From Candidatus Bathyarchaeota archaeon (GTDB lineage Archaea > Thermoproteota > Bathyarchaeia > Bathyarchaeales > Bathycorpusculaceae), in contig OY970176.1 of assembly GCA_963707955.1 (NCBI GenBank), positions 1,440,001 through 1,504,000 of the forward strand: a DNA stretch of 64,000 bases. Reading direction: 5' to 3'. Of the stretch, positions 1 through 64,000 are shown piece by piece (within the stretch, counting starts at the first letter, position 1; each line of letters begins with the position of its first letter). The translations under genes were made by a program, and so were the position numbers. The notes under the pieces are model-generated. The model did no database searches. It saw nothing but the letters and a program-made list of their open reading frames with translations, and was not told where the DNA came from.

Positions 1-409
1 TGCGAATGGAGTTTTCTTTAGCGATCTTCCGCCAGCTGTCCAAGTACTTGTTAGAATCACTGTACCAGACGTTGGCAAGTCCTCGTTTCTCAGGCGGAAT
101 TCTGTCCCAATCAATAGGACTCTTCGGGCCCAACATGAAGATGAATGCGTCTGTGTGCTCCAGTGCAGCAGCTTGATGAGAAGGGAGGGTTTCCAAGAGT
201 TCCTTAGGAGTTTCAACAAGAGAACGCATCCAGTAATCTTCCGTTAAAAAGGTGACAAACGGTTGTGCTCCAGATTGTCGGCAGGCAAAAGCTATGTCAA
301 AAGCAAGATCAGTCGTATGGTCCCAACTATGGATCCAAACGTTTTCCCTCTCTTTGATACCCATGCATACCTCCACGACTTGATGCACAAGTTGTCTCAG
401 TTCTTCCAT
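1..409 (-). CDS. Probable aminopeptidase (M29/aminopeptidase T-like), N-terminal part; runs off the window edge
   Basis: Not in ORF track. Manual translation from ATG at 409 is open to the edge: MEELRQLVHQVVEVCMGIKERENVWIHSWDHTTDLAFDIAFACRQSGAQP..., resembling thermophilic metalloaminopeptidase N-termini. Confidence 0.6.
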   Translation of the reverse strand, partial: MEELRQLVHQVVEVCMGIKERENVWIHSWDHTTDLAFDIAFACRQSGAQPFVTFLTEDYWMRSLVETPKELLETLPSHQAAALEHTDAFIFMLGPKSPIDWDRIPPEKRGLANVWYSDSNKYLDSWRKIAKENSIR

Positions 410-639
410 ATAATGGACAACCTCATCGTAGAGACTGAGCTTCCGCGCAGATAAGTCTTTGAAAAATGACCTTGAACGCACCGCGCTTGTTGTCAAGCCG
501 CGGACACCAGTAGCCCTCGCTTATACTTAGCGAGAGTTCGACTCTCTCGCCGCCTACTGAAGCAATTTGAACAGGACGGCTCGCGCTAGAACTTTTAGTT
601 CTTGGATTTTCATAAATTCCAATATCCAAAAAAGAGAGT

Positions 640-966
640 TCAAACTCTTTGGTTGAGTTTCTGCATTTTCTTTTCTAACGCCATTTCAATATTAACGTTC
701 ATGCTTTTTGCGAGCAGAAGCGCTGTGATTATTACATCAGCAAATTCTTCTCGGAGACTCTTTTTGTCGTGGTTATCCAGTTTCTGTCTTCTCTGCAAGG
801 AGTTGTACGCCAGAACCTCTTCACAGAGTTCTCCAAACTCTTCGCCTAACTTCACAGTTCTAGCAAGAATCACCTCCTCTTTATTGGACAAACTGTCATA
901 CCTTTTTTTCAGTTTTTCATCTTCAACTTCTATGAACCTGAACAAATCATTTAGTTCCATAAACAT
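640..966 (-). CDS. MazG-like NTP pyrophosphohydrolase
   Basis: KLGEEFGELCEE...LREEFADV motif of all-alpha NTP-PPases. Confidence 0.85.
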   Translation of the reverse strand: MFMELNDLFRFIEVEDEKLKKRYDSLSNKEEVILARTVKLGEEFGELCEEVLAYNSLQRRQKLDNHDKKSLREEFADVIITALLLAKSMNVNIEMALEKKMQKLNQRV

Positions 967-972
967 CGGCTC

Positions 973-1524
973 CTAATGAGTAAGCTTCTTTGAGAGTATC
1001 CTAGGTTCTTTCCATTCTTCTCGAAGAGTGCTGTATATGCAACCGTCGAACCATTCTCCTTTGTTAAAGGCCGCTTTGCGGACTATGCCTTCTTTTACGA
1101 AGCCTGCATTTTCCAAGACTTTTTGTGAAGCTTTGTTTCTTACGTCAGTTCCTGCCTGAATCCGCACAATATCCTTGGAGAGAAACAGGTAATCTACCAT
1201 TATTTGAACGGCTTCAGAGCAGTAGCCTTTCCCCCTTTCGCTGGGAAGCATAAAATACCCGATTTCCACGTGCCTTGAGGGCTGAACGATCCAGTGGACC
1301 ATGTAACCTATTTTTGTGCCGTCTTTTTTCTCAATGATGAAGCATGTTCTTTCGGTTATCAGTGCTAACGGTGTAGGATTGTCAAACTCTCTCATCGCTT
1401 CTGTTTTCGATATCTGCTTTACAGAAACATACGCATTGGAGTCTATATCGTTCCGCAACTGCACCATGAAGTCTACGTCGTCTTTCTCTATGAGCCTCAA
1501 GTTCACGTTCCTGCCTTCAAGCAA
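973..1524 (-). CDS. GNAT N-acetyltransferase, RimJ/RimL family
   Basis: EIGY...ERGKGYCSEAV...NKASQKVLENAGFVKEG motifs. Confidence 0.9.
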   Translation of the reverse strand: MLEGRNVNLRLIEKDDVDFMVQLRNDIDSNAYVSVKQISKTEAMREFDNPTPLALITERTCFIIEKKDGTKIGYMVHWIVQPSRHVEIGYFMLPSERGKGYCSEAVQIMVDYLFLSKDIVRIQAGTDVRNKASQKVLENAGFVKEGIVRKAAFNKGEWFDGCIYSTLREEWKEPRILSKKLTH

Positions 1525-1556
1525 TTACAGTCGCCTATCCTAGTGCTTGGCTCGGT

Positions 1557-1910
1557 TCAGTGTCGCTTAGGAATGCTTTCCTTGAGAAAGTCGATTAAAG
1601 CTTTCGGAGATAGGACATCGCTTATCAAGTTCATTATTGGGGAGTCATCTACGGCGTGCATGACGTATATCAACTTATTCTTTGCATAGGCGTATCCTAT
1701 GTCAACGGAGACACTCTTGCCAATGTAACCTTGTGGATTAACGACGTAAACGACATCTGCAGCATCGACTTTTTTCAAGCATCCCAAGATCCCGCGACTG
1801 TCCGTTTTCTTTGATATCTGAAATTGGATGTTCTCCTCTTTGAGCTCATGTTCCAATCCTTCCATCTCACGAGTGAACCTGAAACTTCCGCAAACATACA
1901 ACTTTTTCAC
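1557..1910 (-). CDS. Nucleoside 2-deoxyribosyltransferase-like hypothetical protein
   Basis: KKLYVCGSFRF...KVDAADVVYVVNPQGYIGKSVSVDIGYA pattern; GTG start at 1910 preferred over the track start at 1997. Confidence 0.55.
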   Translation of the reverse strand: MKKLYVCGSFRFTREMEGLEHELKEENIQFQISKKTDSRGILGCLKKVDAADVVYVVNPQGYIGKSVSVDIGYAYAKNKLIYVMHAVDDSPIMNLISDVLSPKALIDFLKESIPKRH

Positions 1911-1999
1911 AGAATCCCTTCGAACTTCGATAGTCAAACCACTATGTTTCACAAAATCTTTTGATACACCCTTTAATATTATTCTCTCTTGTGTCACAA

Positions 2000-2456
2000 A
2001 TGAACAAAGAAATGACGGTCTCGCCTGAAGAGGAGCTCAAACTAAGAAAGTCTTTCGAGTTTGGAGCCTACCTGTTGATCACCCATTATCTCGCGAAAAA
2101 CTATGGCATAAATGAACTTGAAAGGTTTGCAAGATTCTGGGCAGAAACTGGCGCTTCGGCAGACAGAAGAAACCTAGTCGCAAAATCTAAACAAGACTTT
2201 CTTGAATTTGAGGCTAAAATAGAAAAGGTATGGGTAGGAAGAAAAGTCGAGAAATTGGACATTGAGGGCTACGTCGGCGTCGTGGAGAAGTGCCCAATCA
2301 GATTGATGAGTAATCAACAACTGTGAAGATTTGCCTTCTGACTACTTCTGCGATCACATTTGCTCCATCATCTATCCTCATGCCTACAAACTGCTGGGGT
2401 TCAGGAGCAGCATCGAAAAACTAAATGAAGGTTGCCGATTGGTCATACAATGTTGA
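2000..2456 (+). pseudogene. Cys-containing V4R/ATC-hydrolase-like hypothetical protein, frameshifted near 2320
   Basis: ORF ending ...EKCPIRLMSNQQL* continues in the +1 frame as CEDLPSDYFCDHICSIIYPHAYKLLGFRSSIEKLNEGCRLVIQC*; may be an assembly indel. Confidence 0.55.
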
Positions 2457-2692
2457 CTGTGGTATATGAAGTTGGAAGCTCAAATGGAAGAAGTATTAAA
2501 GAATCTTCGGACAAACAATTTTGGCCCCAAATTTGCGCGCGCTCGATCTCTCGTTCGAGAAGCTATACCTAGCTACCAGAAACGAAGGTCTCAACGGGAT
2601 TTCTTGTGAGACATTTTTATAGTGTCTTGAGCAAATGATTTTCTATCGTCCTTCTCGGGCGATTTGAATGAAATCATTACAGTTGATGCGGT

Positions 2693-3541
2693 ATGAAAGA
2701 AATATCTTGGAAACATTTCGGTTATCATGTGGTGTACGATGTTGATATTTGCGATGCAATAGATTTTGCAAGTCGCCATGGTTTTGGCTACGTCGTTCCA
2801 GACCTTATGATCCCGCGGTTCTTTCCAGAGCGTTTTAGCGAATCAGAAAGGCGCCATATTCGAGACTTCGCCATGTCAAGAGGCGTGTCCATCTCATTCC
2901 ATGGACCATCTGACTACCTGAATCTTGGAACTCTTTATCCGGAGGTTAGAAAAGCTGTCCTTGATCGAATGGAACTATGCTTGGACTTTGCTCAGGACGT
3001 TGGAGCCCAAAGATTCACAGTTCACATAGACCCTCCGTACGATTTCGTTTTTGCAGGGAGAAGAGGTACCTACTTGAGGGATCACTGGTCACTGTACAAG
3101 AAGGTTGTAGCAGAAAGTCTAGCTAAACTAGTTGAATTCTCTCGTGGAAGAGTCCTGATCTGTGTTGAAAACGATCGGCTGAGTAGAATTGCCATGGACG
3201 TCTTGGAAGAACTCCTTCCGACTACAAATCTCTCCTTGTGCTGGGACATACCCAAAACTCATACAGATACAGGAAAACCGATCCGTGAAGTGGAGGATTT
3301 TTTGATAGCCCACCTGGATAAGGTTAGAGAATGCCATCTTCACGATCAAAAACCAAGGAAATATTCACATGATGTCCTTGGAGTTGGAAAAATCGATTTC
3401 TCTCGCTATCTAAAACTATTGCTGCCTAGAGATGTTCACTTCACCCTCGAAGTCCGCCCCAGGGAAGATGCTCTTAAAAGTCTGAAGATACTCAAAAACA
3501 TGCTTAAGAATCTAGGTTGGAAGATTTCCACCTCGACTTGA
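2693..3541 (+). CDS. Sugar phosphate isomerase/epimerase (AP endonuclease 2 TIM barrel)
   Basis: SFHGP, TVH, ICVEN, CWDIP, ECHLHD, GVGKIDF, TLEV motifs. Confidence 0.85.
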   Translation: MKEISWKHFGYHVVYDVDICDAIDFASRHGFGYVVPDLMIPRFFPERFSESERRHIRDFAMSRGVSISFHGPSDYLNLGTLYPEVRKAVLDRMELCLDFAQDVGAQRFTVHIDPPYDFVFAGRRGTYLRDHWSLYKKVVAESLAKLVEFSRGRVLICVENDRLSRIAMDVLEELLPTTNLSLCWDIPKTHTDTGKPIREVEDFLIAHLDKVRECHLHDQKPRKYSHDVLGVGKIDFSRYLKLLLPRDVHFTLEVRPREDALKSLKILKNMLKNLGWKISTST

Positions 3542-3684
3542 CTTTAGGATGGAGATCGCGCGCGCTTCTCTATTCTGTTAATCACTTTTTTCACCGTTAT
3601 GTTTTGCCCTCGCTTCCTTTAGTCTGCGCGCTTTTAAAGTAGTTCACGAAATTAGACGTCCGTAGGAGGGAAGAGAAACATATT

Positions 3685-4332
3685 ATGACTAAACGTGTGG
3701 TGCAATTTTTTGAAAGCGCTGGTGAAGAAAACACGAACGAAGTCATCAAGACTGTGGTGGCCAGGGCTGAAGAGGGTGATATTGGAGCCGTTATAGTTGC
3801 TTCTGTCTCGGGTAAAACCTCTGTGAAGGTTGGTGAACAACTGAAAAAGCGAGGCCTAAGAATGAAAGTCATCTGCGTTAGTGGTCCGCCATCGTGGAAG
3901 AAGTACGCCTCTGAATACAAGTTTCCTCTTATAAAAGAAGAGACGAGGAAAAAATTGGATGCATTGGGGATTCAAGTGATCAGCAATGTTGAAGAACCGT
4001 TTAAGCCGATCACGTTCAGGAACTGGTGGGAAGGGAAAACAGTTGAGATGCCCCGACCCGAGTCCGACTTGTTTTGGATGACTCTGATTTGTGTCGGTGG
4101 ACATGGTTTCAGAACAGCTGTGGAAGTGGTTTTCATGGCAGAGGAGGCTGAAGTGATAAGCGCAAGAGAGATGGTCATAAGTATTGCAGGAACAGGAACT
4201 GGTGCTGACACTGCCATAGTGATGAAGACTTCAAGGTTTGAAGACGCCGTCGGTGTTGATCCAGAGAAAAGAATGAGAATCCATGAGATTCTGGCAATGC
4301 CAAGGGAAACAACTTGGATAGGGTACGGCTGA
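3685..4332 (+). CDS. Pyruvate kinase C-terminal-like alpha/beta domain protein (archaeal stand-alone family)
   Basis: FFESAGEENT...IVASVSGKT...IAGTGTGADTA; paralog of 40924-41499. Confidence 0.75.
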   Translation: MTKRVVQFFESAGEENTNEVIKTVVARAEEGDIGAVIVASVSGKTSVKVGEQLKKRGLRMKVICVSGPPSWKKYASEYKFPLIKEETRKKLDALGIQVISNVEEPFKPITFRNWWEGKTVEMPRPESDLFWMTLICVGGHGFRTAVEVVFMAEEAEVISAREMVISIAGTGTGADTAIVMKTSRFEDAVGVDPEKRMRIHEILAMPRETTWIGYG

Positions 4333-4348
4333 AAATGGGGTCATCCTT

Positions 4349-4933
4349 ATGACGGAGAAAATTGTGTTGGATTCACATGGTCGCTATTTTACCGTGAAAC
4401 CTCTGATTCTAGTCACAACACTGGGACTTAAGGGGCTTCCTAATGTAGCTCCAAAGACCCAAAACATGGATGTTGGTAGACATGAACAATACTTTGCGTT
4501 TGTCTGTACTCCTCAGCATCATACATACCAAAATGTGAAGGTGAACCAAGAGTTTGTAGTCAACTACCCCGGCCCAGAACTCATCGACAGAGTTTCTGCC
4601 GCAGCGCAACTTGCTGAAGATGTTGATGAGATAGCATTAGCAGGATTGACCAGCTTTCCTTCTATTGTTGTTAAACCTCCAAGGATCAAAGAATGCTACT
4701 TGCACTTAGAGTGCAAGCTTGTGGAGATTAAGGATCTTGAAGATGCAAGTATCATATTAGGCAAGATCGTGGCCCGTTCTGCAGATAAAGAAGCTTCCTT
4801 TGAACGTGGAAGGTCCAAAGAGAACATAAGACTCTTATCAAATCGTCCCCTCTTGGCATACGTTTATCCAGATCACTATACGAAGATCAGCGTTGCGAAC
4901 AACTTCATTTTCCCAAAGAGCTACAAGCCATAG
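4349..4933 (+). CDS. Flavin reductase family protein
   Basis: LVTT...PNVAP...HTYQN...EFVVN...KPPRIKEC...LECK. Confidence 0.85.
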   Translation: MTEKIVLDSHGRYFTVKPLILVTTLGLKGLPNVAPKTQNMDVGRHEQYFAFVCTPQHHTYQNVKVNQEFVVNYPGPELIDRVSAAAQLAEDVDEIALAGLTSFPSIVVKPPRIKECYLHLECKLVEIKDLEDASIILGKIVARSADKEASFERGRSKENIRLLSNRPLLAYVYPDHYTKISVANNFIFPKSYKP

Positions 4934-5046
4934 GTTGCGCATCTGTATGAGTGGACGAACCCTACTTTCGCATTTCGAAAGAAGTTGTTTGAGAATTCCT
5001 CAGATGGCAGTGTTGGCTCTGTGCGCGTAAGGAATAGGGCCCAAAA

Positions 5047-5268
5047 ATGGAAATGCCAAAAACAGGCCAGAAACCAGTTAAAAGGATCGTAGAGAATTGT
5101 ATTGTAGTGAAAGACATGATTGATGCCAAGCCAGTAAGATGCCAAAAGTGTGGAAAACCCTTGGGTTACGTGACGCTCGTGGCAAAAGGTTTAACGTCCT
5201 TGTCACAAACGCTTCAGAACGCGAAGATAATCGCTATTTGCATGGAATGCGCTCATAGAGAAAAATGA
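5047..5268 (+). CDS. Small zinc-finger protein
   Basis: CQKC and CMEC pairs in 73 aa. Confidence 0.6.
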   Translation: MEMPKTGQKPVKRIVENCIVVKDMIDAKPVRCQKCGKPLGYVTLVAKGLTSLSQTLQNAKIIAICMECAHREK

Positions 5269-5358
5269 TACACAACCATTGCCGCTGCTGATTGCGGCTG
5301 GCGGCCTTTTCATCTTTTTCATCCTTACTTAGTCGCAGGGAAATAGACAATGTCGCGT

Positions 5359-6162
5359 TTATGTCTGTGGAGGAGGCGGAGGAGGAATAGAAAGAGCGTC
5401 ACGTGAAGTTGGGCTCTTGCTCCGTTGGATTCTTTCAGCTGTGACACCGTCAAATTCTACAGCTTTTTCCTCGCCTGTTTTTGCGTTTCTGTACAGGACT
5501 CTAAACCTTGGAGTGTAGATTACGACTCGCTCGTCAACTTCAAAGAGTTCATTGACAAGCCGATTTATGTCCCTTGGGCGGTTGACTATTTTGGATCTTA
5601 TGAAGTCTAAATCTGCATTCGAAGCGATTTCTTCCACGCCATGTTCCGCTAGTACTTCCTTGGGATTTCTCTCCGAAGGAGCGGATGGGAGTTTTTCAAG
5701 CGTGACGTCTCGCCCAAACCGGTCTAGGATAAGGGAGGCTTTGACCTCATTCCTTAACCTCTCTTCTCCTTCGAGCCTAATCAAATTAAGGTCTCTGCCA
5801 TAGGAATCCGTCGATTGTTCGGGCTCAAACTTTTGATTCAAAAGAATAACTTCCAGAACTTCCCTGTCCACTTTAACTGAGTAAACGCACTTGCGGTAGT
5901 AATCAATAGCGTATTTTCCACTGATCATCGTATAGGGTTCATAGTACTTGTCGATGGAAACGAATTGAATCTCTTCTGGTTTAGGCTTCAAGAACCCAAA
6001 CCTAGTGAACAGCTGATCCTTGAGTTTCTCCCCGGCCACCTTTATCACGGTCGGGTCAACACGAGTCTCGTAGACGATGGTCTTCCTTTCCACTATTCTC
6101 TCATTCGCAAGTACCGTTTCAGCCGACACGACTACCTTTTCATCGGACACGGTTTCAGTCAA
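5359..6162 (-). CDS. Hypothetical protein with Pro-rich C-terminus
   Basis: Long ORF with protein-like composition; start uncertain (track gives 6300). Confidence 0.65.
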   Translation of the reverse strand: MTETVSDEKVVVSAETVLANERIVERKTIVYETRVDPTVIKVAGEKLKDQLFTRFGFLKPKPEEIQFVSIDKYYEPYTMISGKYAIDYYRKCVYSVKVDREVLEVILLNQKFEPEQSTDSYGRDLNLIRLEGEERLRNEVKASLILDRFGRDVTLEKLPSAPSERNPKEVLAEHGVEEIASNADLDFIRSKIVNRPRDINRLVNELFEVDERVVIYTPRFRVLYRNAKTGEEKAVEFDGVTAERIQRSKSPTSRDALSIPPPPPPQT

Positions 6163-6472
6163 GATTGAACCCACAAACACGTTCTTTGTTATGAATCTAA
6201 TATGGGTTATGAACCAGAAAAATGAATCACTGCTAAACATGTTACAACCCTCACCGCAGCACGAGCTAATGACGTCGGGGAAGGAACTCGAACCTTGCAA
6301 GTCAAAGGCTCATTGCCTTGCTTGGCCTCCGTTCTTCAAGTTGATTGTTTTCAGAGCTCAAGCGAGCGCTCCAAGTTGTCTGTTGCGCAAGAGCTTCGAA
6401 GATCTAGGAAGGTTTAATATGAATCTCCTTCATCTGCCTATGAAAACGTGACCAGCCGAGAAGGAGACGGCT

Positions 6473-8440
6473 TTGTCAGTCAAGCTCAAGAAACCAATCA
6501 ATGTTGTAAAGACTGTTTGCCACAGGGATTGTCCAGATACGTGCTTTGTTGACGTCATTGTTGAAGATGGCAGGATCGTATCCACGACGGGCAGTATGGA
6601 AAGCCCCATAACTCAGGGGTTTCTGTGTCCTCGAGGAGTGGGAGACCCCAAGCGGGTATACAGTGAAGACCGCGTTCTTTATCCTCACGTCAACAATGGA
6701 GGCAAATTTGGACGAGTTTCTTGGTCAGACGCTCTGGAACTGGTTGCCAAAGAATTGACTAGTATCATGGAGAATTACGGCAATGAATCGGTTTTGCTTT
6801 ATGATTATGCGGGCAACCAAGGATGTCTTAGCTGGCAGTTCTCCCAAAGACTATGGCGCGCGTTAGGCATGACGGTTACGGACGGCGCTCTGTGCAGCGC
6901 ATCCGGGCACGCTGGAATCGGACTCCACTACGGGCTCACATACGGCCTCGGATTTGAGGAAGTTCTTAATTGCGGAGCCATCCTGTTTTGGGGAAACAAC
7001 ACAAGAGTCAGTTCTCCTCACCTTTGGGCCCTTTCGCTGAGAGCGCGAAAGGAAAGAGGTGCAACGTTGATATCTATTGACCCTAGAAAGAGCGAGACCT
7101 CCGAATGCTCCGACCTCTGGGTTAACCCTCGCCCAGGCAGCGACGTAGCACTGTCTTACGGAATAGCGCGATGGCTCATTGAACACGATAAACTGGCTGA
7201 GAAATTCATCGAAGAATGGACCACTGGATACGACAAATTCAGGGAAGAAGTAAAAGGCTGGACACCTAGGCGCGTGGAAAGTGCAACAAACCTCGCATGG
7301 AAAAAAGTTGAGGAGCTATGTGAGTTACTCGTTGAGAAACCTCCTGTATGCTTCATGATAGGTCTGGGGTTAAACAAGTCGAGTTATGGCGCAGAGGCCG
7401 TTAGGGCTGTGAGTTTACTACCGGCGTTACTTGGACAGCATCGTGGATTCCACTACAGTGACTCTAGAGGCCGATTCATCGATTGGGGTTATATGAACGG
7501 CAGCAAGATGAGCAGCAAAAAGTCGAAAGTCGTTGAGCAGGTTTCGGTGGGCTCGAGATTAAGCTCTGGTGAGTTCAAGTTCGTTTTCATCAAGGGTTCC
7601 AACCCCGCTTCAACGCTTCCAAACCAGAACGCGGTACGAGCTGGTCTTTCAAGAGAAGACGTGTTTGTAGTTGTTCATGAAACACATTGGACCGAGACCG
7701 CGAAACTCGCGGATGTTGTTCTGCCCGCGGCCACGTATCTGGAGAAATCTGACCTGAATTTCTCTGACCATCACCCGTACACTCGGCTATCTACAAAAGC
7801 GATTGAGCCGCTTGAAGAGTGCAAGGACGAAGTCTGGGTCATGCAACAGCTTGCTGAGAGGTTAAGTTGCCGCGAGTCCTGGGTGTTTGAGGACTCATGG
7901 CAAGCCCTTCGAAAGGCCACGGCAGAGTCGTTTGAAAATGGAAGCTTCGATGACTTACTCAAAGGGGAGACACTGAAACTCCGGCAGCGGCCCACGAATG
8001 AGTATCAGACGCCTTCAGGGAAGATCGAACTATATTCTTCAGGAGCCCTGGAAGTAGGTGCGAGTCCCCTGCCAGCGCAGCTGCCAATCAACGGGGATGA
8101 AAGCTGGTTTACCCTACTGAACAGCTCTCTTCCCAATTGGACCCACAGCCAGTTCAGAGACGTTTACGGTCCGATTCCAGAGATCGTGTGGATCAATCCT
8201 GTTGATGCAAGTAGTCTTGGGATAGAGAACGGAGATGACGTTACCATTTTCAACGAGTTTGGAGCACTAACTGTCGAAGCAATCACAACCGAAAGGGTCT
8301 CCAAGGGAGTTCTGTGGTCGCCGAGACCTTTGACTGGGAAAAACGGTGTTCCATTAAACAGCTTGGCATCAAGTAATCCACAGATTCTTGGTGCAGGCCC
8401 TCGGTTTAACTCAATCAGAGTTAAGATCAAAACTAGTTAG
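6473..8440 (+). CDS. Molybdopterin-dependent oxidoreductase (DMSO reductase superfamily)
   Basis: N-terminal CHRDCPDTC...GFLCPRG Fe-S motif; TETAKLADVVLPAATYLEK; C-terminal molydop-binding domain. Confidence 0.9.
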   Translation: MSVKLKKPINVVKTVCHRDCPDTCFVDVIVEDGRIVSTTGSMESPITQGFLCPRGVGDPKRVYSEDRVLYPHVNNGGKFGRVSWSDALELVAKELTSIMENYGNESVLLYDYAGNQGCLSWQFSQRLWRALGMTVTDGALCSASGHAGIGLHYGLTYGLGFEEVLNCGAILFWGNNTRVSSPHLWALSLRARKERGATLISIDPRKSETSECSDLWVNPRPGSDVALSYGIARWLIEHDKLAEKFIEEWTTGYDKFREEVKGWTPRRVESATNLAWKKVEELCELLVEKPPVCFMIGLGLNKSSYGAEAVRAVSLLPALLGQHRGFHYSDSRGRFIDWGYMNGSKMSSKKSKVVEQVSVGSRLSSGEFKFVFIKGSNPASTLPNQNAVRAGLSREDVFVVVHETHWTETAKLADVVLPAATYLEKSDLNFSDHHPYTRLSTKAIEPLEECKDEVWVMQQLAERLSCRESWVFEDSWQALRKATAESFENGSFDDLLKGETLKLRQRPTNEYQTPSGKIELYSSGALEVGASPLPAQLPINGDESWFTLLNSSLPNWTHSQFRDVYGPIPEIVWINPVDASSLGIENGDDVTIFNEFGALTVEAITTERVSKGVLWSPRPLTGKNGVPLNSLASSNPQILGAGPRFNSIRVKIKTS

Positions 8441-8463
8441 CCGCGCGCTAAGGTGTTTCCGAC

Positions 8464-9180
8464 ATGAAAAACGTGTTACTGTTCGACCTCGGCAATACAC
8501 TAGTCCAATACTATGATGTGCGCGATTTTCCAGCTATTCTCAAGCAAGCCATCATCGAAGTACAAGACTACCTTTCCCAAAATGAACTTCTCCACGTTTC
8601 TGAGGATGGTTTATGGTGTAGGGTAAGAGAAGAAGATCACGAATCTAGCGACTACCGTGTTAGGCCGCTCGAGGAGCGGTTGGCGCGAATTTTCGAACTT
8701 GACAACTTGCCCAGCGATAGCCGCGTTGCAGTTGCCATGTGTAGGTGTTTCATGAAGCCCATATTTGGTCGAGGTTACTGCTATGAAGACTCCTTGCCAG
8801 CTCTCAGGGAGCTGAGGGAAAAAGGCTACAGAACGGCGATTATATCTAACACGAGTTGGGGAAGCCCAACCTATCTCTGGCGGGAGGAGCTGAACCGTTT
8901 GGGGTTGAGCACATGCGTGAACACAGTTGTGTTTTGCAGAGATGCAGGGTGGCGAAAACCTGCTAGACAAATCTTCCTTTACGCTCTGGAGAAGCTGTCT
9001 GCTCTTCCTCAAGACTGCGTTTTTGTGGGTGACGAACCGAAGTGGGACGTAGTTGGACCTCGAGCTGTTGGAATAACGCCAATACTCATTGATCGGTCAG
9101 GAGCAAGACAGTCCTCTGTTGAACCGAAACCCATCAGGACCCTTAACGAGCTTCTACACAGCTTGAGACTCTTAGAGTAG
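8464..9180 (+). CDS. HAD-superfamily hydrolase
   Basis: LFDLGNTL, ISN, RKP, FVGDEPKWD motifs. Confidence 0.9.
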   Translation: MKNVLLFDLGNTLVQYYDVRDFPAILKQAIIEVQDYLSQNELLHVSEDGLWCRVREEDHESSDYRVRPLEERLARIFELDNLPSDSRVAVAMCRCFMKPIFGRGYCYEDSLPALRELREKGYRTAIISNTSWGSPTYLWREELNRLGLSTCVNTVVFCRDAGWRKPARQIFLYALEKLSALPQDCVFVGDEPKWDVVGPRAVGITPILIDRSGARQSSVEPKPIRTLNELLHSLRLLE

Positions 9181-9369
9181 TCACGGAATAGTGTTTAGAA
9201 ACCTCGAGCAAACAGATCTCACTCCTCATCTACCGTGTAAACCGATCGTCATCTCTGAACTTTTCCTTCTGGAACTTGAAGAATCAAAACTTCTGGCTTC
9301 CGAGTAGATGTGCCTATCAGAAAGCGCGCGCACCCTTTGACCTGGCTGTAGTCAATTATGATTCTGTGT

Positions 9370-10197
9370 TCAAGCTTTAACATCCGGTTCAGAAGCCATG
9401 CGTCTCAGGGTCTCAAGGAACTCTCGTGGCGCCATTGGAAGGACGGGTTTCCCATTTAAGTAGGTTGCAACGTACGTGATCCGTCTGCGAATGGCCTCTT
9501 CAGGGAAATCCCATAGGTTGCATTCTTCGATTGGTATTTCTTTGTTCACTCTTCTGATTTCGGCCTTTATCATTTTCTCATTCGTGTGCACGCAGTACTG
9601 ACAAGTGGGTTTGAAAAATATTTTGACGCCACGTTCTTTCACGGTTCTGGGTTTTGAAGAAGGAATATCCAATTTCACATCCTTGACAGTATCAGACAAG
9701 GGAAGAACAAGCCCAACATCTGCGTTGCCCTTGATTCTTCTGAAACCCTTGTGTTTGAAAAGTCCCACTTGCGTGTATCCATGGATCTTGCTGGCTGATG
9801 TTACAAGCATCCGGCAGGGGACTTGGCGAAAGAACTTGTTCGGTCTTGACATTTCATTTATTACTGAATCCAAGAGAGCTGAACCGACGCCCCGGTGCCT
9901 GTATCTCTTTGGAACATACATGCAATGAATATAGAGGGCATCTCTCCTCTTCGTCCTGAAGTATGGAATCACATGAAGCGGAGTATACTCGATCGCCCCA
10001 ACGGGCTTGTTCGCGATGTAGGCGATTTTGGCGCACGGACCCACTGTTCTATAGAGATTCATCAACCACTTTTTTCTTATTTCACAACCTTTTCGGTAGC
10101 TCGATTCATTTCTTACGCTTGGAAATGCGCAGACATCCAAGGCATCATCAACATTCTTCTCATCAAGATCTACTACGGTTATGCTCGTATCTCGCAT
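9370..10197 (-). CDS. GNAT acetyltransferase with C-terminal thioredoxin-like CxxC domain
   Basis: IHCMYV...RHRGVGSALL; C-terminal PTCQYC. Confidence 0.75.
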   Translation of the reverse strand: MRDTSITVVDLDEKNVDDALDVCAFPSVRNESSYRKGCEIRKKWLMNLYRTVGPCAKIAYIANKPVGAIEYTPLHVIPYFRTKRRDALYIHCMYVPKRYRHRGVGSALLDSVINEMSRPNKFFRQVPCRMLVTSASKIHGYTQVGLFKHKGFRRIKGNADVGLVLPLSDTVKDVKLDIPSSKPRTVKERGVKIFFKPTCQYCVHTNEKMIKAEIRRVNKEIPIEECNLWDFPEEAIRRRITYVATYLNGKPVLPMAPREFLETLRRMASEPDVKA

Positions 10198-10368
10198 GTT
10201 ACGATAAGTCCCCTTTCACTCCGAAAACTGTTTTGGTTAAGACCAAGATTGTCGGCTAATACGCAGACTGAAACACATTATGATGCCAGCTACGATTGTT
10301 ACATAGTGCACACGAAGATCAAGGTCTTCCCGTCGAAAACGCTCAAAATCTAGCCTCAATTGGTAAAA

Positions 10369-10500
10369 TGGCGCCGGGGAAGGGACTCGAACCCCTGCGA
10401 GCCCGAAGGCCCACTGGCTCACTTGTCATCATCTATCTGGACCCTTTTTTCCTTGCGAATGATCTCGAGGCCAGCGCGATAACCGCTCCGCCACCCCGGC
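10369..10500 (-). tRNA. tRNA-Ser(CGA) with a 44-nt intron at canonical position 37/38 (intron 10420-10463); CCA encoded
   Basis: Reverse complement folds as a tRNA: acceptor GCCGGGG/CCCCGGC, anticodon stem CTGGC/GCCAG, loop CT-CGA-G|A, long variable arm, GTTCGAGTC T-loop, G73; bulge-helix-bulge at the exon-intron junctions. Confidence 0.95.
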
Positions 10501-10586
10501 ACTGTCTAGAACTTCTGAACTGCGCCTTTTAGCTTTATCCCGTTAAGAAGCGAATCAACGCCCATGTCCTATTCATTACTCTGCAG

Positions 10587-11405
10587 TCATCTTGAGCACG
10601 CGAGCGATGGAAACAACCACCGCTTCTTCTCTCTTCTCTTGAGCGCATCCCACTTGCTTAGAATTTTGACGGCTTCGTTTGCGATTTTGATGGCGTTCTC
10701 CTCTCCTGCCCCACTCATGGACTCACCCGTAAGGCGATTGGCGTAGACTGCGCATACGGAGGCTGCTCTCAACCCGAAAAGACTTGCCAAAACGTACAGA
10801 GTTGCCGTTTCCATCTCAAAGTTTAGCACTCTGGCCTTCTGAAGCGTGGGAAGCAGGTTTTCTGTACCTGGAAAGAATGCTACGGGTGTTTTGCGGCTTT
10901 GTCCAGCGTAAAAGTCCGCGGTTGTGGCTGTTATGCCAACGTGGTAGTTGCCTATGCCTAGTGTTTCGGCAGCTTCAATTAGGGCCAGTAAGGCTTCATA
11001 GTTTGCCACGGCAGGATACTCCGGGATGATGTAGCAATTGCTCGTGCAGTCGAGGCGTACGGCGGAGGAGGAGATTATTATATCGCCGCAGTTGATGTCG
11101 TTTTGTATGGCTCCAGTGCTGCCGACTCGGATGAAGGTTTTTACGCCGACGTTGGAGGCCTCGTTGACCGCGATGGCCATGGAGGCTGGGCCTATGCCGC
11201 TTGATAACGCTGAAACTTGAACTCCCTTGTATTTGCCAGTAAAACTCCGGAACTCACGGTGGGTCGCAATTTCTCTTGCTGAATCCCAAAACTTGGCAAT
11301 CTTCGGAACACGGTCAGGATCGCCGGGTACGAGTAGGTACTCAGCTAAGTCGCCCTTCTTGCAGGCTAGATGATATTGCTCGGTGTCGGAAGCTGTTGGG
11401 TGCAC
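10587..11405 (-). CDS. udp: Uridine/nucleoside phosphorylase
   Basis: LVPGDPDRV, SGIGPAS, IRVGSTG, NFEMETA motifs. Confidence 0.88.
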   Translation of the reverse strand: MHPTASDTEQYHLACKKGDLAEYLLVPGDPDRVPKIAKFWDSAREIATHREFRSFTGKYKGVQVSALSSGIGPASMAIAVNEASNVGVKTFIRVGSTGAIQNDINCGDIIISSSAVRLDCTSNCYIIPEYPAVANYEALLALIEAAETLGIGNYHVGITATTADFYAGQSRKTPVAFFPGTENLLPTLQKARVLNFEMETATLYVLASLFGLRAASVCAVYANRLTGESMSGAGEENAIKIANEAVKILSKWDALKRREKKRWLFPSLACSR

Positions 11406-11472
11406 TCTCTCTCACCAAAACTAAGATTAAGCGTTTGAGACTTAATAACAGTGGGTTCGGAGAAACTGCCGC

Positions 11473-11748
11473 TTGTCTGACGAACGCAGAAGGACAAAAT
11501 ACGACATCTACGCAGACATCATAGAGATGGTTGCTCGGAAGGGGGTGTGTTCGCTGACAAGGGTCTCTTATGGAGCCAACATGCCAGTTGATCGAGCTAA
11601 GAAAGAGCTCAACTTTCTGGTCGCTCACGGTTTCATCAGTGAAGTAAACCTAGAGGATTCGAAGAAGTACCGAGCGACGAAGTGGGGGCTGGAATACTTG
11701 GAGACATTCAAGCGCATGCGCAAATTCTTCGCTGCACTGGAAGAGTAG
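11473..11748 (+). CDS. Winged-helix transcriptional regulator
   Basis: RRRTKYDIYADII...LTRVSYGANM...YRATKWG. Confidence 0.8.
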   Translation: MSDERRRTKYDIYADIIEMVARKGVCSLTRVSYGANMPVDRAKKELNFLVAHGFISEVNLEDSKKYRATKWGLEYLETFKRMRKFFAALEE

Positions 11749-12148
11749 GAAGCCATACAACTTGTGACTACAAGGCGTGTTCTCTTGATGTGCGTCGCCT
11801 TTTAAGGTGTCTAACGACTCACTCCTTCTCATCTGAATAACGAGGTGGTAAAAATGAAAGCTCAAACAAAGGGTGAGTTGGATTGGAACAAGAAGGAACT
11901 AGGGAAGCTCCATAAGCTCGGTATCTTGAAGAGGACTGGTGCGTCGAGAAAGCCAAGGTCAATCTCCATAGTATCTGCAAGTGACACAATGGAAGAACGA
12001 GGCTATTCTGGTACGGCTGTCCAATTCGCAAGTGCAGTGGAAGTCTCCCTTCTCAGAAGGACACAGGCACTTCAATGAACAAGTCAGTCACTATATGTGA
12101 GTACGCCTTTTAAAGCGAAGTTGGAATGTAGACAAGTAGGCGTAGAAA

Positions 12149-13371
12149 ATGAACAGTAGCAGAGTGTCTATTCCATCAGGTACGACGGTGACACTGGACA
12201 TTGTAAACGGCGACTTAGAAATTGGCGAGCATGCGACTGTCAAGGGTGCGGGAAGCCGCCAAGAGTCAAGGTCTATGGAACGGTCTACTGTAAGGGCCAC
12301 AACACCTTTGATTGCACTTTGTCCGCTCAAGAGCTTGAAGCTGAGGATTCCGTGACGATTCAGGGCGACTTGGAGATAGATAAGGGCGTTGAAGTTGAGG
12401 AGGGCCGCCTCGCAGTCTACGGGAGGATGACTGCAAAGGATGTTGATGTGGACCACGCGGTGTACGTGAGCAAGGATTTCATGGTAGAAGAGGTAGATGT
12501 GGGAGGAAACCTGGAGGTTGGGGGAAACACTAAAGCCAAGGCCATAGAAGTCGGCGGGACTTTCGCGGCAAAGGGCGAGGTCACCGCACGCAACGTGGAA
12601 GTCGGAGGAAGCCTCGTAATCGAATCTAAAGTCGACATAGGGAGCCTAAATGTTGGAGGGGCGGCAACCGTTGCAGGTGGAAGAATTCTTCAGGTAGACG
12701 TTGGCGGTACCTTCAGGTCAACGGACTCCTTAGAATTCGAGGACATAGACGTGGGCGGCACGGTAAATCTCGCCGGCAAGAACAAGGGAAGGGACATCGA
12801 GGTGGGGGGAACGCTGAAAGTTAAAGGTGATTTGGAGTTCAAAGAGGTTGAGGTGGGCGGTACGATAGAGATTGAAGGCTTGGCCCAGGGCGCAGGAATG
12901 GAGGTCGGGGGCACAGTGGACGTCGATGGGTCTCTCAAGCTTTCAGGATCATTAGAGGTCGGTGGCAGAGTGGACGTCAGCGGAGAGGTCAGCACAGGAA
13001 GCATCGAAGTGGGTGGGGCCTTGCGTGCGCGAAAGGCTACAGCCATAGAACACGTGGAAGTCGGAGGTTCGATAAACACTGGTGAAGGTGTCACAGCACG
13101 TTCTGTTGAGATAGGAAGCAGAGGCAAGGTTCATGGACCTATAAAGGCAGATGAAATCGTAGTCGGTAAAGGTGCCGAAGTAGAAGACCTCTACGGAAAA
13201 CACGTTCTGCTGAGAACTGAGGCGAGCGCAGAGAACGTTTACGGTGAGAACGTCACGGTGGAATCCTACTGTAACATAAGGGGCGAAGTGCAGTACACCA
13301 ACGAGTTGAGGCAGGGTGAACGCGTTTCTCTGGCCAAAGCACCGCGGAGAGTAGATGAGCTTCCTCTTTGA
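12149..13371 (+). CDS. Bactofilin-like/polymer-forming beta-helix repeat protein; frameshift near 12255
   Basis: Many (V/I)(E/D)VGG repeats at ~17-aa spacing; upstream ORF 12149 joins the 12319 frame (PRVKVYGTVYCKGHNTFDC...) after a 1-nt deletion. Confidence 0.75.
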
Positions 13372-13384
13372 AGGAGCAACAGCA

Positions 13385-14383
13385 TCAAGGTTTTTTGGGA
13401 ACCGCCAAGTCAGATATGTCGACACTGTGTTCGTATATCTGCCTCAGAAAAGAGGCCACCGCGAGGATCTGAGGTACAACGTCAAGCGACTGTGCCTGAG
13501 CCAGTTCTTCAATGTTTGCGAACTCCTTCTCAACCTTGTCCCGCGTGCTCCGCACTTTTTCGGCCAAGTTTATGTTGCCAGAGAGAAAAGCGTTCAAGGC
13601 CTCTTCATGAGCCTCGAAGCAAACCGCCTGAAGGCCCGTGAACAATTTTCCGAGGTTCTTACTTATTTTTAGACCTTCTAGCTCAACGGTCTTCTGCGCT
13701 GCTCGGACGCATTCGTCCCCGATGGCCTCTACCAAGCTGGCGGCCAAGCGGTAATCGAGGCACTCAATGGGGCCCACACCCAGCTTCTCACTGAGACTCG
13801 GGTTCTGTATTATCGTGCGCAAAATGCGGACAAGAAGGAAGTACAGCCTGTTACCCTCATCGTCGCGGGCCATAACACTCTTCGCCAATTGCACGTCTCC
13901 CTCAACAAAGGCGTTGACCACGTCTCGGTGCATCCCCGCGGCTATCGCGTACCCCCGTCGCAGAATCTTTTCAGGAGGAAAACCAGAGGGCTCCAACAAA
14001 CACTGCAGAACAATCCCAGAATGATCTTCCTCAACAATCTCCAACCCAACCAAATGGCTAACAGTGCTTTTCACAGCCTCCCGAACCTCAAAGCCCAAGC
14101 GTTCCCTCCCCTCAACCCGAACAACGTCAAAGCCAAGCAGGTATTTACCTATGATTTCACGGCCCAAGTGGGGCCCTGGCTCCAAGACCGCAGTCCTAGG
14201 TGAGGGCTCCGCACCGTATCTCGCGTCGACGATAAGCTTGCCGTCGGCAGCCTCACTGATGCCAACCACCGCTCCACGCTGCAAACCATTCCGCTCCGCC
14301 CAAGCCTTCGGCAAGCAAACGAAGAAAGTGCCTCCGGGCGTGCGCTGAACCTTGCGCAGATCACTCATCTGTTCCGACCTCAT
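13385..14383 (-). CDS. phoU: Phosphate uptake regulator (AbrB-like N-terminus plus PhoU domains)
   Basis: RKVQRTPGGTFFVCLPKAWA N-terminus; PhoU repeats with YEHSVDISD. Confidence 0.88.
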   Translation of the reverse strand: MRSEQMSDLRKVQRTPGGTFFVCLPKAWAERNGLQRGAVVGISEAADGKLIVDARYGAEPSPRTAVLEPGPHLGREIIGKYLLGFDVVRVEGRERLGFEVREAVKSTVSHLVGLEIVEEDHSGIVLQCLLEPSGFPPEKILRRGYAIAAGMHRDVVNAFVEGDVQLAKSVMARDDEGNRLYFLLVRILRTIIQNPSLSEKLGVGPIECLDYRLAASLVEAIGDECVRAAQKTVELEGLKISKNLGKLFTGLQAVCFEAHEEALNAFLSGNINLAEKVRSTRDKVEKEFANIEELAQAQSLDVVPQILAVASFLRQIYEHSVDISDLAVPKKP

Positions 14384-14593
14384 TACGACACGATACTCGA
14401 GACGAGAATATTAAAACATCTGAAAGAACCCTTCATGATGGCACCCGCCCGCGTCAAACTAAACGACAACCCATCAATTATGGGAAATTCTCGCGTTGCT
14501 GCCTAGAAGGGCGAAGGGCAGGCGCGTAGACAAGCTCTGAGCAGGGCAGATGGAGCTGGAAGACGGCGTGATGGTCGAACATATTGAAAAGTC

Positions 14594-14757
14594 ACTACCC
14601 TTGCGATGGCTATGCGTCAAGCCCTCCGAATGCGCTTGGCTTCGACCCCGCACCAAGTCGGAAGGGCCCTCTCCAACGCCCACGTGCAGTACTAGTACCC
14701 TAGGGGGGAGGGTGAAATAGACGAGGCCGAAACACGAATACAGGGATGTAGCGTATC
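14594..14757 (+). repeat. Dispersed intergenic repeat, copy 1
   Basis: Aligns to the reverse complement of 62133-62300, sharing TCAAGCCCTCCG, ACCCTAGGGGGGAGGG, AAATAGACGAGG and CGAATACAGGGATGTAGCGTATC. Confidence 0.85.
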
Positions 14758-14914
14758 CAGCGCAGTATGAAGTGAGAGCACAAGCAGGGCAATGTTGTTC
14801 AGGACCAAACGCGTTAATAGCAGAAAGAGGGAATAAAAGCAGCAAGTAATCCACCCAACTTCACTGCAAGGATCCATAAATCGGAAGGATACGAGAAGGG
14901 AGAACCTACAAGCC

Positions 14915-16480
14915 ATGAGCGAACCGGAAAAACTCCAGAAAGCCGTAGAACTCACAATCGCTGCAGGCTACCAGCTGAACAAGGAAGCCTTCGAATTCCT
15001 AAGCATGGTAGCCACAACCGACGACCCAGCGAAAATCATGGTCAAAGCAATCCAGCAGATCGAAAGCCTTGAAGAGAAACCCTTCTTCATAGACCGGTGC
15101 TTCCTGGAAGAGTTGCTCAAAACGCCAGAACGAGCAGAGGGAAACGGCGCCCAGCCGTCAGAAGAACGCCTCCAACAAACTCTAGGGGTGCAAGCGCCGC
15201 AGATAACTGAGGCCAAGACGCCCTTCCGCCCATACTCGAAAGACGTTGAAGCCGACATGAAAGTGATCGAAGACCCAGGCTCAAAAATAAGCTCAGCCGG
15301 GACGATCGAAGACTACCTAGGCTACTTTCAAGATAGGTTCAAACAGCTAGAAAAACTGCTAAGACAAAGGATGGACGTCAAAAGCGCAGCCTCGGTCTTG
15401 GACGCAGTGAAGGCCCCATCAAACACGCGACTCAAGATAATAGCAATGGTCACAGAGAAGAGAGAGTCCAAAGAGAAAACGGTGCTGACCGTTGAGGACC
15501 TCAAGGCAAGCGCCATCGTTCTTGTAACACAGAACGCTCCACAAGACCTCCAGAAAAAGGTGCGAATGCTCCTGCTCGACCAAGTCATCTGCCTCAGCGT
15601 CGTCAAGACCAGAAGCAGCTTGCTCGTTGCCGAAGACATAATCCTACCAGACATTGCTCAGAGACCCCAACACAAAGCAACGGCACCAGTCTACGCAGTC
15701 CTCACATCAGACATGCACGTAGGCAGCACACAGTTCACGAAAGAAGCGTTAAACCGCTTCACGCTGTGGCTGAACGGCAAATACGGCGACGACAGGATGA
15801 AGGACATAGCAAGCCACGTCAAATACGTGCTAATCGCAGGGGACATCGTCGACGGAATCGGCGTCTACCCGAACCAAGCAAAAGAACTCGTAATAAGAGA
15901 CGTGAACAAGCAGTACAAGTTTGCCTCAAAGTACATCGAGCAAATCCCCGACTATGTGGAAGTAATAATCACGCCCGGCAACCACGATGCTCCCCGAAAA
16001 GCCCTACCGCAGCCAGCAATATCCAGCTCCTTCCTAGAAACACTCCAAGAATCGAGAAGGGTCCAATCCCTAGGTAGCCCTTGCACCCTAAGCCTCCACG
16101 GCGTAGAAGTGCTCATGTTCCACGGCCGCAGCCTCGACGACATAATCTCCACCGTCCCAGGCATGAGCCACAGCCACCCCGAAAAAGCTATGCAGTTGCT
16201 ACTCCAGACCCGACACCTAGCACCGCTGTACGGCGGTAAAACACCCCTGTCGCCGGAGAGCAAAGACTTCCTCGTTATCGACCGCGTCCCAGATATCTTC
16301 CATGCTGGGCACGTGCACGCACTCGAATACGGCAACTATCGTGGAGTGTTGATCGTAAACTCAGGCTGTTGGCAAAGGCAGACCGGCTACATGCGCAGGA
16401 ACGGCTTTGTTCCGACACCCGCAAAGGTTCCCGTGGTAAACCTTCAAACCCTAGAGGTCACCGTCATCCCGTTTGACTAA
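14915..16480 (+). CDS. polD1: DNA polymerase D (PolII) small subunit DP1
   Basis: SDMHVGS, AGDIVDGIGVYP, PGNHD, HGRSLDD, FHAGHVH, NSGCWQ phosphoesterase motifs. Confidence 0.95.
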   Translation: MSEPEKLQKAVELTIAAGYQLNKEAFEFLSMVATTDDPAKIMVKAIQQIESLEEKPFFIDRCFLEELLKTPERAEGNGAQPSEERLQQTLGVQAPQITEAKTPFRPYSKDVEADMKVIEDPGSKISSAGTIEDYLGYFQDRFKQLEKLLRQRMDVKSAASVLDAVKAPSNTRLKIIAMVTEKRESKEKTVLTVEDLKASAIVLVTQNAPQDLQKKVRMLLLDQVICLSVVKTRSSLLVAEDIILPDIAQRPQHKATAPVYAVLTSDMHVGSTQFTKEALNRFTLWLNGKYGDDRMKDIASHVKYVLIAGDIVDGIGVYPNQAKELVIRDVNKQYKFASKYIEQIPDYVEVIITPGNHDAPRKALPQPAISSSFLETLQESRRVQSLGSPCTLSLHGVEVLMFHGRSLDDIISTVPGMSHSHPEKAMQLLLQTRHLAPLYGGKTPLSPESKDFLVIDRVPDIFHAGHVHALEYGNYRGVLIVNSGCWQRQTGYMRRNGFVPTPAKVPVVNLQTLEVTVIPFD

Positions 16481-16531
16481 AAACATGAGCAGTTAACCGC
16501 CAGCATCGGGAATACGAGGAGGGCCCAAGCC

Positions 16532-17782
16532 TTAGCTTCTGCCATCGCTGCGCTTCGAGATGCACTGTACTTCATAATCAACCAGACGGCCAAGTCTACT
16601 ATCCTCAGCAAACACATCTCGAATAAGGCTGCGTGCGATCTCAAGCCGTATCTTCTTCGTCCGCCCGTACCTTCCCATGCTAACGACCCTCGCGTTCAAC
16701 AATCCCATCGCGTCGAGCTCATTTATCAACGTGCTCAAACGCCGCTGGGTCAGCGGCGCAACTCCCAACTCCCCGCTGAGCTCGTCGTAGACCTCAGAGA
16801 TCTCACCCGTAATGGCGCCCCGAGCATCTCTCTTGCCCAAGTGATAGATGCTCAATGTTACGAGCTTCGAATGCAAAGTCAGGTTGCTCAAAGCTTCAAC
16901 AACGCGGTTGTGCTCAATGTGCTTCTCAGCCTCGCGAACATGCTCTTCAGACACTACGGTTAGCCCTTTTCGCTCAGCTACCTCGCCGGCAACGCGCAAA
17001 AGGTCTAAAGCTCGACGCGCATCTCCATGCTCTGCGGCAGCTAGAGCAGCGCAGAGGCCAAGTGCGGCATCGGATAATGCTTTCTGAGTGAAGGCTGCCT
17101 GTGCACGTTCAGCGAGTATGTTTCTCAACTCACCTGCGTCGTAAGGCCTAAAAACAATCTCCTCCTCGCTCAGTGAGCTTAGGACACGCGGATCTAGGAA
17201 TTCTTTGAAGCGCAGGTCGTTAGATATCCCAACAAGCGCTATTTTGCTATGCCTCAGAACCTCGTTCATTCTAGTTAACTCGTACAGAAAAGTGTCCCCA
17301 CGCATCTTTGTCAACGCGTCGGCTTCATCCAGGACCACCAAGAAAATCATGCCCGAAAGGTCCAGACCCGCAGTGAACCTGTCATAGACTTCACCAACGG
17401 ACAATCCTGTGAATGGAACCTGAACACCTAAACTCTGGCACATACTTGCAAAGACCCTGTACTCGGACCCAGCTACCCTGCAGTTGACGTAGCAGAACTT
17501 GAGGGGTGCGTTAAATTCTTTAGCCTTGAACTCAAGGCGAGTCAGAACATACTTGACGACAGCGGTTTTTCCGGTCCCTGTGTTTCCATAGATAAAAATG
17601 TTGGAGCTTCTTGCACCTTTAAGTAAGGGAGCAACAATTTCTCCCAATTGCCTGATCTGCCCTTCTCGGTGAGGAAGCTTGTCTGGGAGATAATCATGTC
17701 GGAGCACCTCTCGATCCTTGAAGACTGTGGCGTTGCTTGCGAAGTTCTCGAAGAGTTCATCAAGAATATCAGCATTACTCAT
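16532..17782 (-). CDS. cdc6: Orc1/Cdc6 replication initiator
   Basis: LPHRE, GNTGTGKT Walker A, VLDE Walker B, GDARRALDLL, C-terminal wHTH with GRYGRT. Confidence 0.96.
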   Translation of the reverse strand: MSNADILDELFENFASNATVFKDREVLRHDYLPDKLPHREGQIRQLGEIVAPLLKGARSSNIFIYGNTGTGKTAVVKYVLTRLEFKAKEFNAPLKFCYVNCRVAGSEYRVFASMCQSLGVQVPFTGLSVGEVYDRFTAGLDLSGMIFLVVLDEADALTKMRGDTFLYELTRMNEVLRHSKIALVGISNDLRFKEFLDPRVLSSLSEEEIVFRPYDAGELRNILAERAQAAFTQKALSDAALGLCAALAAAEHGDARRALDLLRVAGEVAERKGLTVVSEEHVREAEKHIEHNRVVEALSNLTLHSKLVTLSIYHLGKRDARGAITGEISEVYDELSGELGVAPLTQRRLSTLINELDAMGLLNARVVSMGRYGRTKKIRLEIARSLIRDVFAEDSRLGRLVDYEVQCISKRSDGRS

Positions 17783-17799
17783 TCAATCAACTCACATAG

Positions 17800-18400
17800 T
17801 CCAGTAGTAACAAGCGTTCTTCCTGTGGAAAACATAAGCCCTGCCGTACAGAAATCTAAATATTAAACACGATAATCCTAAAGAAGGAATACAACTTAAA
17901 CAGTAAACACCCTTCAAAATGAGCAGACACACCCCCCCGCTTCTGGTGGAAACGTTTAGCCTTTGAATTAAATAATGCTGGTCTGTTTTAGGAGAAGTTG
18001 TACTCCTCTAGGTAATTGGGTACTAAGATTATATTTGTTCTCACTAAGAATTTTAGACATTACTAAAAAACATTTTAAACTTAGTCACAGGCAATATAGG
18101 GCTTATAACCTTTCCAATGGAAATAAAGGGGTGTGTCTTCTTTCCAACCCACTATTTATGGTGCGGACTATCAATCAGATCCGTTTTATTATGTTATAGC
18201 CTCCAAGGGCGGATTCTATAGAATCGCCGCCCGACAATGGTGGGCACATTTTTGCCGACTTTCTATTCACTTTCCGTGAAGTCCTTATGAAGTTTATTTG
18301 CCAATGTCGTTTCCACATCCTCCTATTTCCTACAATTGAGTCCTCTATGCTTCTTTTCTGTGAATAGCCCACCCCTACTCTTCCACTGGAAAACGCGTTT
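17800..18400. other. Replication origin (oriC) with ORB elements and AT-rich unwinding region
   Basis: ORBs with G-strings at 17926-17953 (-), 18111-18137 (+, TTTCCAATGGAAATAAAGGGGTGTGTC) and 18368-18394 (-, TTCCAGTGGAAGAGTAGGGG); mini-ORB at 17820-17831; AT-rich 17960-18110; directly upstream of cdc6. Confidence 0.9.
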
Positions 18401-18584
18401 CGTACCGAGTCTATTCTCATTTTGAGCTTCTGAAAACCTGTTATTCGCGCAACGTCAGTATAGCTGGAAATATCGCTGCTTTATCGGTTTAGAGGCCTTT
18501 CCTTTCCCTTTTGGAGCACAGAGTTCACCGTAACACCTATAGCTTGTGAACTGTGAAATTGTGAACACAGCTGCTAGGTGTAAA

Positions 18585-19031
18585 ATGCCAATGCCGGCAA
18601 CAAAAATGCGCGTCGAACTTTTCGACAGCGAGGGCAACCGTTATTCGATAAGCTTTGAAGGACAGGTCACACGTGATAAGGCGGTGCGGTTGCTCGACTT
18701 GGTGGAACTCCTCGGTGGGGTGCCTGGGGGTGGGGGAAATCCGGATTTCAATCCCACGTTGACTAAAGAACCGTCAAAGTATGACAAGGTTAGAGCGATA
18801 GTTCAAAAGCACTTCCCTTTGGTTTGGTTCTGCTCTAAAGAGGTACAAACTGTGTTCGAGCAGGAGTTCAGAGAGCCAATAGGCCTGAGTACTGTGGCAA
18901 CGTACCTCGCAAGGATGGCAGGAAAGAGGATCCTTATAAAAGCAGGGCCATCCAACAGCTTGAAGTATAAAGCGGCAACAAGTATGCCACAGGTCACCGC
19001 GAAAGTCACGGACATTGCAATGAAACAGTGA
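18585..19031 (+). CDS. Origin-adjacent hypothetical protein with C-terminal winged-helix-like domain
   Basis: N-terminal beta domain, Gly linker, then WFCSKEV...IGLSTVATYLARM...GPSNSLKY. Confidence 0.75.
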   Translation: MPMPATKMRVELFDSEGNRYSISFEGQVTRDKAVRLLDLVELLGGVPGGGGNPDFNPTLTKEPSKYDKVRAIVQKHFPLVWFCSKEVQTVFEQEFREPIGLSTVATYLARMAGKRILIKAGPSNSLKYKAATSMPQVTAKVTDIAMKQ

Positions 19032-19068
19032 ACTCTCACGGCCGCCAGTTTTCATTCAGACAGGCAAG

Positions 19069-19782
19069 CTAGGCAGCTTGATCCTCTGGTTTCCTCAGAA
19101 GTTTCTCCATCTCCTTCTTGGAGCTGTACTTGAACGGGATCTTACTGGTCTCCCTCTCCAAGTATCCTTCTTCGTAGAGCTTCTTCATCAACCTTGCCGT
19201 GTGTTCCCTACTAAGTCTTACTTTCTCCTTTATCTGTGGCGCGGTCTTTGGCCCCTCTGATGCGAGCATCTCCAACACAGCAACTTCTGTTCCCGTCAAC
19301 TGTGCCAACGCCTTGTCTCTCCTTATTGGTATCGCCGCTTCAAGACTGGTTTCAGGAACGGCTGAGAATTGCCTAGCCTGCTGTTCCAAGTTCACAATTT
19401 TTGCTGTGACTGCTTCTTGTGATGCTACTATGTCACGTGTTTTGTTTTCAACTTCAGCTAGCCGGACTGCCAACGTCTCTCTGCCTTCAGAATCGGCACT
19501 GACCTTCGCCTCCGCGGTGCTCATCCTCTTCTCTACATCTCCCATCATGCCGAGTATTCTGTCGCCTTTCGAATCCACAGCCCCAACCTTGTAAGCAAGT
19601 GTCTCCAACTTCTCGCCTTCGCGCCTGAACTGCCTATTGAAGCTCAAAATAATGTCCTCGACCGCTCCTCGTGCTTTTTCATATTCCTTTTTGGATTGGC
19701 GCAACCTACGGTAATATTCCACCGCCGAAACTGCGGTGGTTGCGAGCAGACAACTTACGAGGATGAACAGTAGATAATCCAA
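19069..19782 (-). CDS. Membrane-anchored coiled-coil protein with C-terminal winged-helix DNA-binding domain
   Basis: Hydrophobic N-terminus (YLLFILVSCLLATTAVSAV), long helical heptad-like middle, wHTH LTGTEVAVLEML...SREHTARLMKKLYEEGYLER. Confidence 0.85.
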   Translation of the reverse strand: MDYLLFILVSCLLATTAVSAVEYYRRLRQSKKEYEKARGAVEDIILSFNRQFRREGEKLETLAYKVGAVDSKGDRILGMMGDVEKRMSTAEAKVSADSEGRETLAVRLAEVENKTRDIVASQEAVTAKIVNLEQQARQFSAVPETSLEAAIPIRRDKALAQLTGTEVAVLEMLASEGPKTAPQIKEKVRLSREHTARLMKKLYEEGYLERETSKIPFKYSSKKEMEKLLRKPEDQAA

Positions 19783-19794
19783 TAGAAATCCGCC

Positions 19795-20081
19795 TGTGAT
19801 TCAAACGTGATTATGCGTGACTCAAGCACGTTGCATCACACATCACATCTTACCCATGCGGCATTTAAGCCTTATTGTGTGTATCATGGTGGCGAGCAGA
19901 CATGACATCACATGTCACACTTTCAAGTTAAATTAACATGTTGGGTGGCTTGTGAATGCTCTCTAGAAAGAGGGCTGCTGTGGGTTCTTATCCAGATTTG
20001 CGGCGTGATTCTGTCTTCTGCGAAAAGCTATAGTTGCGGGGCATAAGTGCCGTATTGTGGGGCGTGATTTGTGACGTCACA
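19795..20081. repeat. Cluster of YGTGAY/RTCACR hexamers (array A)
   Basis: 11 copies counted in ~290 bp, at 19795, 19806, 19816, 19835, 19842, 19907, 19914, 20004, 20063, 20070 and 20076. Confidence 0.85.
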
Positions 20082-20557
20082 TAAGCCTCGTCGAACGACT
20101 AGAGAGCTCTTTGAGGCTTGTTTCGAGCTGTTGGCGGAGTAAACCTATGATCTTCAGTCGCTCACTGATGCTTGTGCCTTCGCTGATCGCGTTCTTGTAC
20201 CCATCTAGGTATGTGTGCAGTTGGTTCGCGACCTCAAGGTATGGGTCGAGAGACTGTGGTCTCAAAGAGTCCCAAGTACCCCAGCAGTATTACCGTGTAG
20301 ATGGATTTTGTGACATTTTGTTTGGCCTGCCTTAGGGTCCGGTTGAACGCTCCGCGACTGATTTTGGCCTTAGTTAGCCTTAATCGGGCCTTTTCGTCGT
20401 ATTTCAGCGATTTGCCTGCGATATTATCGGACAATATGTCTATGAGGAGTGTTTCGAGCTGGGTTTTTGTTAAATGGCTGTTGTCAGCCATTATTTTGGC
20501 AATTGGGTCGTTGATTGAGCTTTCTAGCAATGAATGAACGCTATCTCTTAGCTTCAA
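20077..20557 (-). CDS. HTH-like hypothetical protein; frameshift near 20255
   Basis: ORF SHLTKTQLETLL...ISRGAFNRTLRQAKQNV...LLGYLGLFE joins ORF SLDPYLEVANQL...; probable assembly indel. Confidence 0.7.
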
Positions 20558-21133
20558 GTCTCGTCGCTCCTGAGATGATGCAAATGAATACATTTTTGTA
20601 TACAGGGTCGGCTCTTAAGGGTATCGAATTCCGAAGAACCTTGCTTCAAGTCTGGAGGCGCAAGAGCATTGTGCCGGTAGAATCAGAAAATGGTTAGAAG
20701 GAGCAAGCGGTTTCCAAGTTTGACTCTCCCAAGAGGCTTAAACTCATAACGCTTTGTGTACTGTGCCGCTTTTTTGCTTTGGCCCAAAAAACGCCGAGCG
20801 CTTCATTAACCTGGGCGTGTGCAGACCCGATTTGCGCTCTCTGGAGGGATCCTGGTGTGGGCAGTGAGCTGCAAGACAAGCCTATGGAGTCGTAGGAGGC
20901 TAATAGTGGAGAGAGCCTATTGGGTTACGCGCCTAAGTGTGGTCGAAACTGTGACGTGCTGGTGGCAGTTGATGAGGCAGAAGTATTTTCGCTGATTTGA
21001 CCGTCTTTTCGGAGGTGGGTAGTGTGATGCTGCTTCCCAACGTTAGGTTCGTTGTGTAAGCACCCAGTACTCTTGGCTGTGAAGATTTTAGGCAGCATTC
21101 CTTTGTTAGAAAATACGGCTTGAAGCAATGGTT

Positions 21134-21278
21134 TGTGATGTGACACCACCCGTCACGCTTGAATCACGTGTGATGACCCCCAATTTCCAAACAGCTCGGC
21201 TGCTACAGTTCTTTCCGTCAATGACGCTATTCCCTTGGGAGCGCGGCGGTTGAGCGTGACATGATTGTGATTTGTGAT
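21134..21278. repeat. Cluster of YGTGAY/RTCACR hexamers (array B)
   Basis: 8 copies in 145 bp, at 21134, 21139, 21152, 21163, 21169, 21255, 21266 and 21273; extra copies at 20950 and 21023. Confidence 0.85.
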
Positions 21279-21378
21279 CAGTGCACGAGATGATAGTTCG
21301 TAATGATATCTGGTTGATTGTCTGGCGACTTTCCAAGAATGCGTAAACGGTTCTTGGCGGTTAACTTGTTTCTCAGGC

Positions 21379-22212
21379 CTACAATTCTTCTGCGCGCTTC
21401 TTTAATTTGTCAAACAGCTCTGGACGTAGATCTTTCAACGTAGGAACGAAGGTTTCAAGAGGTCTTATGTCGGCGTAGTCCACCTCGCACATCACAAAAT
21501 CTTCTTCGTCATACTTTGCTTGAGCAAGAACTCTCCCGTTTGGACCTACGAGCCTGCTGCCGCCCCAAAACTGCAAGCCGTCCTCGACTCCGACCAGGTT
21601 TACAAAGGCCAGAAAGGTCGTGTTTTCGACTGCGCGTGCAGCCGTGAGTATTTCAAAGAATGATCGGCGGACTGCTGGTGAGGCTGAAATGCACACAGTC
21701 AGTTGGGCTCCTTCGAGTCGTGCGAGTCGAGTCACTTCTGGGAAGTAGATGTCGTAGCATATGAGCAAACCTATCTTTCCAAGGTCGGTGTCGAACGCCG
21801 GGGCTTCGTGGCCTGGGCGGAAATATCTTTTTTCCTCAAAGACGCTGTGAGTTGGGAGGTACATCTTGCGGTATTTGCCGATGAAGCCCTTGGGACCCAC
21901 AAGCACTGCGGTGTTGTGAAGGGTAGCCTGTGTCTTCTTGCTCTTTTCAGGCATGCCAAAAACGACGTGTATACCTGCCTTCCTAGCAATTCTCTCGATG
22001 ATTCTCGTCGATGGGCCGGGGATCTCTTCAGCCAATTCGTAGATCTGGTCTCTTACAACGTAGCCCGTGAGCGAGAGTTCTGGCAATATCACCAGGGCTG
22101 CTCCTTTCTCCTCGGCTCTAGCAACGGCGCCTTCAATCTTCTTCAGGTTCTGTTCCTTGTCTCCAGGTTTGCAGCTAATCTGCGCTAAGGCAACCATAAA
22201 TCTATCCTTCAT
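21379..22212 (-). CDS. Carbon-nitrogen hydrolase (nitrilase superfamily), probable glutaminase partner of NadE
   Basis: LPELSLTGY, YRK, ICYD catalytic E-K-C triad. Confidence 0.9.
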   Translation of the reverse strand: MKDRFMVALAQISCKPGDKEQNLKKIEGAVARAEEKGAALVILPELSLTGYVVRDQIYELAEEIPGPSTRIIERIARKAGIHVVFGMPEKSKKTQATLHNTAVLVGPKGFIGKYRKMYLPTHSVFEEKRYFRPGHEAPAFDTDLGKIGLLICYDIYFPEVTRLARLEGAQLTVCISASPAVRRSFFEILTAARAVENTTFLAFVNLVGVEDGLQFWGGSRLVGPNGRVLAQAKYDEEDFVMCEVDYADIRPLETFVPTLKDLRPELFDKLKKRAEEL

Positions 22213-22234
22213 GAACTATCCTCCTCCGTTCAGT

Positions 22235-23113
22235 CTAACAGGGGCCGCGTGGAAACCTGAAGTCAGTACCTATCGTTCGATATTCAAGCTTTGCTGTCAG
22301 TAACATGCGCCTCTTGTGCTCTGCTGAAAGCCACCTGCGCTCTATTCTGATGACTGCGCTTTTTTCAATCTGCAGCTTATCCGCTATTTCCTCTGGCTTC
22401 AGGAAATGTTCCAGTCCGTATAAGATAAGGTCAAGCTGTTCATACTTTATGCCCAGTTCGTCCTCGGCCAGCTGGTTTGGCCAGAGAGCAGGGGAAGAGG
22501 GTTTTTCGACGACTTCTCTTGGGATGCCTATATGCTCGGCTACTTTTCGAACTTGGGTCTTGTACAGATCCATTATCGGCGATATGTCCGCCGCAACATC
22601 TCCCCATTTCGTGAAGTAGCCCATCATGGTTTCTGACTTATCTGAGGTTCCGCAGACGAGCATACTCAGCCTGTTCGCGTAGTAGTATACGTAAATCATG
22701 CGTGTCCGCGCCTTTATGTTGCCCTTGCTCAACTTGTCTGAAGGGTCGTATATCCTCATTGAACTGTAAAACGCCTCTAACGGAGCTGTGATGTCGATTG
22801 CTTCTGTTTTGAAATGGAATTTCTTAGCAACGAGTTTCGCATGTTCGATGTCTTGGGAGCTTCGCGTTTCTTTCTCGGGTAGCATGAGTCCTAGGACTTT
22901 GTCTCCGCCTATGGCTCTAGCCGATATCGCAGCTACGGTGCAGCTGTCTATTCCACCGGATACTCCCAAGACTATGCCCTTAACGCCCGTGGTCTCCACA
23001 TAGTCCTTGATGAACCGTTGGATCCTGTTCTCCGTTTCTGGCAGATTTAGATCAAGAACTGCAGGCGTCAACTCCAAAGGGGTGCGCTCCCATGGGTGTA
23101 TGGTTGTAGGCAA
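22235..23113 (-). CDS. nadE: NAD+ synthetase
   Basis: GVSGGIDS, GNIKARTRM, GYFTKWGD, SEHKRR-like motifs; start uncertain. Confidence 0.93.
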   Translation of the reverse strand: MPTTIHPWERTPLELTPAVLDLNLPETENRIQRFIKDYVETTGVKGIVLGVSGGIDSCTVAAISARAIGGDKVLGLMLPEKETRSSQDIEHAKLVAKKFHFKTEAIDITAPLEAFYSSMRIYDPSDKLSKGNIKARTRMIYVYYYANRLSMLVCGTSDKSETMMGYFTKWGDVAADISPIMDLYKTQVRKVAEHIGIPREVVEKPSSPALWPNQLAEDELGIKYEQLDLILYGLEHFLKPEEIADKLQIEKSAVIRIERRWLSAEHKRRMLLTAKLEYRTIGTDFRFPRGPC

Positions 23114-23173
23114 CTATTTAAGGACAAACATAAATATGGATGTCTGACGTTTCCAGCAGAGAAGGACCCGGAT

Positions 23174-23437
23174 ATGGGTAGAAGAAGGAAAAAGGTTGTA
23201 CGAATCCCTAGGAAACATCTTCCAAGACTGTTCCCTTGCCCCAGGTGTGGGAAGGAAACGGTGAGGGTTGAGATTCTTCGTGAGGAAGGATGCGCAGTCG
23301 TTGGATGCGGTAGCTGTGGTCTCAAGGAGCGGTTCCCAGTTAAGCCTGCTCAGGCTGAGGTCGACGTTTACTGCATGTTCACCGATAAGACGTATGGCCA
23401 GTCTCGAAGGCCCTCTGCTGTGATCAAGGGTGCCTGA
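23174..23437 (+). CDS. elf1: Transcription elongation factor Elf1
   Basis: MGRRRKK...FPCPRC...CGSC...VDVYC. Confidence 0.88.
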   Translation: MGRRRKKVVRIPRKHLPRLFPCPRCGKETVRVEILREEGCAVVGCGSCGLKERFPVKPAQAEVDVYCMFTDKTYGQSRRPSAVIKGA

Positions 23438-23451
23438 TCAGGTCGGTCTGT

Positions 23452-24204
23452 ATGGAAGGTAACGTTGAAAAGTATCTTCTTGAAAAGATCGCGGTCGAGG
23501 GTTCCATTCACATAACGCTTATAGATCCTGAAAGGGTGACTCCGCCCCAGGCTTCGAAGATCGCGGGTAAAGCGAGAGCATGCGAGACTTCGGCCATTAT
23601 GATCGGTGGGTCGACGTTCGTGGCTGCAGCTCATCTAGATGATGTTGTGAAGATGGTCAAGCGTGCTGTGAAGATTCCGATAATCCTTTTCCCCAACAAT
23701 GTTACTGGTATAAGCCGTTACGCAGATGCTATATGGTTTATGTCGCTTCTGAACTCGGTGGACCCGTACTTTCTAATGGGGGCTCAGATCTTGGGGGCTC
23801 CTCTTGTAAAAAGGTACGGTTTGGAACCTCTCCCGCTTGGCTACGTAATCGTTGGTGAGGGCGGCACAGCTGGCATTGTTGGTAAGGCTATTCCGATCCC
23901 GTACGACAAGCCTGAGCTAGTGGCGGCCCACGCCTTAGCAGGCCAGTACCTGGGCATGCGCTTCATCTACTTGGAAGGCGGGTCGGGTGCCAAGAATCCA
24001 GTTCCTTCTGAGATGATCCGCGCTGTCAAGCATTACGTTGATGTACCCCTGGTTGTTGGGGGTGGCATAAGATCCCGCGAGCAAGCGTTAACCGCGGCGT
24101 CTGCGGGCGCAGACATAATCGTCACAGGCAACCTCGTTGAGGAGACAGGCATCAAGCACAAGGTTTCGGAGATCATCGAAGGCATAAGACGCGGCAGGAC
24201 GTGA
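23452..24204 (+). CDS. Geranylgeranylglyceryl phosphate synthase
   Basis: TLIDP, IMIGGS, ILFP, FMSLLNS, YLEGGSGA, VGGGIR. Confidence 0.93.
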   Translation: MEGNVEKYLLEKIAVEGSIHITLIDPERVTPPQASKIAGKARACETSAIMIGGSTFVAAAHLDDVVKMVKRAVKIPIILFPNNVTGISRYADAIWFMSLLNSVDPYFLMGAQILGAPLVKRYGLEPLPLGYVIVGEGGTAGIVGKAIPIPYDKPELVAAHALAGQYLGMRFIYLEGGSGAKNPVPSEMIRAVKHYVDVPLVVGGGIRSREQALTAASAGADIIVTGNLVEETGIKHKVSEIIEGIRRGRT

Positions 24205-24350
24205 AAGGCCGTTGACGGCTCTTAAACCTGCTTCAATGCCCTGAAAACTTTCCGCCAGCGAAGACGTCCCCGCTGTTTAACCATTTTGAACCGCAACGCA
24301 TCAAGCATGAATGCGCTTGGATGGCCCATTAGTCTAGCCTCGGCTTAACC

Positions 24351-24396
24351 TTCCCTGTTTTGTGTTTTGCCTCGCCTAACACGCCTACCCTCTAGG
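24351..24396 (-). repeat. Degenerate remnant of the 14.6/62.2 kb repeat family
   Basis: TCCCTGTTTTGTGTTTTGCCTCGCCTAAC...CCCTCTAGG aligns with the conserved end TCCCTGTATTCGTGTTTCGGCCTCGTCTA...CCCCCTAGG. Confidence 0.45.
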
Positions 24397-24738
24397 TTTT
24401 TCCTGCGGCAGATACCGTTAGCGACTCTTAGTAGGACACTTGCAGAGCCTTGTCACTGGTCAGGAAACCACTTTCAAAATGAGAGTCTGAGACGCACGCT
24501 ACCTACAACGTCCAAGCTACAGAGACTACGCTGAGAAAAGAGGTAAGACTGCGAGAGAAGCGACCAAAGAGCAACCAGCCTCGCGCTAGGAGTGAGGTAA
24601 CCAGCAGTTTGTTTGTGTAGAATTCGCACGGAGTGGAAACGCTCAACGATTTGACTTTTTGACTTGTTCCTGTCAGAGAACAGAAATAAGCTTGTTTCAT
24701 GCACAAAGGTCTTGCGAGTGGGAGACTTGGGCGAAAAG

Positions 24739-27700
24739 ATGAGCGCAGCTTACCGCCAATATGCTGAGGCTCTTGAAAGTGGACTGACCCAACTCTGCGA
24801 ATTGAGCAAGAAGGCTAGGGAGAAGGGGCTTGACCCTTCGCTTAAACCTGAATGCAGGATCGCTAAGGACCTGGCCGACCTCGTCGAGGGGCTCGTGGGC
24901 CCGAAAGGAGTTGCTGACAGCATAAGGGAGCTGAGTTCTAGGCTTTCGAGGGAAGAGCTGGCGTTCAAAGTGACCGAAGAAATAGTCCACGGCAAGTTCG
25001 GACACATGGAACCAGAAGCCGCTGCAGAACAAGCGATTCGAACTGCGCTGGCGATTTTCACGGAAGGTTTGACGGCTGCGCCAATACAGGGAGTAGCACA
25101 TGTGAAGATCAAAACAAATAGCGACCGGACACGTTACCTTGCTATATACTTTGCAGGTCCTATAAGGTCAGCAGGCGGAACAGACCAAGCGTTAACGCTG
25201 GTTGTTGGTGACTTCGTACGGCGCCTCCTCGGACTTGACCGCTACAAGCCCACGGAGGAAGAAACGTCACGTTTCATTACAGAACTCAGAACCTACGAAC
25301 GCTCCTCAGGAATGCGCTTCCAGTATCACATTCCTGACGAAGAGTTGAGAAAGGCCCTTGAGTGGTTGCCAGTTGAGGTGACGGGCACGGAGTCTGACCC
25401 GATTGAAGTGTCCATGTTCCGTAACCTCCCGCGGGTAGAAACAAACCGCGTCAGGGGCGGAGCGCTCAGAGTCGTAAACGACGGCATCGTCGGACGAGCC
25501 CAGAAAGTTCTTACAATCATCGAAAAACTCGAGTTTCAAGGATGGGACTGGCTTAGCGACCTCCACAGAAAATCCGAGAAAAAGTCCTCCGGGTTCATGG
25601 ACGACGTCATTGCCGGCCGCCCCGTGTTCTCTTTCCCCTCAAGACGTGGAGGCTTCCGCCTAAGATACGGCAGAGCAAGAAACACAGGCCTAGCAGCCGT
25701 GGGCATCCATCCAGCAACCATGCTCGTGTTAGACGGTTTCCTCGCAGGTGGAACACAACTCCGGATGGAACTCCCTGGAAAAGGCGGCATCGTGGTCCCG
25801 GTCGACACCATCGAGGGCCCAGTAGTGCGACTGAACGACGGGTCGGTTATCCGAGTGTCAGTGGACGACTTCAACGATGCAAAAGACCGAATTGAGAAGA
25901 TACTCTTCCTCGGAGACATTCTCGTCAGTTTTGGGGACTTCCTCTACAACAGCAGGTTTCTAGCGCCTTCGGGCTACGTCGAGGAGTGGTGGGCTGAAGA
26001 CCTGCGAAAGAAAGTTGCAGAAAAGTTTGATGGCAACGTTGAAAGGGTTTCTGAAACTGTGGGTATTCAGCCCGAAAGACTGAAGAGTCTCTTAGCAAAC
26101 TTTTTCGTCAGTAAGCCCAGCCTCTCTGAAGCCGTTGCATTGTCAACAGAAACGCGTGTTGCGTTACACCCAGCTTTCACGTTCTTCTGGTCAAGCCTTT
26201 CCTCAGTCGAGCAGCTTAAACAGCTGAGAACATGGCTTCTCGCGTCTCAAGTGCAAACTGAAGGTTCTGTCGTTCGAAAGATTGTGGGCGCAATGGATTC
26301 AGACGTTAAGTGTGCCTTGGAAATGATATGCCTTCCTCATAAAGTCTTAAACGACAAGATAATCATCGAGGGAGAAGACGCTGGTGCCTTCGCTCTCTGC
26401 TTAGGCTCCGGGGCTCCATGTGACCTGATTTTTTCATCTGCAAAAACCGTTCTGGAAGCCGTCAATTCTCTGTCAAGTGTGCAGGTCAAGGATAAGGCCC
26501 CCACGCTTGTAGGCGCAAGAATGGGAAGACCTGAAAAGGCAAAAAGGCGCGAGATGAAGCCGCTTGTGCACGTTCTTTTCCCGGTCGGTCTAGCAGGAGG
26601 TTCGCAGAGAGACCTCGTTGAAGCAGCAAAGCATGGGCCGATCTTTGTGGAAATCATCAAACGAAAGTGCCCAGAATGTGGGACCTTCACTTCTCGCGTC
26701 AAATGCCCCGCATGCGGTTCGGAAACGGCTCCTGAGAAGAGTTGCCCACGGTGTGGAAAAAGCCTGAAACAAGATGAATGCCCTACTTGCAAGACCTCTG
26801 CGATAAGATATCAGAAGCAGGTCGTCAATTTCAGAGAGGCGCTTGAGAGTGCATGTTGTGACTTGTCTGTTTCGATGCCACGGATCTTGAAGGGAGTGAA
26901 GGGGCTGACAAATCAAACCAAGACGCCTGAAATACTCGAAAAAGGCGTTCTGCGGTCAAAGCATGACCTCTCAGTTTACAAGGATGGAACGATACGGTTT
27001 GACACCACTAATGCCCCTCTGACACATTTCAAGCCTTCTGAAGTTGAAGTTTCAGCCCAGACACTTAGGGAGCTTGGTTACACCTGTGACGTGAAAGGCG
27101 CGCCATTGGCGGATGCAAGTCAAGTGTGCGAACTCAAGCTTCAGGATGTCGTTATTCCTGTGAAAGCTGCAGAATACTTTGTGACGGTCGCAAGTTTTCT
27201 AGACGAACTTCTATCCAAGGTTTATGGACTTCCGCCATACTACAATGCCCGACGAACCGAAGACTTGGTTGGGCACTTCGTCATTGGTCTAGCTCCCCAC
27301 ACCTGCGTAGGAATCTTGGGACGCATCGTAGGCTTCACGAACCTGAACCTCTGCTATGCACACCCCATCTGGCACTCAGCGAAGAGGAGAGACTGTGACG
27401 GCGATGAAGACACTCTGATGCTTGCCCTCGACACGCTCCTCAACTTCTCACGCGAGTACCTGCCTGCACAGATCGGCGGGATAATGGATGCTCCGCTGCT
27501 GCTCATTCCAGTTGTGAACCCGAATGAGGTGCAGAGGCAGGCCCACGACTTTGACGTTGCCGATTCCTATCCGCTTGAGTTTTTTGAAAAAACATGGGAA
27601 AAGGTTGAAGCTAGACAAGTCAGTTCAATGATAGACCTCGTGGGTTACCGTCTTGGCACTGAGGCACAGTTTGAGGGCTTCAACTTTACGACACCCGTGT

Positions 27701-28146
27701 CCAACGTTAACATGGGCAACCCTGAAAGTTCCTATAAAAGTCTCAAAGCGATGACAGATAAGCTTGAAGGCCAACTTAAATTGGCAGAGAAGATCGTGGC
27801 CGTAGATGCAGACAAAGTGGCCCTGAAGGTCTTGACGAAGCATTTCATGCGAGACATCGCGGGTAACCTGCGGGCTTTTTCAACACAGGGTTTCAGGTGC
27901 AAGTCATGTAGCAAACGCTTCCGGCGTCTGCCCCTTCGGGGCAAATGCCCATCGTGCGGTGGAGAATTAACATTGACCGTCTATCGCGGCGGCATTGAAA
28001 AGTACTTAGATGCAGCGCAGCATCTGATTGACAAGTATGACTTGCCTAAGTACTATTCACAGAGGATTTCGCTTGTGAAAGAGGAGATCAGTGCGCTGTT
28101 TGATAGTGGAAAGCCCAAGCAGATCAGTCTAACAGACTTCGCTTGA
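24739..28146 (+). CDS. polD2: DNA polymerase D (PolII) large subunit DP2, no intein evident
   Basis: AGPIRSAGGT, FRLRYGRARNTG, RMGRPEK, Zn ribbons, KRRDCDGDED catalytic motif. Confidence 0.97.
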   Translation: MSAAYRQYAEALESGLTQLCELSKKAREKGLDPSLKPECRIAKDLADLVEGLVGPKGVADSIRELSSRLSREELAFKVTEEIVHGKFGHMEPEAAAEQAIRTALAIFTEGLTAAPIQGVAHVKIKTNSDRTRYLAIYFAGPIRSAGGTDQALTLVVGDFVRRLLGLDRYKPTEEETSRFITELRTYERSSGMRFQYHIPDEELRKALEWLPVEVTGTESDPIEVSMFRNLPRVETNRVRGGALRVVNDGIVGRAQKVLTIIEKLEFQGWDWLSDLHRKSEKKSSGFMDDVIAGRPVFSFPSRRGGFRLRYGRARNTGLAAVGIHPATMLVLDGFLAGGTQLRMELPGKGGIVVPVDTIEGPVVRLNDGSVIRVSVDDFNDAKDRIEKILFLGDILVSFGDFLYNSRFLAPSGYVEEWWAEDLRKKVAEKFDGNVERVSETVGIQPERLKSLLANFFVSKPSLSEAVALSTETRVALHPAFTFFWSSLSSVEQLKQLRTWLLASQVQTEGSVVRKIVGAMDSDVKCALEMICLPHKVLNDKIIIEGEDAGAFALCLGSGAPCDLIFSSAKTVLEAVNSLSSVQVKDKAPTLVGARMGRPEKAKRREMKPLVHVLFPVGLAGGSQRDLVEAAKHGPIFVEIIKRKCPECGTFTSRVKCPACGSETAPEKSCPRCGKSLKQDECPTCKTSAIRYQKQVVNFREALESACCDLSVSMPRILKGVKGLTNQTKTPEILEKGVLRSKHDLSVYKDGTIRFDTTNAPLTHFKPSEVEVSAQTLRELGYTCDVKGAPLADASQVCELKLQDVVIPVKAAEYFVTVASFLDELLSKVYGLPPYYNARRTEDLVGHFVIGLAPHTCVGILGRIVGFTNLNLCYAHPIWHSAKRRDCDGDEDTLMLALDTLLNFSREYLPAQIGGIMDAPLLLIPVVNPNEVQRQAHDFDVADSYPLEFFEKTWEKVEARQVSSMIDLVGYRLGTEAQFEGFNFTTPVSNVNMGNPESSYKSLKAMTDKLEGQLKLAEKIVAVDADKVALKVLTKHFMRDIAGNLRAFSTQGFRCKSCSKRFRRLPLRGKCPSCGGELTLTVYRGGIEKYLDAAQHLIDKYDLPKYYSQRISLVKEEISALFDSGKPKQISLTDFA

Positions 28147-28190
28147 AAAAGCCTTTTCTGTTCAGAGAAAGAAGAATACTCTGATGGAGC

Positions 28191-28463
28191 ATGCTCAAGG
28201 AGACCTATCATCCTAACGCCTACCTGGCAAGCATAAAGAACATGAAGCTAGGCCTGAGGGCCAGAACAAGAATACTGAATGTCTTGGAGAAACTGTCAGG
28301 CGATGCCAAGGAGGTTGCGAAGGAATCTGGGTTGCGCTACGGAGTAGCTATGCACCATTTAAAGCTACTGGCGGCAGAGGGCATCGTGGAACGGAAGGGC
28401 GGCAGGCCGTACGTTTGGGGTTTGACCGGGATGGGGCAGAAGCGGCTGGAAACCTCAGGCTAA
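28191..28463 (+). CDS. Small winged-helix (ArsR-like) protein
   Basis: RTRILNVL...HHLKLLAAEGIVER. Confidence 0.75.
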   Translation: MLKETYHPNAYLASIKNMKLGLRARTRILNVLEKLSGDAKEVAKESGLRYGVAMHHLKLLAAEGIVERKGGRPYVWGLTGMGQKRLETSG

Positions 28464-28759
28464 AAAGTGCACTCGCAGGGCGAATGCCCGCATTTTGGAC
28501 ACTTGTTGTCATATTTCCTGAGAGTTGCTTTCTCTAGGTCTATGCCTGCTATGTTAGCGAGAGAGGCTAACCACGCAAGAACGTCCGCAAACTCACCTTC
28601 CAATCCTTCCTTGTCATTCGTGTCTAATGCTTCACCCAATTCTCCAACCTCGTCAGTGAGCCACTCGTATGTTCCGGCTATGCCTCGTTCACAGTCTCTG
28701 TGAAAATACACGCGTCGCATCATCTCTTGAAACTCGCGGATATGCACCTTGCGTTTCAC
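28460..28759 (-). CDS. MazG-like NTP pyrophosphohydrolase with C-terminal Cys cluster
   Basis: DEVGEL...EFADVLAW...CPKCGHSPCEC. Confidence 0.88.
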   Translation of the reverse strand: MKRKVHIREFQEMMRRVYFHRDCERGIAGTYEWLTDEVGELGEALDTNDKEGLEGEFADVLAWLASLANIAGIDLEKATLRKYDNKCPKCGHSPCECTF

Positions 28760-28810
28760 CCCTTCTGTTTAAGGCAAGAGATCGCAGTATATAAGATAAG
28801 ATTTGAAGGA

Positions 28811-29165
28811 GGTGCTGGTTCCAGTGCCTGTAGCGCGCATGCTTGTTCCTAAATTCCCAGATTCCGCTCAAGAGGAAGGCATGGCGTTTTGCGATGGTCG
28901 ATGGTTACTGACACGGTTCGAGTGGGTGTTTGCGTACTCACACCTTCCGCCCCGGGTATGCTATATGACCCAACGTTGTATGTCCGCGACGCAGCAGAGT
29001 CTTCTTTGCATGCGCATGAACGTGGACCGGCGTCGGGTACCCCTCCTCGGTTTCAACGTATCATGCATATTTGGAGCCAAATATGGTTGAAGAGCAAAAT
29101 GAGTAGGGCAAGCTACTTTCCAGAAGAATTTAGGAACACACTAGCGCGCTGCTTTTTGCCAAAAG
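28811..29165 (+). ncRNA. Candidate structured non-coding RNA (or MITE-like element) of unknown family
   Basis: Ends pair (28830-28856 with 29126-29152), several internal hairpins with G-U pairs on the + strand, TATATAAG at 28788, T-run after the 3' arm. Confidence 0.5.
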
Positions 29166-29174
29166 CCAAGAAGG

Positions 29175-30491
29175 TCAGCGGATTTTTATGTACTTGTAGG
29201 CTTCTGTCATGTTTTCGAAGCAGAAATGTACTTTCTGATAGTCTCTTCTGAACTCTGCGACGTCCGCTCGTACCTTTTCCGGTGGCTCCTTGTCTATTAT
29301 GACGCGCTTGACGAATTCTGCTATTTCCGCCATTTCAGGTTCTTTCAATCCGAGTCTAGTGACTTCAGAAGTTCCTATTCTTATGCCTCCGGGATGCATG
29401 AAATGTCTTCCCTCCTTAATGTCCCATGGGAGTAGGTTTCTGTTTATGATTATGTTCGCTTTTTCCAGCGTCTGCTCGATCGTGCCACCGTCGCCGTGCT
29501 TCGTTATGTCGATGAGAATGACGTGTGACTGCGTGAATCCCTTGTGTTCAGCTAAGACGTTGAGGCCTCTCTCGTGAAGCGCTTGGGCGAGAGCTTTGGC
29601 ATTCTTCACTATCTGGTTTGCGTATTCTTCTCCAAATTGAAGCATCTCTGCGCATGCAACCGTAAGTCCAGCAACTTCGTGTAAGTGGTGGTTGCTCACC
29701 ATTCCAGGAAAAGTGGCCTTCTTTATTCTTTCGGCATACTTATCCCAAGAGAGAATTCCACCGTGTTGCGGTCCAAAGAACGTTTTGTGTGTGCTTAGAC
29801 TGACAACGTCTGCCCCCTCCTTAAGCGGGTCTTGGAATTGCCCTCCGGCAATCAATCCTGCCACGTGCGCTGCATCATACCCCACTGTTGCCCCGACCGA
29901 ACGAATGATCTCTGCCAGCTCCTTGACGGGATGGGGAAAGGGGAAAACACTCGCGCCAAACATGACAAACTTTGGAGGCTTGCCCTTCGCAGCAAGTTCT
30001 TTAATCTTAATTTTCGCTTTGTCCACGTCTATGTTCAATTCTTTGTAATCCAAGGGTAGGTATTCAACGTTCAACCCCTTGACTGCCCCTGCCGTGCCTC
30101 CGAGTTCCTTCTTGCCCGACGTGATGTGACCTCCGCTGGGGATCGACAGTGCCATCAGAGTATCTCCGGGCTCAGTGAAAGCCGTGTAGACTGCTAGGTT
30201 TGCGACGACGCCTGAAATGGGTCTAACGTCCACAAATTCTGCTTTGAAAAGTCGTTTCATGAGTTCAATGCATTTGAACTCTACTTCGTCGATGAAGCGG
30301 CAGCCGGCGTAGACTCTTTCTCCTGGCCAGCCTTCTGCATACCTGTTGCCGAAGTCTGTTATTATTGCCTCACGGACGGCTGGGCTTGGCACGTTCTCAC
30401 TTGCTATGAGGGGAATGCTGTCCTGAAACCATTTATGATGCTTTTGAAGGAGGTCAAAAACATGGTCATATTCGTCTCTTGGAGTGGACAT
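29175..30491 (-). CDS. glyA: Serine hydroxymethyltransferase
   Basis: LIASEN, YAEG, DAAHVAGLIAG, STHKTFFGP, GIRIGT. Confidence 0.96.
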   Translation of the reverse strand: MSTPRDEYDHVFDLLQKHHKWFQDSIPLIASENVPSPAVREAIITDFGNRYAEGWPGERVYAGCRFIDEVEFKCIELMKRLFKAEFVDVRPISGVVANLAVYTAFTEPGDTLMALSIPSGGHITSGKKELGGTAGAVKGLNVEYLPLDYKELNIDVDKAKIKIKELAAKGKPPKFVMFGASVFPFPHPVKELAEIIRSVGATVGYDAAHVAGLIAGGQFQDPLKEGADVVSLSTHKTFFGPQHGGILSWDKYAERIKKATFPGMVSNHHLHEVAGLTVACAEMLQFGEEYANQIVKNAKALAQALHERGLNVLAEHKGFTQSHVILIDITKHGDGGTIEQTLEKANIIINRNLLPWDIKEGRHFMHPGGIRIGTSEVTRLGLKEPEMAEIAEFVKRVIIDKEPPEKVRADVAEFRRDYQKVHFCFENMTEAYKYIKIR

Positions 30492-30610
30492 TGAGATCGC
30501 CTTTTTGCATCAACATATCACTTGTTCAAAAATAAAAACTCTTTGAGCCGGCGTAACGTTAATAATGTAGAGAATGTTAGGTTATTCAGCATCCTGCTGA
30601 GGGTTTCAGA

Positions 30611-30781
30611 TTGAGTAGTAAGAAAAAGAAAGATAGTTCACCAATGCCGGCTGCAAGTGCGGGGCTGCTGAGATTCTTTGAAGAGGAAACTGAGGGCGTT
30701 AAGATGCGGCCTGAAGTGCTTGTGATATTCTCAGTGGCGCTGATAGTCGTGTGCTCCCTGGCGCACATATTCTTCACTTAG
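30611..30781 (+). CDS. secG: Preprotein translocase subunit Sec61beta
   Basis: Not in track (56 aa). Manual translation MSSKKKKDSSPMPAASAGLLRFFEEETEGVKMRPEVLVIFSVALIVVCSLAHIFFT. Confidence 0.9.
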   Translation: MSSKKKKDSSPMPAASAGLLRFFEEETEGVKMRPEVLVIFSVALIVVCSLAHIFFT

Positions 30782-30790
30782 GCTGCAACT

Positions 30791-31078
30791 CTAGCGACGA
30801 GAAGGAGTATGTAAAACTTCTATTCGCTGCACGGAGTTCAAGTGCACAAATATCTCGCTTCTTTCCTCTCGGCTTGCAACCTGCGGTATTGGCTGTGCGA
30901 TCGTTGCGCGAAGTATGATGGCTTCACTTTCTGATAGCCATATGCCTGCCGGTTCTCGTGTTACAGCCACAAGAGTTCCTTCAAAACCGTAGGCAGGATC
31001 CAAGATCACGCGTATTTTGTTTCCCACGTTTTTCTCAAGCATGTGAAATATAGTTGGTGGGATGTTCTGCTCTGGCAT
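30791..31078 (-). CDS. Sm/Lsm-like fold hypothetical protein
   Basis: LEKNVGNKIRVIL...FEGTL...IWLSE...EIFVHLNSVQRIEV resembles Sm1/Sm2 strands. Confidence 0.55.
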   Translation of the reverse strand: MPEQNIPPTIFHMLEKNVGNKIRVILDPAYGFEGTLVAVTREPAGIWLSESEAIILRATIAQPIPQVASREERSEIFVHLNSVQRIEVLHTPSRR

Positions 31079-31334
31079 GGGATTCGCAAAACCTTGTAAT
31101 TCTACTTTACGCATAAAATAGTTGCCGTTCCACAATATATACTGTGCTGATGGTACCATGTTTCTTCAGATGAAACCTGTGGAGTCAACATAGGCGTTTT
31201 CATGTTAGAGCTTGAGTTTCGTGCATGCAGAAATTGTCTAAATAATGCCTCAATTGATTGGGATCTTCCGCGCTTGGGGCCACGACAATTTAATATGTGT
31301 GCGCTTCTCTTTAGCAAAGTCACTCTTGAGGCAT

Positions 31335-33162
31335 ATGATGCTAACTGAAGATTCACTGGAGCAGTCTATGGACAGGGTGGTGAAGCGCTATTCGTCACTG
31401 TTCAGACTTCCATCTGACCGAAAGGTCTTCCTGCTGTCGGCGCTTTCTTGCGTGGGCGGGGGCCTACTGTCCACAGTGGCCCTCTTTCCCTCTTTGAAAG
31501 GGCTGACTTATGGCTTTCTATTGGGCATCGCAGTCTTCTCTGCAAGTCTAGCCGCCGACTATGCGGCAAGCACGTTGATCCTTAAGCGAGGCACGATCTA
31601 TAACTTGAGACGCACGATGTTCTCTCTCTCTTTTGCTGGGCGATTTGGCTCCTTTTCATCTTTTTGGGTGCTGGTTTAACTTCTTTACTTGGTCTAGAAG
31701 AATGGTGGATTAGGTTTTGTCTCATAGGTTTCTCAACGGCAATAATGTTACGTTTGGTTGTGTTCTCTTCAACATCAGCGATGAGTTATGGAAGATTTCT
31801 TGCTGCTTCTTTTCTCCAACCGTTTTTGTGCATAGTTCCTTTCTTGGCGTTCTGGACTGGAATCGGAAATTCGATCACGCTGCGTGTGCCTGCATTCCTT
31901 CTTTTTTCCGTGGTTGTGGCTCTTGTTTCGACTTTCACTTTTCTCCACTTTTTAGACAATGTGGGCAAGCGAGCGCTGGGGATGCAATCGCTGTCACTTT
32001 TCAGGGCGTTCATGCTCAACTGGGTTTTAGGCCTGAACGCACCGTTTGAGCAGCTCCTTGAGGAGTTAGGTGAAAAGAGAGATGTTGAAGCTTGCCTTCT
32101 GAAGTTCGCCTCTGCAAAGCCTAAGGCGGTTATAGTCGTTCCTTCTATTCACCCAGGGCCCTTTAAGAATATCGGAAGTAGTCTTTTGCCTTCATTACTA
32201 AAGGCCTCTTTAGAAAAGCAGTTAGGCTGCGTTGCCTGCGTTCCCCATGGTTTGCTTGGCCACGAGTTTGATTTGGCTTCTCAGAGGCAGAATGAAAAGG
32301 TCATTGAACAAGCCGTTGCGTCTGCACAAAGTCTAGAAGTTTCTGAAGCAAGAGCGTCTCCTTTCGTAAAAGTTACAAATGGTTTAGCTACTGCATGTTG
32401 CCAAGTTTTCGGCAAATCCGCCATAATTTCGTTTACCATGGCACCTAAGACGATTGAGGATCTACCGGAAGAAATAGGTTTGTTCGTCCGAGATGAAGCT
32501 GAGAGAAGAGGCCTAAGTTTCTGCGCGGTAGTTAACGCACACAACAGTATTGACGGAACTGCAGAAATGCGAGACTCTCTTGAGTCTTTGAAGGATGTTG
32601 CAACTAAGTGTCTAGAGAAAGTGGTTTCGCTCGAGCAGTTGCCGTTTGAAGTCGGAGCCGCGACAGTTGCGCCCAAGGAGTTCACCCTCGAAGATGGCAT
32701 GGGACCTGGCGGTATCACTGCCGTCGTTGTCAAGTGTGGGGGGCAGAAGCAACCTATGTTGTTATCGATGGCAACAACATGGTTTCTGGGTTGCGCGAAG
32801 AAATTCTTTCGGCTCTGAAGTCAATGGGGCTTGACGAGGGCGAAGTCTTCACAACGGACACTCATTCAGTCAGTGCGCTGATATTGGGAGGACATGGTTA
32901 CCACCCAGTCGGAGAGGTAATGGATAGGGAGAAGCTAGTAGGCTATGTTAAAGAGGCAGCGCGCACTGCAACCTCTGATTTGGAGCCTGTAAGAGCCTCC
33001 TGCAGCGGCATAAAAGTTGCTGACATCACGGTTCTCGGAGCGAAGCAACTTGAGACTTTATGTTTATTGATAGACAAAACTGTTCAAACAGCAAAGAAAA
33101 TCATTGCCCCAATCTTCGTAACTGCTGGCTTGCTATTAATGTTGTTTTTGTGGTTTGTTTGA
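31335..33162 (+). CDS. DUF2070-family membrane protein; frameshifts near 31620 and 32750
   Basis: Three consecutive ORFs join into one protein with IHPGPF, VNAHNS, DGNNM and TTDTH motifs. Confidence 0.8.
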
Positions 33163-33221
33163 GCTAACACTAATAAGGTTGAAGTTTTCCATGGTTAACT
33201 TCTCGGTAGAAGGCGGAACCG

Positions 33222-33791
33222 GTGCTAAAGGAAATCAGGATCCATGGTCGCGGTGGCCAAGGAAGCGTCACTGCGGCAGAAGTTCTGGCTCACGCTGCTT
33301 TTATCGAGGGTAAATGGGTCCAAGCCTTTCCATATTTTGGAGCAGAACGCCGAGGCGCTCCGGTTAAAGCGTTCGCCAGGGTGAGCAGTGATCCGATACT
33401 TGTGCACAGTCAAGTTTACAATCCTGACTATGTCATAGTGCTTGACCCTTACATCTACAAGGTTGTGGATGTAACTGAAGGACTGAAAAAGAACGGGATT
33501 GTCGTCATTAATACGAAGAGAAAGCCTAAAGAAATTGGCTTGGAGGGCTGGCGAGTCGCCACGGTTGATGCGACTGGAATAGCTCTTGAACTCAACCTGC
33601 TTGTTGCAGGTTTGCCTGTTGTAAACACGTCAATCTTAGGCGCGTTTGCCAGAGCAACAGACGAGGTAAAACTGGAGAGCGTGTTCAAGGCCGTCACACA
33701 AACTTGGGCAGGTGCTGCTGGCGAGAAGAATTCGAAAGCGACAGAACTGGCCTATGAGCGTGTAACAAAATGGTGGGACAGTGAAGGATAA
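33222..33791 (+). CDS. porG: Pyruvate/2-oxoacid:ferredoxin oxidoreductase gamma subunit
   Basis: [20 protein letters not shown]. Confidence 0.93.
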
Positions 33792-34075
33792 TGAATGCGA
33801 CTACAAAGAGTCGTAAAAAATGGCCTCTCACACCTCTGTCCTCCCCAACGGTCGGGAGCATGGGAAAAACAGGATCATGGAGAACGTTCTGCCCGGAAGT
33901 CGACTATAGCAAGTGTACGCGTTGCACTCTTTGCTGGATCTACTGCCCGGACGCAGCTATTACTCGACGAGAGGACGATTCACCGGAAATAGACTACGAC
34001 TACTGCAAGGGCTGCGGAATATGTGCAAACGAGTGTCCGACCAAGGCAATAACGATGAAGCGGGAGGAAGAGTAA
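33791..34075 (+). CDS. porD: 2-oxoacid:ferredoxin oxidoreductase delta subunit
   Basis: TGSWR; two CxxCxxxCP 4Fe-4S motifs; DYCKGCGICANECP. Confidence 0.93.
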   Translation: MNATTKSRKKWPLTPLSSPTVGSMGKTGSWRTFCPEVDYSKCTRCTLCWIYCPDAAITRREDDSPEIDYDYCKGCGICANECPTKAITMKREEE

Positions 34076-35253
34076 TGGCGCAGATGATAATTGATACGGC
34101 AAACCACATAGCGGGTTACGCTGTGAAAGCCGCGAGGGTCAAAGTTGTTGCAGCCTACCCAATTACTCCTCAGACAACCATTGTTGAGAAGATAGCTGAC
34201 TTTGTGGAAACGGGACAGATGGACGCGGAGTACATTCGCGTGGAATCTGAGCATAGTGCTATGGTGGCTTGCATGTCTGCTGCTGCGACTGGGGTTAGAA
34301 CTTTCACGGCTACGTCCTCTCATGGTCTGGCCCTTATGCATGAAGCTTTACACTGGGCTTCGGGCTCACGCTTACCAGTTGTGATGGCCGTTGTAAATCG
34401 CGCCATGGGGGCTCCATGGAGCATATGGCCCGACCTCAGCGATTCTCTTTCCCAGCGAGACACGGGTTGGATTCAGTTCTACTGCGCTGACAATCAGGAA
34501 GTTTTTGACACTATAATTCAAGCCTACAAGCTGTGCGAGGATGAAAAGGTCTTTCTGCCAGCGATGGTCTGTCTCGAAGGTTTCATTCTGTCCCACACTT
34601 ACGCGCCTGTCAGTATTCCAGACCAAGACAAAATCGATGATTTCCTGCCAGAGTACAAGTCTGGCTGGACCTTGGATGTCAATCGTCCGTACTCTCACGC
34701 TAGTCTGGTTTCGCCTGAATGGTACATGGAGTTTCGTTACATGATTCAAGAAGCCATGGAGAATGCTAGGCGATTGATCCCGCAGATTGACAGAGAGTAT
34801 GCTAAGCATTTTGGAAGGCAATACGGGGGTCTCATTGACAAGTACAAGTGTGAGGATGCGGACCTGATAATGCTGACGATGGGAACAATGGCAAGTGACG
34901 CCAAACTGGCTGTTGACAAACTGCGCCAGGAAGGACAGAAAGTTGGGTCGGCAAGAGTCCGTGTCTATCGTCCGTACCCAGTGGAAGAGATCGCTAAGCT
35001 GGCCGGAAACGTCCAAATGATCTCAACCATTGACCGCCACATATCCTTTGGAATGGAGGGTTTTCTGGCATCAGAAACCAAAGCAGCCCTGTTCAACGAT
35101 AAAGATCGACCTATGGTGGCCGGTTTCATCGCGGGTTTGGGAGGCAGAGACGTGACCGCCGAGACCATTGAAAGAATGGCTCGAAAATCATTGAAATGGA
35201 TGCACGCTGGCAAAGTTGAAAAAATGACTGAATGGGTCGACTTAAAGGAGTGA
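34075..35253 (+). CDS. porA: 2-oxoacid:ferredoxin oxidoreductase alpha subunit
   Basis: YPITPQT, ESEHSA, TATSSHGL, GLGGRD. Confidence 0.93.
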   Translation: MAQMIIDTANHIAGYAVKAARVKVVAAYPITPQTTIVEKIADFVETGQMDAEYIRVESEHSAMVACMSAAATGVRTFTATSSHGLALMHEALHWASGSRLPVVMAVVNRAMGAPWSIWPDLSDSLSQRDTGWIQFYCADNQEVFDTIIQAYKLCEDEKVFLPAMVCLEGFILSHTYAPVSIPDQDKIDDFLPEYKSGWTLDVNRPYSHASLVSPEWYMEFRYMIQEAMENARRLIPQIDREYAKHFGRQYGGLIDKYKCEDADLIMLTMGTMASDAKLAVDKLRQEGQKVGSARVRVYRPYPVEEIAKLAGNVQMISTIDRHISFGMEGFLASETKAALFNDKDRPMVAGFIAGLGGRDVTAETIERMARKSLKWMHAGKVEKMTEWVDLKE

Positions 35254-35259
35254 AGAAGG

Positions 35260-36186
35260 ATGGTGACGATAAAAGATCTTCCAAAAGAAGAGTACCTGTT
35301 GAAAGGTCATGCTGCCTGTGCTGGCTGCGGTCCAGCTGTCTCACTGCGCTTACTCCTTAAAGCGTTAGGCAACAAGGTTATAATGGTTGTCCCAGCATGT
35401 TGCACAACAGTGATTCAGGGACCCTATCCTTACACTTCTTCTGCCGTCCCCCTCGAAAACGTATTGTTTGAGTCTACAGGTGCGGCAGCATCAGGAATCG
35501 TTGCGGCATTGAAGAAGAGAAACCTCGAAGATATCACTGTTGTGGGCTGGGCTGGAGACGGCGGAACCGTTGACATTGGGATTCAAGCCCTGTCAGGAGC
35601 GGCTGAAAGAGGAACTAACTTCATCTACATATGCTATGACAACGAAGCCTACGGCAACACTGGAATGCAGCGGAGTGGAGCCACACCCTACGGGGCTTGG
35701 ACAACCACCACGCCGTCTGGAAAGAAAGAGCGCAAGAAGGACATGCCGCTCATAATGGCTGCCCACAGAATACCCTACGTCGCGACTGCCTGTACCTCCT
35801 ACCCATTGGACTTTGTAAACAAGCTTAGAAAAGCCAAGGAGATCAAGGGGACAAAGTACATCCACCTTCTAGCACCCTGTCCGACTGGGTGGCGATACGA
35901 CACCAGCAAAACGATAGAGATGGGTCGACTGGCAGTGCTGACTGGTTTGTGGGTTCTTTACGAGATTGAGAATGGAAAGTTCAAACTCAACTCTCCCAGC
36001 GACCGACTAGTTGACAAGGCAAAGCGCAAGCCCGTCAAGGAGTATTTTATGTTGCAGGGTCGATTCCGCAACATGCCGGAAGAGGACATTGAAAAGATCC
36101 ACAAATGGATTGACGAGGACTGGGAGCAATATCGCAAGCTGGCATCCGGTAACGCGTCTCAACTCGCTCTCTATGCAAAAGCATGA
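35260..36186 (+). CDS. porB: 2-oxoacid:ferredoxin oxidoreductase beta subunit
   Basis: GHAACAGCG, GDGGTVDIG, YDNEAYGNTGMQRS, PCPTGW. Confidence 0.93.
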   Translation: MVTIKDLPKEEYLLKGHAACAGCGPAVSLRLLLKALGNKVIMVVPACCTTVIQGPYPYTSSAVPLENVLFESTGAAASGIVAALKKRNLEDITVVGWAGDGGTVDIGIQALSGAAERGTNFIYICYDNEAYGNTGMQRSGATPYGAWTTTTPSGKKERKKDMPLIMAAHRIPYVATACTSYPLDFVNKLRKAKEIKGTKYIHLLAPCPTGWRYDTSKTIEMGRLAVLTGLWVLYEIENGKFKLNSPSDRLVDKAKRKPVKEYFMLQGRFRNMPEEDIEKIHKWIDEDWEQYRKLASGNASQLALYAKA

Positions 36187-36308
36187 GCCGACCCATGGTG
36201 TGAGTAAACACTGCGCTAGTGGCCAGCCTCCTTTTTTATGTGATTTTTTGAAGATTTACAGATACTTATATAAAACTGTGCTTTCTAATCGTCTAGCTCC
36301 AATTGGTG

Positions 36309-37652
36309 ATGGAAATGGCTAGTTATCCGAAGATTATTGTCACTCCACCGGGCCCTAAAGCAAGGGAACTAGTTAGAAAAGACGAAACACTCATTTCGCC
36401 TTCCTACGGTCGATTCTATCCTCTTGTCGTCGAGTCAGGCAGAGGTTGTATCGTAAAGGATGTCGACGGCAACGAGTACATCGACTTCAACTCTGGCTTG
36501 GTGTGCATGAACGTCGGCCACAACCATCCCAAAGTGGTTGCAGCCATAAAGAATCAGTGCGACCGCTTCCTGCACTACTCAAACACGGATTTCTTCTACA
36601 GGGAGGTCGTTGAGCTCGCGGACAAACTGGCTCATGTTACACCTGGAAGCCCTGAGAAGAAGGTCTATTTTGGTAACAGTGGAGCAGAAGCTATAGAAGC
36701 TGCTGTCAAGCTTGCAAAGTGGCATAGCCGCAAACAGCTGTTCATAGCGTTCACCGGCTCCTTCCATGGTCGTACAGTAGGAGCACTGTCCTTAACAGCC
36801 AGCAAGCCGACTCAGAAACGCTATTTCTTCCCGTTGATGCCTGGGGTAACTCATGTTCCTTACGGGTACTGCTACAGATGCCCGTTCAAGCTGGCACTCC
36901 CTGAGTGCCACTACTGGTGCGTTGACTTTATTGATGAGCAAGTTCTGCAGAAGTACGTTCCCCCTGAGGACACTGCTGGAATCGTGGTTGAACCCATACA
37001 GGGTGAAGGCGGGTACGTTGTGCCACCGCCAGAATACTTCCAGCGACTGAAGAAGCTTGCCGACAAGTATGGATTGCTGCTAATAGACGACGAAGTACAA
37101 TCAGGAATGGGCAGAACTGGAAAATGGTTTGCGATCGAACACTGGGGGGTTGAGCCAGACATCCTTTGCACCTCAAAGGCACTGGCTTCGGGACTACCCC
37201 TAGGAGCGACTGTAGCCAAAGCCAAAGTCATGGATTGGGTTCCAGGCTCTCACGCAAGCACGTTTGGCGGCAACCCACTGTCATGCGTCGCGGCAAGCGC
37301 AGTGATAGACGTCATAAAGGAGGAAAAGCTTCTTGAGAACGCGACGAAGGAAGGTGCTTACATCATGAAGCGGCTTACAGAACTGAAAGAGAAGAGTGAA
37401 ATCGTGGGAGACGTCAGGGGCAAGGGTTTGATGATAGGCATGGAAATCGTTGAAGACAAGGAAAGCAAGAAGCCAGCACCTCAAAAGGCAAGCGAGATAA
37501 TGACCCGCTCATGGAAAAGAGGGATCAACGTCATTACCTGTGGGGTTTCAACTATTAGAGTTGCCCCGCCTCTGATCATAGCCAGAGAGCTTGTGGATAC
37601 GGCACTGGACATAATTGAAGGCGTCACAAAAGAAGTTGAAAAGGAAAGCTAG
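36309..37652 (+). CDS. Class III PLP aminotransferase (4-aminobutyrate/acetylornithine family)
   Basis: NSGAEA, FHGRT, EPIQGEGG, DEVQSGMGRTG, SKALASG. Confidence 0.92.
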   Translation: MEMASYPKIIVTPPGPKARELVRKDETLISPSYGRFYPLVVESGRGCIVKDVDGNEYIDFNSGLVCMNVGHNHPKVVAAIKNQCDRFLHYSNTDFFYREVVELADKLAHVTPGSPEKKVYFGNSGAEAIEAAVKLAKWHSRKQLFIAFTGSFHGRTVGALSLTASKPTQKRYFFPLMPGVTHVPYGYCYRCPFKLALPECHYWCVDFIDEQVLQKYVPPEDTAGIVVEPIQGEGGYVVPPPEYFQRLKKLADKYGLLLIDDEVQSGMGRTGKWFAIEHWGVEPDILCTSKALASGLPLGATVAKAKVMDWVPGSHASTFGGNPLSCVAASAVIDVIKEEKLLENATKEGAYIMKRLTELKEKSEIVGDVRGKGLMIGMEIVEDKESKKPAPQKASEIMTRSWKRGINVITCGVSTIRVAPPLIIARELVDTALDIIEGVTKEVEKES

Positions 37653-37670
37653 ATCTGCACGCGTGTTCAA

Positions 37671-38099
37671 ATGGAAATCCGTAGGCTAACCGCAGTCGAC
37701 TACAAGGAAATCGTGAAGTTTTGGTCCATTACTCAACTGCCTCATAAACCAAGGGGCCGTGACAGCGAGCAAGCAATAGCGTTGGAAATGAAAGCTAATC
37801 CAGACTTTTTCTTGGGAGCCTTCGAGCATGGGCGTCTTGTTGGAACAGTAGTCATAAGTTGTGACCTGAGAAAGGGTTGGATAAACCGTTTAGCTGTGCA
37901 TCCAGCCTTTAGAACCCGCGGCATAGCGAGGGCCCTAATCGATGAAAGCGAGAGAATCCTTAGAAAACGCGGTGTGAGACTCTTCTGTGTTTTGATTGAA
38001 GGTTCGAATGTTGCGTCGAAAAACCTCTTCAGAAAGTGCGGCTATGAGGAGCATCATGATATACTGTATTTTGCTATACTTTTTAGTAAAATAAACTAG
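37671..38099 (+). CDS. GNAT acetyltransferase whose native C-terminus is displaced by an insertion
   Basis: GWINRLAVHP...RGIA; after DILYF the tail is element-derived, and the in-frame native-like tail SKRDSGDV* lies at 40827-40853. Confidence 0.85.
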   Translation: MEIRRLTAVDYKEIVKFWSITQLPHKPRGRDSEQAIALEMKANPDFFLGAFEHGRLVGTVVISCDLRKGWINRLAVHPAFRTRGIARALIDESERILRKRGVRLFCVLIEGSNVASKNLFRKCGYEEHHDILYFAILFSKIN

Positions 38100-38117
38100 A
38101 TGAGTTTAAGTATGCCT

Positions 38118-38153
38118 GTCTCAATTCCCATTGCTTGGGATTTTTCCATGCAC
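38118..38153 (-). CRISPR. Solitary CRISPR-like repeat (single unit, no array)
   Basis: 36 nt GTGCATGGAAAAATCCCAAGCAATGGGAATTGAGAC with TCCCA/TGGGA hairpin and ATTGAGAC 3' handle; cas6 lies 1 kb away on the same strand. Confidence 0.6.
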
Positions 38154-38382
38154 CTAACAGTACGGGAGGAGTAACGTGGCTAGGCGTAGTATTCCGCGTA
38201 TCGCGCCAGCATATACATTACTTAATCCCATTCGCCGTCTCTATTCGCCATCCAGCTTCAAATTCTTTCTGGAAGCCCAGTGCAACCACCTCTCTTGAAC
38301 ACAAAAGCCAATCCTATTTGACACACAGAATAGGAAACGCTTATACAGTAGTACGTCAACTCTGTTGTACGAGGCAACTCGC

Positions 38383-38610
38383 ATGGAGAACGTAGTGAAA
38401 GTAACGCGAAGAGGACAAACCACAATCCCTGTGGAATTCAGGCAGAAGTTTGGAATCAAGGAAGGAGATCAACTGATGGTTGAAGCCACTGAGAAAGGAT
38501 TGCTCTTTAGGCCGATCCCCAGACTTGAAGACATGGCAGGCATAGACGCAAAATACGGCAAAGTGGAGGAAGTCAAGAAGCACATAGACAAACTCCGCGA
38601 GGAATACTAG
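38383..38610 (+). CDS. vapB: AbrB/MazE-type antitoxin (VapB)
   Basis: VKVTRRGQTTIPVEFRQKFGIKEGD. Confidence 0.88.
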   Translation: MENVVKVTRRGQTTIPVEFRQKFGIKEGDQLMVEATEKGLLFRPIPRLEDMAGIDAKYGKVEEVKKHIDKLREEY

Positions 38611-38612
38611 GC

Positions 38613-39011
38613 TTGAAAGAAGTCTTGGACACAAGATTCTTCACTGAACACTTCTACTCCGATCAGGTGCAGACAAAACAGATAACAGCGAGAAGACTGA
38701 GAGAACTAACAAGCAGAAACGAAGGAATATTGCCCACCATCGTCATCTCTGAAGTCATCCAAATAACCTGCGAAAAAAGAGGAAAAGAACTAGCAGAGAC
38801 TCGCTATCATGCGCTCATGGAAAGCGGACTCCAAATCCAAAGCTTGACCCCAACCATCGCCAAACAGGCCGGCCTCATCAAATGCCAACACAAAAACATC
38901 CCTATGGGCGACTGCATAATAGCCGCAACCGCCATAACTAGCCAAGCACGCATACTCTCTGACGACCCACACTACGACACAATAAAAGAAACCAAACGCA
39001 CATGGATCTAA
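38613..39011 (+). CDS. vapC: PIN-domain toxin (VapC)
   Basis: VLDT, ISE, GDCIIAATA, SDDPHY; directly follows the antitoxin. Confidence 0.88.
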   Translation: MKEVLDTRFFTEHFYSDQVQTKQITARRLRELTSRNEGILPTIVISEVIQITCEKRGKELAETRYHALMESGLQIQSLTPTIAKQAGLIKCQHKNIPMGDCIIAATAITSQARILSDDPHYDTIKETKRTWI

Positions 39012-39198
39012 GAAAGGAATAGACAGACAAGACATGCACGTCTTGAAAAGCCGAGAAAACCGGCACGCTTCATCTACTTATGCATCAGGCTTGCCCCGAA
39101 ATTATGGGGTAAATCTGAAAAGCTAGTGTCAGATGAGTTTTTGGCACCGAAACGATCAGTGCCGCAGATTCATGTCACACTCAATAAAGCATTGGAGT

Positions 39199-39996
39199 TC
39201 AAGATTTCACGTTCAGCTTGATCACACCGAATCCTCCTGTTCTGTTGCCGCCTACGCTCGCATACTCAGCGAAATTTGCCAGCATACACGTTATTTTGTT
39301 CCATTCGCTTTCCTGATCCTTTAGTTCATAAGTAGCCCAGCCAACGAAACCTGTTGCCTTCTTCCTCCTCATGGTTGCCAACCTCGTCCACAACTCATAC
39401 TCGCTCACACCCACGTTCTTGTCCAGCCACTCCCTATACGCCACGTACTCCTCTTTCCCAAACCGTCTCCCATCACTGAACAAGTTCCAACAACGCATCA
39501 AACCCGAAAAAACCTTTACAGCATCAGGAAACATCCAATGATAACCACTTCCCAAACTGGCAAAATACGTAGGCGACCTAAACGAAAGCCTAAACGCATC
39601 CGCTACTCCAGCTTCCTTCTCCAACTCCTCATAACTCTTACAGTTCACGCTCAGCGAAGCGATACGAAAGACCGTATCAAAAACCATCAAGCTATTCTGC
39701 TTCTGAAAGAAACTAAGCAAGAACGTCGAATACTCGTCCTTCAAAAACCTGAAACCGACCCGACAAGGAAACAACGGATCCAGCACATAACCACCCTCAG
39801 CGCGGCTCTTACTCCTAAACCGCAAAGGCGTCACGCTATAAGGCTTAGACACGTTCAACTAATGCAACAAACCAGACGCACCAGGATCAACCATCCTAAC
39901 AACATGCAACAACAAACCACGAGCCACATAACCCGTAAAAAACGGCAAAACCGTACTTTTCTCTGCATACATCTCCAAACCAATCTCAACAGGCAA
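39199..39996 (-). pseudogene. cas6: CRISPR-associated endoribonuclease Cas6 with in-frame TAG at 39859-39861
   Basis: MPVEIGLEM...GLLH*LNVSKPYSVTPL...FRSPT...GFVGW...FAEYASVGGNRTGGFG glycine-rich loop. Confidence 0.85.
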
Positions 39997-40230
39997 CTAC
40001 ATTCAACTCCCATATATGGGATTGCGATACACTGCTCTATACAAGAAAGGCGAAGTATCAACTTAAGACTTTTTTCATCTTCATTCTCTGCTGTGGTTTA
40101 TCGCGACTATCCTTCAGCCCAGTTTTTCTGCCTAGGGGTCGAGCATTTGCGACTGCCGACAAAACTGCGCCCAATAGTACAAGCTAAACATCGAATGAAA
40201 CTCATGTAAAAAATGCAGAAGTGACATAAA

Positions 40231-40428
40231 TTGAAAAATAAATCAAAATTCCTGCGCCAAGCATTAATCGGTTTCATCTTGTGGACACTATTTCTTAGTC
40301 CATACATGCTTTTTGTCGCTCATGTAAACCTTGCGCAGTATCTATGGTGGCTATTGATGGAAGGCTTACTTGTACCTCCCATTTCTATTGTCGTTATTAA
40401 CGTTACGAATAGACTAACTAAACAATAG
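40231..40428 (+). CDS. Small two-TM membrane protein (element cargo)
   Basis: 65-aa ORF with two hydrophobic segments. Confidence 0.5.
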   Translation: MKNKSKFLRQALIGFILWTLFLSPYMLFVAHVNLAQYLWWLLMEGLLVPPISIVVINVTNRLTKQ

Positions 40429-40470
40429 TCACCTGCTTGTACGCGCTAGTAAAACTTAGGAGAAAACACA

Positions 40471-40698
40471 ATGACTTACAGGCAAAAAAGGCCAAGATGG
40501 TGCGAGCATCAAGACTGCATATGTCAAAGAAACATTTCTAACCAGATGTGTGGTGGTAGGCTTCCGAATCCTGTACTTCATGTGGACACCTTTAATTTTT
40601 ACCATTTATGCCTCAGAGTAGATGGTGAAGTATCTACTTTCGAGATAAATAGTACTGACTTAGACTGCTTCAGACAGATCTTTGATGCTTTAGATTAG
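40471..40698 (+). CDS. Small Cys/His-rich hypothetical protein (element cargo)
   Basis: AGGAGA RBS-like motif; RPRWCEHQDCIC...MCGGRL...HLC. Confidence 0.55.
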   Translation: MTYRQKRPRWCEHQDCICQRNISNQMCGGRLPNPVLHVDTFNFYHLCLRVDGEVSTFEINSTDLDCFRQIFDALD

Positions 40699-40923
40699 AA
40701 GGAAAACAAGTCTTTTAAGTCGATAGTCGCCCGCCCCTTCTCTTTTTCGGCATTTCTACCTTAGAAGCATGCGAAAGCTCTGCTTGTTTAGTTTGCTAAC
40801 CTGAAAAGATAGGCAAACTGTATTTCAGCAAGCGGGATAGCGGCGACGTCTGATCGTTTCTCACGAAAAAGCCAGATTGCCTTCCCGCGCATATGCCTGC
40901 GATGACTTCCAACAGTCTGTTCT

Positions 40924-41499
40924 CTAGAAGTCGTGCGGTTTCGCTAATACCTGTCTTATCTTTAAATCGAAGAATCTTGCAGCGTTTGCCGGGCGTATCC
41001 GAAGTGCGGTGTCGGCGCCTCGACCAGTTCCGCCGATAGCGATAATGTCCTCGTCGGTTGGAATCAAACCAGCATCTGCGGCCATCAAACTTATCTCGAC
41101 GCAGACTTTTGTTCCTTCACCCATGCGGCGGAGCACGTTTGCCATCAGCTCCAAGGGCTGGATTGTGCCGAAATCTTTGCGCACAGCTCTTTCAGCGCTG
41201 CTCAAGGCGTGAGTGCCGGCGAAGATCGTTGCTCCGTTTGCCAGGATTCTTGTCTCATACTCATCTTGCAGCTCACTCTTGCCGGGTTCTTTGAAACCGA
41301 AATAATGAGTGACGATGACAACGTTGCGGCCTTTGAACATCTCAGCTGCTTTTGCTCCCGTTTGACCGGTTGTTGAGGCAACCACGATGCCTTTTATGTC
41401 TTCCTTTTCCATGTATTTCTTCACGACTTCCAGAAGACTGTCAGTGTTTTGCTCGCCTGCTTTTGCGAAGTAGACAGTCTTTTCTTCAAAGAGACTCAT
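40924..41499 (-). CDS. Pyruvate kinase C-terminal-like alpha/beta domain protein
   Basis: YFAKAGEQNT, VVASTTGQTG, HALS, KVCVEI, GGTGRGADTA. Confidence 0.8.
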   Translation of the reverse strand: MSLFEEKTVYFAKAGEQNTDSLLEVVKKYMEKEDIKGIVVASTTGQTGAKAAEMFKGRNVVIVTHYFGFKEPGKSELQDEYETRILANGATIFAGTHALSSAERAVRKDFGTIQPLELMANVLRRMGEGTKVCVEISLMAADAGLIPTDEDIIAIGGTGRGADTALRIRPANAARFFDLKIRQVLAKPHDF

Positions 41500-41563
41500 A
41501 GCTTCTTCCTCATCAATGACAAGCTCATAAAACTGTAGAGTTTGTTTTATAGTTTTGGAATTT

Positions 41564-42112
41564 CTAACGGTCAGCATCCTTTGTTCGAAGAGGTTTTCTC
41601 TTCAGCTCTGTTCCGCATACTTCACATTTTGAGGACTTGTAGCCTGCAGGGTATGTCTTGTGGCAAGCGGGGCAATACCGCAACCATTGCAGGCGGCGAC
41701 GAATGCCGAAGGTCGCAAGTGGGGCGAAAGCTATTTCGACCTGTTTCGCGACGTTCTGTATTGAATAATCGTCCGTGGCAATCAACGGGTCCCAGCCGCG
41801 TGATCTGAGTTCTAGGGCCAGTGCTAAGACTTGCAAGTCTGCTTTTGACAGGAAGAAGAGATCACCTACTTCTCTCGCTGAGTCTTTAGCTTTCTCCAAG
41901 TAAGTCTTGTCTGGGTTTTCAACTTTCACTTTACCGTTTTCTTCGGCGGTCTTGAGCCTGAACCCGAGAATCGAGTTTTCTCCGATCTCGTCTCTGACTG
42001 CAGGAACGGTGTACTGCTCGTCATTCATCAGGAAAGGGTCAAGGCCAGCGACGAGAGCAGAGGTGTCTAAGACAATGACTCTTCTGCCTGTCGGGTTGCT
42101 TAAGGCTTTCAC
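41564..42112 (-). CDS. nob1: Nob1-like PIN endonuclease with Zn ribbon
   Basis: VLDTSA, LSKAD, TDDYSIQNVA, CPAC...CEVCG. Confidence 0.9.
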   Translation of the reverse strand: MKALSNPTGRRVIVLDTSALVAGLDPFLMNDEQYTVPAVRDEIGENSILGFRLKTAEENGKVKVENPDKTYLEKAKDSAREVGDLFFLSKADLQVLALALELRSRGWDPLIATDDYSIQNVAKQVEIAFAPLATFGIRRRLQWLRYCPACHKTYPAGYKSSKCEVCGTELKRKPLRTKDADR

Positions 42113-42957
42113 CTCATTCCCTTGAAAAAGAGTCTACTTCTTAATCGGTGGTACAGATTCTCTCGGAATCTTATGAAAGATGTTTCATATTTTGACCTTG
42201 TGACGGTGAGGCGTGGAACTCTGGACGTTACGAGTTGTCGATGGTGTCCATCTATCAGTACCTGTATTCTTCTCGGTTTGCTAACTTCAATTGCGAGTGT
42301 CGAGTTCGCGGGAAAAACAATTGGCCGAAAAATCGTCAGTGGACAAATTGGTGTGAGGACGAAGGCGTCTACTCCAGGGTCCAAAACGGGCCCTCCAGCC
42401 GAGAGCGAATAGCCTGTGGAGCCTGTTTGTGTGGCTACCATCAATCCATCTGACTGGCAGCCTATTATTGCTTCTTCGTCTCTGAAGACTCGAGCGTAAA
42501 GTAGTTTTGCTGGTTCATCGGCTGAGATTACAACTTCGTTCAAAGCTTCTGGAAGCTTCAATCCGTCTGCCATAACGGAGAGTTTCATGCATTTTTCAAT
42601 TCTAAACTCGCCATTTAAGCACTTGTCCACGGCTGTGAAAGCCTCTTTCGGCTCCACTTCTGTCAGAAAGCCCCTTACGCCCATGTTTATGCCGAGTATT
42701 GGAGGCTCTGGCTTGGCGATCGAAATGCAGGTTCTAAGGATTGTTCCGTCTCCGCCTATGGCAACTATGAAGTCAGTCTTCATATGCCCCAGTATAACAG
42801 ATTTTTCATCGAGGCCTGTTCTTTTGACCAGCGTCTCTTCTGCATAAACCTCTAAGCCCCGTGCTCTCAAGTGCTTGGCTAGGTCTTCTGCCAGTTTGAC
42901 TGCTTTTTTTCTGTCGAATCGTGCAACCAGGCCGACGCTTTTGAACAAGGCTTTCAC
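42109..42957 (-). CDS. nadK: NAD(+) kinase
   Basis: GGDGT, GFL, LNE, DG...TGSTGYSLSAGGP. Confidence 0.94.
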   Translation of the reverse strand: MKALFKSVGLVARFDRKKAVKLAEDLAKHLRARGLEVYAEETLVKRTGLDEKSVILGHMKTDFIVAIGGDGTILRTCISIAKPEPPILGINMGVRGFLTEVEPKEAFTAVDKCLNGEFRIEKCMKLSVMADGLKLPEALNEVVISADEPAKLLYARVFRDEEAIIGCQSDGLMVATQTGSTGYSLSAGGPVLDPGVDAFVLTPICPLTIFRPIVFPANSTLAIEVSKPRRIQVLIDGHHRQLVTSRVPRLTVTRSKYETSFIRFRENLYHRLRSRLFFKGMR

Positions 42958-43043
42958 CTTCAGCGTAGTAGCGCCACCTTAAGCTATATATGGATGTTGT
43001 TCAAAATTGCTGAGGATAGTGATCGTGGGCTGTTGGTGAGGAT

Positions 43044-43436
43044 ATGAGCAAACCGGTTGACGTTGGAAGCCTGCGCGTTGGGGGCTACATGATTATTGAT
43101 AGTGAACCTTGTCATATCGTTGACATTACGAAGTCGAAGCCTGGTAAGCACGGTTCTGCCAAGTTTAGAATAGTTGCGATCGGCGTGTTTGACGGTCAGA
43201 AGCGCCAGTTTGTTAAACCCGTTGACCTTGGCGCGGAAGTTCCGATGATCGACAAAAGAATGGGCCAAGTGTTTGCTGTCAATCCTTCAGGGGTCCAAAT
43301 AATGGATTTGGAAACCTATGAGTACTTTGATGCTCCTTTCCCACAGGAAGAAGAGTTGAAAATCAAGCTTACTCAGGGCGTCGAGGTTGAGTACTGGAAG
43401 ATTCTTGGCAGAACCAAGATCATGAGAATAAAATAG
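43044..43436 (+). CDS. eif5a: Translation factor aIF5A
   Basis: KSKPGKHGSAK hypusine motif. Confidence 0.96.
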   Translation: MSKPVDVGSLRVGGYMIIDSEPCHIVDITKSKPGKHGSAKFRIVAIGVFDGQKRQFVKPVDLGAEVPMIDKRMGQVFAVNPSGVQIMDLETYEYFDAPFPQEEELKIKLTQGVEVEYWKILGRTKIMRIK

Positions 43437-43456
43437 AATGATGGATCGTTCTTGCG

Positions 43457-43705
43457 CTAGCTTTTTTTGTCTGGTGCACTTTTTCTTTGGCTCCACCAGT
43501 CCCAGCCCAGCTTTCCAAAGCCCACGTAGAGAACCAAAAGTATTGTTCCCCAACTCAATGTAATGCCCGCGATTTTAAGTATCAATTCGAGCAAGTACGT
43601 GTAGCATGCCCAAGCGCTCACACTGCCTAAACCGATCAGAAGAAGTGCAAATATGGCGAAGTGGATTGCGCGTTCAGCTGTCAACGATTTTCGCCTGTTT
43701 TTCAA
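43457..43705 (-). CDS. Small membrane hypothetical protein
   Basis: 82-aa ORF with two hydrophobic helices. Confidence 0.55.
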   Translation of the reverse strand: MKNRRKSLTAERAIHFAIFALLLIGLGSVSAWACYTYLLELILKIAGITLSWGTILLVLYVGFGKLGWDWWSQRKSAPDKKS

Positions 43706-43782
43706 TCCTTACAACTGAGCATCGTTTTGTCGATAAAAGATTTTCCGTCAACGTTTATCTTCCTGTCTAGCCACCACGTTGA

Positions 43783-43846
43783 TGAGGCCGATGATGCAAA
43801 GAAGAGCCGTCTGATCTGTGAAGATATTCAAATGCCTGAGGCTTCA
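43783..43846 (+). ncRNA. Box C/D guide sRNA candidate
   Basis: Terminal stem TGAGGCC/GGCTTCA; C-like ATGATGC, D' CTGA, C' GTGAAGA, D CTGA; guides of 13 and 11 nt; TTTATC ~25 nt upstream. Confidence 0.7.
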
Positions 43847-43864
43847 GTCCTTTTCCTATGTTGC

Positions 43865-44290
43865 CTATTGATGTTTGCGCGGCAAATGTACCTCTAAGAT
43901 GCCTTTTTTGTATTGGACATGCATTTTCTTCATGTTGACTGAAACTGGAATAAGCATGTGACTGTGGAACTTTTGGAATTCTCCTCTGCAGTAAGTTATT
44001 CCAAGGTCGTCAAGTCGTATTTTCCGTTTCATCTTTGCCGTTATTTCGAGGGAGTTGCTGCCTACCGGCTCAACCTTCACCGTGCTCTTGCTTGTGAAGG
44101 GCAGGTCAACAGTGACTAACACTTCTTTTGGAGTTATCATCATGTCGCGGAGGGGTTCTATTGAGCCGTTGCGAAGGTTCCAACTTGGTCTCTCGGTGAA
44201 GACTTCTCTGAAACCTTCAGACCACTTGTCGAAGTCTGCAAAATAGTCGTCAATTATTTCAGAAACTGAACGTTTTCTTCTTATCGCCAT
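43865..44290 (-). CDS. Small heat-shock protein (Hsp20 family)
   Basis: EPLRD...VTVDLP...YKKGILEVHLP. Confidence 0.8.
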   Translation of the reverse strand: MAIRRKRSVSEIIDDYFADFDKWSEGFREVFTERPSWNLRNGSIEPLRDMMITPKEVLVTVDLPFTSKSTVKVEPVGSNSLEITAKMKRKIRLDDLGITYCRGEFQKFHSHMLIPVSVNMKKMHVQYKKGILEVHLPRKHQ

Positions 44291-44304
44291 TTCACTCTTC
44301 CTCC

Positions 44305-45052
44305 CTATGAAACATACATTGGAATGTCGTACTCTTGCCCCTTCTTCATCTTGGACATCTCTTCCTGTGTTCTCCTCATTACATCTCTGGCTCTCAGCCG
44401 TATCTCTTCGCCTTTTTCGAGGAGTTTTGCGACATCGACTTTCACTCCTGTGATCTTCTCAAGGTTTTTCAAAACTTCAGCTGCTGCCTCTGGGTCTGGA
44501 TAGTTGAAGAAGCACTGGGCAAGCAATGTTAAAGCTGGAGTTCCGGCGTTTGCAGTCTCGCTGCAGCATGATTGCTTGAGGGCCAACCATGTAGCCTTCC
44601 GTCAGAATTTCAATGCTCTTATCCTGAGCTATTTTAAGGGCTTCAGGACTTGAAGCAGCGGCGAAGGTTTTCAGCTCCTTGGCGTCCTGCCGATCTTGGA
44701 TAGGGAGACCGCTCAGTGAAATCATCATCTTGACGTTCTTATTCTTTCCCCAGTCGATTAATGCGTCCATTATGGGGTAGATGACATCGGCGGGTATTGG
44801 GGCTTCAGATATTGCTAAGAGGATGTTGCCAGCTGCGAAAATCCGTATCGAAGAGTGTGGTAGGCCTTCATGCAGAACAATGAGGGGCGGTAGAAGTCTG
44901 GAGTCTAGATAGGCCACTTCTTCAAGGTTTAGTTCATCAATCAGATGCGAAGCAGCTATCACGCCTACGAGTCCAACGTCGGGGAATCCGAAGATCAATG
45001 TGGCCCCGGATGGAATTTTCTTCCGCTCGATGATTCTTACTTGTTCGCTCAA
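44305..45052 (-). CDS. PAC2-family proteasome assembly chaperone; frameshift near 44560
   Basis: GFPDVGLVGVIA N-terminal ORF joins the C-terminal ORF with YPDPEAAA and the terminal MYVS. Confidence 0.85.
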
Positions 45053-45165
45053 ATCAAACCCTCACGTTTCTTAGGGGGTTGTGAATGTAAAAAGCTTATG
45101 GAATCTGAGCTTCGGTTACGGAACAGCTATTAAAGGCGTGAAAGGTTCTACATTTGGCTAAGATC

Positions 45166-46500
45166 ATGTCTTTGGAACGCTTGGGCTCCTCGCTCTATGA
45201 CGCTCTCAAGAAAGTGTTCAGAGCTTCGGTCGTAGATGAAGCTACTGTTAAAGAGCTTGTTCGAGACATCCAAAGAGCACTGCTTCAGGCTGACGTAAAC
45301 GTCCAACTTGTCCTTGGCATCTCTAAACGAATAGAAGAAAGGGCTTTGAAGGAAAAGGTTCCTCCAGGCATTGCGAGACGCGAACACGTCATAAAAGTTG
45401 TCTATGAAGAGTTGACGCGCTTCCTAGGCGATAAGCCGGTGCCGTTGAAGGTTGAGCCTGGAAAAAGAAAACTAGTGATGCTCGTGGGCATCCAAGGTTC
45501 AGGAAAAACAACCGCGGCAGCCAAGCTTGCGAGATATTTTCAGAAGAGGGGGCTGAAGCCAGCTCTGATCTGCGGGGACACTTTTCGACCTGGAGCCTAT
45601 GCACAGCTCCAACAACTCGCGAACAGGATAAACGTGCCCTCGTACGGCGATGTGAAAGCAAAGGATTCTATCAAAGTAGTGAATGAGGGCCTAAAGCAGT
45701 TCAGCGAGAAGGACGTGATCATCGTTGACACATCCGGTCGTCACAAGGAGGAACGAGAACTGATTAGAGAGATGAAGATGCTTGAGAAGAGTATCAAGCC
45801 AGATGAAGTCATGCTTGTGATTGACGGAACGATAGGTCAGCAGGCATTAGCTCAGGCGAAAGCTTTCAACGAGGCAACGCCCATAGGCTCTATCATGGTC
45901 ACCAAACTGGACGGGTCTGCTAGGGGCGGTGGAGCTCTCTCCGCCGTTGCTGCAACGGGGGCCCCTATAAAATTCGTCGGAACCGGCGAAAAAACCGAGG
46001 ATATAGAGGCTTTTGTGCCTTCCCGTTTTGTTGGTAGACTCTTGGGAATGGGTGACTTGGAGACTCTTCTGGACAAAGTGCGTGAAGCGGAGATATCTGT
46101 TCCAGAAAAGAAGGCCAAGGCCATCCTGAGCGGCAAATTCACGCTGACGGACATGTATGAACAATTCGAAGCTTTGAAGGGCATGGGCACCTTCAAGAAA
46201 CTCTTGAAGATGATTCCGGGAATGTCTTACAACATTCCTGATGACATGGTCAACATGGCTGAAGGGCGTCTGGAAAAGTGGCGCGTCATGATTCAGTCGA
46301 TGACGCCAGGGGAGAAGGATAACCCAAAGATTTTTAATGCTTCGAGAATGAAGCGTGTGGCAAAGGGTTCAGGCACTAACGAAAAAGAGGTAAAAGAGCT
46401 TCTGAAGCAGTATGTAATGATGCGCCGAATGCTTAAGACGATGCGACGTAGAAAGAAGTTTCCATTCTTTGGAAAGGACCTGCCCGTCGACATGAAGTAG
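45166..46500 (+). CDS. srp54: Signal recognition particle protein SRP54
   Basis: GIQGSGKTT, DTSGR, TKLDGSARGGG, Met-rich M domain. Confidence 0.97.
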   Translation: MSLERLGSSLYDALKKVFRASVVDEATVKELVRDIQRALLQADVNVQLVLGISKRIEERALKEKVPPGIARREHVIKVVYEELTRFLGDKPVPLKVEPGKRKLVMLVGIQGSGKTTAAAKLARYFQKRGLKPALICGDTFRPGAYAQLQQLANRINVPSYGDVKAKDSIKVVNEGLKQFSEKDVIIVDTSGRHKEERELIREMKMLEKSIKPDEVMLVIDGTIGQQALAQAKAFNEATPIGSIMVTKLDGSARGGGALSAVAATGAPIKFVGTGEKTEDIEAFVPSRFVGRLLGMGDLETLLDKVREAEISVPEKKAKAILSGKFTLTDMYEQFEALKGMGTFKKLLKMIPGMSYNIPDDMVNMAEGRLEKWRVMIQSMTPGEKDNPKIFNASRMKRVAKGSGTNEKEVKELLKQYVMMRRMLKTMRRRKKFPFFGKDLPVDMK

Positions 46501-46524
46501 ACCCGTCGGAACGAAGGTTGCACC

Positions 46525-47859
46525 ATGGACATTCTGCAAACAGCCTTGAAGATGCTCGAAAAACATCCGCTGTGCGACCACTGTCTGGGAAGACAGTTTG
46601 CCCTTCTTGGCCATGGGATCGAGAATGACCAGCGAGGAGAGGCGATTAAGCTCGTGTTGGCCCTCGAGAGTCATGTGTCGGCACTTTCAGACAAAAGAAA
46701 GGGCGTAAGTACTCTGAGAGTGCTGGCAACGAACGGCTTCTGTGAGACTGCTAGGGAAATTCTCCAAGAAATAGAAAAACCCAACGCGGCGGATGGTCGA
46801 CCGACAGAATGTTTCTTGTGCGCCGATAGATTCGCCGCCGAGGACGATTTGGTCAAAATGGCCCTCCAGCTTCTTCAGGATTTTGAGTACAACACCTTCC
46901 TAGTCGGTACAGAACTGCCCGTGCCAGTTGCAGAACGTGAAGACGAGTTTAAGGCCGAGTTTGAAGTAAGCCACGGCGAAAACATGCGCAACGAGTTCGG
47001 AAGGGTTATAGGAAAAGAGATTGCTCGGCGCACTGGAAAGACGGTGGAGTTTGGAAGGCCCGAAATAGTCGTGCTTGTCAACCCCTTCCGTGGACAGGTC
47101 GGGCTTCAGGTGAACCCGCTTTTCGTGGCGGGAAGATACCGAAAGCTTGTCCGAGGCATACCGCAGTCAAAGTGGTTCTGCTCAAGCTGCCATGGGAAAG
47201 GCTGCAAAAAATGCAACTGGACAGGAAAAATGTATCCAGAATCGGTGCAAGAAATCGTCGAAGGGCCCTTCTTGAAAGCGGCAGGTAGCCTGAAAGCTTC
47301 TTTTCACGCTTCCGGGAGAGAGGACATTGACGCGCGCATGCTGGGCAACGGTAGACCTTTTGTGATCGAAGCTACAAGGCCGAGAAAGCGTTTCTTGGAC
47401 CTTGAGAAGCTTGAAGAAGAGGTGAACGCTGTGGGAAGGGGCAAGGTTGAGGTTTCGGACCTAAGGTTTGGGGACAAGAATGTTGTAAGGAGGTTGAAGA
47501 GGGGCGAATCCACTCAGAAAGAATACCGTGTGCTAATAGAATTTGATAACAAGGTCTCGGCCAAGGATCTGCAGCTGTTGGAAGAGAAATTGAGAAACGT
47601 AATGATCAAGCAGCGAACGCCGGTTCGTGTTTTGCATCGACGTGCGGACATGACTCGGGAAAAGTACATATACGAGGTGAATGTTAAGAAATTGTCGCTT
47701 AAAAAGGCCGAAATGAAAATACGCTGTCAAGGAGGACTCTACGTTAAAGAATTGGTGACCGGAGATGAAGGAAGAACAGTCCCCAGCGTGTCAGAAATTC
47801 TCAACAACAAAGCAAAACCTATGAAGCTTGATGTTCTGAGCGTAATCATGGAAGCCTAG
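46525..47859 (+). CDS. pus10: tRNA pseudouridine 54/55 synthase Pus10
   Basis: CDHCLGR, GRYRK, GREDIDARMLG, GGLYVKEL. Confidence 0.95.
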   Translation: MDILQTALKMLEKHPLCDHCLGRQFALLGHGIENDQRGEAIKLVLALESHVSALSDKRKGVSTLRVLATNGFCETAREILQEIEKPNAADGRPTECFLCADRFAAEDDLVKMALQLLQDFEYNTFLVGTELPVPVAEREDEFKAEFEVSHGENMRNEFGRVIGKEIARRTGKTVEFGRPEIVVLVNPFRGQVGLQVNPLFVAGRYRKLVRGIPQSKWFCSSCHGKGCKKCNWTGKMYPESVQEIVEGPFLKAAGSLKASFHASGREDIDARMLGNGRPFVIEATRPRKRFLDLEKLEEEVNAVGRGKVEVSDLRFGDKNVVRRLKRGESTQKEYRVLIEFDNKVSAKDLQLLEEKLRNVMIKQRTPVRVLHRRADMTREKYIYEVNVKKLSLKKAEMKIRCQGGLYVKELVTGDEGRTVPSVSEILNNKAKPMKLDVLSVIMEA

Positions 47860-47873
47860 GAGTTGGCGGAAAA

Positions 47874-48170
47874 GTGAGAAAATCAAAAGGTTATCGTTCT
47901 GGTACGCGTCGCCTTTTCAAGAAGGAACCCAGAGAGCGTGGCAAGATGAAGCTTAGCAAGCTGCTCTACGAGTATCAGCCTGGGACTCAAGTGGTTGTCA
48001 AGATCGACTCAAGCGTTCAAAAGGGAATGCCGCACAGGCGATATCATGGTAGAGTTGGCACCGTAATCAATAAACGGGGAAGAAGCTACGTGGTAAGCGT
48101 TTCACAGGGAGACGCTATCAGGGAGATCATCGTTAGGCCCGAACATTTAGAACCGTGCAAGAGCGATTAA
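47874..48170 (+). CDS. rpl21e: 50S ribosomal protein L21e
   Basis: SKGYRSGTR, KGMPHRRYHGRVG, RPEHL. Confidence 0.96.
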   Translation: MRKSKGYRSGTRRLFKKEPRERGKMKLSKLLYEYQPGTQVVVKIDSSVQKGMPHRRYHGRVGTVINKRGRSYVVSVSQGDAIREIIVRPEHLEPCKSD

Positions 48171-48171
48171 G

Positions 48172-48510
48172 ATGTCTAAAGGAAATATAACAGAAAAGAA
48201 GCTCACACTGCCACAGGTCAAGAAGATAATGGAGACTATTGGCGAAGAAAACCTTGACCAGCTCCAGCGCCGCACGTTCGATTACGTATCCAAATTTGCG
48301 AAGGTTGACGCCGAGACAGGCGAAAAGCTCGTGGAAAAGCTCATGACAGATTTCGGTTTGGAAGAGGTAGAGGCCATCGAAATAGTCAACTGCATGCCGA
48401 AAAGCATTGAGGAATTGAGGGTTTTTCTAGCTGGTGGTCGCAAAATCATTGAAACCGGAAAGTTAGAGGCAATAGTCAACCTGCTGAATGAACATCGAAA
48501 ACTGAAATAG
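48172..48510 (+). CDS. rpo4: RNA polymerase subunit Rpo4 (F)
   Basis: Position after L21e; IVNCMPKSIEELR. Confidence 0.9.
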   Translation: MSKGNITEKKLTLPQVKKIMETIGEENLDQLQRRTFDYVSKFAKVDAETGEKLVEKLMTDFGLEEVEAIEIVNCMPKSIEELRVFLAGGRKIIETGKLEAIVNLLNEHRKLK

Positions 48511-48572
48511 TGAGTTGTTAATCCTAACTTCAACTAGATTTTTAAACAGTAAGAGACTATCTATAGGCGATT

Positions 48573-49148
48573 ATGACTATGATGGAGAAGCGGTACGAAG
48601 AGTACGCTTACATACTGGACTTCCTGCTCCACGGGCGTCCAGGTGTGCACGTCTCAGGCCGGGCTGGTTACCGAGCGGGAGCCTTGGTGCAACTGGTGGG
48701 GGAGGAGTTCTTCACCCTCTTGGAAGCACTGGTCAAGGAGGGCGTAACTCTTAAGCCTAACGACCGTGTTTTCGTCGGAAAGGAGGCGCGTGAGGAAATC
48801 ACCTACATAATCGGGCGGATAGGTTATGAGGAACTGACGGCTGCTGCACGAACAGAGCTTTCGACTGTGATCGGCAGAATAGTGTTGAACCGTGAAGAAT
48901 GGTTCGTTCAATTCTTCAACACGGCACGGGCTGTGACGCCAAGAATGCACGCGCTGGAGTTGGTTCCCGGTATTGGCAAGAAATACATGTGGCAAGTCAT
49001 AAACGAACGCGAGAGAAAACCTTTCGAAAACTTTGAAGACCTGCAGAAACGTACAGAGCTGCCGAATCCCGTTAAGCTGATCACGAAGCGGGTTATGGAA
49101 GAACTGAGCAGTGACGGCAAGTATCGGTTGTTTACGAGGGCCCAATAG
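48573..49148 (+). CDS. DUF655 nucleic-acid-binding protein
   Basis: EEYAYILDFL, FTLLE, RMHALELVPGIGKK HhH motif; conserved synteny. Confidence 0.92.
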   Translation: MTMMEKRYEEYAYILDFLLHGRPGVHVSGRAGYRAGALVQLVGEEFFTLLEALVKEGVTLKPNDRVFVGKEAREEITYIIGRIGYEELTAAARTELSTVIGRIVLNREEWFVQFFNTARAVTPRMHALELVPGIGKKYMWQVINERERKPFENFEDLQKRTELPNPVKLITKRVMEELSSDGKYRLFTRAQ

Positions 49149-49169
49149 CGCGGTTAAGTCAATTAACTG

Positions 49170-49997
49170 GTGGATATGAGTCTCTTAGAAAGGACGAAAT
49201 CACTGCTTCGAAGCCATCGAAGCCTGCCGAAAAAGGCTTTTGGGCAGAACTTCATGATCGAACCTTCAATCTATCAACTCATGGTCAATTACGCTTCATT
49301 GAACCAGAACGACACGGTGCTGGATATTGGCGCAGGGTTAGGCTTTTTGACGCGTTTTGTAGCGGACAAGTGCAGAAGCGTTTTAGCTGTTGAGGCTGAC
49401 CCAGAACTCGCAACTGTTTTACGTCGACAACTTTCTCACCTCTTCAACGTGAAAATCATTGAAGGTAATATACTCAGAGTTAATATTCCGCAGTTCAACA
49501 AGATCGTTTCGACCCCACCCTATAATATTTCTTCACGTCTGCTCCTATGGATTTTGAACCAAGAGTTTGACTGTGCCGTGTTGGTCTTCCAAAGAGAGTT
49601 TGCAAATCGTCTTGCAGCTTCAGTGGGAAGTCGAAACTACGGGTGGCTTACGGTCTTGACATACTTTCAGGCTGAGGTTGAGCTTCTAGACGATGTTCCC
49701 AAATCCATGTTCTATCCGCCGCCAAAAATAGATTCTGTCGTCACTCGTTTAACTCCGCGAAGATCGAAGCTGCATAAGCTGGAAAATGAAGCCGCTTTCA
49801 AAAGAATTGTGCAACTGCTCTTCACGCAACGAAATAGAAAGGTCAGGACTGCGGTGTTGCCGTACCTGAAACATGTACGGATTCTATCCAAAAAGGAAGC
49901 GTGTAAGGTTGCTGAAACACTTCCTTTTCATGACATGCGGGTTAGGGAACTGGCGCCTGAGGATTTCGGAGCCTTAGCGGATGTCCTCATCGAATAG
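49170..49997 (+). CDS. rsmA: 16S rRNA dimethyladenosine transferase RsmA/KsgA
   Basis: GQNFM, DIGAGLG, PPYNIS, FYPPPKIDS. Confidence 0.94.
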   Translation: MDMSLLERTKSLLRSHRSLPKKAFGQNFMIEPSIYQLMVNYASLNQNDTVLDIGAGLGFLTRFVADKCRSVLAVEADPELATVLRRQLSHLFNVKIIEGNILRVNIPQFNKIVSTPPYNISSRLLLWILNQEFDCAVLVFQREFANRLAASVGSRNYGWLTVLTYFQAEVELLDDVPKSMFYPPPKIDSVVTRLTPRRSKLHKLENEAAFKRIVQLLFTQRNRKVRTAVLPYLKHVRILSKKEACKVAETLPFHDMRVRELAPEDFGALADVLIE

Positions 49998-50607
49998 ACG
50001 CATCTTCTTTGCGAACTGCGTTTTCCAAGTTGGAGAGAACGTCTACGAACCCGCTGAAGATTCATTCCTCTTCGCTGAGAATCTGCAGGTCAGGGAGAAG
50101 GAAAAAGTTATTGACATGGGAACAGGTTGCGGAATATTGGGCATTCTGGCGGCAGCGAAAGCGGACGAAGTGCTAGCGGTAGACATAAACCCGTATGCTG
50201 TCGCGTGCGCGAAAGAAAACGCCAAGCTGAATCACGCCTCTGGCAAGATCTTTTTCACGCAGGGAGACTTGTTTGGACCAATAAGAGTCGGGGAGGGGTT
50301 CGATGTGATCCTCTTCAACGCTCCATATCTCCCCTCGGAAGAGGTTGGAGAGAGCTCTTGGCTTGTTCGAGCTTGGGCAGGAGGCGTCTCTGGACGAGAC
50401 GTAATTAACGGTTTCATCCGCGAGGCTCCGAAGTATCTGAAGCATGACGGTGAAATCCTGTTGATGCAGTCAACGCTGTCAAACGTTGAAGAGACCTTTT
50501 GCAGGTTTAAGGAGAGAGGTTTGACGGTAAACGTTGTTGCGAAAAGGGACCTGCCGCTTTTTGAGACAATAGTCCTTCTCAAGGCAAAGTTGACAAATGG
50601 AAAATAG
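49981..50607 (+). CDS. HemK2/PrmC-like protein methyltransferase
   Basis: VYEPAEDS, DMGTGCG, FNAPYLP, WAGG. Confidence 0.92.
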   Translation: MSSSNRRIFFANCVFQVGENVYEPAEDSFLFAENLQVREKEKVIDMGTGCGILGILAAAKADEVLAVDINPYAVACAKENAKLNHASGKIFFTQGDLFGPIRVGEGFDVILFNAPYLPSEEVGESSWLVRAWAGGVSGRDVINGFIREAPKYLKHDGEILLMQSTLSNVEETFCRFKERGLTVNVVAKRDLPLFETIVLLKAKLTNGK

Positions 50608-50805
50608 TTGAGCTAGCGGGTGGTCGACCCTATCTCTGACAGGTCGCATTTGATGATTGATGCCTTGAGCAGCGAAGTGAGGAGGGTTATCACTGGGATC
50701 GCGTTCTCAAGGGAGGGTTCCGTTGTGTTCCTGGCTGGTTTCTTAGAAAAGAATATATTTTCTGGCCGAAGTCATTGGCTCTGCAGGGACTGGAGAAGCG
50801 TTTAG

Positions 50806-53571
50806 TTGGCGTCAGAATCTTGGCATGCGATGAATCTGGAAGAAACACTGAAAGCGTTGAACTCTACTGAGGCCGGCTTGAGTCAGGGAGAAGCGCAAAA
50901 ACGCTTGACTGACTATGGTCTGAATGAGCTGCGAAAGGAAAAGCGTACCTCTCCAGCAAAGATGTTTGCGGAGCAGTTCAAGGACATACTTGTCGTCATA
51001 TTACTGATCGCCACAGCACTCTCAGTAGCCATTGGCGAACTGATAGACGCAGTAGTCATAGTTGCTATAGTGTTGGCCACAGCGATCTTGGGTTTTGCAG
51101 AGGAATTTCGTTCCGAAAAGGCGGTTGAAGCTTTGAGGAAAATGACAGCGCCAACTGCAACGGTGCTGCGCGATGGTAAAGAAGTCAAGGTTCCGGCGAG
51201 CGAAATTGTTCCCGGAGATGTCCTGCTTTTGCACACTGGAGATAGAGTTCCAGCTGATGCACGACTAATCAAATCCATTAATCTTAAGGTGAATGAAGCT
51301 CCGTTGACAGGCGAATCTTCTCCTGTGAAGAAGAATGTTGATGTGTGCGTTGAGAAAACCTCGCTTAACGATCGTCGAAACATGGTTTTCGCCGGAACGG
51401 CTGTCGTCTACGGCCGAGGTGAGGCAGTTGCCACATCGACAGGTATGAACACGGAGTTTGGAAAGATCGCTAGGATGGTGCAGATGGCAGAGGAAGAGGA
51501 AACTCCGCTTGAGAAGAGAACTCGATCCGTCGGCAAATGGATCGGCATATTGTGCGTGGCGATCTGTCTGGGAGTGGCCGGTTTAGGCATCGTTGAAGGC
51601 AGTAACATCATTGACATGATGTTGTGGGGAGTAAGCTTGGCAGTGGTTGCGGTTCCTGAAGCATTGCCAGCCATCGTTACAGGGGCACTTGCAGTAGGCA
51701 TGTATCGTATGGCCAAGGTTAACACGATAGTTAAGAAATTGCCAGCCGTTGAAACGCTGGGCTGCGTCAGTGTCATATGCTCCGATAAGACGGGAACGAT
51801 GACGAAAGGCGAAATGACAGTGCAGAGAATCTACGTGGATGATCAGATCTTGAAGGTTTCAGGGGTCGGCTATGAGCCAAAAGGCGAATTTCTCTTGGAA
51901 AACCGCAAAGTCGATCCGAAAAGTAAAGGACTCCGCACAATTCTGACTGTTGCCGCACTGTGCAATGACGCGAAACTGGAAAGAGACACTGCCACGGAAA
52001 GATGGGTCATCAGGGGAGACCCCACAGAGGGAGCGCTGATCGTCGGAGCGGCGAAAGCTGGATTGTGGAAGGAGGACCTGGAAGAGCAGCAGCCCCGTGT
52101 AGGGGAGATCCCGTTCTCTTCAGATACAAAACGCATGACGACCATGCACGTCGTGTCTGGCAAGAAAAAAATCGCCTACTTGAAAGGAGCGCCTGAAATA
52201 GTATTGGACAAATGTACAAAAGTTTTGGCGAGTGGCAAGGTTTCTGATCTGACTGAAAGTGGTCGGGCGCGAATCCTTGAAGTGAATGAGGCCATGGCAA
52301 GACAAGCCTTAAGGAACTTGGGCTTTGCTTTCAGAGAACTGCCTGAAACAATGAGGGTATACGATGAGAAGATTGAGAGTGACTTTGTTTTTGTCGGCAT
52401 TATGAGCATGATTGACCCGCCGCGCGAAGAGGTAAAAGATGCGATACACACGTGCAAGAAAGCCGGGATAGACGTTGTGATGGTGACGGGTGATCATAGG
52501 CTTACGGCAGTGGCAGTGGCTAAGGAGCTGAATCTGCTCGGTGAGGACGAAGAGGAAGAAAAAGTGTTGACAGGCGCTGAGCTGGGAAAGTTGAGCGATG
52601 AACAGTTGGCTGACATGGTTGAGAGGGTTGTGGTCTATGCACGCGTTTCGCCCGAGCACAAGGTACGGATAGTCAAGGCTTGGAAAGCGAAGGGCCGCGT
52701 CGTGGCCATGACTGGTGATGGTGTTAATGATGCGCCAGCTCTCAAGATGTCAGACGTAGGCGTTTCTATGGGCATAACGGGAACAGATGTGACCAAGGAG
52801 GCGTCGGACATTGTCTTAACAGACGATAACTTTGCCTCCATAGTCAAGGCGGCAAAAGAAGGACGCCAAATATATGACAACATCAAGAAGTACCTCACGT
52901 ACCTTATGCGCTGCAACATAATGGAAATCCTAGTTATCTTCATAGCGGTGGTCTCCGTTCCAAGTCTCGCAAGGATCTATTCGCCGACCGCCCGCGCCGA
53001 CGACATCGGTATCGCAACGATAGCTTTGACTGCGACACAATTGCTCTGGGTGAACCTTACTACGGATGGCTTGCCGGCGATAGCGCTGGGCATTGATCCG
53101 GGTGACCCTGATATAATGGAGAGGAAACCGCGCGATCCAAACGAGAGTGTCTTCACACTTGATGTCAAACTCTACCTGTCGCTGATTCCGATACTAATGA
53201 CTGCTCTGCTTCTGTTTGGATACTTTTTCTATCGACCGTGGGAAAGCTCAGCTCAACTAATAGAGGGTCGAACTCAGCTGCTGACCGCCATGATTATCAT
53301 GGAGTTGGCCAATGCTATTTCTGCCCGGTCACTGAAATATCCAGTGTGGAAAGTAGGCGTGTTCAAAAACAGATTTCTGTGGTACGCTGTGCTCTCGTCG
53401 TTCTTCCTCCAGCTTATTGTGCTCTACACACCAGGTCTAAACGCAGTCTTCGGCGTGTCGGCACCTGAACCACTCGATTGGGCGTTTGCAGTACTGTTCA
53501 CCGCGATAACCTTCTGTTCACTGGAAACTGCGAAGTGGATAACAAGCAGCAGAGGCAAGAAGCATGTTTAG
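50806..53571 (+). CDS. Cation-transporting P-type ATPase (type IIA, Ca2+-like)
   Basis: TGES, VPEALP, CSDKTGT, KGAPE, MTGDGVNDAPALK, WVNLTTDG. Confidence 0.95.
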   Translation: MASESWHAMNLEETLKALNSTEAGLSQGEAQKRLTDYGLNELRKEKRTSPAKMFAEQFKDILVVILLIATALSVAIGELIDAVVIVAIVLATAILGFAEEFRSEKAVEALRKMTAPTATVLRDGKEVKVPASEIVPGDVLLLHTGDRVPADARLIKSINLKVNEAPLTGESSPVKKNVDVCVEKTSLNDRRNMVFAGTAVVYGRGEAVATSTGMNTEFGKIARMVQMAEEEETPLEKRTRSVGKWIGILCVAICLGVAGLGIVEGSNIIDMMLWGVSLAVVAVPEALPAIVTGALAVGMYRMAKVNTIVKKLPAVETLGCVSVICSDKTGTMTKGEMTVQRIYVDDQILKVSGVGYEPKGEFLLENRKVDPKSKGLRTILTVAALCNDAKLERDTATERWVIRGDPTEGALIVGAAKAGLWKEDLEEQQPRVGEIPFSSDTKRMTTMHVVSGKKKIAYLKGAPEIVLDKCTKVLASGKVSDLTESGRARILEVNEAMARQALRNLGFAFRELPETMRVYDEKIESDFVFVGIMSMIDPPREEVKDAIHTCKKAGIDVVMVTGDHRLTAVAVAKELNLLGEDEEEEKVLTGAELGKLSDEQLADMVERVVVYARVSPEHKVRIVKAWKAKGRVVAMTGDGVNDAPALKMSDVGVSMGITGTDVTKEASDIVLTDDNFASIVKAAKEGRQIYDNIKKYLTYLMRCNIMEILVIFIAVVSVPSLARIYSPTARADDIGIATIALTATQLLWVNLTTDGLPAIALGIDPGDPDIMERKPRDPNESVFTLDVKLYLSLIPILMTALLLFGYFFYRPWESSAQLIEGRTQLLTAMIIMELANAISARSLKYPVWKVGVFKNRFLWYAVLSSFFLQLIVLYTPGLNAVFGVSAPEPLDWAFAVLFTAITFCSLETAKWITSSRGKKHV

Positions 53572-53636
53572 AAAAACTTAAATTCGGAGCAATGTGAAAA
53601 GTGCGTCTAACAATAGAGTTGAAGGGCTGAAAAGAA

Positions 53637-54218
53637 ATGAGCGAAAAATTGGCAAATCCAGCACCACTTGGACTATTGGCATTCGGCCTAACAACTGTTC
53701 TATTGAATCTCTTCAACGCCGGATTGTTATTGTCAACTTCTTTAAGCATGATCTTGGCAATGGGGTTGGCTTACGGAGGGCTGGCTCAAATAATAGCAGG
53801 TGCAATGGAGTTTAAGAAAGGTAACACGTTTGGTACGGTCGCATTTTCCTCTTATGGTTTCTTCTGGTGGTCACTTGTTTTCTTGATCTTGCTGCCAGAC
53901 CTAGTTTCGGGATTACCAAACTCCTTTGCTGATTCGCAAGCTATGGCGGCATACTTCTTCATGTGGGGCTTATTCACATTTGCAATGTTCTTTGGAACAT
54001 TGAAAGCAAACAGAGCAATACAATTTGTCTTCATGAGCCTAGCTATACTCTTCTTCATGCTAACTGCCAGTCAGATTACGGGGAATGCAACACTACTGAA
54101 GATAACAGGTTACGAAGGAGTCGTTTGTGGACTCAGCGCGGTTTACTTGGGCTTGGCTGAAGTACTGAACGAGGCCCATGGAAAAGCTTTCCTGCCTATA
54201 GGCCCCATGAGCAAATAG
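53637..54218 (+). CDS. satP: Acetate uptake transporter (SatP/GPR1/FUN34/YaaH)
   Basis: ANPAPLGL signature, YGGLAQ, NTFG. Confidence 0.92.
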
Positions 54219-54302
54219 AAGCCTTTGCCCTTTCTATTTTCAACCGAAAACGTTTATATTTTCGAAAGAAGGTCTTTCCACGAATTCACTGAAGGTTAGA
54301 AG

Positions 54303-56243
54303 ATGTCAGAGGCAAGCTTACCGTTTGATGAGAAGGTTTACCCTGGGAAAATCCTCAAGGCGGAGTGGGAGAGGTCGATAAAGAATCCTCAGGAGTTTTG
54401 GGCGGAAAAAGCAAAGGCTATAGACTGGTTTAGGACTTGGGACAAGGTTTTGGATGATTCGAACAGGCCGTTCTACAAGTGGTTTTCAGGCGGCATTCTG
54501 AACATATGTTACAACGCGCTTGACAGGCACTTGCAAACGTCCAGAAAGAACATGCTGGCTTACATTTGGGAAGGCGAGAGCGGGGAGGTCAGAACCTTCA
54601 CGTACTATCAGCTTTATCGGGAAGTGAACAGGCTCGCCAAAGTCTTCAAAGACCTGGGGCTCAAGAAGAGCGACAGAGTGGCCGTCTATCTGCCCATGAT
54701 CCCTGAACTTCCGATCACGTTGCTCGCGTGTGCTCGTTTGGGTGCCGTGCACACAGTGGTCTTTTCGGGTTTCAGCGCGGAAGCCCTTGCAGACAGGATA
54801 AACGACTGTGAAGCGAAGATTCTGGTGACGGCTGACGGTGCCTACCGACGCGGAAAAACCGTTGCACTAAAAGACACTGCGGACCGTGCGGTGCAGAGCA
54901 CGCCGACCGTCCAAAAAGTCGTTGTGGTCAAGAGGACTGGACAGAACGTTCCGATGAGAGAAGGCCGCGATGTCTGGTACAATGAAGCGATGAGCAAAGT
55001 GGAACAAAATGCCTACGTTGCCCCTGAGCCGATGGAAGCTACTGAGCCCCTGTTCATACTTTACACGTCTGGAACTACGGGCAAGCCTAAGGGGGTTCAA
55101 CATGGTATCGGCGGCTACTTGGTCTGGGGATATTGGACGTTGAAGTGGGGTTTCAATCCGAATGATGAGGACATCTGGTGGTGCACGGCTGACATAGGTT
55201 GGATCACTGGTCACACGTACAACGTTTACGCTCCGCTGGCCTTGGGAATAACATCATTCATTTTTGAGGGGACGCCGGACTATCCCGCTCAAGATCGATG
55301 GTGGGACATGATCGAGAGACACGGGGTGACAATACTTTACACCACGCCGACGGCGATCAGGATGTTCATGAAGTTCGGTGAACAGTGGGCGACGAAGCAT
55401 GATCTGAGCACGCTAAGGCTCTTAGGAACTGTTGGCGAACCCATAAACCCCGAGGCTTGGAGATGGTACTACCGTGTCATAGGGAAAGAGAAACTTGCGG
55501 TCATAGACACGTGGTGGCAGACTGAAACGGGAGGTTTCATGATAGCTCCTCTTCCAGGCATAGAGCTTGTGCCATTGAAACCGGGTTCTGCGACGAATCC
55601 TCTGCCAAGCGTCTACCCAGAAGTCTACGATGAGAAAGGGCAACAAACGCCTACGGGTGTTAAAGGGTTCTTGGTGATCAAGACACCGTGGCCAGGGATG
55701 CTCGAAACGATATGGAAGGATCCCGACAGGTACAAGCAGACGTACTTCGGAAGATGGCCCAACATCTACTACACGGGAGACTACGCGGTCAGAGATCCCG
55801 ACGGTTACTTCTGGCTGCTAGGAAGAGCTGATGAGGTTTTGAAGGTTGCCGGACACAGAATAGGCACTGTGGAGCTTGAAAGCGCGCTTGTTTCACACCC
55901 GGCGGTTTCAGAAGCTGCCGTCATGGGCAAGGAAGACGCGCTGAAAGGCGAGGTGCCCGTGGCCTTTGTCACGCTGAGAAGCGGTTTCCAACCATCAGAC
56001 CAACTGCGCGCGGACCTGGTGAAGCACATAAGGGAGACGATAGGTCCGATCGCAACGCCGGACGCAATCGTGATCGTGAACAAGCTGCCGAAGACGCGCA
56101 GTGGAAAGATCATGCGAAGACTGTTGAAGGCGGTTCTAGCCGGAGCGGCCTTGGGTGACGTGTCGACGTTGGAGGACGAAGGTTCGGTTGATGAGATCAA
56201 GGCGACCTACGAAGAGATGAGGAAACAGCTGGACAAGAAATAG
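54303..56243 (+). CDS. acs: AMP-forming acetyl-CoA synthetase
   Basis: YTSGTTGKPKG, DTWWQTETG, LPKTRSGKIMRR. Confidence 0.95.
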   Translation: MSEASLPFDEKVYPGKILKAEWERSIKNPQEFWAEKAKAIDWFRTWDKVLDDSNRPFYKWFSGGILNICYNALDRHLQTSRKNMLAYIWEGESGEVRTFTYYQLYREVNRLAKVFKDLGLKKSDRVAVYLPMIPELPITLLACARLGAVHTVVFSGFSAEALADRINDCEAKILVTADGAYRRGKTVALKDTADRAVQSTPTVQKVVVVKRTGQNVPMREGRDVWYNEAMSKVEQNAYVAPEPMEATEPLFILYTSGTTGKPKGVQHGIGGYLVWGYWTLKWGFNPNDEDIWWCTADIGWITGHTYNVYAPLALGITSFIFEGTPDYPAQDRWWDMIERHGVTILYTTPTAIRMFMKFGEQWATKHDLSTLRLLGTVGEPINPEAWRWYYRVIGKEKLAVIDTWWQTETGGFMIAPLPGIELVPLKPGSATNPLPSVYPEVYDEKGQQTPTGVKGFLVIKTPWPGMLETIWKDPDRYKQTYFGRWPNIYYTGDYAVRDPDGYFWLLGRADEVLKVAGHRIGTVELESALVSHPAVSEAAVMGKEDALKGEVPVAFVTLRSGFQPSDQLRADLVKHIRETIGPIATPDAIVIVNKLPKTRSGKIMRRLLKAVLAGAALGDVSTLEDEGSVDEIKATYEEMRKQLDKK

Positions 56244-56327
56244 CTCGATTTCTTTTTTCTCAATTGCTTTCAAGCGTGCCAACAGTAACCTAGGCAAAAC
56301 TCTAGTTTCGATGGTGTAAGCGTCGCT

Positions 56328-57650
56328 TTATGGGTAGAATCGTCTGGTTGTCCTCGGGAAGGGTATTGCGTCTATTATGTTCTTTAAGTCGAGCATCCAT
56401 GTTAGCACCCTTTCTAGACCCATTCCGAAGCCCATGTGTGGAACAGTGCCGTATCGTCGCAGGTCAATGTACCAATCGTAATCTTCGGCTTTGAGGCCTT
56501 GTTCTTTGATTCTTCTGATCAATTCTTCTTTGTCGTCCTCTCTTGCTCCGCCTGTTGAAATCTCGCCGATTCTTGGGACGAGCATGTCTGTTGACATGGC
56601 GATTTCCGGCTTGTCCCTGTATGTTTTGCAGTAGAAGGCTTTGATCTGTTTTGGGTAGTCGTACACGAAGAAGGGTTTGCCAAACTCGTCTGCCAGGGCT
56701 TTTTCGTCCTCGTAGCCCAGGTCGTCGCCCCATTTTGTTTTGAGACCTTTTGCGTGCAGCTTCTCAATGGCCTCCGTGTAGGTTATTCTTGGGAACGGCG
56801 TCTTGACCAACTGGAGTTTCTTCATGTCGGAACCCAGCTCTTCAAACTGAGGTTTGCAACTCTGCATGGTTCTTTTGCAGACATAGGTTAGGAGTTCTTC
56901 CTCGAGTCGCATCAGATCGTTCATGTCGGCGAATGCCTGTTCTGCTTCGATGTGCCAGTATTCGCTTAGGTGTCGTATTGTCCGGCTTTTTTCAGCTCTG
57001 AAAGATGGAGCGATGCAGTAGACTTTCTCCAGTGAGTATATCAGAATTTCAAGATAGAGCTGCGCGCTCTGGGTCAAGTACATGTTCTCGTCGAAGTACT
57101 TCAAGCCGAAGAGCGTTGACCCGCCTTCGACAGCGCTTGTGACGAACATTGGAGGGGAGACTTCAACGAACTCTCGTTTTCTGAAGAACTCGTGTGTGAA
57201 CCTCAGCAAATCATTGCGGACTTTCATTATGACGGTCATGTCTCGACTTCGGAGCCACAGGTGTCGAACATTCCGCAGGAAATCCTCGGTGTCTGCTTCT
57301 TCCTCCTGTTGTTCTCCTACGGTTACCTTTGTGCCTTTGGTTATTGGGAAGGATTCTGCCAATCCGATGATTGAGAGTTTCTTAGCCGACACTTCATATC
57401 CGCCAGGAGCTCGTGCATCCATCCTGACGGTGCCCTCAAGCATTACTGAGGATTCGATCGTGGCTTTTTCAGCTTCAGGCCAAGCTTTGCTTTCTTTCTT
57501 CACCGGGCACTGAATGATTCCTGTCGAGTCACGCACAAGCAGGAAAATCGTCTGTTTCTCTCCTCTCTTGCGGTAGACCCAGCCTCGGACCGCCACTGTT
57601 TTGCTTTCAAAATGGCCGTCCAAGACTTCTTGAATGGGAACAATGCGCAT
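56328..57650 (-). CDS. asnS: Asparagine--tRNA ligase
   Basis: OB fold VRGWV, FRAEKSRTIRHLSEYW, DLRRYGTVPHMGFGMGLER. Confidence 0.88.
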   Translation of the reverse strand: MRIVPIQEVLDGHFESKTVAVRGWVYRKRGEKQTIFLLVRDSTGIIQCPVKKESKAWPEAEKATIESSVMLEGTVRMDARAPGGYEVSAKKLSIIGLAESFPITKGTKVTVGEQQEEEADTEDFLRNVRHLWLRSRDMTVIMKVRNDLLRFTHEFFRKREFVEVSPPMFVTSAVEGGSTLFGLKYFDENMYLTQSAQLYLEILIYSLEKVYCIAPSFRAEKSRTIRHLSEYWHIEAEQAFADMNDLMRLEEELLTYVCKRTMQSCKPQFEELGSDMKKLQLVKTPFPRITYTEAIEKLHAKGLKTKWGDDLGYEDEKALADEFGKPFFVYDYPKQIKAFYCKTYRDKPEIAMSTDMLVPRIGEISTGGAREDDKEELIRRIKEQGLKAEDYDWYIDLRRYGTVPHMGFGMGLERVLTWMLDLKNIIDAIPFPRTTRRFYP

Positions 57651-58044
57651 GCAGGTCAACCTTTCCCTCTCAATACTGTTTCCAGACCTAAATACCTATC
57701 CTGAATCTCACACTTCTTTGGCGCTAGGGTCCGAAATTTTGAAAAATTCGCTGATCTACAGCGGAGAAGCGCCAACAGCAAGCAGGATAAAGGGCAGTTG
57801 TGGCGAAACATAAGTGTAGAGTGCGCCGGCGAGAAGCAGGGCAAACGCTTGACTTACTCAGATGAAGAACTGGCCGCATCCGATGACTTTTCCTCTGAGG
57901 AACGAGTAATGGTTTTCGTGACTTGAAGCTTGCTTCTTCGTTCAAGTGCCACTGAAAACACGCATATAAGCTGTAAGAGGCGACGCTTATTGACGCATCA
58001 TAATTCTTAAATCTCCGGCTCTTAAGCATTATAGCGAGACTGTT

Positions 58045-59412
58045 TTGGAAACTTTGGAAAGCGGTTACAAGCTCAGAACGCTTATGCGTTCGACGATTGC
58101 CATTTCGAGCGTCATTCTTGTGGAAGTTATTCTCGGCCTGATGGTGAACAGTCTGGCAATCGTTAGCGACGGTTTGCATGCCCTTCTTGACGCTTTGACG
58201 ACGTTCATGCTTTTCGTTGCGACTCGCATGTCTATCAAGCCCCCTGACGAGGAGCACATGTATGGGCACGAGAAGTTTGAGTCAGTGGGCGGTTTTATCG
58301 GTGGTTTTGCACTCATAACCGTGGCGTTGCTGATACTTTACGAGGCCGTTTTGAAAACAGTGACCCATCAGACTGTCAACACTGGAATAGAATACGTTGG
58401 TTTCATAGCGATCGGTTACACGTTCTGCATAGATTTCTTCAGGGTCGGAACGCTCATGAGGGCGCGTAGGAGTGAAAGTGTCACGATGAGGGCAGGGTTC
58501 TACCATGCCATAGCGGATCTGAGTTCGACTGTGATAGCATTCGCAGGGTTTGGGCTGGCGACGCTGGGATTCAACTACGGGGATTCGCTGGCATCGATGG
58601 TTCTAGGCGTCTTGTTAACCTATCTTAGCGTCAAACTTGTTTGGAGCAGCGGAATGGAACTCACCGACACGGTGTCGAAGGGCTTAGCAAACAAGGTCAA
58701 GAAAGAGATTCTAGGCACAATTGGTGTCTGCAGGTTCGAGAACCTGAAGATCAGGAAGGCAGGCGAGAAGACCTTTGTCAGAGCTACTTTGCAGGTCCCA
58801 GATTACATGGGCCTTGAAGAGGCTCACGATCTGGCCTCAAACGTTGAGGCAAAAATAAAGAGCGTGCTGGGCAACGCGGAGGTTGCGATACACACCGAGC
58901 CTTGTATGACAGAAATGCCGACCGAGAAGCTTGTGGAGAAATTGGCGACAGAAGTTGCGGGTGTAAAGGAGGTGCATGAGGTCAACGTGGCATACGCGAA
59001 GAGTAGGCTGTACATCACGTTGCATGCGTGCGTGGATCCGAAGCTGTCAGTTGAGGAGGCTCACGAAATGGCTGAGAGGATTGAGATGAGAATAGAGCAG
59101 GAATTAAGGAACGTTGAGGACGTGGCAGTGCACATGGAACCTTTGAGTCTCGGGGAGAGACGAGGGACAGCAGTGGACGAAAGTGAGATCAGGAGAATTG
59201 TTCACGCATTAGCTGATAGTTATCAGCAGGCGTTTCGTGTCAAGGGGATAGTCACCTACGTTGCCGACAGGAAGCGTTACATAAACATTGATTGCAGTTT
59301 CACTAAGCAGATTTCGATTGAAGAAGCGCATGAGATCGCTTCGCAGATTGAAGAGCAGGTCAGAGAACATTTTGCGGAGACGACGGTTACGGTTCACGTT
59401 GAGCCAAGTTGA
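58045..59412 (+). CDS. Cation diffusion facilitator with three tandem C-terminal dimerisation domains
   Basis: SDGLHALLD, HMYGHEKFE, HAIAD; three EEAH...H.EP repeats. Confidence 0.9.
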   Translation: METLESGYKLRTLMRSTIAISSVILVEVILGLMVNSLAIVSDGLHALLDALTTFMLFVATRMSIKPPDEEHMYGHEKFESVGGFIGGFALITVALLILYEAVLKTVTHQTVNTGIEYVGFIAIGYTFCIDFFRVGTLMRARRSESVTMRAGFYHAIADLSSTVIAFAGFGLATLGFNYGDSLASMVLGVLLTYLSVKLVWSSGMELTDTVSKGLANKVKKEILGTIGVCRFENLKIRKAGEKTFVRATLQVPDYMGLEEAHDLASNVEAKIKSVLGNAEVAIHTEPCMTEMPTEKLVEKLATEVAGVKEVHEVNVAYAKSRLYITLHACVDPKLSVEEAHEMAERIEMRIEQELRNVEDVAVHMEPLSLGERRGTAVDESEIRRIVHALADSYQQAFRVKGIVTYVADRKRYINIDCSFTKQISIEEAHEIASQIEEQVREHFAETTVTVHVEPS

Positions 59413-59471
59413 GCGTCTTCCTCGGTTGGCTTTCTATTTTGAAGAGTGGAAAAAGATGGGAGGAGAAGGGA

Positions 59472-61484
59472 TTAGCCGATCTCGATCTCTTTTATGAAGG
59501 CCAGGTCGTCTAGGCTGTTCAGTTTTACCATCGCGTTAGACACTGTGTAGAGCACGTTTTCGATGTAAAGCGACCGTTGCACGTAGTAGTTGCTGTCCGA
59601 TATGCTTGTGCCGTTCTCAATATGTGTGATTCCGCCTCTGAAGACGAAGCCTTCGCTTAGCGTTAGGTTGAACACGTAGGCGCCTTGCCAAATAGGTTGT
59701 CCGTAAGCACTTGGGGGAACCGCGCTTGCGTTGGGATATTGGCTCTGGTCGATTTTTGCGACGAGGACTGGTATGACGAGCAGGTTCTTTGACTTGTCGA
59801 ACAGGAATGCTTTGGGGTCACTTAACACGGGGGAGTCTGAGCCTCTGTCTCCGATCGTGTAGTTAGCCATCTGAATCGGGTTGCTGACGTTGCTGACGTC
59901 GAAGAGTGCCACTTTTATTCCTTGATACCACGCGAAGTATCCCTGGTCTGCTTCCACGGTTTCCTTGCCTACCCCTATTAAATGGTTCTCGTCGTACGGA
60001 TACAGATAATCTGAGAACCCTGGTATCAACAGTTGACCTAGGACGGCTGGTTCAGTCGGGTCGGTGAGGTTGATCACAAAAAGCGGGTCCGTCTTCTGGA
60101 AGGTGACAAGGTAGCATCTGTCGCCCACGAACCTTGCTGAGTACAGGTTCTCATTCGGAGCTATGTTTTCAAGTCTGCCAAGAATGGTCAAGTTTTGGTC
60201 AAGGACGTACACGTTGTGCTCTGTTGCTGGGGCGGTGCGTACCACTATGACAAATGGGCCAGTAGTGTTTGTAATTGACAAAGTTCCATTAGCGTTTTTG
60301 AACACTATTGGGGTCCCAGTCACGTTTATCGTGCTTGTCGTCCACGTTGTGTTTGTGGTAGCTATTCTAAAGCAGTCGTTGTATTCGTCCATTGAGTACT
60401 GGTTGAGCACGCTGCCCGGTACTTCCCCTTTTGCTTCAGGGTTAATAGTGCTGTTCTCTATGTGCACCCTGTAGATCAATGTCTGGTCCTGTTCAGGAAA
60501 GGTTATGTAGATGTTGTTCAGTGAGACGTAAATCGTGCTGGTTCCTCCGAGTGTGAGGGTCTTGTAGCTCGGCGTTTCCGCCGTGTCTTGAATGTTGAGG
60601 GCTATGATCGTTGTGAACACGAAATAGTTGTCGGTGGTGTTGGAGTAGTAGATTTCGGAGGGAGGTACCTCTGTTGTGTTGCCGTTCATTCCGAGCTTGG
60701 GTATGTTGACCGTGTCGATTGTAACGTTCGGTGCGGGTTGATCGGCGTAGAAGGCTGGCTCGCTTGCGATGAGGTAGACAAAGTCACCTATCATTCTTGA
60801 ACTGAAATAGCTGCCGCTCGTTGTGAAGGTTGTCAGTAATTTGGGGTTCGTTCTGTTCGATATGTCGTATATCTGCGCAGTGGTTGTGGTGTTTGTGAAG
60901 TATACATCTGTGCCGTTAATGAGCTGTTGAGACATGATGGATTGTGTTCCGAGCACGGCTAGTCTGTCGCCGTTGACAAAGATTCCCACTGGCGTCATGT
61001 CGCTTGTCGCTATCGTAGAAACGAGTTGTGCTTGGTCTGCGGGGTAAGCCTTTAGAATTGAAACGTTGTTGCCTGTGACTAGGTAGATGTATTCACCGTC
61101 GGTCTTCACGGTGTCTGCTTCGTCAACTCCGGCGACCTGTATGTTTGTTGTTGAGTATTGCGTGGTTCCAGTTATTTCTCCTTGGTAGGAGAGGATGCTG
61201 TTAGCTGAGACGGATGGTGAAGCAAGTGCAAACGGGGTGGCTGGCAGCATTGAAGGTGGGACAGACGATTCATAGCTGGGGTATGTCGATTGGGGTTGAG
61301 TGTTGTTTTGCAGGAATTCTGTGAGCTCTTCGTAGGAAGAGAAAGCTAACATGGCTGAAGAGGGCTGGGTTGGTGAGGTTCGTGGCACATAACCAAATTG
61401 GTAGATGAGTGAGACCAGTATTGTGGCTAGAAGGACGGTTGCGATGCCATAGAGCTTCGTGCGCCTGCTGATTTGTTTCTGCAT
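59472..61484 (-). CDS. Secreted or membrane-anchored beta-propeller domain protein
   Basis: N-terminal TM; YSTTNIQVAGVDEADTVKTDG, LNQYSMDE, ARFVGD, DPLFVI, LIPGFSDYL. Confidence 0.88.
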   Translation of the reverse strand: MQKQISRRTKLYGIATVLLATILVSLIYQFGYVPRTSPTQPSSAMLAFSSYEELTEFLQNNTQPQSTYPSYESSVPPSMLPATPFALASPSVSANSILSYQGEITGTTQYSTTNIQVAGVDEADTVKTDGEYIYLVTGNNVSILKAYPADQAQLVSTIATSDMTPVGIFVNGDRLAVLGTQSIMSQQLINGTDVYFTNTTTTAQIYDISNRTNPKLLTTFTTSGSYFSSRMIGDFVYLIASEPAFYADQPAPNVTIDTVNIPKLGMNGNTTEVPPSEIYYSNTTDNYFVFTTIIALNIQDTAETPSYKTLTLGGTSTIYVSLNNIYITFPEQDQTLIYRVHIENSTINPEAKGEVPGSVLNQYSMDEYNDCFRIATTNTTWTTSTINVTGTPIVFKNANGTLSITNTTGPFVIVVRTAPATEHNVYVLDQNLTILGRLENIAPNENLYSARFVGDRCYLVTFQKTDPLFVINLTDPTEPAVLGQLLIPGFSDYLYPYDENHLIGVGKETVEADQGYFAWYQGIKVALFDVSNVSNPIQMANYTIGDRGSDSPVLSDPKAFLFDKSKNLLVIPVLVAKIDQSQYPNASAVPPSAYGQPIWQGAYVFNLTLSEGFVFRGGITHIENGTSISDSNYYVQRSLYIENVLYTVSNAMVKLNSLDDLAFIKEIEIG

Positions 61485-61558
61485 TCGTCGTTCACCGTTA
61501 TAGCCTATTGGTTCACGTTGGATTTTATGCTAAGCCTTAGGACAGGGTGTTCCAGAAG

Positions 61559-62005
61559 TTAGAACGGTCTCATTGACCATACGCGGGCGGCTTCGTACCA
61601 GAAGATTGCTGTGACGATGGCTCCGAAGGAGAGTATGAACAGGTTTTCTCTTGTGAGTCCTTGCATCAGCACTAGGATGTAGGCTGCGTAGAACGTGGTG
61701 CAGAACACGGCGTAGAAGAAGTATCTTGGGAACAGCAATTTTCCGAGTTTGACGAAGTGGCGGAGCACGCCGATTTTGACCTCGCTGACGAGGGAGTAGT
61801 TGCCTCCGACTTCCTGTTTTGTGACCAGTCCGAGCTCGCGTAGCTGTTCAAGATGATGTTGCGCCACGCTTGGGCTGCTGAAGTGCAGGGTTCTTTGAAC
61901 TTCCCTAACGCTCATCGGCCTGCCGTTCTTTAGTAGTAGCCAGTAGACTTTCCAATCCTTGCCTCTAAGTGCGTACTCAAACTCGGTTTCGCCCTCAGCG
62001 TTCAA
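61559..62005 (-). CDS. Winged-helix regulator with two C-terminal TM helices
   Basis: MSVREVQRTLHFSSPSVAQHHLEQL followed by hydrophobic segments. Confidence 0.82.
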   Translation of the reverse strand: MNAEGETEFEYALRGKDWKVYWLLLKNGRPMSVREVQRTLHFSSPSVAQHHLEQLRELGLVTKQEVGGNYSLVSEVKIGVLRHFVKLGKLLFPRYFFYAVFCTTFYAAYILVLMQGLTRENLFILSFGAIVTAIFWYEAARVWSMRPF

Positions 62006-62132
62006 GGCTTAGCACGCTTCAGTGACATAACATTAGTTAGGCGGTGCTTATAATTCCAATTTCTAGAACATGCCATTGCAGCCTAGCGCGTCAGAGTTTC
62101 TAAGGTCTATTTGTTGCTGTTTCGTGCGGGTA

Positions 62133-62300
62133 GATACGCTACATCCCTGTATTCGCGTTTTCACCTCGTCTATTTTACCCTCCCCCTCCCCCCTAGGGTG
62201 CTGGTACTGCGCGTAGGCGCTTGTGAAGGCTCTGGCGGATTTGTACGGGCTTTAAGCCGAGCGCGTGCGGAGGGCTTGAAACAGAGCTAGGGAGGGTAGT
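62133..62300 (-). repeat. Dispersed intergenic repeat, copy 2
   Basis: Reverse complement is homologous to 14594-14757. Confidence 0.85.
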
Positions 62301-62511
62301 TCCTGAGCAATGTTGACACGTCTGTCCTTCCTCCTAGGGTGTGCTCTTCACTGCGGGTTCTTCTTTGTGACAAGTGTTGCTGAGGCGGGCTTAAGCTTAG
62401 GTTTATCGAGTTTCGTTGCTTGTTGTGTCGTCGTTTCCATATGATGAGCTTAAGTGTCGCGGAGGAACATCATGAACGTGTTTGTGAGAATCTCTTTTGG
62501 TTAGTTTTTGG

Positions 62512-63372
62512 TCATGTTGCGGCGCTGATGATGAATGCCAGCAAGCCGAAGATGAACCATAGGAGTACGGTGTTCTTGATTTTTCTGCTGTTTTCTCTGG
62601 AATGGTTTTTGAGGAGCATGAGAGACGACGCTGCGAGTCCGATGTCTGTAACCATAACAAGCGGAATGTACCAGAAAGAGACGATGCCGAGAAGCCACGG
62701 CGTCGGGCTTAAGCCCACGGCTGAAAGATAGAAAAGCGCTGCGGCAACGGCTGCATTTTTTTCTCCGTACCGCACGGCGAGGGTTTTCACGTTCTGCGTC
62801 CTGTCACCTTGCACATCCACGATGCCCTTGGTTATCTCCCTCCCAGTGATTGAAAGAAAGACCATCAAAGCGAAGAGGAGCACGTTCAACTTGACTTCGT
62901 TAGCTACGGCCACGCTTCCGTAGACGAACGGTATCGATACGCAGAGGCTGACGAGGAGGTTGCCGGGCAGTCCGCTTCGTTTTCCGACAGTTGTGTACCC
63001 TACTGAAATGATCCAGGCGATTATAGCCGTCGGAAGACACAGGGGATACGCTGAATTCGTCAGGTACGCCGTGACGAGACCTACCATGGTAAGGATAAGC
63101 GCAAAGATCAAGGCTTCTCCCGGCTTGACCAGACCGTTTGGAATGGGGCGGCTAGGCTCGTTTATGACGTCTATCTTCCTGTCGTAGTAATCGTTTATTG
63201 CCATCGAGGCAGCGGTAAGCGTGAAGCCGGTGATGAAACCGTAGACAAGGCTCGGCCAAGCTGCGCTCATGCTGCTCAGGCTGACAAGGCTTGCACCGAC
63301 TATTACAGCGAGGCCCATCATGAAGCAGTTTATAGGCCGCATTAGACGCAGGTAGCCGCCGAGTTTTCTCAT
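62512..63372 (-). CDS. UbiA-family prenyltransferase, probable DGGGP synthase
   Basis: LMRPIN, INDYYDRKID...RPIP, REITKGIVDVQGD. Confidence 0.9.
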   Translation of the reverse strand: MRKLGGYLRLMRPINCFMMGLAVIVGASLVSLSSMSAAWPSLVYGFITGFTLTAASMAINDYYDRKIDVINEPSRPIPNGLVKPGEALIFALILTMVGLVTAYLTNSAYPLCLPTAIIAWIISVGYTTVGKRSGLPGNLLVSLCVSIPFVYGSVAVANEVKLNVLLFALMVFLSITGREITKGIVDVQGDRTQNVKTLAVRYGEKNAAVAAALFYLSAVGLSPTPWLLGIVSFWYIPLVMVTDIGLAASSLMLLKNHSRENSRKIKNTVLLWFIFGLLAFIISAAT

Positions 63373-63497
63373 GTTCTCAAACCTCGCAGTAACATAATGG
63401 TTTTCTTCTAAGGTAAGTAATAAAACTCGCGTCTAGCCTCAAAAGTTTAATACGCTTAGTGTTGATAACTCATTCAAAAGCTTGTGGGTGTAGATCC

Positions 63498-64000
63498 TTG
63501 CGAGACAACTACGCTCTGGAAAGGTTAAGGGTGATAATACCGGTTGGGGGAAAAGCCACGCGTTTGTTGCCCCTCACGGCCGAGACTAGCAAAGCGTGCA
63601 TTCGACTGTTGAACAGGCCTCTGATAGATTTTTCGCTGCTGCCCCTTGCGCGTCAGGGTATCAAAAACTTCATTTTCGGCGTTAAGGGTTACACGAACTA
63701 CAGGGACCTGCACGATTATTTTGAGTCAGGCTACGGTTTTTCTGCGAGGTACGGTATAGAGCCGCGTGTTCACATAAAGTATCAGCCGAACGTTGAAGAC
63801 CTTGGCAGCGCGGACTCTGCAAGTATAAACATGGAGTACTACGGCGTCGAAGACCCAGTGTTTGCGGTGCAGGGCGACAACATTTTTGACGTGAACGTGA
63901 AGGAACTCGTGGATTTTCATCAGAAGAAGGGCGCAGTGATGACCATCGCGCTGAGGAAGGTTGAGAACGTTGAAGGATACGGCATAGCTGACATAAACAA
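63498..64000 (+). CDS. NDP-sugar synthase/nucleotidyltransferase, truncated by the window end
   Basis: Manual translation RVIIPVGGKATRLLPLTAETSK...NRPLI...DLGSAD...VQGDN. Confidence 0.88.
   Translation, partial: MRDNYALERLRVIIPVGGKATRLLPLTAETSKACIRLLNRPLIDFSLLPLARQGIKNFIFGVKGYTNYRDLHDYFESGYGFSARYGIEPRVHIKYQPNVEDLGSADSASINMEYYGVEDPVFAVQGDNIFDVNVKELVDFHQKKGAVMTIALRKVENVEGYGIADIN

Follow-up and report, generated by a model that had tools for sequence, protein, structure and literature searches.

The stretch of DNA analysed here (64,000 nucleotides, hereafter the window) comes from a Bathyarchaeia archaeon with a genome of 2,346,764 bp. It carries an Orc1/Cdc6 initiator gene (16532-17782, minus strand; Pfam Cdc6_C 4.8e-25, Cdc6_lid 4.2e-24, and AAA domains) next to a candidate oriC (17783-18584) with ORB-like boxes at 17820, 17941, 18111/18112 and 18381. 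The candidate oriC contains inverted 35-nt arms (17922-17956 and 18107-18141), and the 150 bp between them have a GC content of 31%. The ORB pattern TTCYNNTGGAAA had 28 matches genome-wide, and the boxes at 17820-18381 formed the sole cluster. Cumulative GC skew showed a monotonic drift that did not locate the origin position. An Rfam scan of 17000-22000 matched no known RNA family, the best row being a chance-level miRNA (E 0.7). The sequence-only reading had reported no ParA-like gene in the window, and none was found at the locus: matches to PF13614 and PF01656 lay elsewhere in the genome (328766, 1933291, 1946233, 2044024 and other places), and the lone ParA-type match within the window was a sub-threshold CbiA row at 45496-45819. 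Beside the candidate origin are three genes, referred to as P1, P2 and P3, and two arrays of a short motif, TGTGAY, located 2-3.5 kb from the ORB cluster.

P1 (18585-19031, plus strand) is predicted to begin with a beta-beta-alpha domain, which a disordered linker joins to a C-terminal winged helix (wHTH; model pLDDT 71). The wHTH proposed earlier was borne out, weakly by Pfam and clearly in the structure model, for which Foldseek returned wHTH repressors with a probability of about 1 and an E-value of about 1e-2. The window copy scored 16.1 bits against Penicillinase_R (BlaI/MecI), below the cut-off of 22.6; 27 of 29 P1 orthologues matched this family at E≤1, the best at 4.2e-5. A putative promoter element (18524-18565, plus strand) made of TTCACC, a TATA-like CTATAGC and three GTGAA words precedes the gene; read by eye, complete or partial versions of it precede P1 in the 29 related loci compared with the window. 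Its motif differs from TGTGAY, and GTGAA is not enriched in the arrays.

P2 (19069-19782, minus strand) is predicted to begin with a single membrane anchor (residues 3-21 approximately), continue as a coiled coil and end in a MarR/TrmB-type wHTH (residues 160-220 approximately). The sequence-only reading had described this architecture, and Pfam, coiled-coil matches and hydropathy all agreed with it. Three families scored above their cut-offs over the wHTH: HTH_27 (31.3 bits against 22.2), MarR (30.6 against 24.6) and TrmB (27.3 against 25.6). Hydropathy analysis identified a single N-terminal hydrophobic 19-mer followed by a positive flank in 31/31 P2 orthologues, and none elsewhere in the protein. 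The predicted anchor is preceded by 0-5 residues and is also kept in the short forms found in other families. Outside the wHTH core, P2 is made of the anchor and the coiled coil, and it is predicted to have no extracytoplasmic sensor. Canonical MarR dimerisation helices flanking the wHTH were absent: only some 55 core residues aligned (profile positions 1-52 of 59). In 33 sequences, from Bathyarchaeia to ammonia oxidisers, the recognition helix was invariant as (S/T)REHxxRxxKxLY. Searching all PDB sequences with the wHTH profile listed MecI/BlaI, MarR and Lrp types, with no RacA at E≤1, and PADLOC and PHROGs returned weak generic wHTH matches only. A complex prediction pairing P2 (residues 24-237) with P3, run without control pairs, scored 0.00 twice, which we do not read as evidence either way.

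P3 (20077-20557, minus strand) encodes a predicted all-helical protein of 159 aa with an N-terminal sigma-region-4-like HTH signature and a C-terminal helical hairpin. Its reading frame is split in the window by one extra base at 20253. This base was missing from the contigs of 3/3 covering runs and P3 was in frame in three relatives, and we therefore consider the extra base an assembly error and P3 one intact gene. The 30 P3 members examined matched no consistent Pfam family, and Foldseek found nothing in the PDB at E≤0.001. VIA-wide matched the C-terminal hairpin alone, with Z up to 8.7, a score that common helical arrangements also reach, and barely probed the N-terminal domain. Atlas returned sub-threshold rows for sigma-region-4, ParB (TM 0.34) and resolvase; the sigma70_r4 rows make the predicted HTH a lead only. 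PADLOC and PHROGs assigned neither P1 nor P3 to a phage or defence family. Bathyarchaeia and ammonia oxidisers have different P3 recognition regions, whilst the array motif is unchanged. A putative P3 promoter (20587-20619, minus strand) combines the dyad ATACA-N5-TGTAT at 20588-20602 with a TATA-like CTTAAG at 20614-20619. GTATAC was marked there in 30/31 loci, and a clear ATACA-N4-TGTAT dyad was present in 7 of the 11 loci examined, including the P2-less L142 and L144; the dyad was wider-spaced in L136, partial in L137 and L140, and missing in L135. P1 and P3 may thus each have a separate promoter motif of their own, judging from these conserved upstream elements.

Array 1 (19783-20081) spans the region upstream of P2 with 11 TGTGAY sites, as defined by motif scan and cross-locus comparison, and array 2 (21134-21278), defined by motif scan and repeat search, contains 8. 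A recount of the broader motif YGTGAY gave the numbers originally claimed, 11 in 19795-20081 and 8 in 21134-21278, and all the in-gene copies listed earlier were found again (18666, 18672, 19005, 19405, 19418, 19432 and 20309). Over the whole window, YGTGAY occurred 115 times against 115.7 in shuffled sequences. This is no overall enrichment, and the signal therefore lies in the clustering. With 3770 sites in the genome (1.6 per kb), about 0.46 and 0.23 sites would be expected in the two stretches. The proposal that density should peak beside the origin held genome-wide: the arrays were the top two 300-bp windows (11 and 9 sites), the next best having 6. Composite sites are scarce elsewhere, 4 of the 17 GTGAYNNGTGAY and 1 of the 2 GTGAYRTCAC in the genome falling at the arrays. 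Unbiased k-mer counting in 79 related loci recovered ATCACA (31x) and GTCACA (24x) with no enrichment of GTGAA or GTGAG, and the array motif was therefore defined as TGTGAY.

Reading rightward from the P2 start, array 1 shows three direct sites at spacings of 11 and 10, followed by a 7-bp pair. Beyond a conserved ATTTAAG..TTAT box (19863-19875) come another 7-bp pair, a spacer that varies, and GTGATttGTGAC|GTCAC, which abuts the P3 stop. Array 2 is a partly inverted copy of array 1 (19796-19810 and 21153-21167 are 93% complementary). The two clusters are about 1.3 kb apart, one on each side of the P3 gene. Spacings between sites in the same orientation were 7 bp (n=236), 11 bp (n=70) and 10 bp (n=41), and the abutting palindrome GTGAYRTCAC occurred 80 times. 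Such a stereotyped geometry would fit protein docking. The longest run at exact 7-bp steps was 2, both in the window and in 78/79 loci. The inverted site pairs of Bathyarchaeia are separated by a variable spacer of roughly 150-250 bp that is AT-richer. The spacer between cdc6 and P1 contained no TGTGAY cluster (0-3 sites in 27 loci and the window). A reading of the GTGAT words as C/D-box RNA was dropped: the variable spacer is unconserved and the words occur on both strands.

Array 2 lies in the relic of a class I/II aminotransferase gene (20594-21378, plus strand), a gene that many relatives keep intact and that runs divergently from P3. The window retains only traces of this gene, such as the remains of a coding stretch for NFPNNPTG just after 21174. 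In relatives, array 2 sits within the aminotransferase reading frame, and its sites exceeded synonymous codon shuffles in 16/16 genes; aminotransferase paralogues elsewhere in the window genome had 0-1 sites in the corresponding segment. The array outlives the decay of the gene in the genus of the window and at loci L023 and L048, and its distance from the P3 start is 0.55-0.7 kb. Array 2 in relatives is a case of nucleotide-level selection inside coding sequence.

The order Orc1/Cdc6, ORB origin, P1, P2, P3 turned out to be conserved throughout the class, a check that the sequence-only reading had proposed. All 27 related loci that reach cdc6 have the order Cdc6-P1-P2-P3, and our own reading of coordinate tables places P2 no more than 4 kb from cdc6 in 35/39 Bathyarchaeia genomes. 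The arrays are conserved as well: 29/30 order-level loci had 6-11 hexamers in the P2-P3 spacer, in 79/79 further class-level loci the 420 nt following P3 contained 8 or more pentamers, and 75/75 had at least 6 upstream. Ammonia oxidisers (amoA was confirmed in 5/5 tested members of the family) carry P1, P2, P3 and the arrays, with 10-13 sites per 300 bp in 7/7 loci and Cdc6 adjacency in 2/2 checked. Their P3-P2 spacer is only about 120 bp long, and sites extend into coding sequence. Adjacency to cdc6 is retained in both groups despite the genes being on different strands. Origin linkage is not universal: in several other families of the phylum P2 is remote from cdc6, the distance being about 30 kb in one family (5 genomes) and 50-195 kb in three families (6 genomes). 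In these families the protein is short and the arrays are reduced to one or two palindromes directly before P2. The module is single-copy and holds a fixed chromosomal position across the phylum. Comparative evidence supports the arrays as a selected, unique and origin-adjacent feature.

Among 70 P3 loci, the maximum number of sites per 300 bp had a median of 10 (range 2-13) in the 56 with a P2 wHTH, as against 3 (range 1-5) in the 14 without P2 (4 families; 10 of the loci carry P1). Related genomes are not independent, so that this co-occurrence amounts to some four losses. In 4 of the 5 genomes that were checked first, a search for a P2 wHTH elsewhere came up empty. Two families have divergent P2-like proteins (E 1e-7 to 1e-9) and no arrays. 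Because the arrays accompany P2, and neither P1 nor P3 on its own, we assign them to P2. The earlier proposal that one of the three proteins binds the arrays is therefore most likely right, with P2 the best candidate given this co-occurrence and the invariant recognition helix.

We therefore hypothesize, tentatively, that the TGTGAY arrays are P2 sites and that P2 represses itself and holds origin-proximal DNA at the membrane as a selected function, a reading we regard as quite possible if still short of probable. Here, binding, promoter positions, membrane topology and biological role are all inferred. P2 would be held by its single N-terminal anchor, with the coiled coil and the C-terminal winged helix in the cytoplasm, and would bind, as dimers or oligomers, to about twenty sites in the two clusters bracketing P3. 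Bound over the likely P2 start region and leader, it could repress P2 and perhaps, through looping, P3. Since P2 is proposed to sit in the membrane, its binding to the arrays would hold origin-proximal DNA there. Such a tether could serve origin positioning, segregation or control of re-initiation, like RicO, RocS and RacA in Firmicutes; P1 and P3, in the same island, would be DNA binders in their own right, each regulating itself. A bolder version, which we consider rather unlikely, is that P2 and the arrays form a motor-less, centromere-like origin-to-membrane tether in the sense of the 1963 replicon model, present from Bathyarchaeia to ammonia oxidisers, independent of the RicO/RacA type and tuned by P1 and P3. 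Several observations speak against our hypothesis: no motor ATPase is linked to the locus, 7-bp direct repeats are unusual for a dimeric winged helix, P2 is remote from cdc6 in some families, the divergent P2-like proteins lack arrays, and the sites overlap the probable P2 promoter, so that autoregulation alone could maintain array 1.

The nearest functional analogues are bacterial. RicO-ricS of Staphylococcus aureus, RocS, and RacA-ram of Bacillus subtilis bridge an origin-near motif to the membrane through an HTH, a coiled coil and a membrane-targeting element, and ram sites lie within coding sequences, according to the accessible text of a preprint (bioRxiv 10.64898/2026.03.06.710092). By its predicted domains, P2 likewise joins a DNA-binding domain, a coiled coil and a membrane element in one polypeptide, and array 2 in relatives resembles the ram sites described there in lying within coding sequence. 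P2 differs in being archaeal, in its reversed domain order and in its membrane element, predicted to be a true transmembrane anchor where the bacterial proteins use an amphipathic helix or DivIVA; from the PDB profile matches (MecI/BlaI and MarR, not RacA) it is probably non-homologous. The 9-25 sites that the preprint text gives for the bacterial systems are spread over 600-700 kb, whereas here two tight clusters lie within 1.5 kb.

The second likeness is to omega, an RHH ParB that acts on parS heptad arrays of plasmid pSM19035, with a motif WATCACW and a requirement for at least 4 contiguous heptads, as stated in the available part of PMC9499535. The core words (WATCACW and RTCACA), the 7-bp register and the use of both orientations are similar on that account. 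Both sets of arrays also overlap promoters of the system's own genes, here a putative one, one DNA element serving as operator and centromere in pSM19035 by the same source. In contrast, the sites here form only pairs at 7-bp steps, never exceeding a run of two in nearly all loci, Pfam found no RHH family in the locus proteins, and the locus has no ParA partner. TrmB-family regulators of the Thermococcales glycolytic motif TATCAC-N5-GTGATA are soluble, sugar-sensing and act at many target promoters. P2 shares with them an archaeal TrmB/MarR-type winged helix and, if the arrays are its sites, TCAC/GTGA half-sites at promoters, but is predicted to be membrane-anchored, lacks a ligand domain and has a single array locus.

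In Sulfolobales, the ucm motif lies inside the unwinding element and is bound by UBP, a nucleoid protein that is soluble and abundant and has over 300 sites; the authors of that study raise the question of analogues in other archaeal lineages (PMC12141716, in the text available). Going by that text, both cases involve a lineage-specific archaeal DNA binder, here a predicted one, at a conserved, origin-tied motif other than ORB. The TGTGAY arrays differ in being unique and outside the ORB-flanked element, and profiles of P1, P2 and P3 searched against solved structures gave no sequence match to UBP. For SegAB of Sulfolobus and for ParABS, a binder with clustered origin-near sites is proposed to organise or partition the chromosome, and even the role of SegAB is unclear according to a 2024 review, as far as its accessible text goes (PMC7617429). 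The likeness lies in repeated cis sites at 2-3.5 kb from the ORB cluster. ParABS differs in that no ParA ATPase is encoded with the binder and P1-P3 have no ParB family in Pfam; SegAB is set apart on the ParA-like (segA) gene alone, which is missing from the locus.

Our literature search found no paper on the P1-P2-P3/TGTGAY module. This is in keeping with the earlier suggestion of an undescribed system, whilst the same logic is known in bacteria from RicO, RocS and RacA. Chromosome positioning and segregation in archaea are largely unknown, especially where no partition system has been studied, and the module joins a predicted membrane anchor, a predicted sequence-specific DNA-binding domain, a unique site cluster and linkage to cdc6 and oriC. 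Ammonia oxidisers carry the module, some of them are cultured, and the tether idea is therefore directly testable.

The most serious alternative, which we hold to be a real if somewhat doubtful possibility, is a purely regulatory circuit in which P2 is a membrane-tethered transcription factor, the arrays are operators for self-repression and P3 control, and tethering is incidental; the position beside oriC would then reflect gene dosage, cell-cycle timing or history. Array 1 covers the conserved TATA-like box down to the P2 start, and the private promoter motifs of P1 and P3 are those expected of autoregulated repressors. The short-form lineages, with one or two palindromes directly before a P2 remote from cdc6, are also in agreement with regulation. 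Auxiliary operators within neighbouring genes are known in bacterial operons and could account for array 2. Against such a circuit, P2 appears to lack an extracytoplasmic sensor, the genome has no further target clusters, and adjacency to cdc6 is preserved in Bathyarchaeia and ammonia oxidisers across different strands; some twenty sites, with array 2 kept in a foreign reading frame and after gene decay, exceed the needs of a simple operator. Even a regulatory role alone would be unusual in two respects: a candidate binding-site array kept in a neighbour's reading frame and after its death, and three putative private operator motifs beside an origin. Both features are useful landmarks for annotating archaeal origins.

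That another protein binds the arrays, be it P1, P3 or an unlinked factor, and that P2 does something else, is improbable. P1 and P3 are likewise predicted DNA binders, and the 7-bp register recalls arrays of small ribbon-helix-helix dimers. However, 10 loci from 3 families keep P1 and P3 yet have neither P2 nor arrays, the putative promoters of P1 and P3 carry different conserved motifs, and the motif stays constant while the P3 recognition region varies between the two groups.

We find it very unlikely that the arrays are replication-control DNA acting with Orc1/Cdc6, as auxiliary origin elements, a second origin or an initiator/helicase sink. Their closeness to the ORB origin, the AT-richer spacer between inverted site pairs in Bathyarchaeia and the precedent of an origin-specific accessory motif with its binder (ucm and UBP) in Sulfolobales would fit such a role. 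Yet the motif is unrelated to ORB and does not cluster between cdc6 and P1, the short P3-P2 spacer of ammonia oxidisers has its sites running into coding sequence, and the arrays vanish with P2, not with cdc6.

The idea of a relic of an integrated plasmid or virus partition or regulation cassette, with the arrays bracketing P3 as partial inverted copies that would be its terminal inverted repeats, is largely refuted and barely credible, given the single-copy module at a fixed position across the phylum, the failure of tblastn to match P2 or P3 to any of 72,556 plasmid records, the lack of phage or defence families for P1 and P3, and just weak generic winged-helix matches for P2. In many Bathyarchaeia, a divergent NurA-HerA pair, whose HerA-like protein gave generic HerA rows only in PADLOC and PHROGs, is attached to the module.

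The hexamer YGTGAY occurs 3770 times (1.6 per kb) in the Candidatus Bathyarchaeota genome under study, a single contig of 2,346,764 bp, and its two densest 300-bp windows lie at the arrays flanking P3, an origin-proximal gene (11 and 9 sites; runner-up 6). The sequence-only reading had counted 11 and 8 sites in these arrays and suggested that the highest density would be found beside oriC. The recount reproduced both numbers exactly (11 in 19795-20081, array 1; 8 in 21134-21278, array 2), and the genome-wide scan confirmed the origin-proximal clustering as an observation. The window as a whole was not enriched (115 sites versus 115.7 in shuffles). The arrays held 4 of the 17 genome copies of GTGAYNNGTGAY and one of the two copies of GTGAYRTCAC. 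An unbiased k-mer count over 79 related loci returned ATCACA (31x) and GTCACA (24x), with no enrichment of GTGAA or GTGAG. The base preceding the GTGAY core was T in 77% of 849 sites. The spacing of sites in the same orientation was 7 bp in 236 cases, 11 bp in 70 and 10 bp in 41; convergent sites formed an abutting palindrome (80 cases) or lay 17-18 bp apart (57). Array 2, located 0.55-0.7 kb past the P3 start, corresponds in part to an inverted copy of array 1.

Open reading frames and Pfam matches placed a PhoU-like gene (13385-14383, minus strand), the PolD small subunit (14915-16480, plus) and Orc1/Cdc6 (16532-17782, minus) on one side of an 802-bp spacer, between 17782 and 18585, that holds the ORB cluster. 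On the other side are P1 (18585-19031, plus), P2 (19069-19782, minus), a 294-bp spacer containing array 1, P3 (20077-20557, minus) and a gene-free stretch of 785 bp containing array 2, followed in order by CN-hydrolase, NadE, a Spt4-like gene, GGGP synthase and the PolD large subunit. The ORB-like word TTCYNNTGGAAA has 28 matches genome-wide and clusters only in the cdc6-P1 spacer, where inverted 35-nt arms flank 150 bp at 31% GC. These features make the spacer a good computational oriC, in line with the ORB-containing origin proposed earlier beside the three genes. The replication island made of PolD-small, Cdc6, the module, GGGP synthase and PolD-large (14915-28146) has an order common to Bathyarchaeia and ammonia oxidisers, judged from the window and loci L136 and L150. 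Outside the window, at 691328-692455, the same contig encodes another Orc1/Cdc6, a distant paralogue (28% identity) that could mark a second origin; the genome-wide scan detected no TGTGAY cluster near it.

The locus was strongly conserved within the order. P2 had a single match in 34 of 41 relatives and was adjacent to P3 in all 30 order-level loci fetched. P1 was present in 29 of these, the remaining one being truncated by a contig end, and cdc6 in 27, the other three being cut on the cdc6 side; as far as the 30 loci extend, the order Cdc6-P1-P2-P3 was invariable. The P2-P3 spacer carried 6-11 hexamers in 29/30 loci, and the architecture of array 1 matched site for site. Among 80 further Bathyarchaeia loci of roughly 12 kb each, at least 8 pentamers were found within 420 nt after P3 in all 79 with downstream flank, and at least 6 between -1000 and -300 upstream in all 75 with upstream flank. 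The densest 300-bp window of the locus was directly after P3 in 72/80 cases and approximately 1-1.2 kb upstream in 7/80. In 13 of the 30 order-level loci, P1 and P2 are separated by a divergent NurA-like/HerA-like pair, of which one locus (L029) retains only relics; the pair was found neither at the locus under study nor in 20 loci from other classes. At L026:6554-9137, the NurA-like protein has 351 aa and no Pfam match, and the HerA-like protein has 519 aa and matches DUF87 (3.4e-11).

Array 2 offered a view of selection on the sites themselves. Between P3 and CN-hydrolase, 16/30 order-level loci carry a gene for a class I/II aminotransferase, oriented divergently to P3, and the array lies inside its reading frame, over conserved segments either side of the NxPNNPTG motif. 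This gene is intact in many relatives and decayed in the window (20594-21378); it is decayed or absent with the array kept in the window genus, L023 and L048, and four further loci (L025, L027, L028 and L040) have an aminotransferase match with internal stops. The gene appears to have decayed more than once, with the array inside it retained. In 16/16 aminotransferase genes, no more than 1% of 200 shuffles of synonymous codons reached the observed site clustering, and the three paralogues elsewhere in the genome have 0-1 sites in the same segment. As the array also outlives the gene, the DNA word is under selection of its own. Passages of a recent preprint likewise place RacA ram sites inside coding sequences (bioRxiv 10.64898/2026.03.06.710092).

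The predicted architecture of P2, a membrane segment followed by a coiled coil and a wHTH, was upheld. Its MarR/TrmB-type wHTH (about residues 160-220) scored over Pfam cut-offs, its middle part matches coiled-coil proteins, and each of the 31 orthologues has a single hydrophobic 19-mer, which begins at one of the first six residues. The flank following the 19-mer is positive (median 5 K/R versus 2 D/E in the 31 orthologues), which by the positive-inside rule implies a cytoplasmic DNA-binding domain. None of the 3737 P2 homologues on record has a meaningful name, and among solved sequences MecI/BlaI and MarR are the closest.

To relate the arrays to a binder, the maximum number of GTGAY per 300 bp was compared across 70 loci with P3. 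The median maximum was 10 (range 2-13) in the 56 loci with the P2 wHTH versus 3 (range 1-5) in the 14 without P2, a co-occurrence that amounts to roughly four losses, as relatives are not independent. The P2-less loci belong to four families, and 10/14 still have P1. Whole-genome searches of five such genomes did not find P2 with a full-length profile; the P2 domain profile gave a weak match in one of them. Wherever the TGTGAY motif is retained, the recognition helix of P2 does not vary. Since the arrays track P2, its helix is invariant and the P1 and P3 promoters have other conserved words, the simplest reading would be three DNA binders with three private motifs, TGTGAY belonging to P2. The earlier proposal that one of the three proteins binds the arrays gains comparative support from the co-occurrence and the invariant helix, both of which point to P2. 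GTGACGTCAC and the 7-bp direct pair would be candidate targets of a P2 wHTH dimer.

The wHTH-like character ascribed to P1 was supported by its model, in which a disordered linker joins a beta-beta-alpha head to a generic wHTH, and by Penicillinase_R matches touching 27/29 orthologues. In its putative promoter region (18524-18565), TTCACC precedes a TATA-like box, after which GTGAA occurs three times at 7-8 bp steps. This layout recurs in full or in part throughout the order; it has the GTGA core of the arrays but differs from them in the fifth base. In ammonia oxidisers, GTTAACAAA repeats stand at this position instead. P3 is split over two frames in the window by one additional base at 20253. 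This is an assembly error, because the base is absent from contigs of all three covering sequencing runs (one the probable assembly source; a fourth run has no coverage there) and three relatives lack one base at the split point. P3 is a 159-aa protein with a TTG start at 20557, the start assigned previously, and annotation of this genome will miscall it. It consists entirely of helices, including a C-terminal hairpin, and Pfam and structure searches returned no family and no clear structural relative; for the HTH-like label given to P3, a sigma-region-4-like HTH is a lead only. The putative P3 promoter (20587-20619) has a TATA-like box and a conserved dyad, GTATACAAAAnTGTATyC (ATACA-N4-TGTAT type), which is kept in P2-less loci and ammonia oxidisers. 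BlaI/MecI/CopY-type repressors are known to use TACA/TGTA dyads, which would fit P1. The dyad core TATACAAAAC resembles the ucm word in an oligonucleotide from the methods section of PMC12141716.

Of 301 genomes sampled from the phylum, 140 contained the P3 family and 169 the P2 wHTH, the latter with a single match every time; several well-sampled complete-genome families of this sample returned neither P2 nor P3 (e.g. 0/20, 0/14). One family with P2 in 44/44 genomes was identified as ammonia oxidisers because all five genomes tested encode archaeal amoA. Its locus order is PolD-small, Cdc6, P1, P2, P3, GGGPS, PolD-large, its loci reach 10-13 GTGAY per 300 bp in 7/7 cases, and its P2 retains the anchor and recognition helix. 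According to the coordinate tables of the genome searches, less than 4 kb separates P2 from cdc6 in 35/39 Bathyarchaeia genomes (of the other four, three have the two genes on separate contigs and one lacks a cdc6 match). Beyond Bathyarchaeia, the distance is within ~5.5 kb in 8 genomes, ~30 kb in 5 genomes of one family and 50-195 kb in 6 genomes of three families. The origin linkage and the arrays, whose conservation the sequence-only reading proposed to test, held in Bathyarchaeia and in ammonia oxidisers; the linkage is not universal. In families with a short P2 (125-155 aa), P3 and P2 overlap or abut, and only one or two GTGATATCAC-type palindromes are found, just upstream of P2. L137, L138 and L140, from three families outside Bathyarchaeia, have an additional frame between P2 and P3 that by eye looks like an HTH and CBS-domain regulator; at the end of this frame, L137 and L140 carry a group of GTGACnnnnnnnnATCACatGTGAC sites.

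Collectively, the data partly support a putative origin-proximal tether or operator array. As P2 is membrane-anchored, occupancy of about twenty sites would place DNA 2-3.5 kb from oriC at the membrane, and the bracketing of P3 by the arrays suggests a loop. That such a tether is the selected function is a tentative reading, somewhat short of probable. Array 1 extends over a conserved ATTTAAG..TTAT box and on through the ~85 bp that separate it from the P2 start codon; if the box is a TATA element, one 7-bp pair would sit at the start site and three sites in the leader, a repressor geometry. Plain regulation, with the arrays serving as operators, is a slightly less likely reading than the tether. 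Other binders, replication-control DNA or a mobile relic are less likely than either the tether or plain regulation; against a relic, plasmid records contained nothing matching P2 or P3, and searches of phage and defence families gave no hit for P1 or P3. Being conserved and present in cultivable organisms, the module is worth experiment.

Literature searches returned no description of the module, and the archaeal review passages concerned do not mention it. The closest working analogue in the preprint passages (bioRxiv 10.64898/2026.03.06.710092) is RicO/RocS/RacA of Firmicutes, which resembles P2 in combining an HTH, a coiled coil, a membrane element and origin-proximal sites, and for which the anchoring role of RicO was shown experimentally. 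P2 is set apart from this group by its domain order, its anchor and its clustered sites, those of RicO/RocS/RacA being dispersed, and its fold family appears to differ as well. The closest DNA architecture, in the parts of PMC9499535 concerned, is that of the omega-parS heptads of pSM19035 (WATCACW in 7-bp register, both orientations, promoter overlap), which have a double role as operator and centromere. Unlike these heptad runs, the arrays contain 7-bp pairs only, and the module has neither an RHH protein nor ParA. UBP/ucm of Sulfolobales, an accessory system specific to origins, differs in kind from P2 and its arrays; according to the relevant sections of PMC12141716, UBP is confined to Sulfolobales and Desulfurococcales.

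Follow-up and report, generated by a model that had tools for sequence, protein, structure and literature searches.

A 2.75-kb insertion with a solitary CRISPR repeat, vapBC and an interrupted cas6 in the GNAT gene of a Bathyarchaeia archaeon

The window analysed here is the whole stretch of 64,000 nucleotides taken from a Bathyarchaeia archaeon, whose 2.35-Mb genome is assembled as one contig. At the locus studied, a GNAT acetyltransferase gene is divided by a single-copy element. The features are as follows, in window positions.

37671 to 38071, plus strand: GNAT acetyltransferase, native codons 1-134 to the insertion point (Pfam PF00583, 2.9e-16; ORF list; orthologue tails).
38063 to 38071, no strand: left direct-repeat copy ACTGTATT(T), target-site duplication (sequence and empty sites).
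38071 to 38118, plus strand: left end, with the 16-nt terminal inverted repeat TTGCTATACTTTTTAG (38071-38086) and a subterminal stretch inverted-similar to the right end (control scores).
38119 to 38155, minus strand: solitary CRISPR repeat, ...GCATGGAAAAATCCCAAGCAATGGGAATTGAGAC, on the same strand as cas6 (matches relatives' repeats).
38365 to 38610, plus strand: vapB antitoxin, AbrB/MazE fold (PF04014, 4.4e-10; omega 0.05-0.10).
38613 to 39011, plus strand: vapC PIN-domain toxin, intact (PF01850, 3.7e-13; omega 0.13-0.22).
39199 to 39996, minus strand: cas6, type I-D-like, 265 sense codons (PF10040, 5e-15; read-through translation; omega about 0.1).
40024 to 40816, no strand: right arm unique to the element, GC 37-40% vs 47.9% for the genome (genome and relative comparisons).
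40231 to 40428, plus strand: 65-aa ORF, hydrophobic by eye (ORF, profile and homologue searches).
40471 to 40698, plus strand: 75-aa gene of a conserved, unnamed family (HMMER relatives, alignment, predicted structure).
40801 to 40816, minus strand: right terminal inverted repeat, reverse complement TTGCCTATCTTTTCAG (control scores).
40817 to 40825, no strand: right direct-repeat copy ACTGTATT(T) (sequence and empty sites).
40826 to 40853, plus strand: orphaned GNAT 3' end, the remainder of ...F-SKRDSGDV and the stop codon (sequence, empty sites, orthologue tails).

We made several conclusions about the insertion site. First, 2.75 kb of foreign DNA has inserted cleanly at the 3' end of a housekeeping GNAT gene of this uncultivated sediment archaeon. 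The interrupted ORF continues to 38099, and its last eight residues changed from SKRDSGDV to AILFSKIN. An earlier sequence-only reading had claimed that deletion of the interval restores ...HHDILYF-SKRDSGDV and a stop. The restored tail indeed matches that of nine of the nine orthologous GNAT ORFs examined, YF(S/C)KR(D/E)S.., so that every orthologue examined ends in an SKRD-like tail. In addition, the duplication described in that reading is present, as ACTGTATTT is read at both 38063-38071 and 40817-40825. The 9-nt direct repeat alone is unremarkable, because 48 families of direct repeats of at least 9 nt occur within 3.1 kb. The boundaries are proven by empty sites, not by the repeat. An uninterrupted site with one repeat copy, of the kind that the reading implied for relatives, was found in two contigs and in three congeneric genomes. 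The two flanks overlap by 9 nt in G001 and by 7 nt in G007, at a locus identity of 93-96%; compared letter by letter, G001, G007 and G005 carry a single repeat copy, then ...CAGCAAGCGGGA... The two contigs, which belong to the unrelated wetland run X5 of another study, omit 2754 bases, at 38062>40817 and 38064>40819. The flanking duplication is 8/9 bp, and no target bases were lost. Finally, the junctions are not an assembly artefact, since contigs of runs X2 and X3 (other samples of the same study as the likely source) span both occupied junctions with 0 differences.

The imperfect inverted ends described in the earlier reading are real (TTGC-TATACTTTTTAG vs TTGCCTAT-CTTTTCAG). The 16-nt tips share 14 matched positions over 16-17 columns with two indels, and among 20,000 random genomic pairs with equal spacing none reached the score of the anchored tips. 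Further inwards, a 33-nt subterminal inverted stretch reached a score equalled in 11 of 3000 genomic controls, and the left subterminal stretch matches 40764-40799 at 25/36 positions (as good in 0 of 300 shuffles). The tips read TTGC..., or TG...CA if the duplication is taken as 9 bp, and they directly adjoin the duplication, which is the classic transposon layout. We also considered whether TTGCGATAC at 40021 might be another copy of the end, inside the element, in which case the right arm would by itself be a complete small element; this third copy was rejected, as it fell outside the 12 best internal matches. The tips bear on a non-transposon explanation, in which a linear fragment of a relative's CRISPR locus or of a mobile genetic element was end-joined at a staggered double-strand break and the tips are coincidental. 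Such an origin would suit a singleton element with no family found, and an interior pieced together from the edge of a CRISPR locus and AT-rich DNA unrelated to it. We nevertheless regard it as improbable, given that the tips lie exactly at both boundaries with no control at their score, that the subterminal stretch adds further inverted similarity, and that the clean 8/9-bp duplication without target loss is typical of transposition.

The cargo had been listed as a lone CRISPR repeat, vapBC, cas6 and two small ORFs. This list is right, with the corrections that cas6 has an in-frame TAG and that the 75-aa ORF is a real conserved gene. The vapB gene lies directly upstream of vapC with 2 nt between them, and both are intact; the ATG at 38386 is the likelier vapB start. 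Four acidic PIN residues were seen by eye in the predicted VapC, and by these sequence features the pair would qualify as a VapBC type II toxin-antitoxin. The vapC gene has 94% nucleotide identity to L044, and cas6 has 87% to G003. The TAG in cas6 is at 39859-39861 (codon 46), a position that encodes Glu (E) in the intact ORFs of G003 and G020 and is AGG in G029. In G003 the cas locus comprises Cas6, a DEAD/Cas3 C-terminal domain, a 789-aa HD protein and Csc2, then Cas4, Cas1 and Csa1, a gene order that we take to be that of subtype I-D. A type I-D CRISPR-Cas origin of cas6 thus appears probable from gene context, as the relatives' cas6 is embedded in a cas3'-cas10d(HD)-csc2-csc1 operon. The solitary repeat matches those of relatives as well as an array of three repeats in L055, and run X5 contains a repeat-40 nt-repeat arrangement. 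In relatives a repeat occupies the same position at a contig end, which points to the solitary repeat being an array remnant. Rfam gave no match in 37900-41000 at E<=1, and the stability of the repeat hairpin was not above that of shuffles. The repeat-vapBC-cas6 block was found again in other Bathyarchaeia at 87-94% identity (vapBC), another family included, and therefore spreads horizontally. In the genome of that other family the vapBC block is 87% identical, and its neighbouring aminotransferase just 68%.

In this host the CRISPR parts are relics, because cas6 carries a nonsense codon and neither an array nor an effector is present. No CRISPR array was found in the host genome (two periodic k-mer regions proved to be protein-coding repeats), and homologues of the matching cas5, cas7, cas10d and cas4 were absent from it. 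Given the cas6 stop codon and these absences, the term 'defence-carrying' used in the sequence-only reading was too strong.

The CRISPR-derived cargo raises the question of a Cas1-family integrase, either a casposase or Cas1-Cas2 acting off-target. The genome holds four Cas1 matches, and the flanking sequence of one Cas1 fragment has further copies, 74-89% identical, scattered in this array-less genome; the CRISPR repeat lies 48 nt inside the left tip. All of this could fit such an enzyme. However, every Cas1 gene is broken (two with internal stops, two fragments), the ORF lists hold no large ORF fit for a family B polymerase within 5 kb of the Cas1 relics, and the target is unlike the repeat beyond a 10/15 match by eye. 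Casposons make duplications of about 14-15 bp and CRISPR spacer integration duplicates the whole repeat, against 8-9 bp here. We consider integration by Cas1 highly improbable. The element itself is no casposon, the hallmarks of which are an internal Cas1 casposase and a family B polymerase: it has neither, and its duplication is 8-9 bp. Tn7-like CRISPR-associated transposons are marked by TnsB/TnsC/TniQ with a Cascade or Cas12k module; the element has just a broken cas6 and one repeat, with no transposition genes.

The element encodes neither a recombinase nor a transposase, as had been proposed. This was seen in the ORF list and in Pfam and PHROGs searches of nine and six selected ORFs of the locus. 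The profile matches inside the element locus were GNAT, AbrB/MazE, PIN and Cas6, with PK_C in the downstream gene, and no mobility family was among them. The search for full-length relatives by the end sequences, suggested in the sequence-only reading, gave neither an autonomous relative nor a second copy in the own genome, family genomes, species genomes or metagenomes. In 332 family genomes the end pattern gave 40 hits outside the own genome, vs about 20 for a reversed-pattern control, and none was paired on a contig. Eight of the 40 were inspected; none matches the element ends beyond the 16-mer, and at least three are copies of one conserved stretch. Contigs of one genome per species gave three chance end hits, in bacteria, and two scans of JGI metagenomes gave 0 end matches.

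We consider it somewhat more probable than otherwise that a DDE-type enzyme acting in trans moved the element, which would be a non-autonomous mobile insertion cassette with a target duplication of 8/9 bp. The interval 38071/2-40816 would be a transposable cassette, similar to mobile insertion cassettes or to MITEs that carry passenger genes. A DDE-type transposase, the class and supply in trans of which we infer, would have bound both 16-nt inverted tips, cleaved the target ACTGTATT(T) close to the GNAT 3' end with a stagger of 8 or 9 bp, and joined the element in; gap repair would then have made the flanking duplication. The insertion would be later than the split from the genomes that are 93-96% identical at the locus. 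Of the two parts of its passenger DNA, one comes from a type I-D-like CRISPR-Cas locus, of which it is the edge nearest the array, with the last repeat, vapBC and cas6; the other is an AT-rich arm with a small gene of the 75-aa family. As for the role of vapBC, the intact pair may stabilise the insert through post-segregational killing. Retention by the TA pair is plausible, because vapBC is intact with omega of 0.05-0.22. Inverted repeats at both boundaries, a duplication with empty sites and the lack of an internal transposase all agree with a DDE-type cassette, but a cognate autonomous IS with matching ends and several copies of the element were not found in the own genome, the 332 family genomes, the species genomes or the metagenomes.

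We compared the element with possible sources of the enzyme. Passages in PMC7986276, PMC8101967 and PMC2266710 describe 8-bp duplications made by the IS6 and IS1595 families and duplications of about 10 bp for IS4-family elements. The genome contains three open IS6-like transposases with DDE_Tnp_IS240 domains (genome positions 1716922-1718070, 2028367-2029272 and 1267439-1268479) and one truncated copy; therefore, enzymes making such duplications are present in it. The resident IS6-like copies have ends, roughly delimited, that do not match the element tips: two copies delimited against G001 and G007 show no clean inverted repeats matching TTGC..., and TTGC-like hits near the copies are no denser than chance gives across the genome. 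The DDE_Tnp_1 genes that the genome carries are broken. IS1595/ISSod11 elements have the end consensus Gc-n-TATC and an 8-bp duplication. This source was rejected, as such a transposase is absent from the genome and was over the cut-off in one of 60 relatives. Repeated genome segments tried as IS candidates were paralogous genes.

A single insertion cannot distinguish a target duplication from a recombination core. The element could be an integrative element that lost its integrase (CIME-like) and depends for its movement on a tyrosine or serine recombinase from another locus. The ACTGTATT sequence would be the attP/attB crossover core, the 16-nt arms would be binding sites, and the circle would read arm-8 bp-arm. 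Joined head to tail, the ends do form two inverted 16-nt arms around an 8-nt spacer, as in a core-site layout. The genome has nine Phage_integrase matches over the cut-off, none linked to the element, and another lone CRISPR repeat (1427104-1427135) adjoins a 201-aa ORF that was judged by eye to be the putative C-terminal part of an integrase. However, the target flanks, compared by eye, agree with the arms at 5/16 and 6/16 positions, no better than chance, the genome has no comparable IR-spacer-IR site (42 loose hits, none convincing), and the insertion lies at the end of a protein gene and not in a tRNA gene. No circular back-joint was found in the contigs of four runs, although contigs drop rare forms. 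An SSV-type split integrase is excluded because just about 170 nt at the two ends lie outside annotated features. We therefore hold the recombinase-moved element to be unlikely, and the evidence leans towards DDE-type transposition.

As a DDE-type cassette, the element is ordinary in kind and unusual in cargo. It shares inverted IS-like ends, a target duplication, passengers, the lack of a transposase and the need for an enzyme in trans with MITEs and with MIC231 of Bacillus cereus, mobilised by IS231, as portrayed in parts of PMC2266710; it differs in having no known cognate IS, one copy, a Bathyarchaeia host, and a CRISPR-locus fragment and TA as passengers. Sections of Varani et al. 2021 (PMC7986276) mention IS6-family MITEs and state that IS6 elements duplicate 8 bp and have short inverted ends, in which the present element resembles them. 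The IS6 ends described there have GG tips and cTGTt/caaa motifs, whereas the element ends start with TTGC, and IS6 moves by cointegrates, whereas the element has no flanking IS copies.

Two known CRISPR-related systems resemble the cargo. The type I-D mini-array or standalone-repeat and TA 'cargo' hot spots with CreTA-like circuits, as outlined in portions of Shmakov et al. 2023 (PMC10120712), likewise combine a standalone repeat, a TA pair, I-D-like cas genes and a variable region; the block of the present locus differs in being carried by a transposon-like cassette, and its host genome lacks Cascade. CreTA-like or mini-array regulation was rejected: the repeat-adjacent sequence matched the vapB and cas6 upstream regions at 18/36, equalled by 133 and 186 of 300 shuffles, and Cascade is absent, with no homologue of its genes or of cas4 in the genome. 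Racr solitary repeat units, RNA anti-CRISPRs presented in parts of Camara-Wilpert et al. 2023 (PMC10651486), also place a single CRISPR repeat on a mobile element, but here the host has no CRISPR-Cas to inhibit and the repeat lies beside its own broken cas6. A bolder reading is that the cassette serves as a functional vehicle by which a CRISPR-interfering or CRISPR-addiction module spreads among Bathyarchaeia. Cas6 and the solitary repeat beside vapBC would act as an RNA anti-CRISPR/Cas6 decoy or a Cascade-dependent TA safeguard in type I-D hosts, the copy seen here being recently disabled in a host that lost CRISPR-Cas. We give this little credence. If it were true, the solitary repeat would read outwards through the left end, and the 25/36 identity of the right end to the sequence that follows the repeat would reflect pairing of a guide with its target in addition to the binding of a transposase.

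Transposable elements of Bathyarchaeia are very little documented, and, by title and abstract, none of the papers found on Bathyarchaeia, CRISPR and transposons deals with such cassettes. The locus is a base-exact case of a recent insertion for which sister genomes keep the empty site. It suggests that transposon ends can take up and move pieces of CRISPR-Cas loci, in this case the last repeat, the TA pair and cas6. The repeat-vapBC-cas6 block also crosses family boundaries, and the case offers a concrete route for the shuffling of TA cargo beside type I-D loci. The ends of the element provide a handle toward finding its transposase.

Finally, we examined the right arm. Homology to the cas6 module of other loci ends at 40023. 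A weak 57-nt match of G142 to the right end was rejected, since it contains one 16-nt exact word, expected by chance. The interval 40157-40741 had no cover in runs X4 and X5 and is recorded solely as absence of cover. The homologue search found none for the 65-aa ORF, which may not be a gene. For the 75-aa protein, a word-index search, a peptide scan and the Atlas were all empty before HMMER returned 104 relatives at E<=1e-3, and Foldseek gave no match in PDB and BFVD at E<=0.001. The alignment shows invariant W10, C11, C16, C27, H37 and C47, and the predicted structure has four strands and a helix (pLDDT 94.9). The gene thus adds a conserved, unnamed family that is predicted to fold confidently. 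One member of this family has a phage-like genomic context.

The genome is a single contig (C1) of 2,346,764 bp with a GC content of 47.9%, and the window corresponds to its bases 1,440,001-1,504,000. The target gene, the duplication and the cargo are as follows, in window coordinates.

start 37671: GNAT acetyltransferase gene (PF00583, 2.9e-16)
38063-38071 and 40817-40825: direct repeat ACTGTATTT, read in the window sequence
38119-38155, minus strand, as cas6: single CRISPR repeat, matching repeats of relatives
vapB and vapC, both intact (PF04014, PF01850)
cas6 (PF10040), with one in-frame TAG at 39859-39861
40024-40816: right arm, 793 bp, GC 37-40%
40471-40698: 75-aa ORF in the right arm

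The sequence-only reading had reported the duplication of ACTGTATTT and a cargo of a solitary repeat, vapBC, cas6 and two small ORFs; both copies and all of the cargo are present, with cas6 interrupted by the TAG. The 9-nt repeat is little evidence by itself, since 48 direct-repeat families of at least 9 nt occur within 3.1 kb. The boundaries were fixed by comparison instead. The empty site, which that reading had proposed to look for in relatives, was searched for with 36303-42957 as the query in 41 genomes (40 relatives and the own genome). In two congeners the flanks adjoin, with a 9-nt overlap in G001 (95-96% identity) and a 7-nt overlap in G007 (93-94%). Read directly, G001, G007 and a third congener, G005, each have a single repeat copy followed directly by ...CAGCAAGCGGGA.... 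In addition, two contigs of a wetland metagenome from a separate study (run X5) skip 2754 bases, at 38062>40817 and 38064>40819. All of the orthologous GNAT ORFs extracted (9/9) end in YF(S/C)KR(D/E)S.., the SKRD-like tail that had been expected, so the case named as refuting the sequence-only reading did not arise. Through the insertion, the conserved last eight residues SKRDSGDV became AILFSKIN, and the GNAT domain was left whole. The occupied site is spanned at both junctions, with 0 differences, by contigs of X2 and X3, which come from other samples of the study in which the genome probably originated. Therefore, the insert is real, though it is seen only in this source-study population.

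The left tip is TTGC-TATACTTTTTAG and the right tip, in reverse complement, is TTGCCTAT-CTTTTCAG. The anchored tip score was reached by 0 of 20,000 random genomic pairs at equal spacing, which bears out the imperfect inverted-repeat ends described earlier. For a subterminal inverted similarity of 33 nt (23/33 matches), 11 of 3000 genomic controls did as well or better. Because of a T run at the left junction, the duplication is either 8 bp with TTGC...GCAA tips or 9 bp with TG...CA tips. The sequence-only reading, a non-autonomous DDE transposon or a tyrosine-recombinase element, was right in outline. Given that the inverted tips adjoin a clean 8/9-bp duplication in coding sequence, DDE transposition in trans is the best fit and somewhat probable; a DDE transposase supplied in trans would have inserted the element and made the duplication in the coding target. 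Capture of the DNA at a break, with no transposition, is highly unlikely. A recombinase acting on an arm-8 bp-arm site is a rather unlikely alternative, as the target flanks are unlike the arms and no native arm-spacer-arm site was found in the own genome, and the same two observations also favor DDE transposition. No circle back-joint was found in the contigs of four runs, in which rare forms would be missed. The element is of a known kind, a mobile insertion cassette or MITE that carries passengers, here without a known partner IS; new features are the absence of such a partner, the group of the host, the cargo of a CRISPR fragment plus TA, and the conserved 75-aa family.

In agreement with the earlier claim that the element has no recombinase of its own, no mobility enzyme gene was found in it. 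Elsewhere in the own genome there are three DDE_Tnp_1 genes, all broken, and nine integrase matches; TnpB-type and IS1595 matches were not found. There are also four IS6-like (DDE_Tnp_IS240) transposase genes with an IS1-like zinc finger, of which three are open.

C1 1716922-1718070: IS6-like gene
C1 2028367-2029272: IS6-like gene
C1 1267439-1268479: IS6-like gene
C1 994938-995660: IS6-like gene

One of these also matches a SWIM finger, at a borderline 19.5 bits against the Pfam cut-off of 19.6. The IS6-like copies that the own genome has in common with G001 and G007 reach ~350 nt and ~600 nt beyond the ORF, indicating units larger than classical IS6. IS6 elements are described, in PMC7986276, with 8-bp duplications and GG tips; an 8-bp duplication would fit the element, whereas its tips lack the GG. 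The ends of the resident IS6-like copies, as far as delimited, do not match those of the element, and the element's ends do not recur in the own genome. In 332 genomes of the family, the end pattern gave 40 hits outside the own genome, compared with ~20 for a reversed-pattern control, and no paired ends on one contig. Eight of the 40 were inspected: none matches beyond the 16-mer, and at least three are copies of one conserved stretch. A search of one genome per species gave three chance hits, all bacterial, and two scans of JGI metagenomes gave 0 matches. The element is a singleton.

The 16 loci with cas6 relatives are all from Bathyarchaeia or Bathyarchaeota, which places the host in this group. 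The cas6 of the relative G003 (87% identical) is the first gene of an operon with a DEAD/Cas3-C helicase, a 789-aa HD protein, Csc2, an unassigned 224-aa protein, then Cas4, Cas1 and Csa1, a gene order that we take to be type I-D. The cas6-vapBC arrangement was found again at three loci, L044 (vapC 94% nt), L045 and L047 (G029:C64). G029, which is from another family within the same taxonomic order, has a repeat at the contig start ~260 nt ahead of the vapBC homology. Its vapBC block is 87% identical to the window's, whereas its aminotransferase is 68% identical, indicating from these identities that the repeat-vapBC-cas6 block is horizontally mobile. Compared with the gene in the window, the G029 cas6 (L025, ~2030-2040) seems to lack 1 nt near codon 30; either this copy too may be broken or the MAG contains an error.

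Pairwise omega was 0.05-0.22 for vapBC and ~0.1 for cas6 (six comparisons), the latter indicating that the stop is recent. The TAG codon is covered by X2 and X3 contigs with 0 differences; the intact cas6 ORFs of G003 and G020 have Glu at this position, and G029 has AGG, read by eye. The lone repeat matches a repeat-40 nt-repeat unit in X5 and a three-repeat array adjoining cas6 in locus L055. In the gene downstream of cas6, which by eye is cas3, this mini-array (JBBFKZ010000005.1, 8770-9140) begins right behind the Walker-A region and seems to cut the gene short. The arrangement resembles a scar left in a type I-D-like locus by a deletion or rearrangement. Shmakov et al. (PMC10120712) present the TA cargo beside mini-arrays of type I-D loci as a hot spot of shuffling, possibly under CreTA-like control. 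The complementarity of the repeat-adjacent sequence to the regions upstream of vapB or cas6 was not above shuffles.

In the own genome, we found no CRISPR array and no homologues of G003 cas5, cas7, cas10d or cas4, and all four Cas1 matches are broken (two with internal stops, two fragments). Therefore, cas6 and the lone repeat are relics in this host. Integration of the element by a Cas1-type enzyme is barely plausible.

C1 2258379-2259366: Cas1 match
C1 862528-863163: Cas1 match
C1 227778-228074: Cas1 match
C1 2026633-2027105: Cas1 match
C1 2284299-2284406, 2295577-2295699 and 206311-206427: further sites that go with the Cas1 matches

A ~130-nt segment, by eye like a Cas1 C-terminal part, lies ~80 nt downstream of one Cas1 fragment (from 2026864). 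Its further copies in the genome share 85-89% nt identity (three) or 74% (one), and one of them directly follows a second Cas1 relic. The relics could stem from a multi-copy element with Cas1 that has since decayed, or from adaptation modules having been lost repeatedly; no ORF large enough for a polymerase was seen near them. One other lone CRISPR-like repeat occurs at C1 1427104-1427135, and ~100 nt from it a 201-aa ORF (1427233-1427838) resembles, by eye, a tyrosine recombinase C-terminal part.

A search of 120 genomes of the family gave no DNA relatives of the right arm, and no homologue of its 65-aa ORF was found. Word-index, peptide-scan and Atlas searches gave nothing for the 75-aa ORF; HMMER against 1.84 billion representatives gave 104 relatives at E<=1e-3 and 18 at E<=1e-10. 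W10, C11, C16, C27, H37 and C47 are invariant, in the pattern RPxWCPHxDC...CGGxLPxPxxH...NTHRxC. The predicted model (pLDDT 94.9; four strands and one helix) has no match in PDB or BFVD at E<=0.001, and none of 10 clusters looked up has a functional name. The four genomic loci found (L085 3068-3361, L086, L087 and L088) are all on bacterial MAG contigs, sporadic and short, binned to unrelated phyla. At one of the four, L085, the relative adjoins a phage-type HNH endonuclease, a DNA methyltransferase and a PHROG family.

Two minor observations concern other parts of the genome. C1 2096997-2108976 holds a 6-kb tandem duplication at 99.95% identity. At window 10372-10500, minus strand, Rfam detects a tRNA (44.3 bits, 129 nt) that ARAGORN missed, probably one with an intron.
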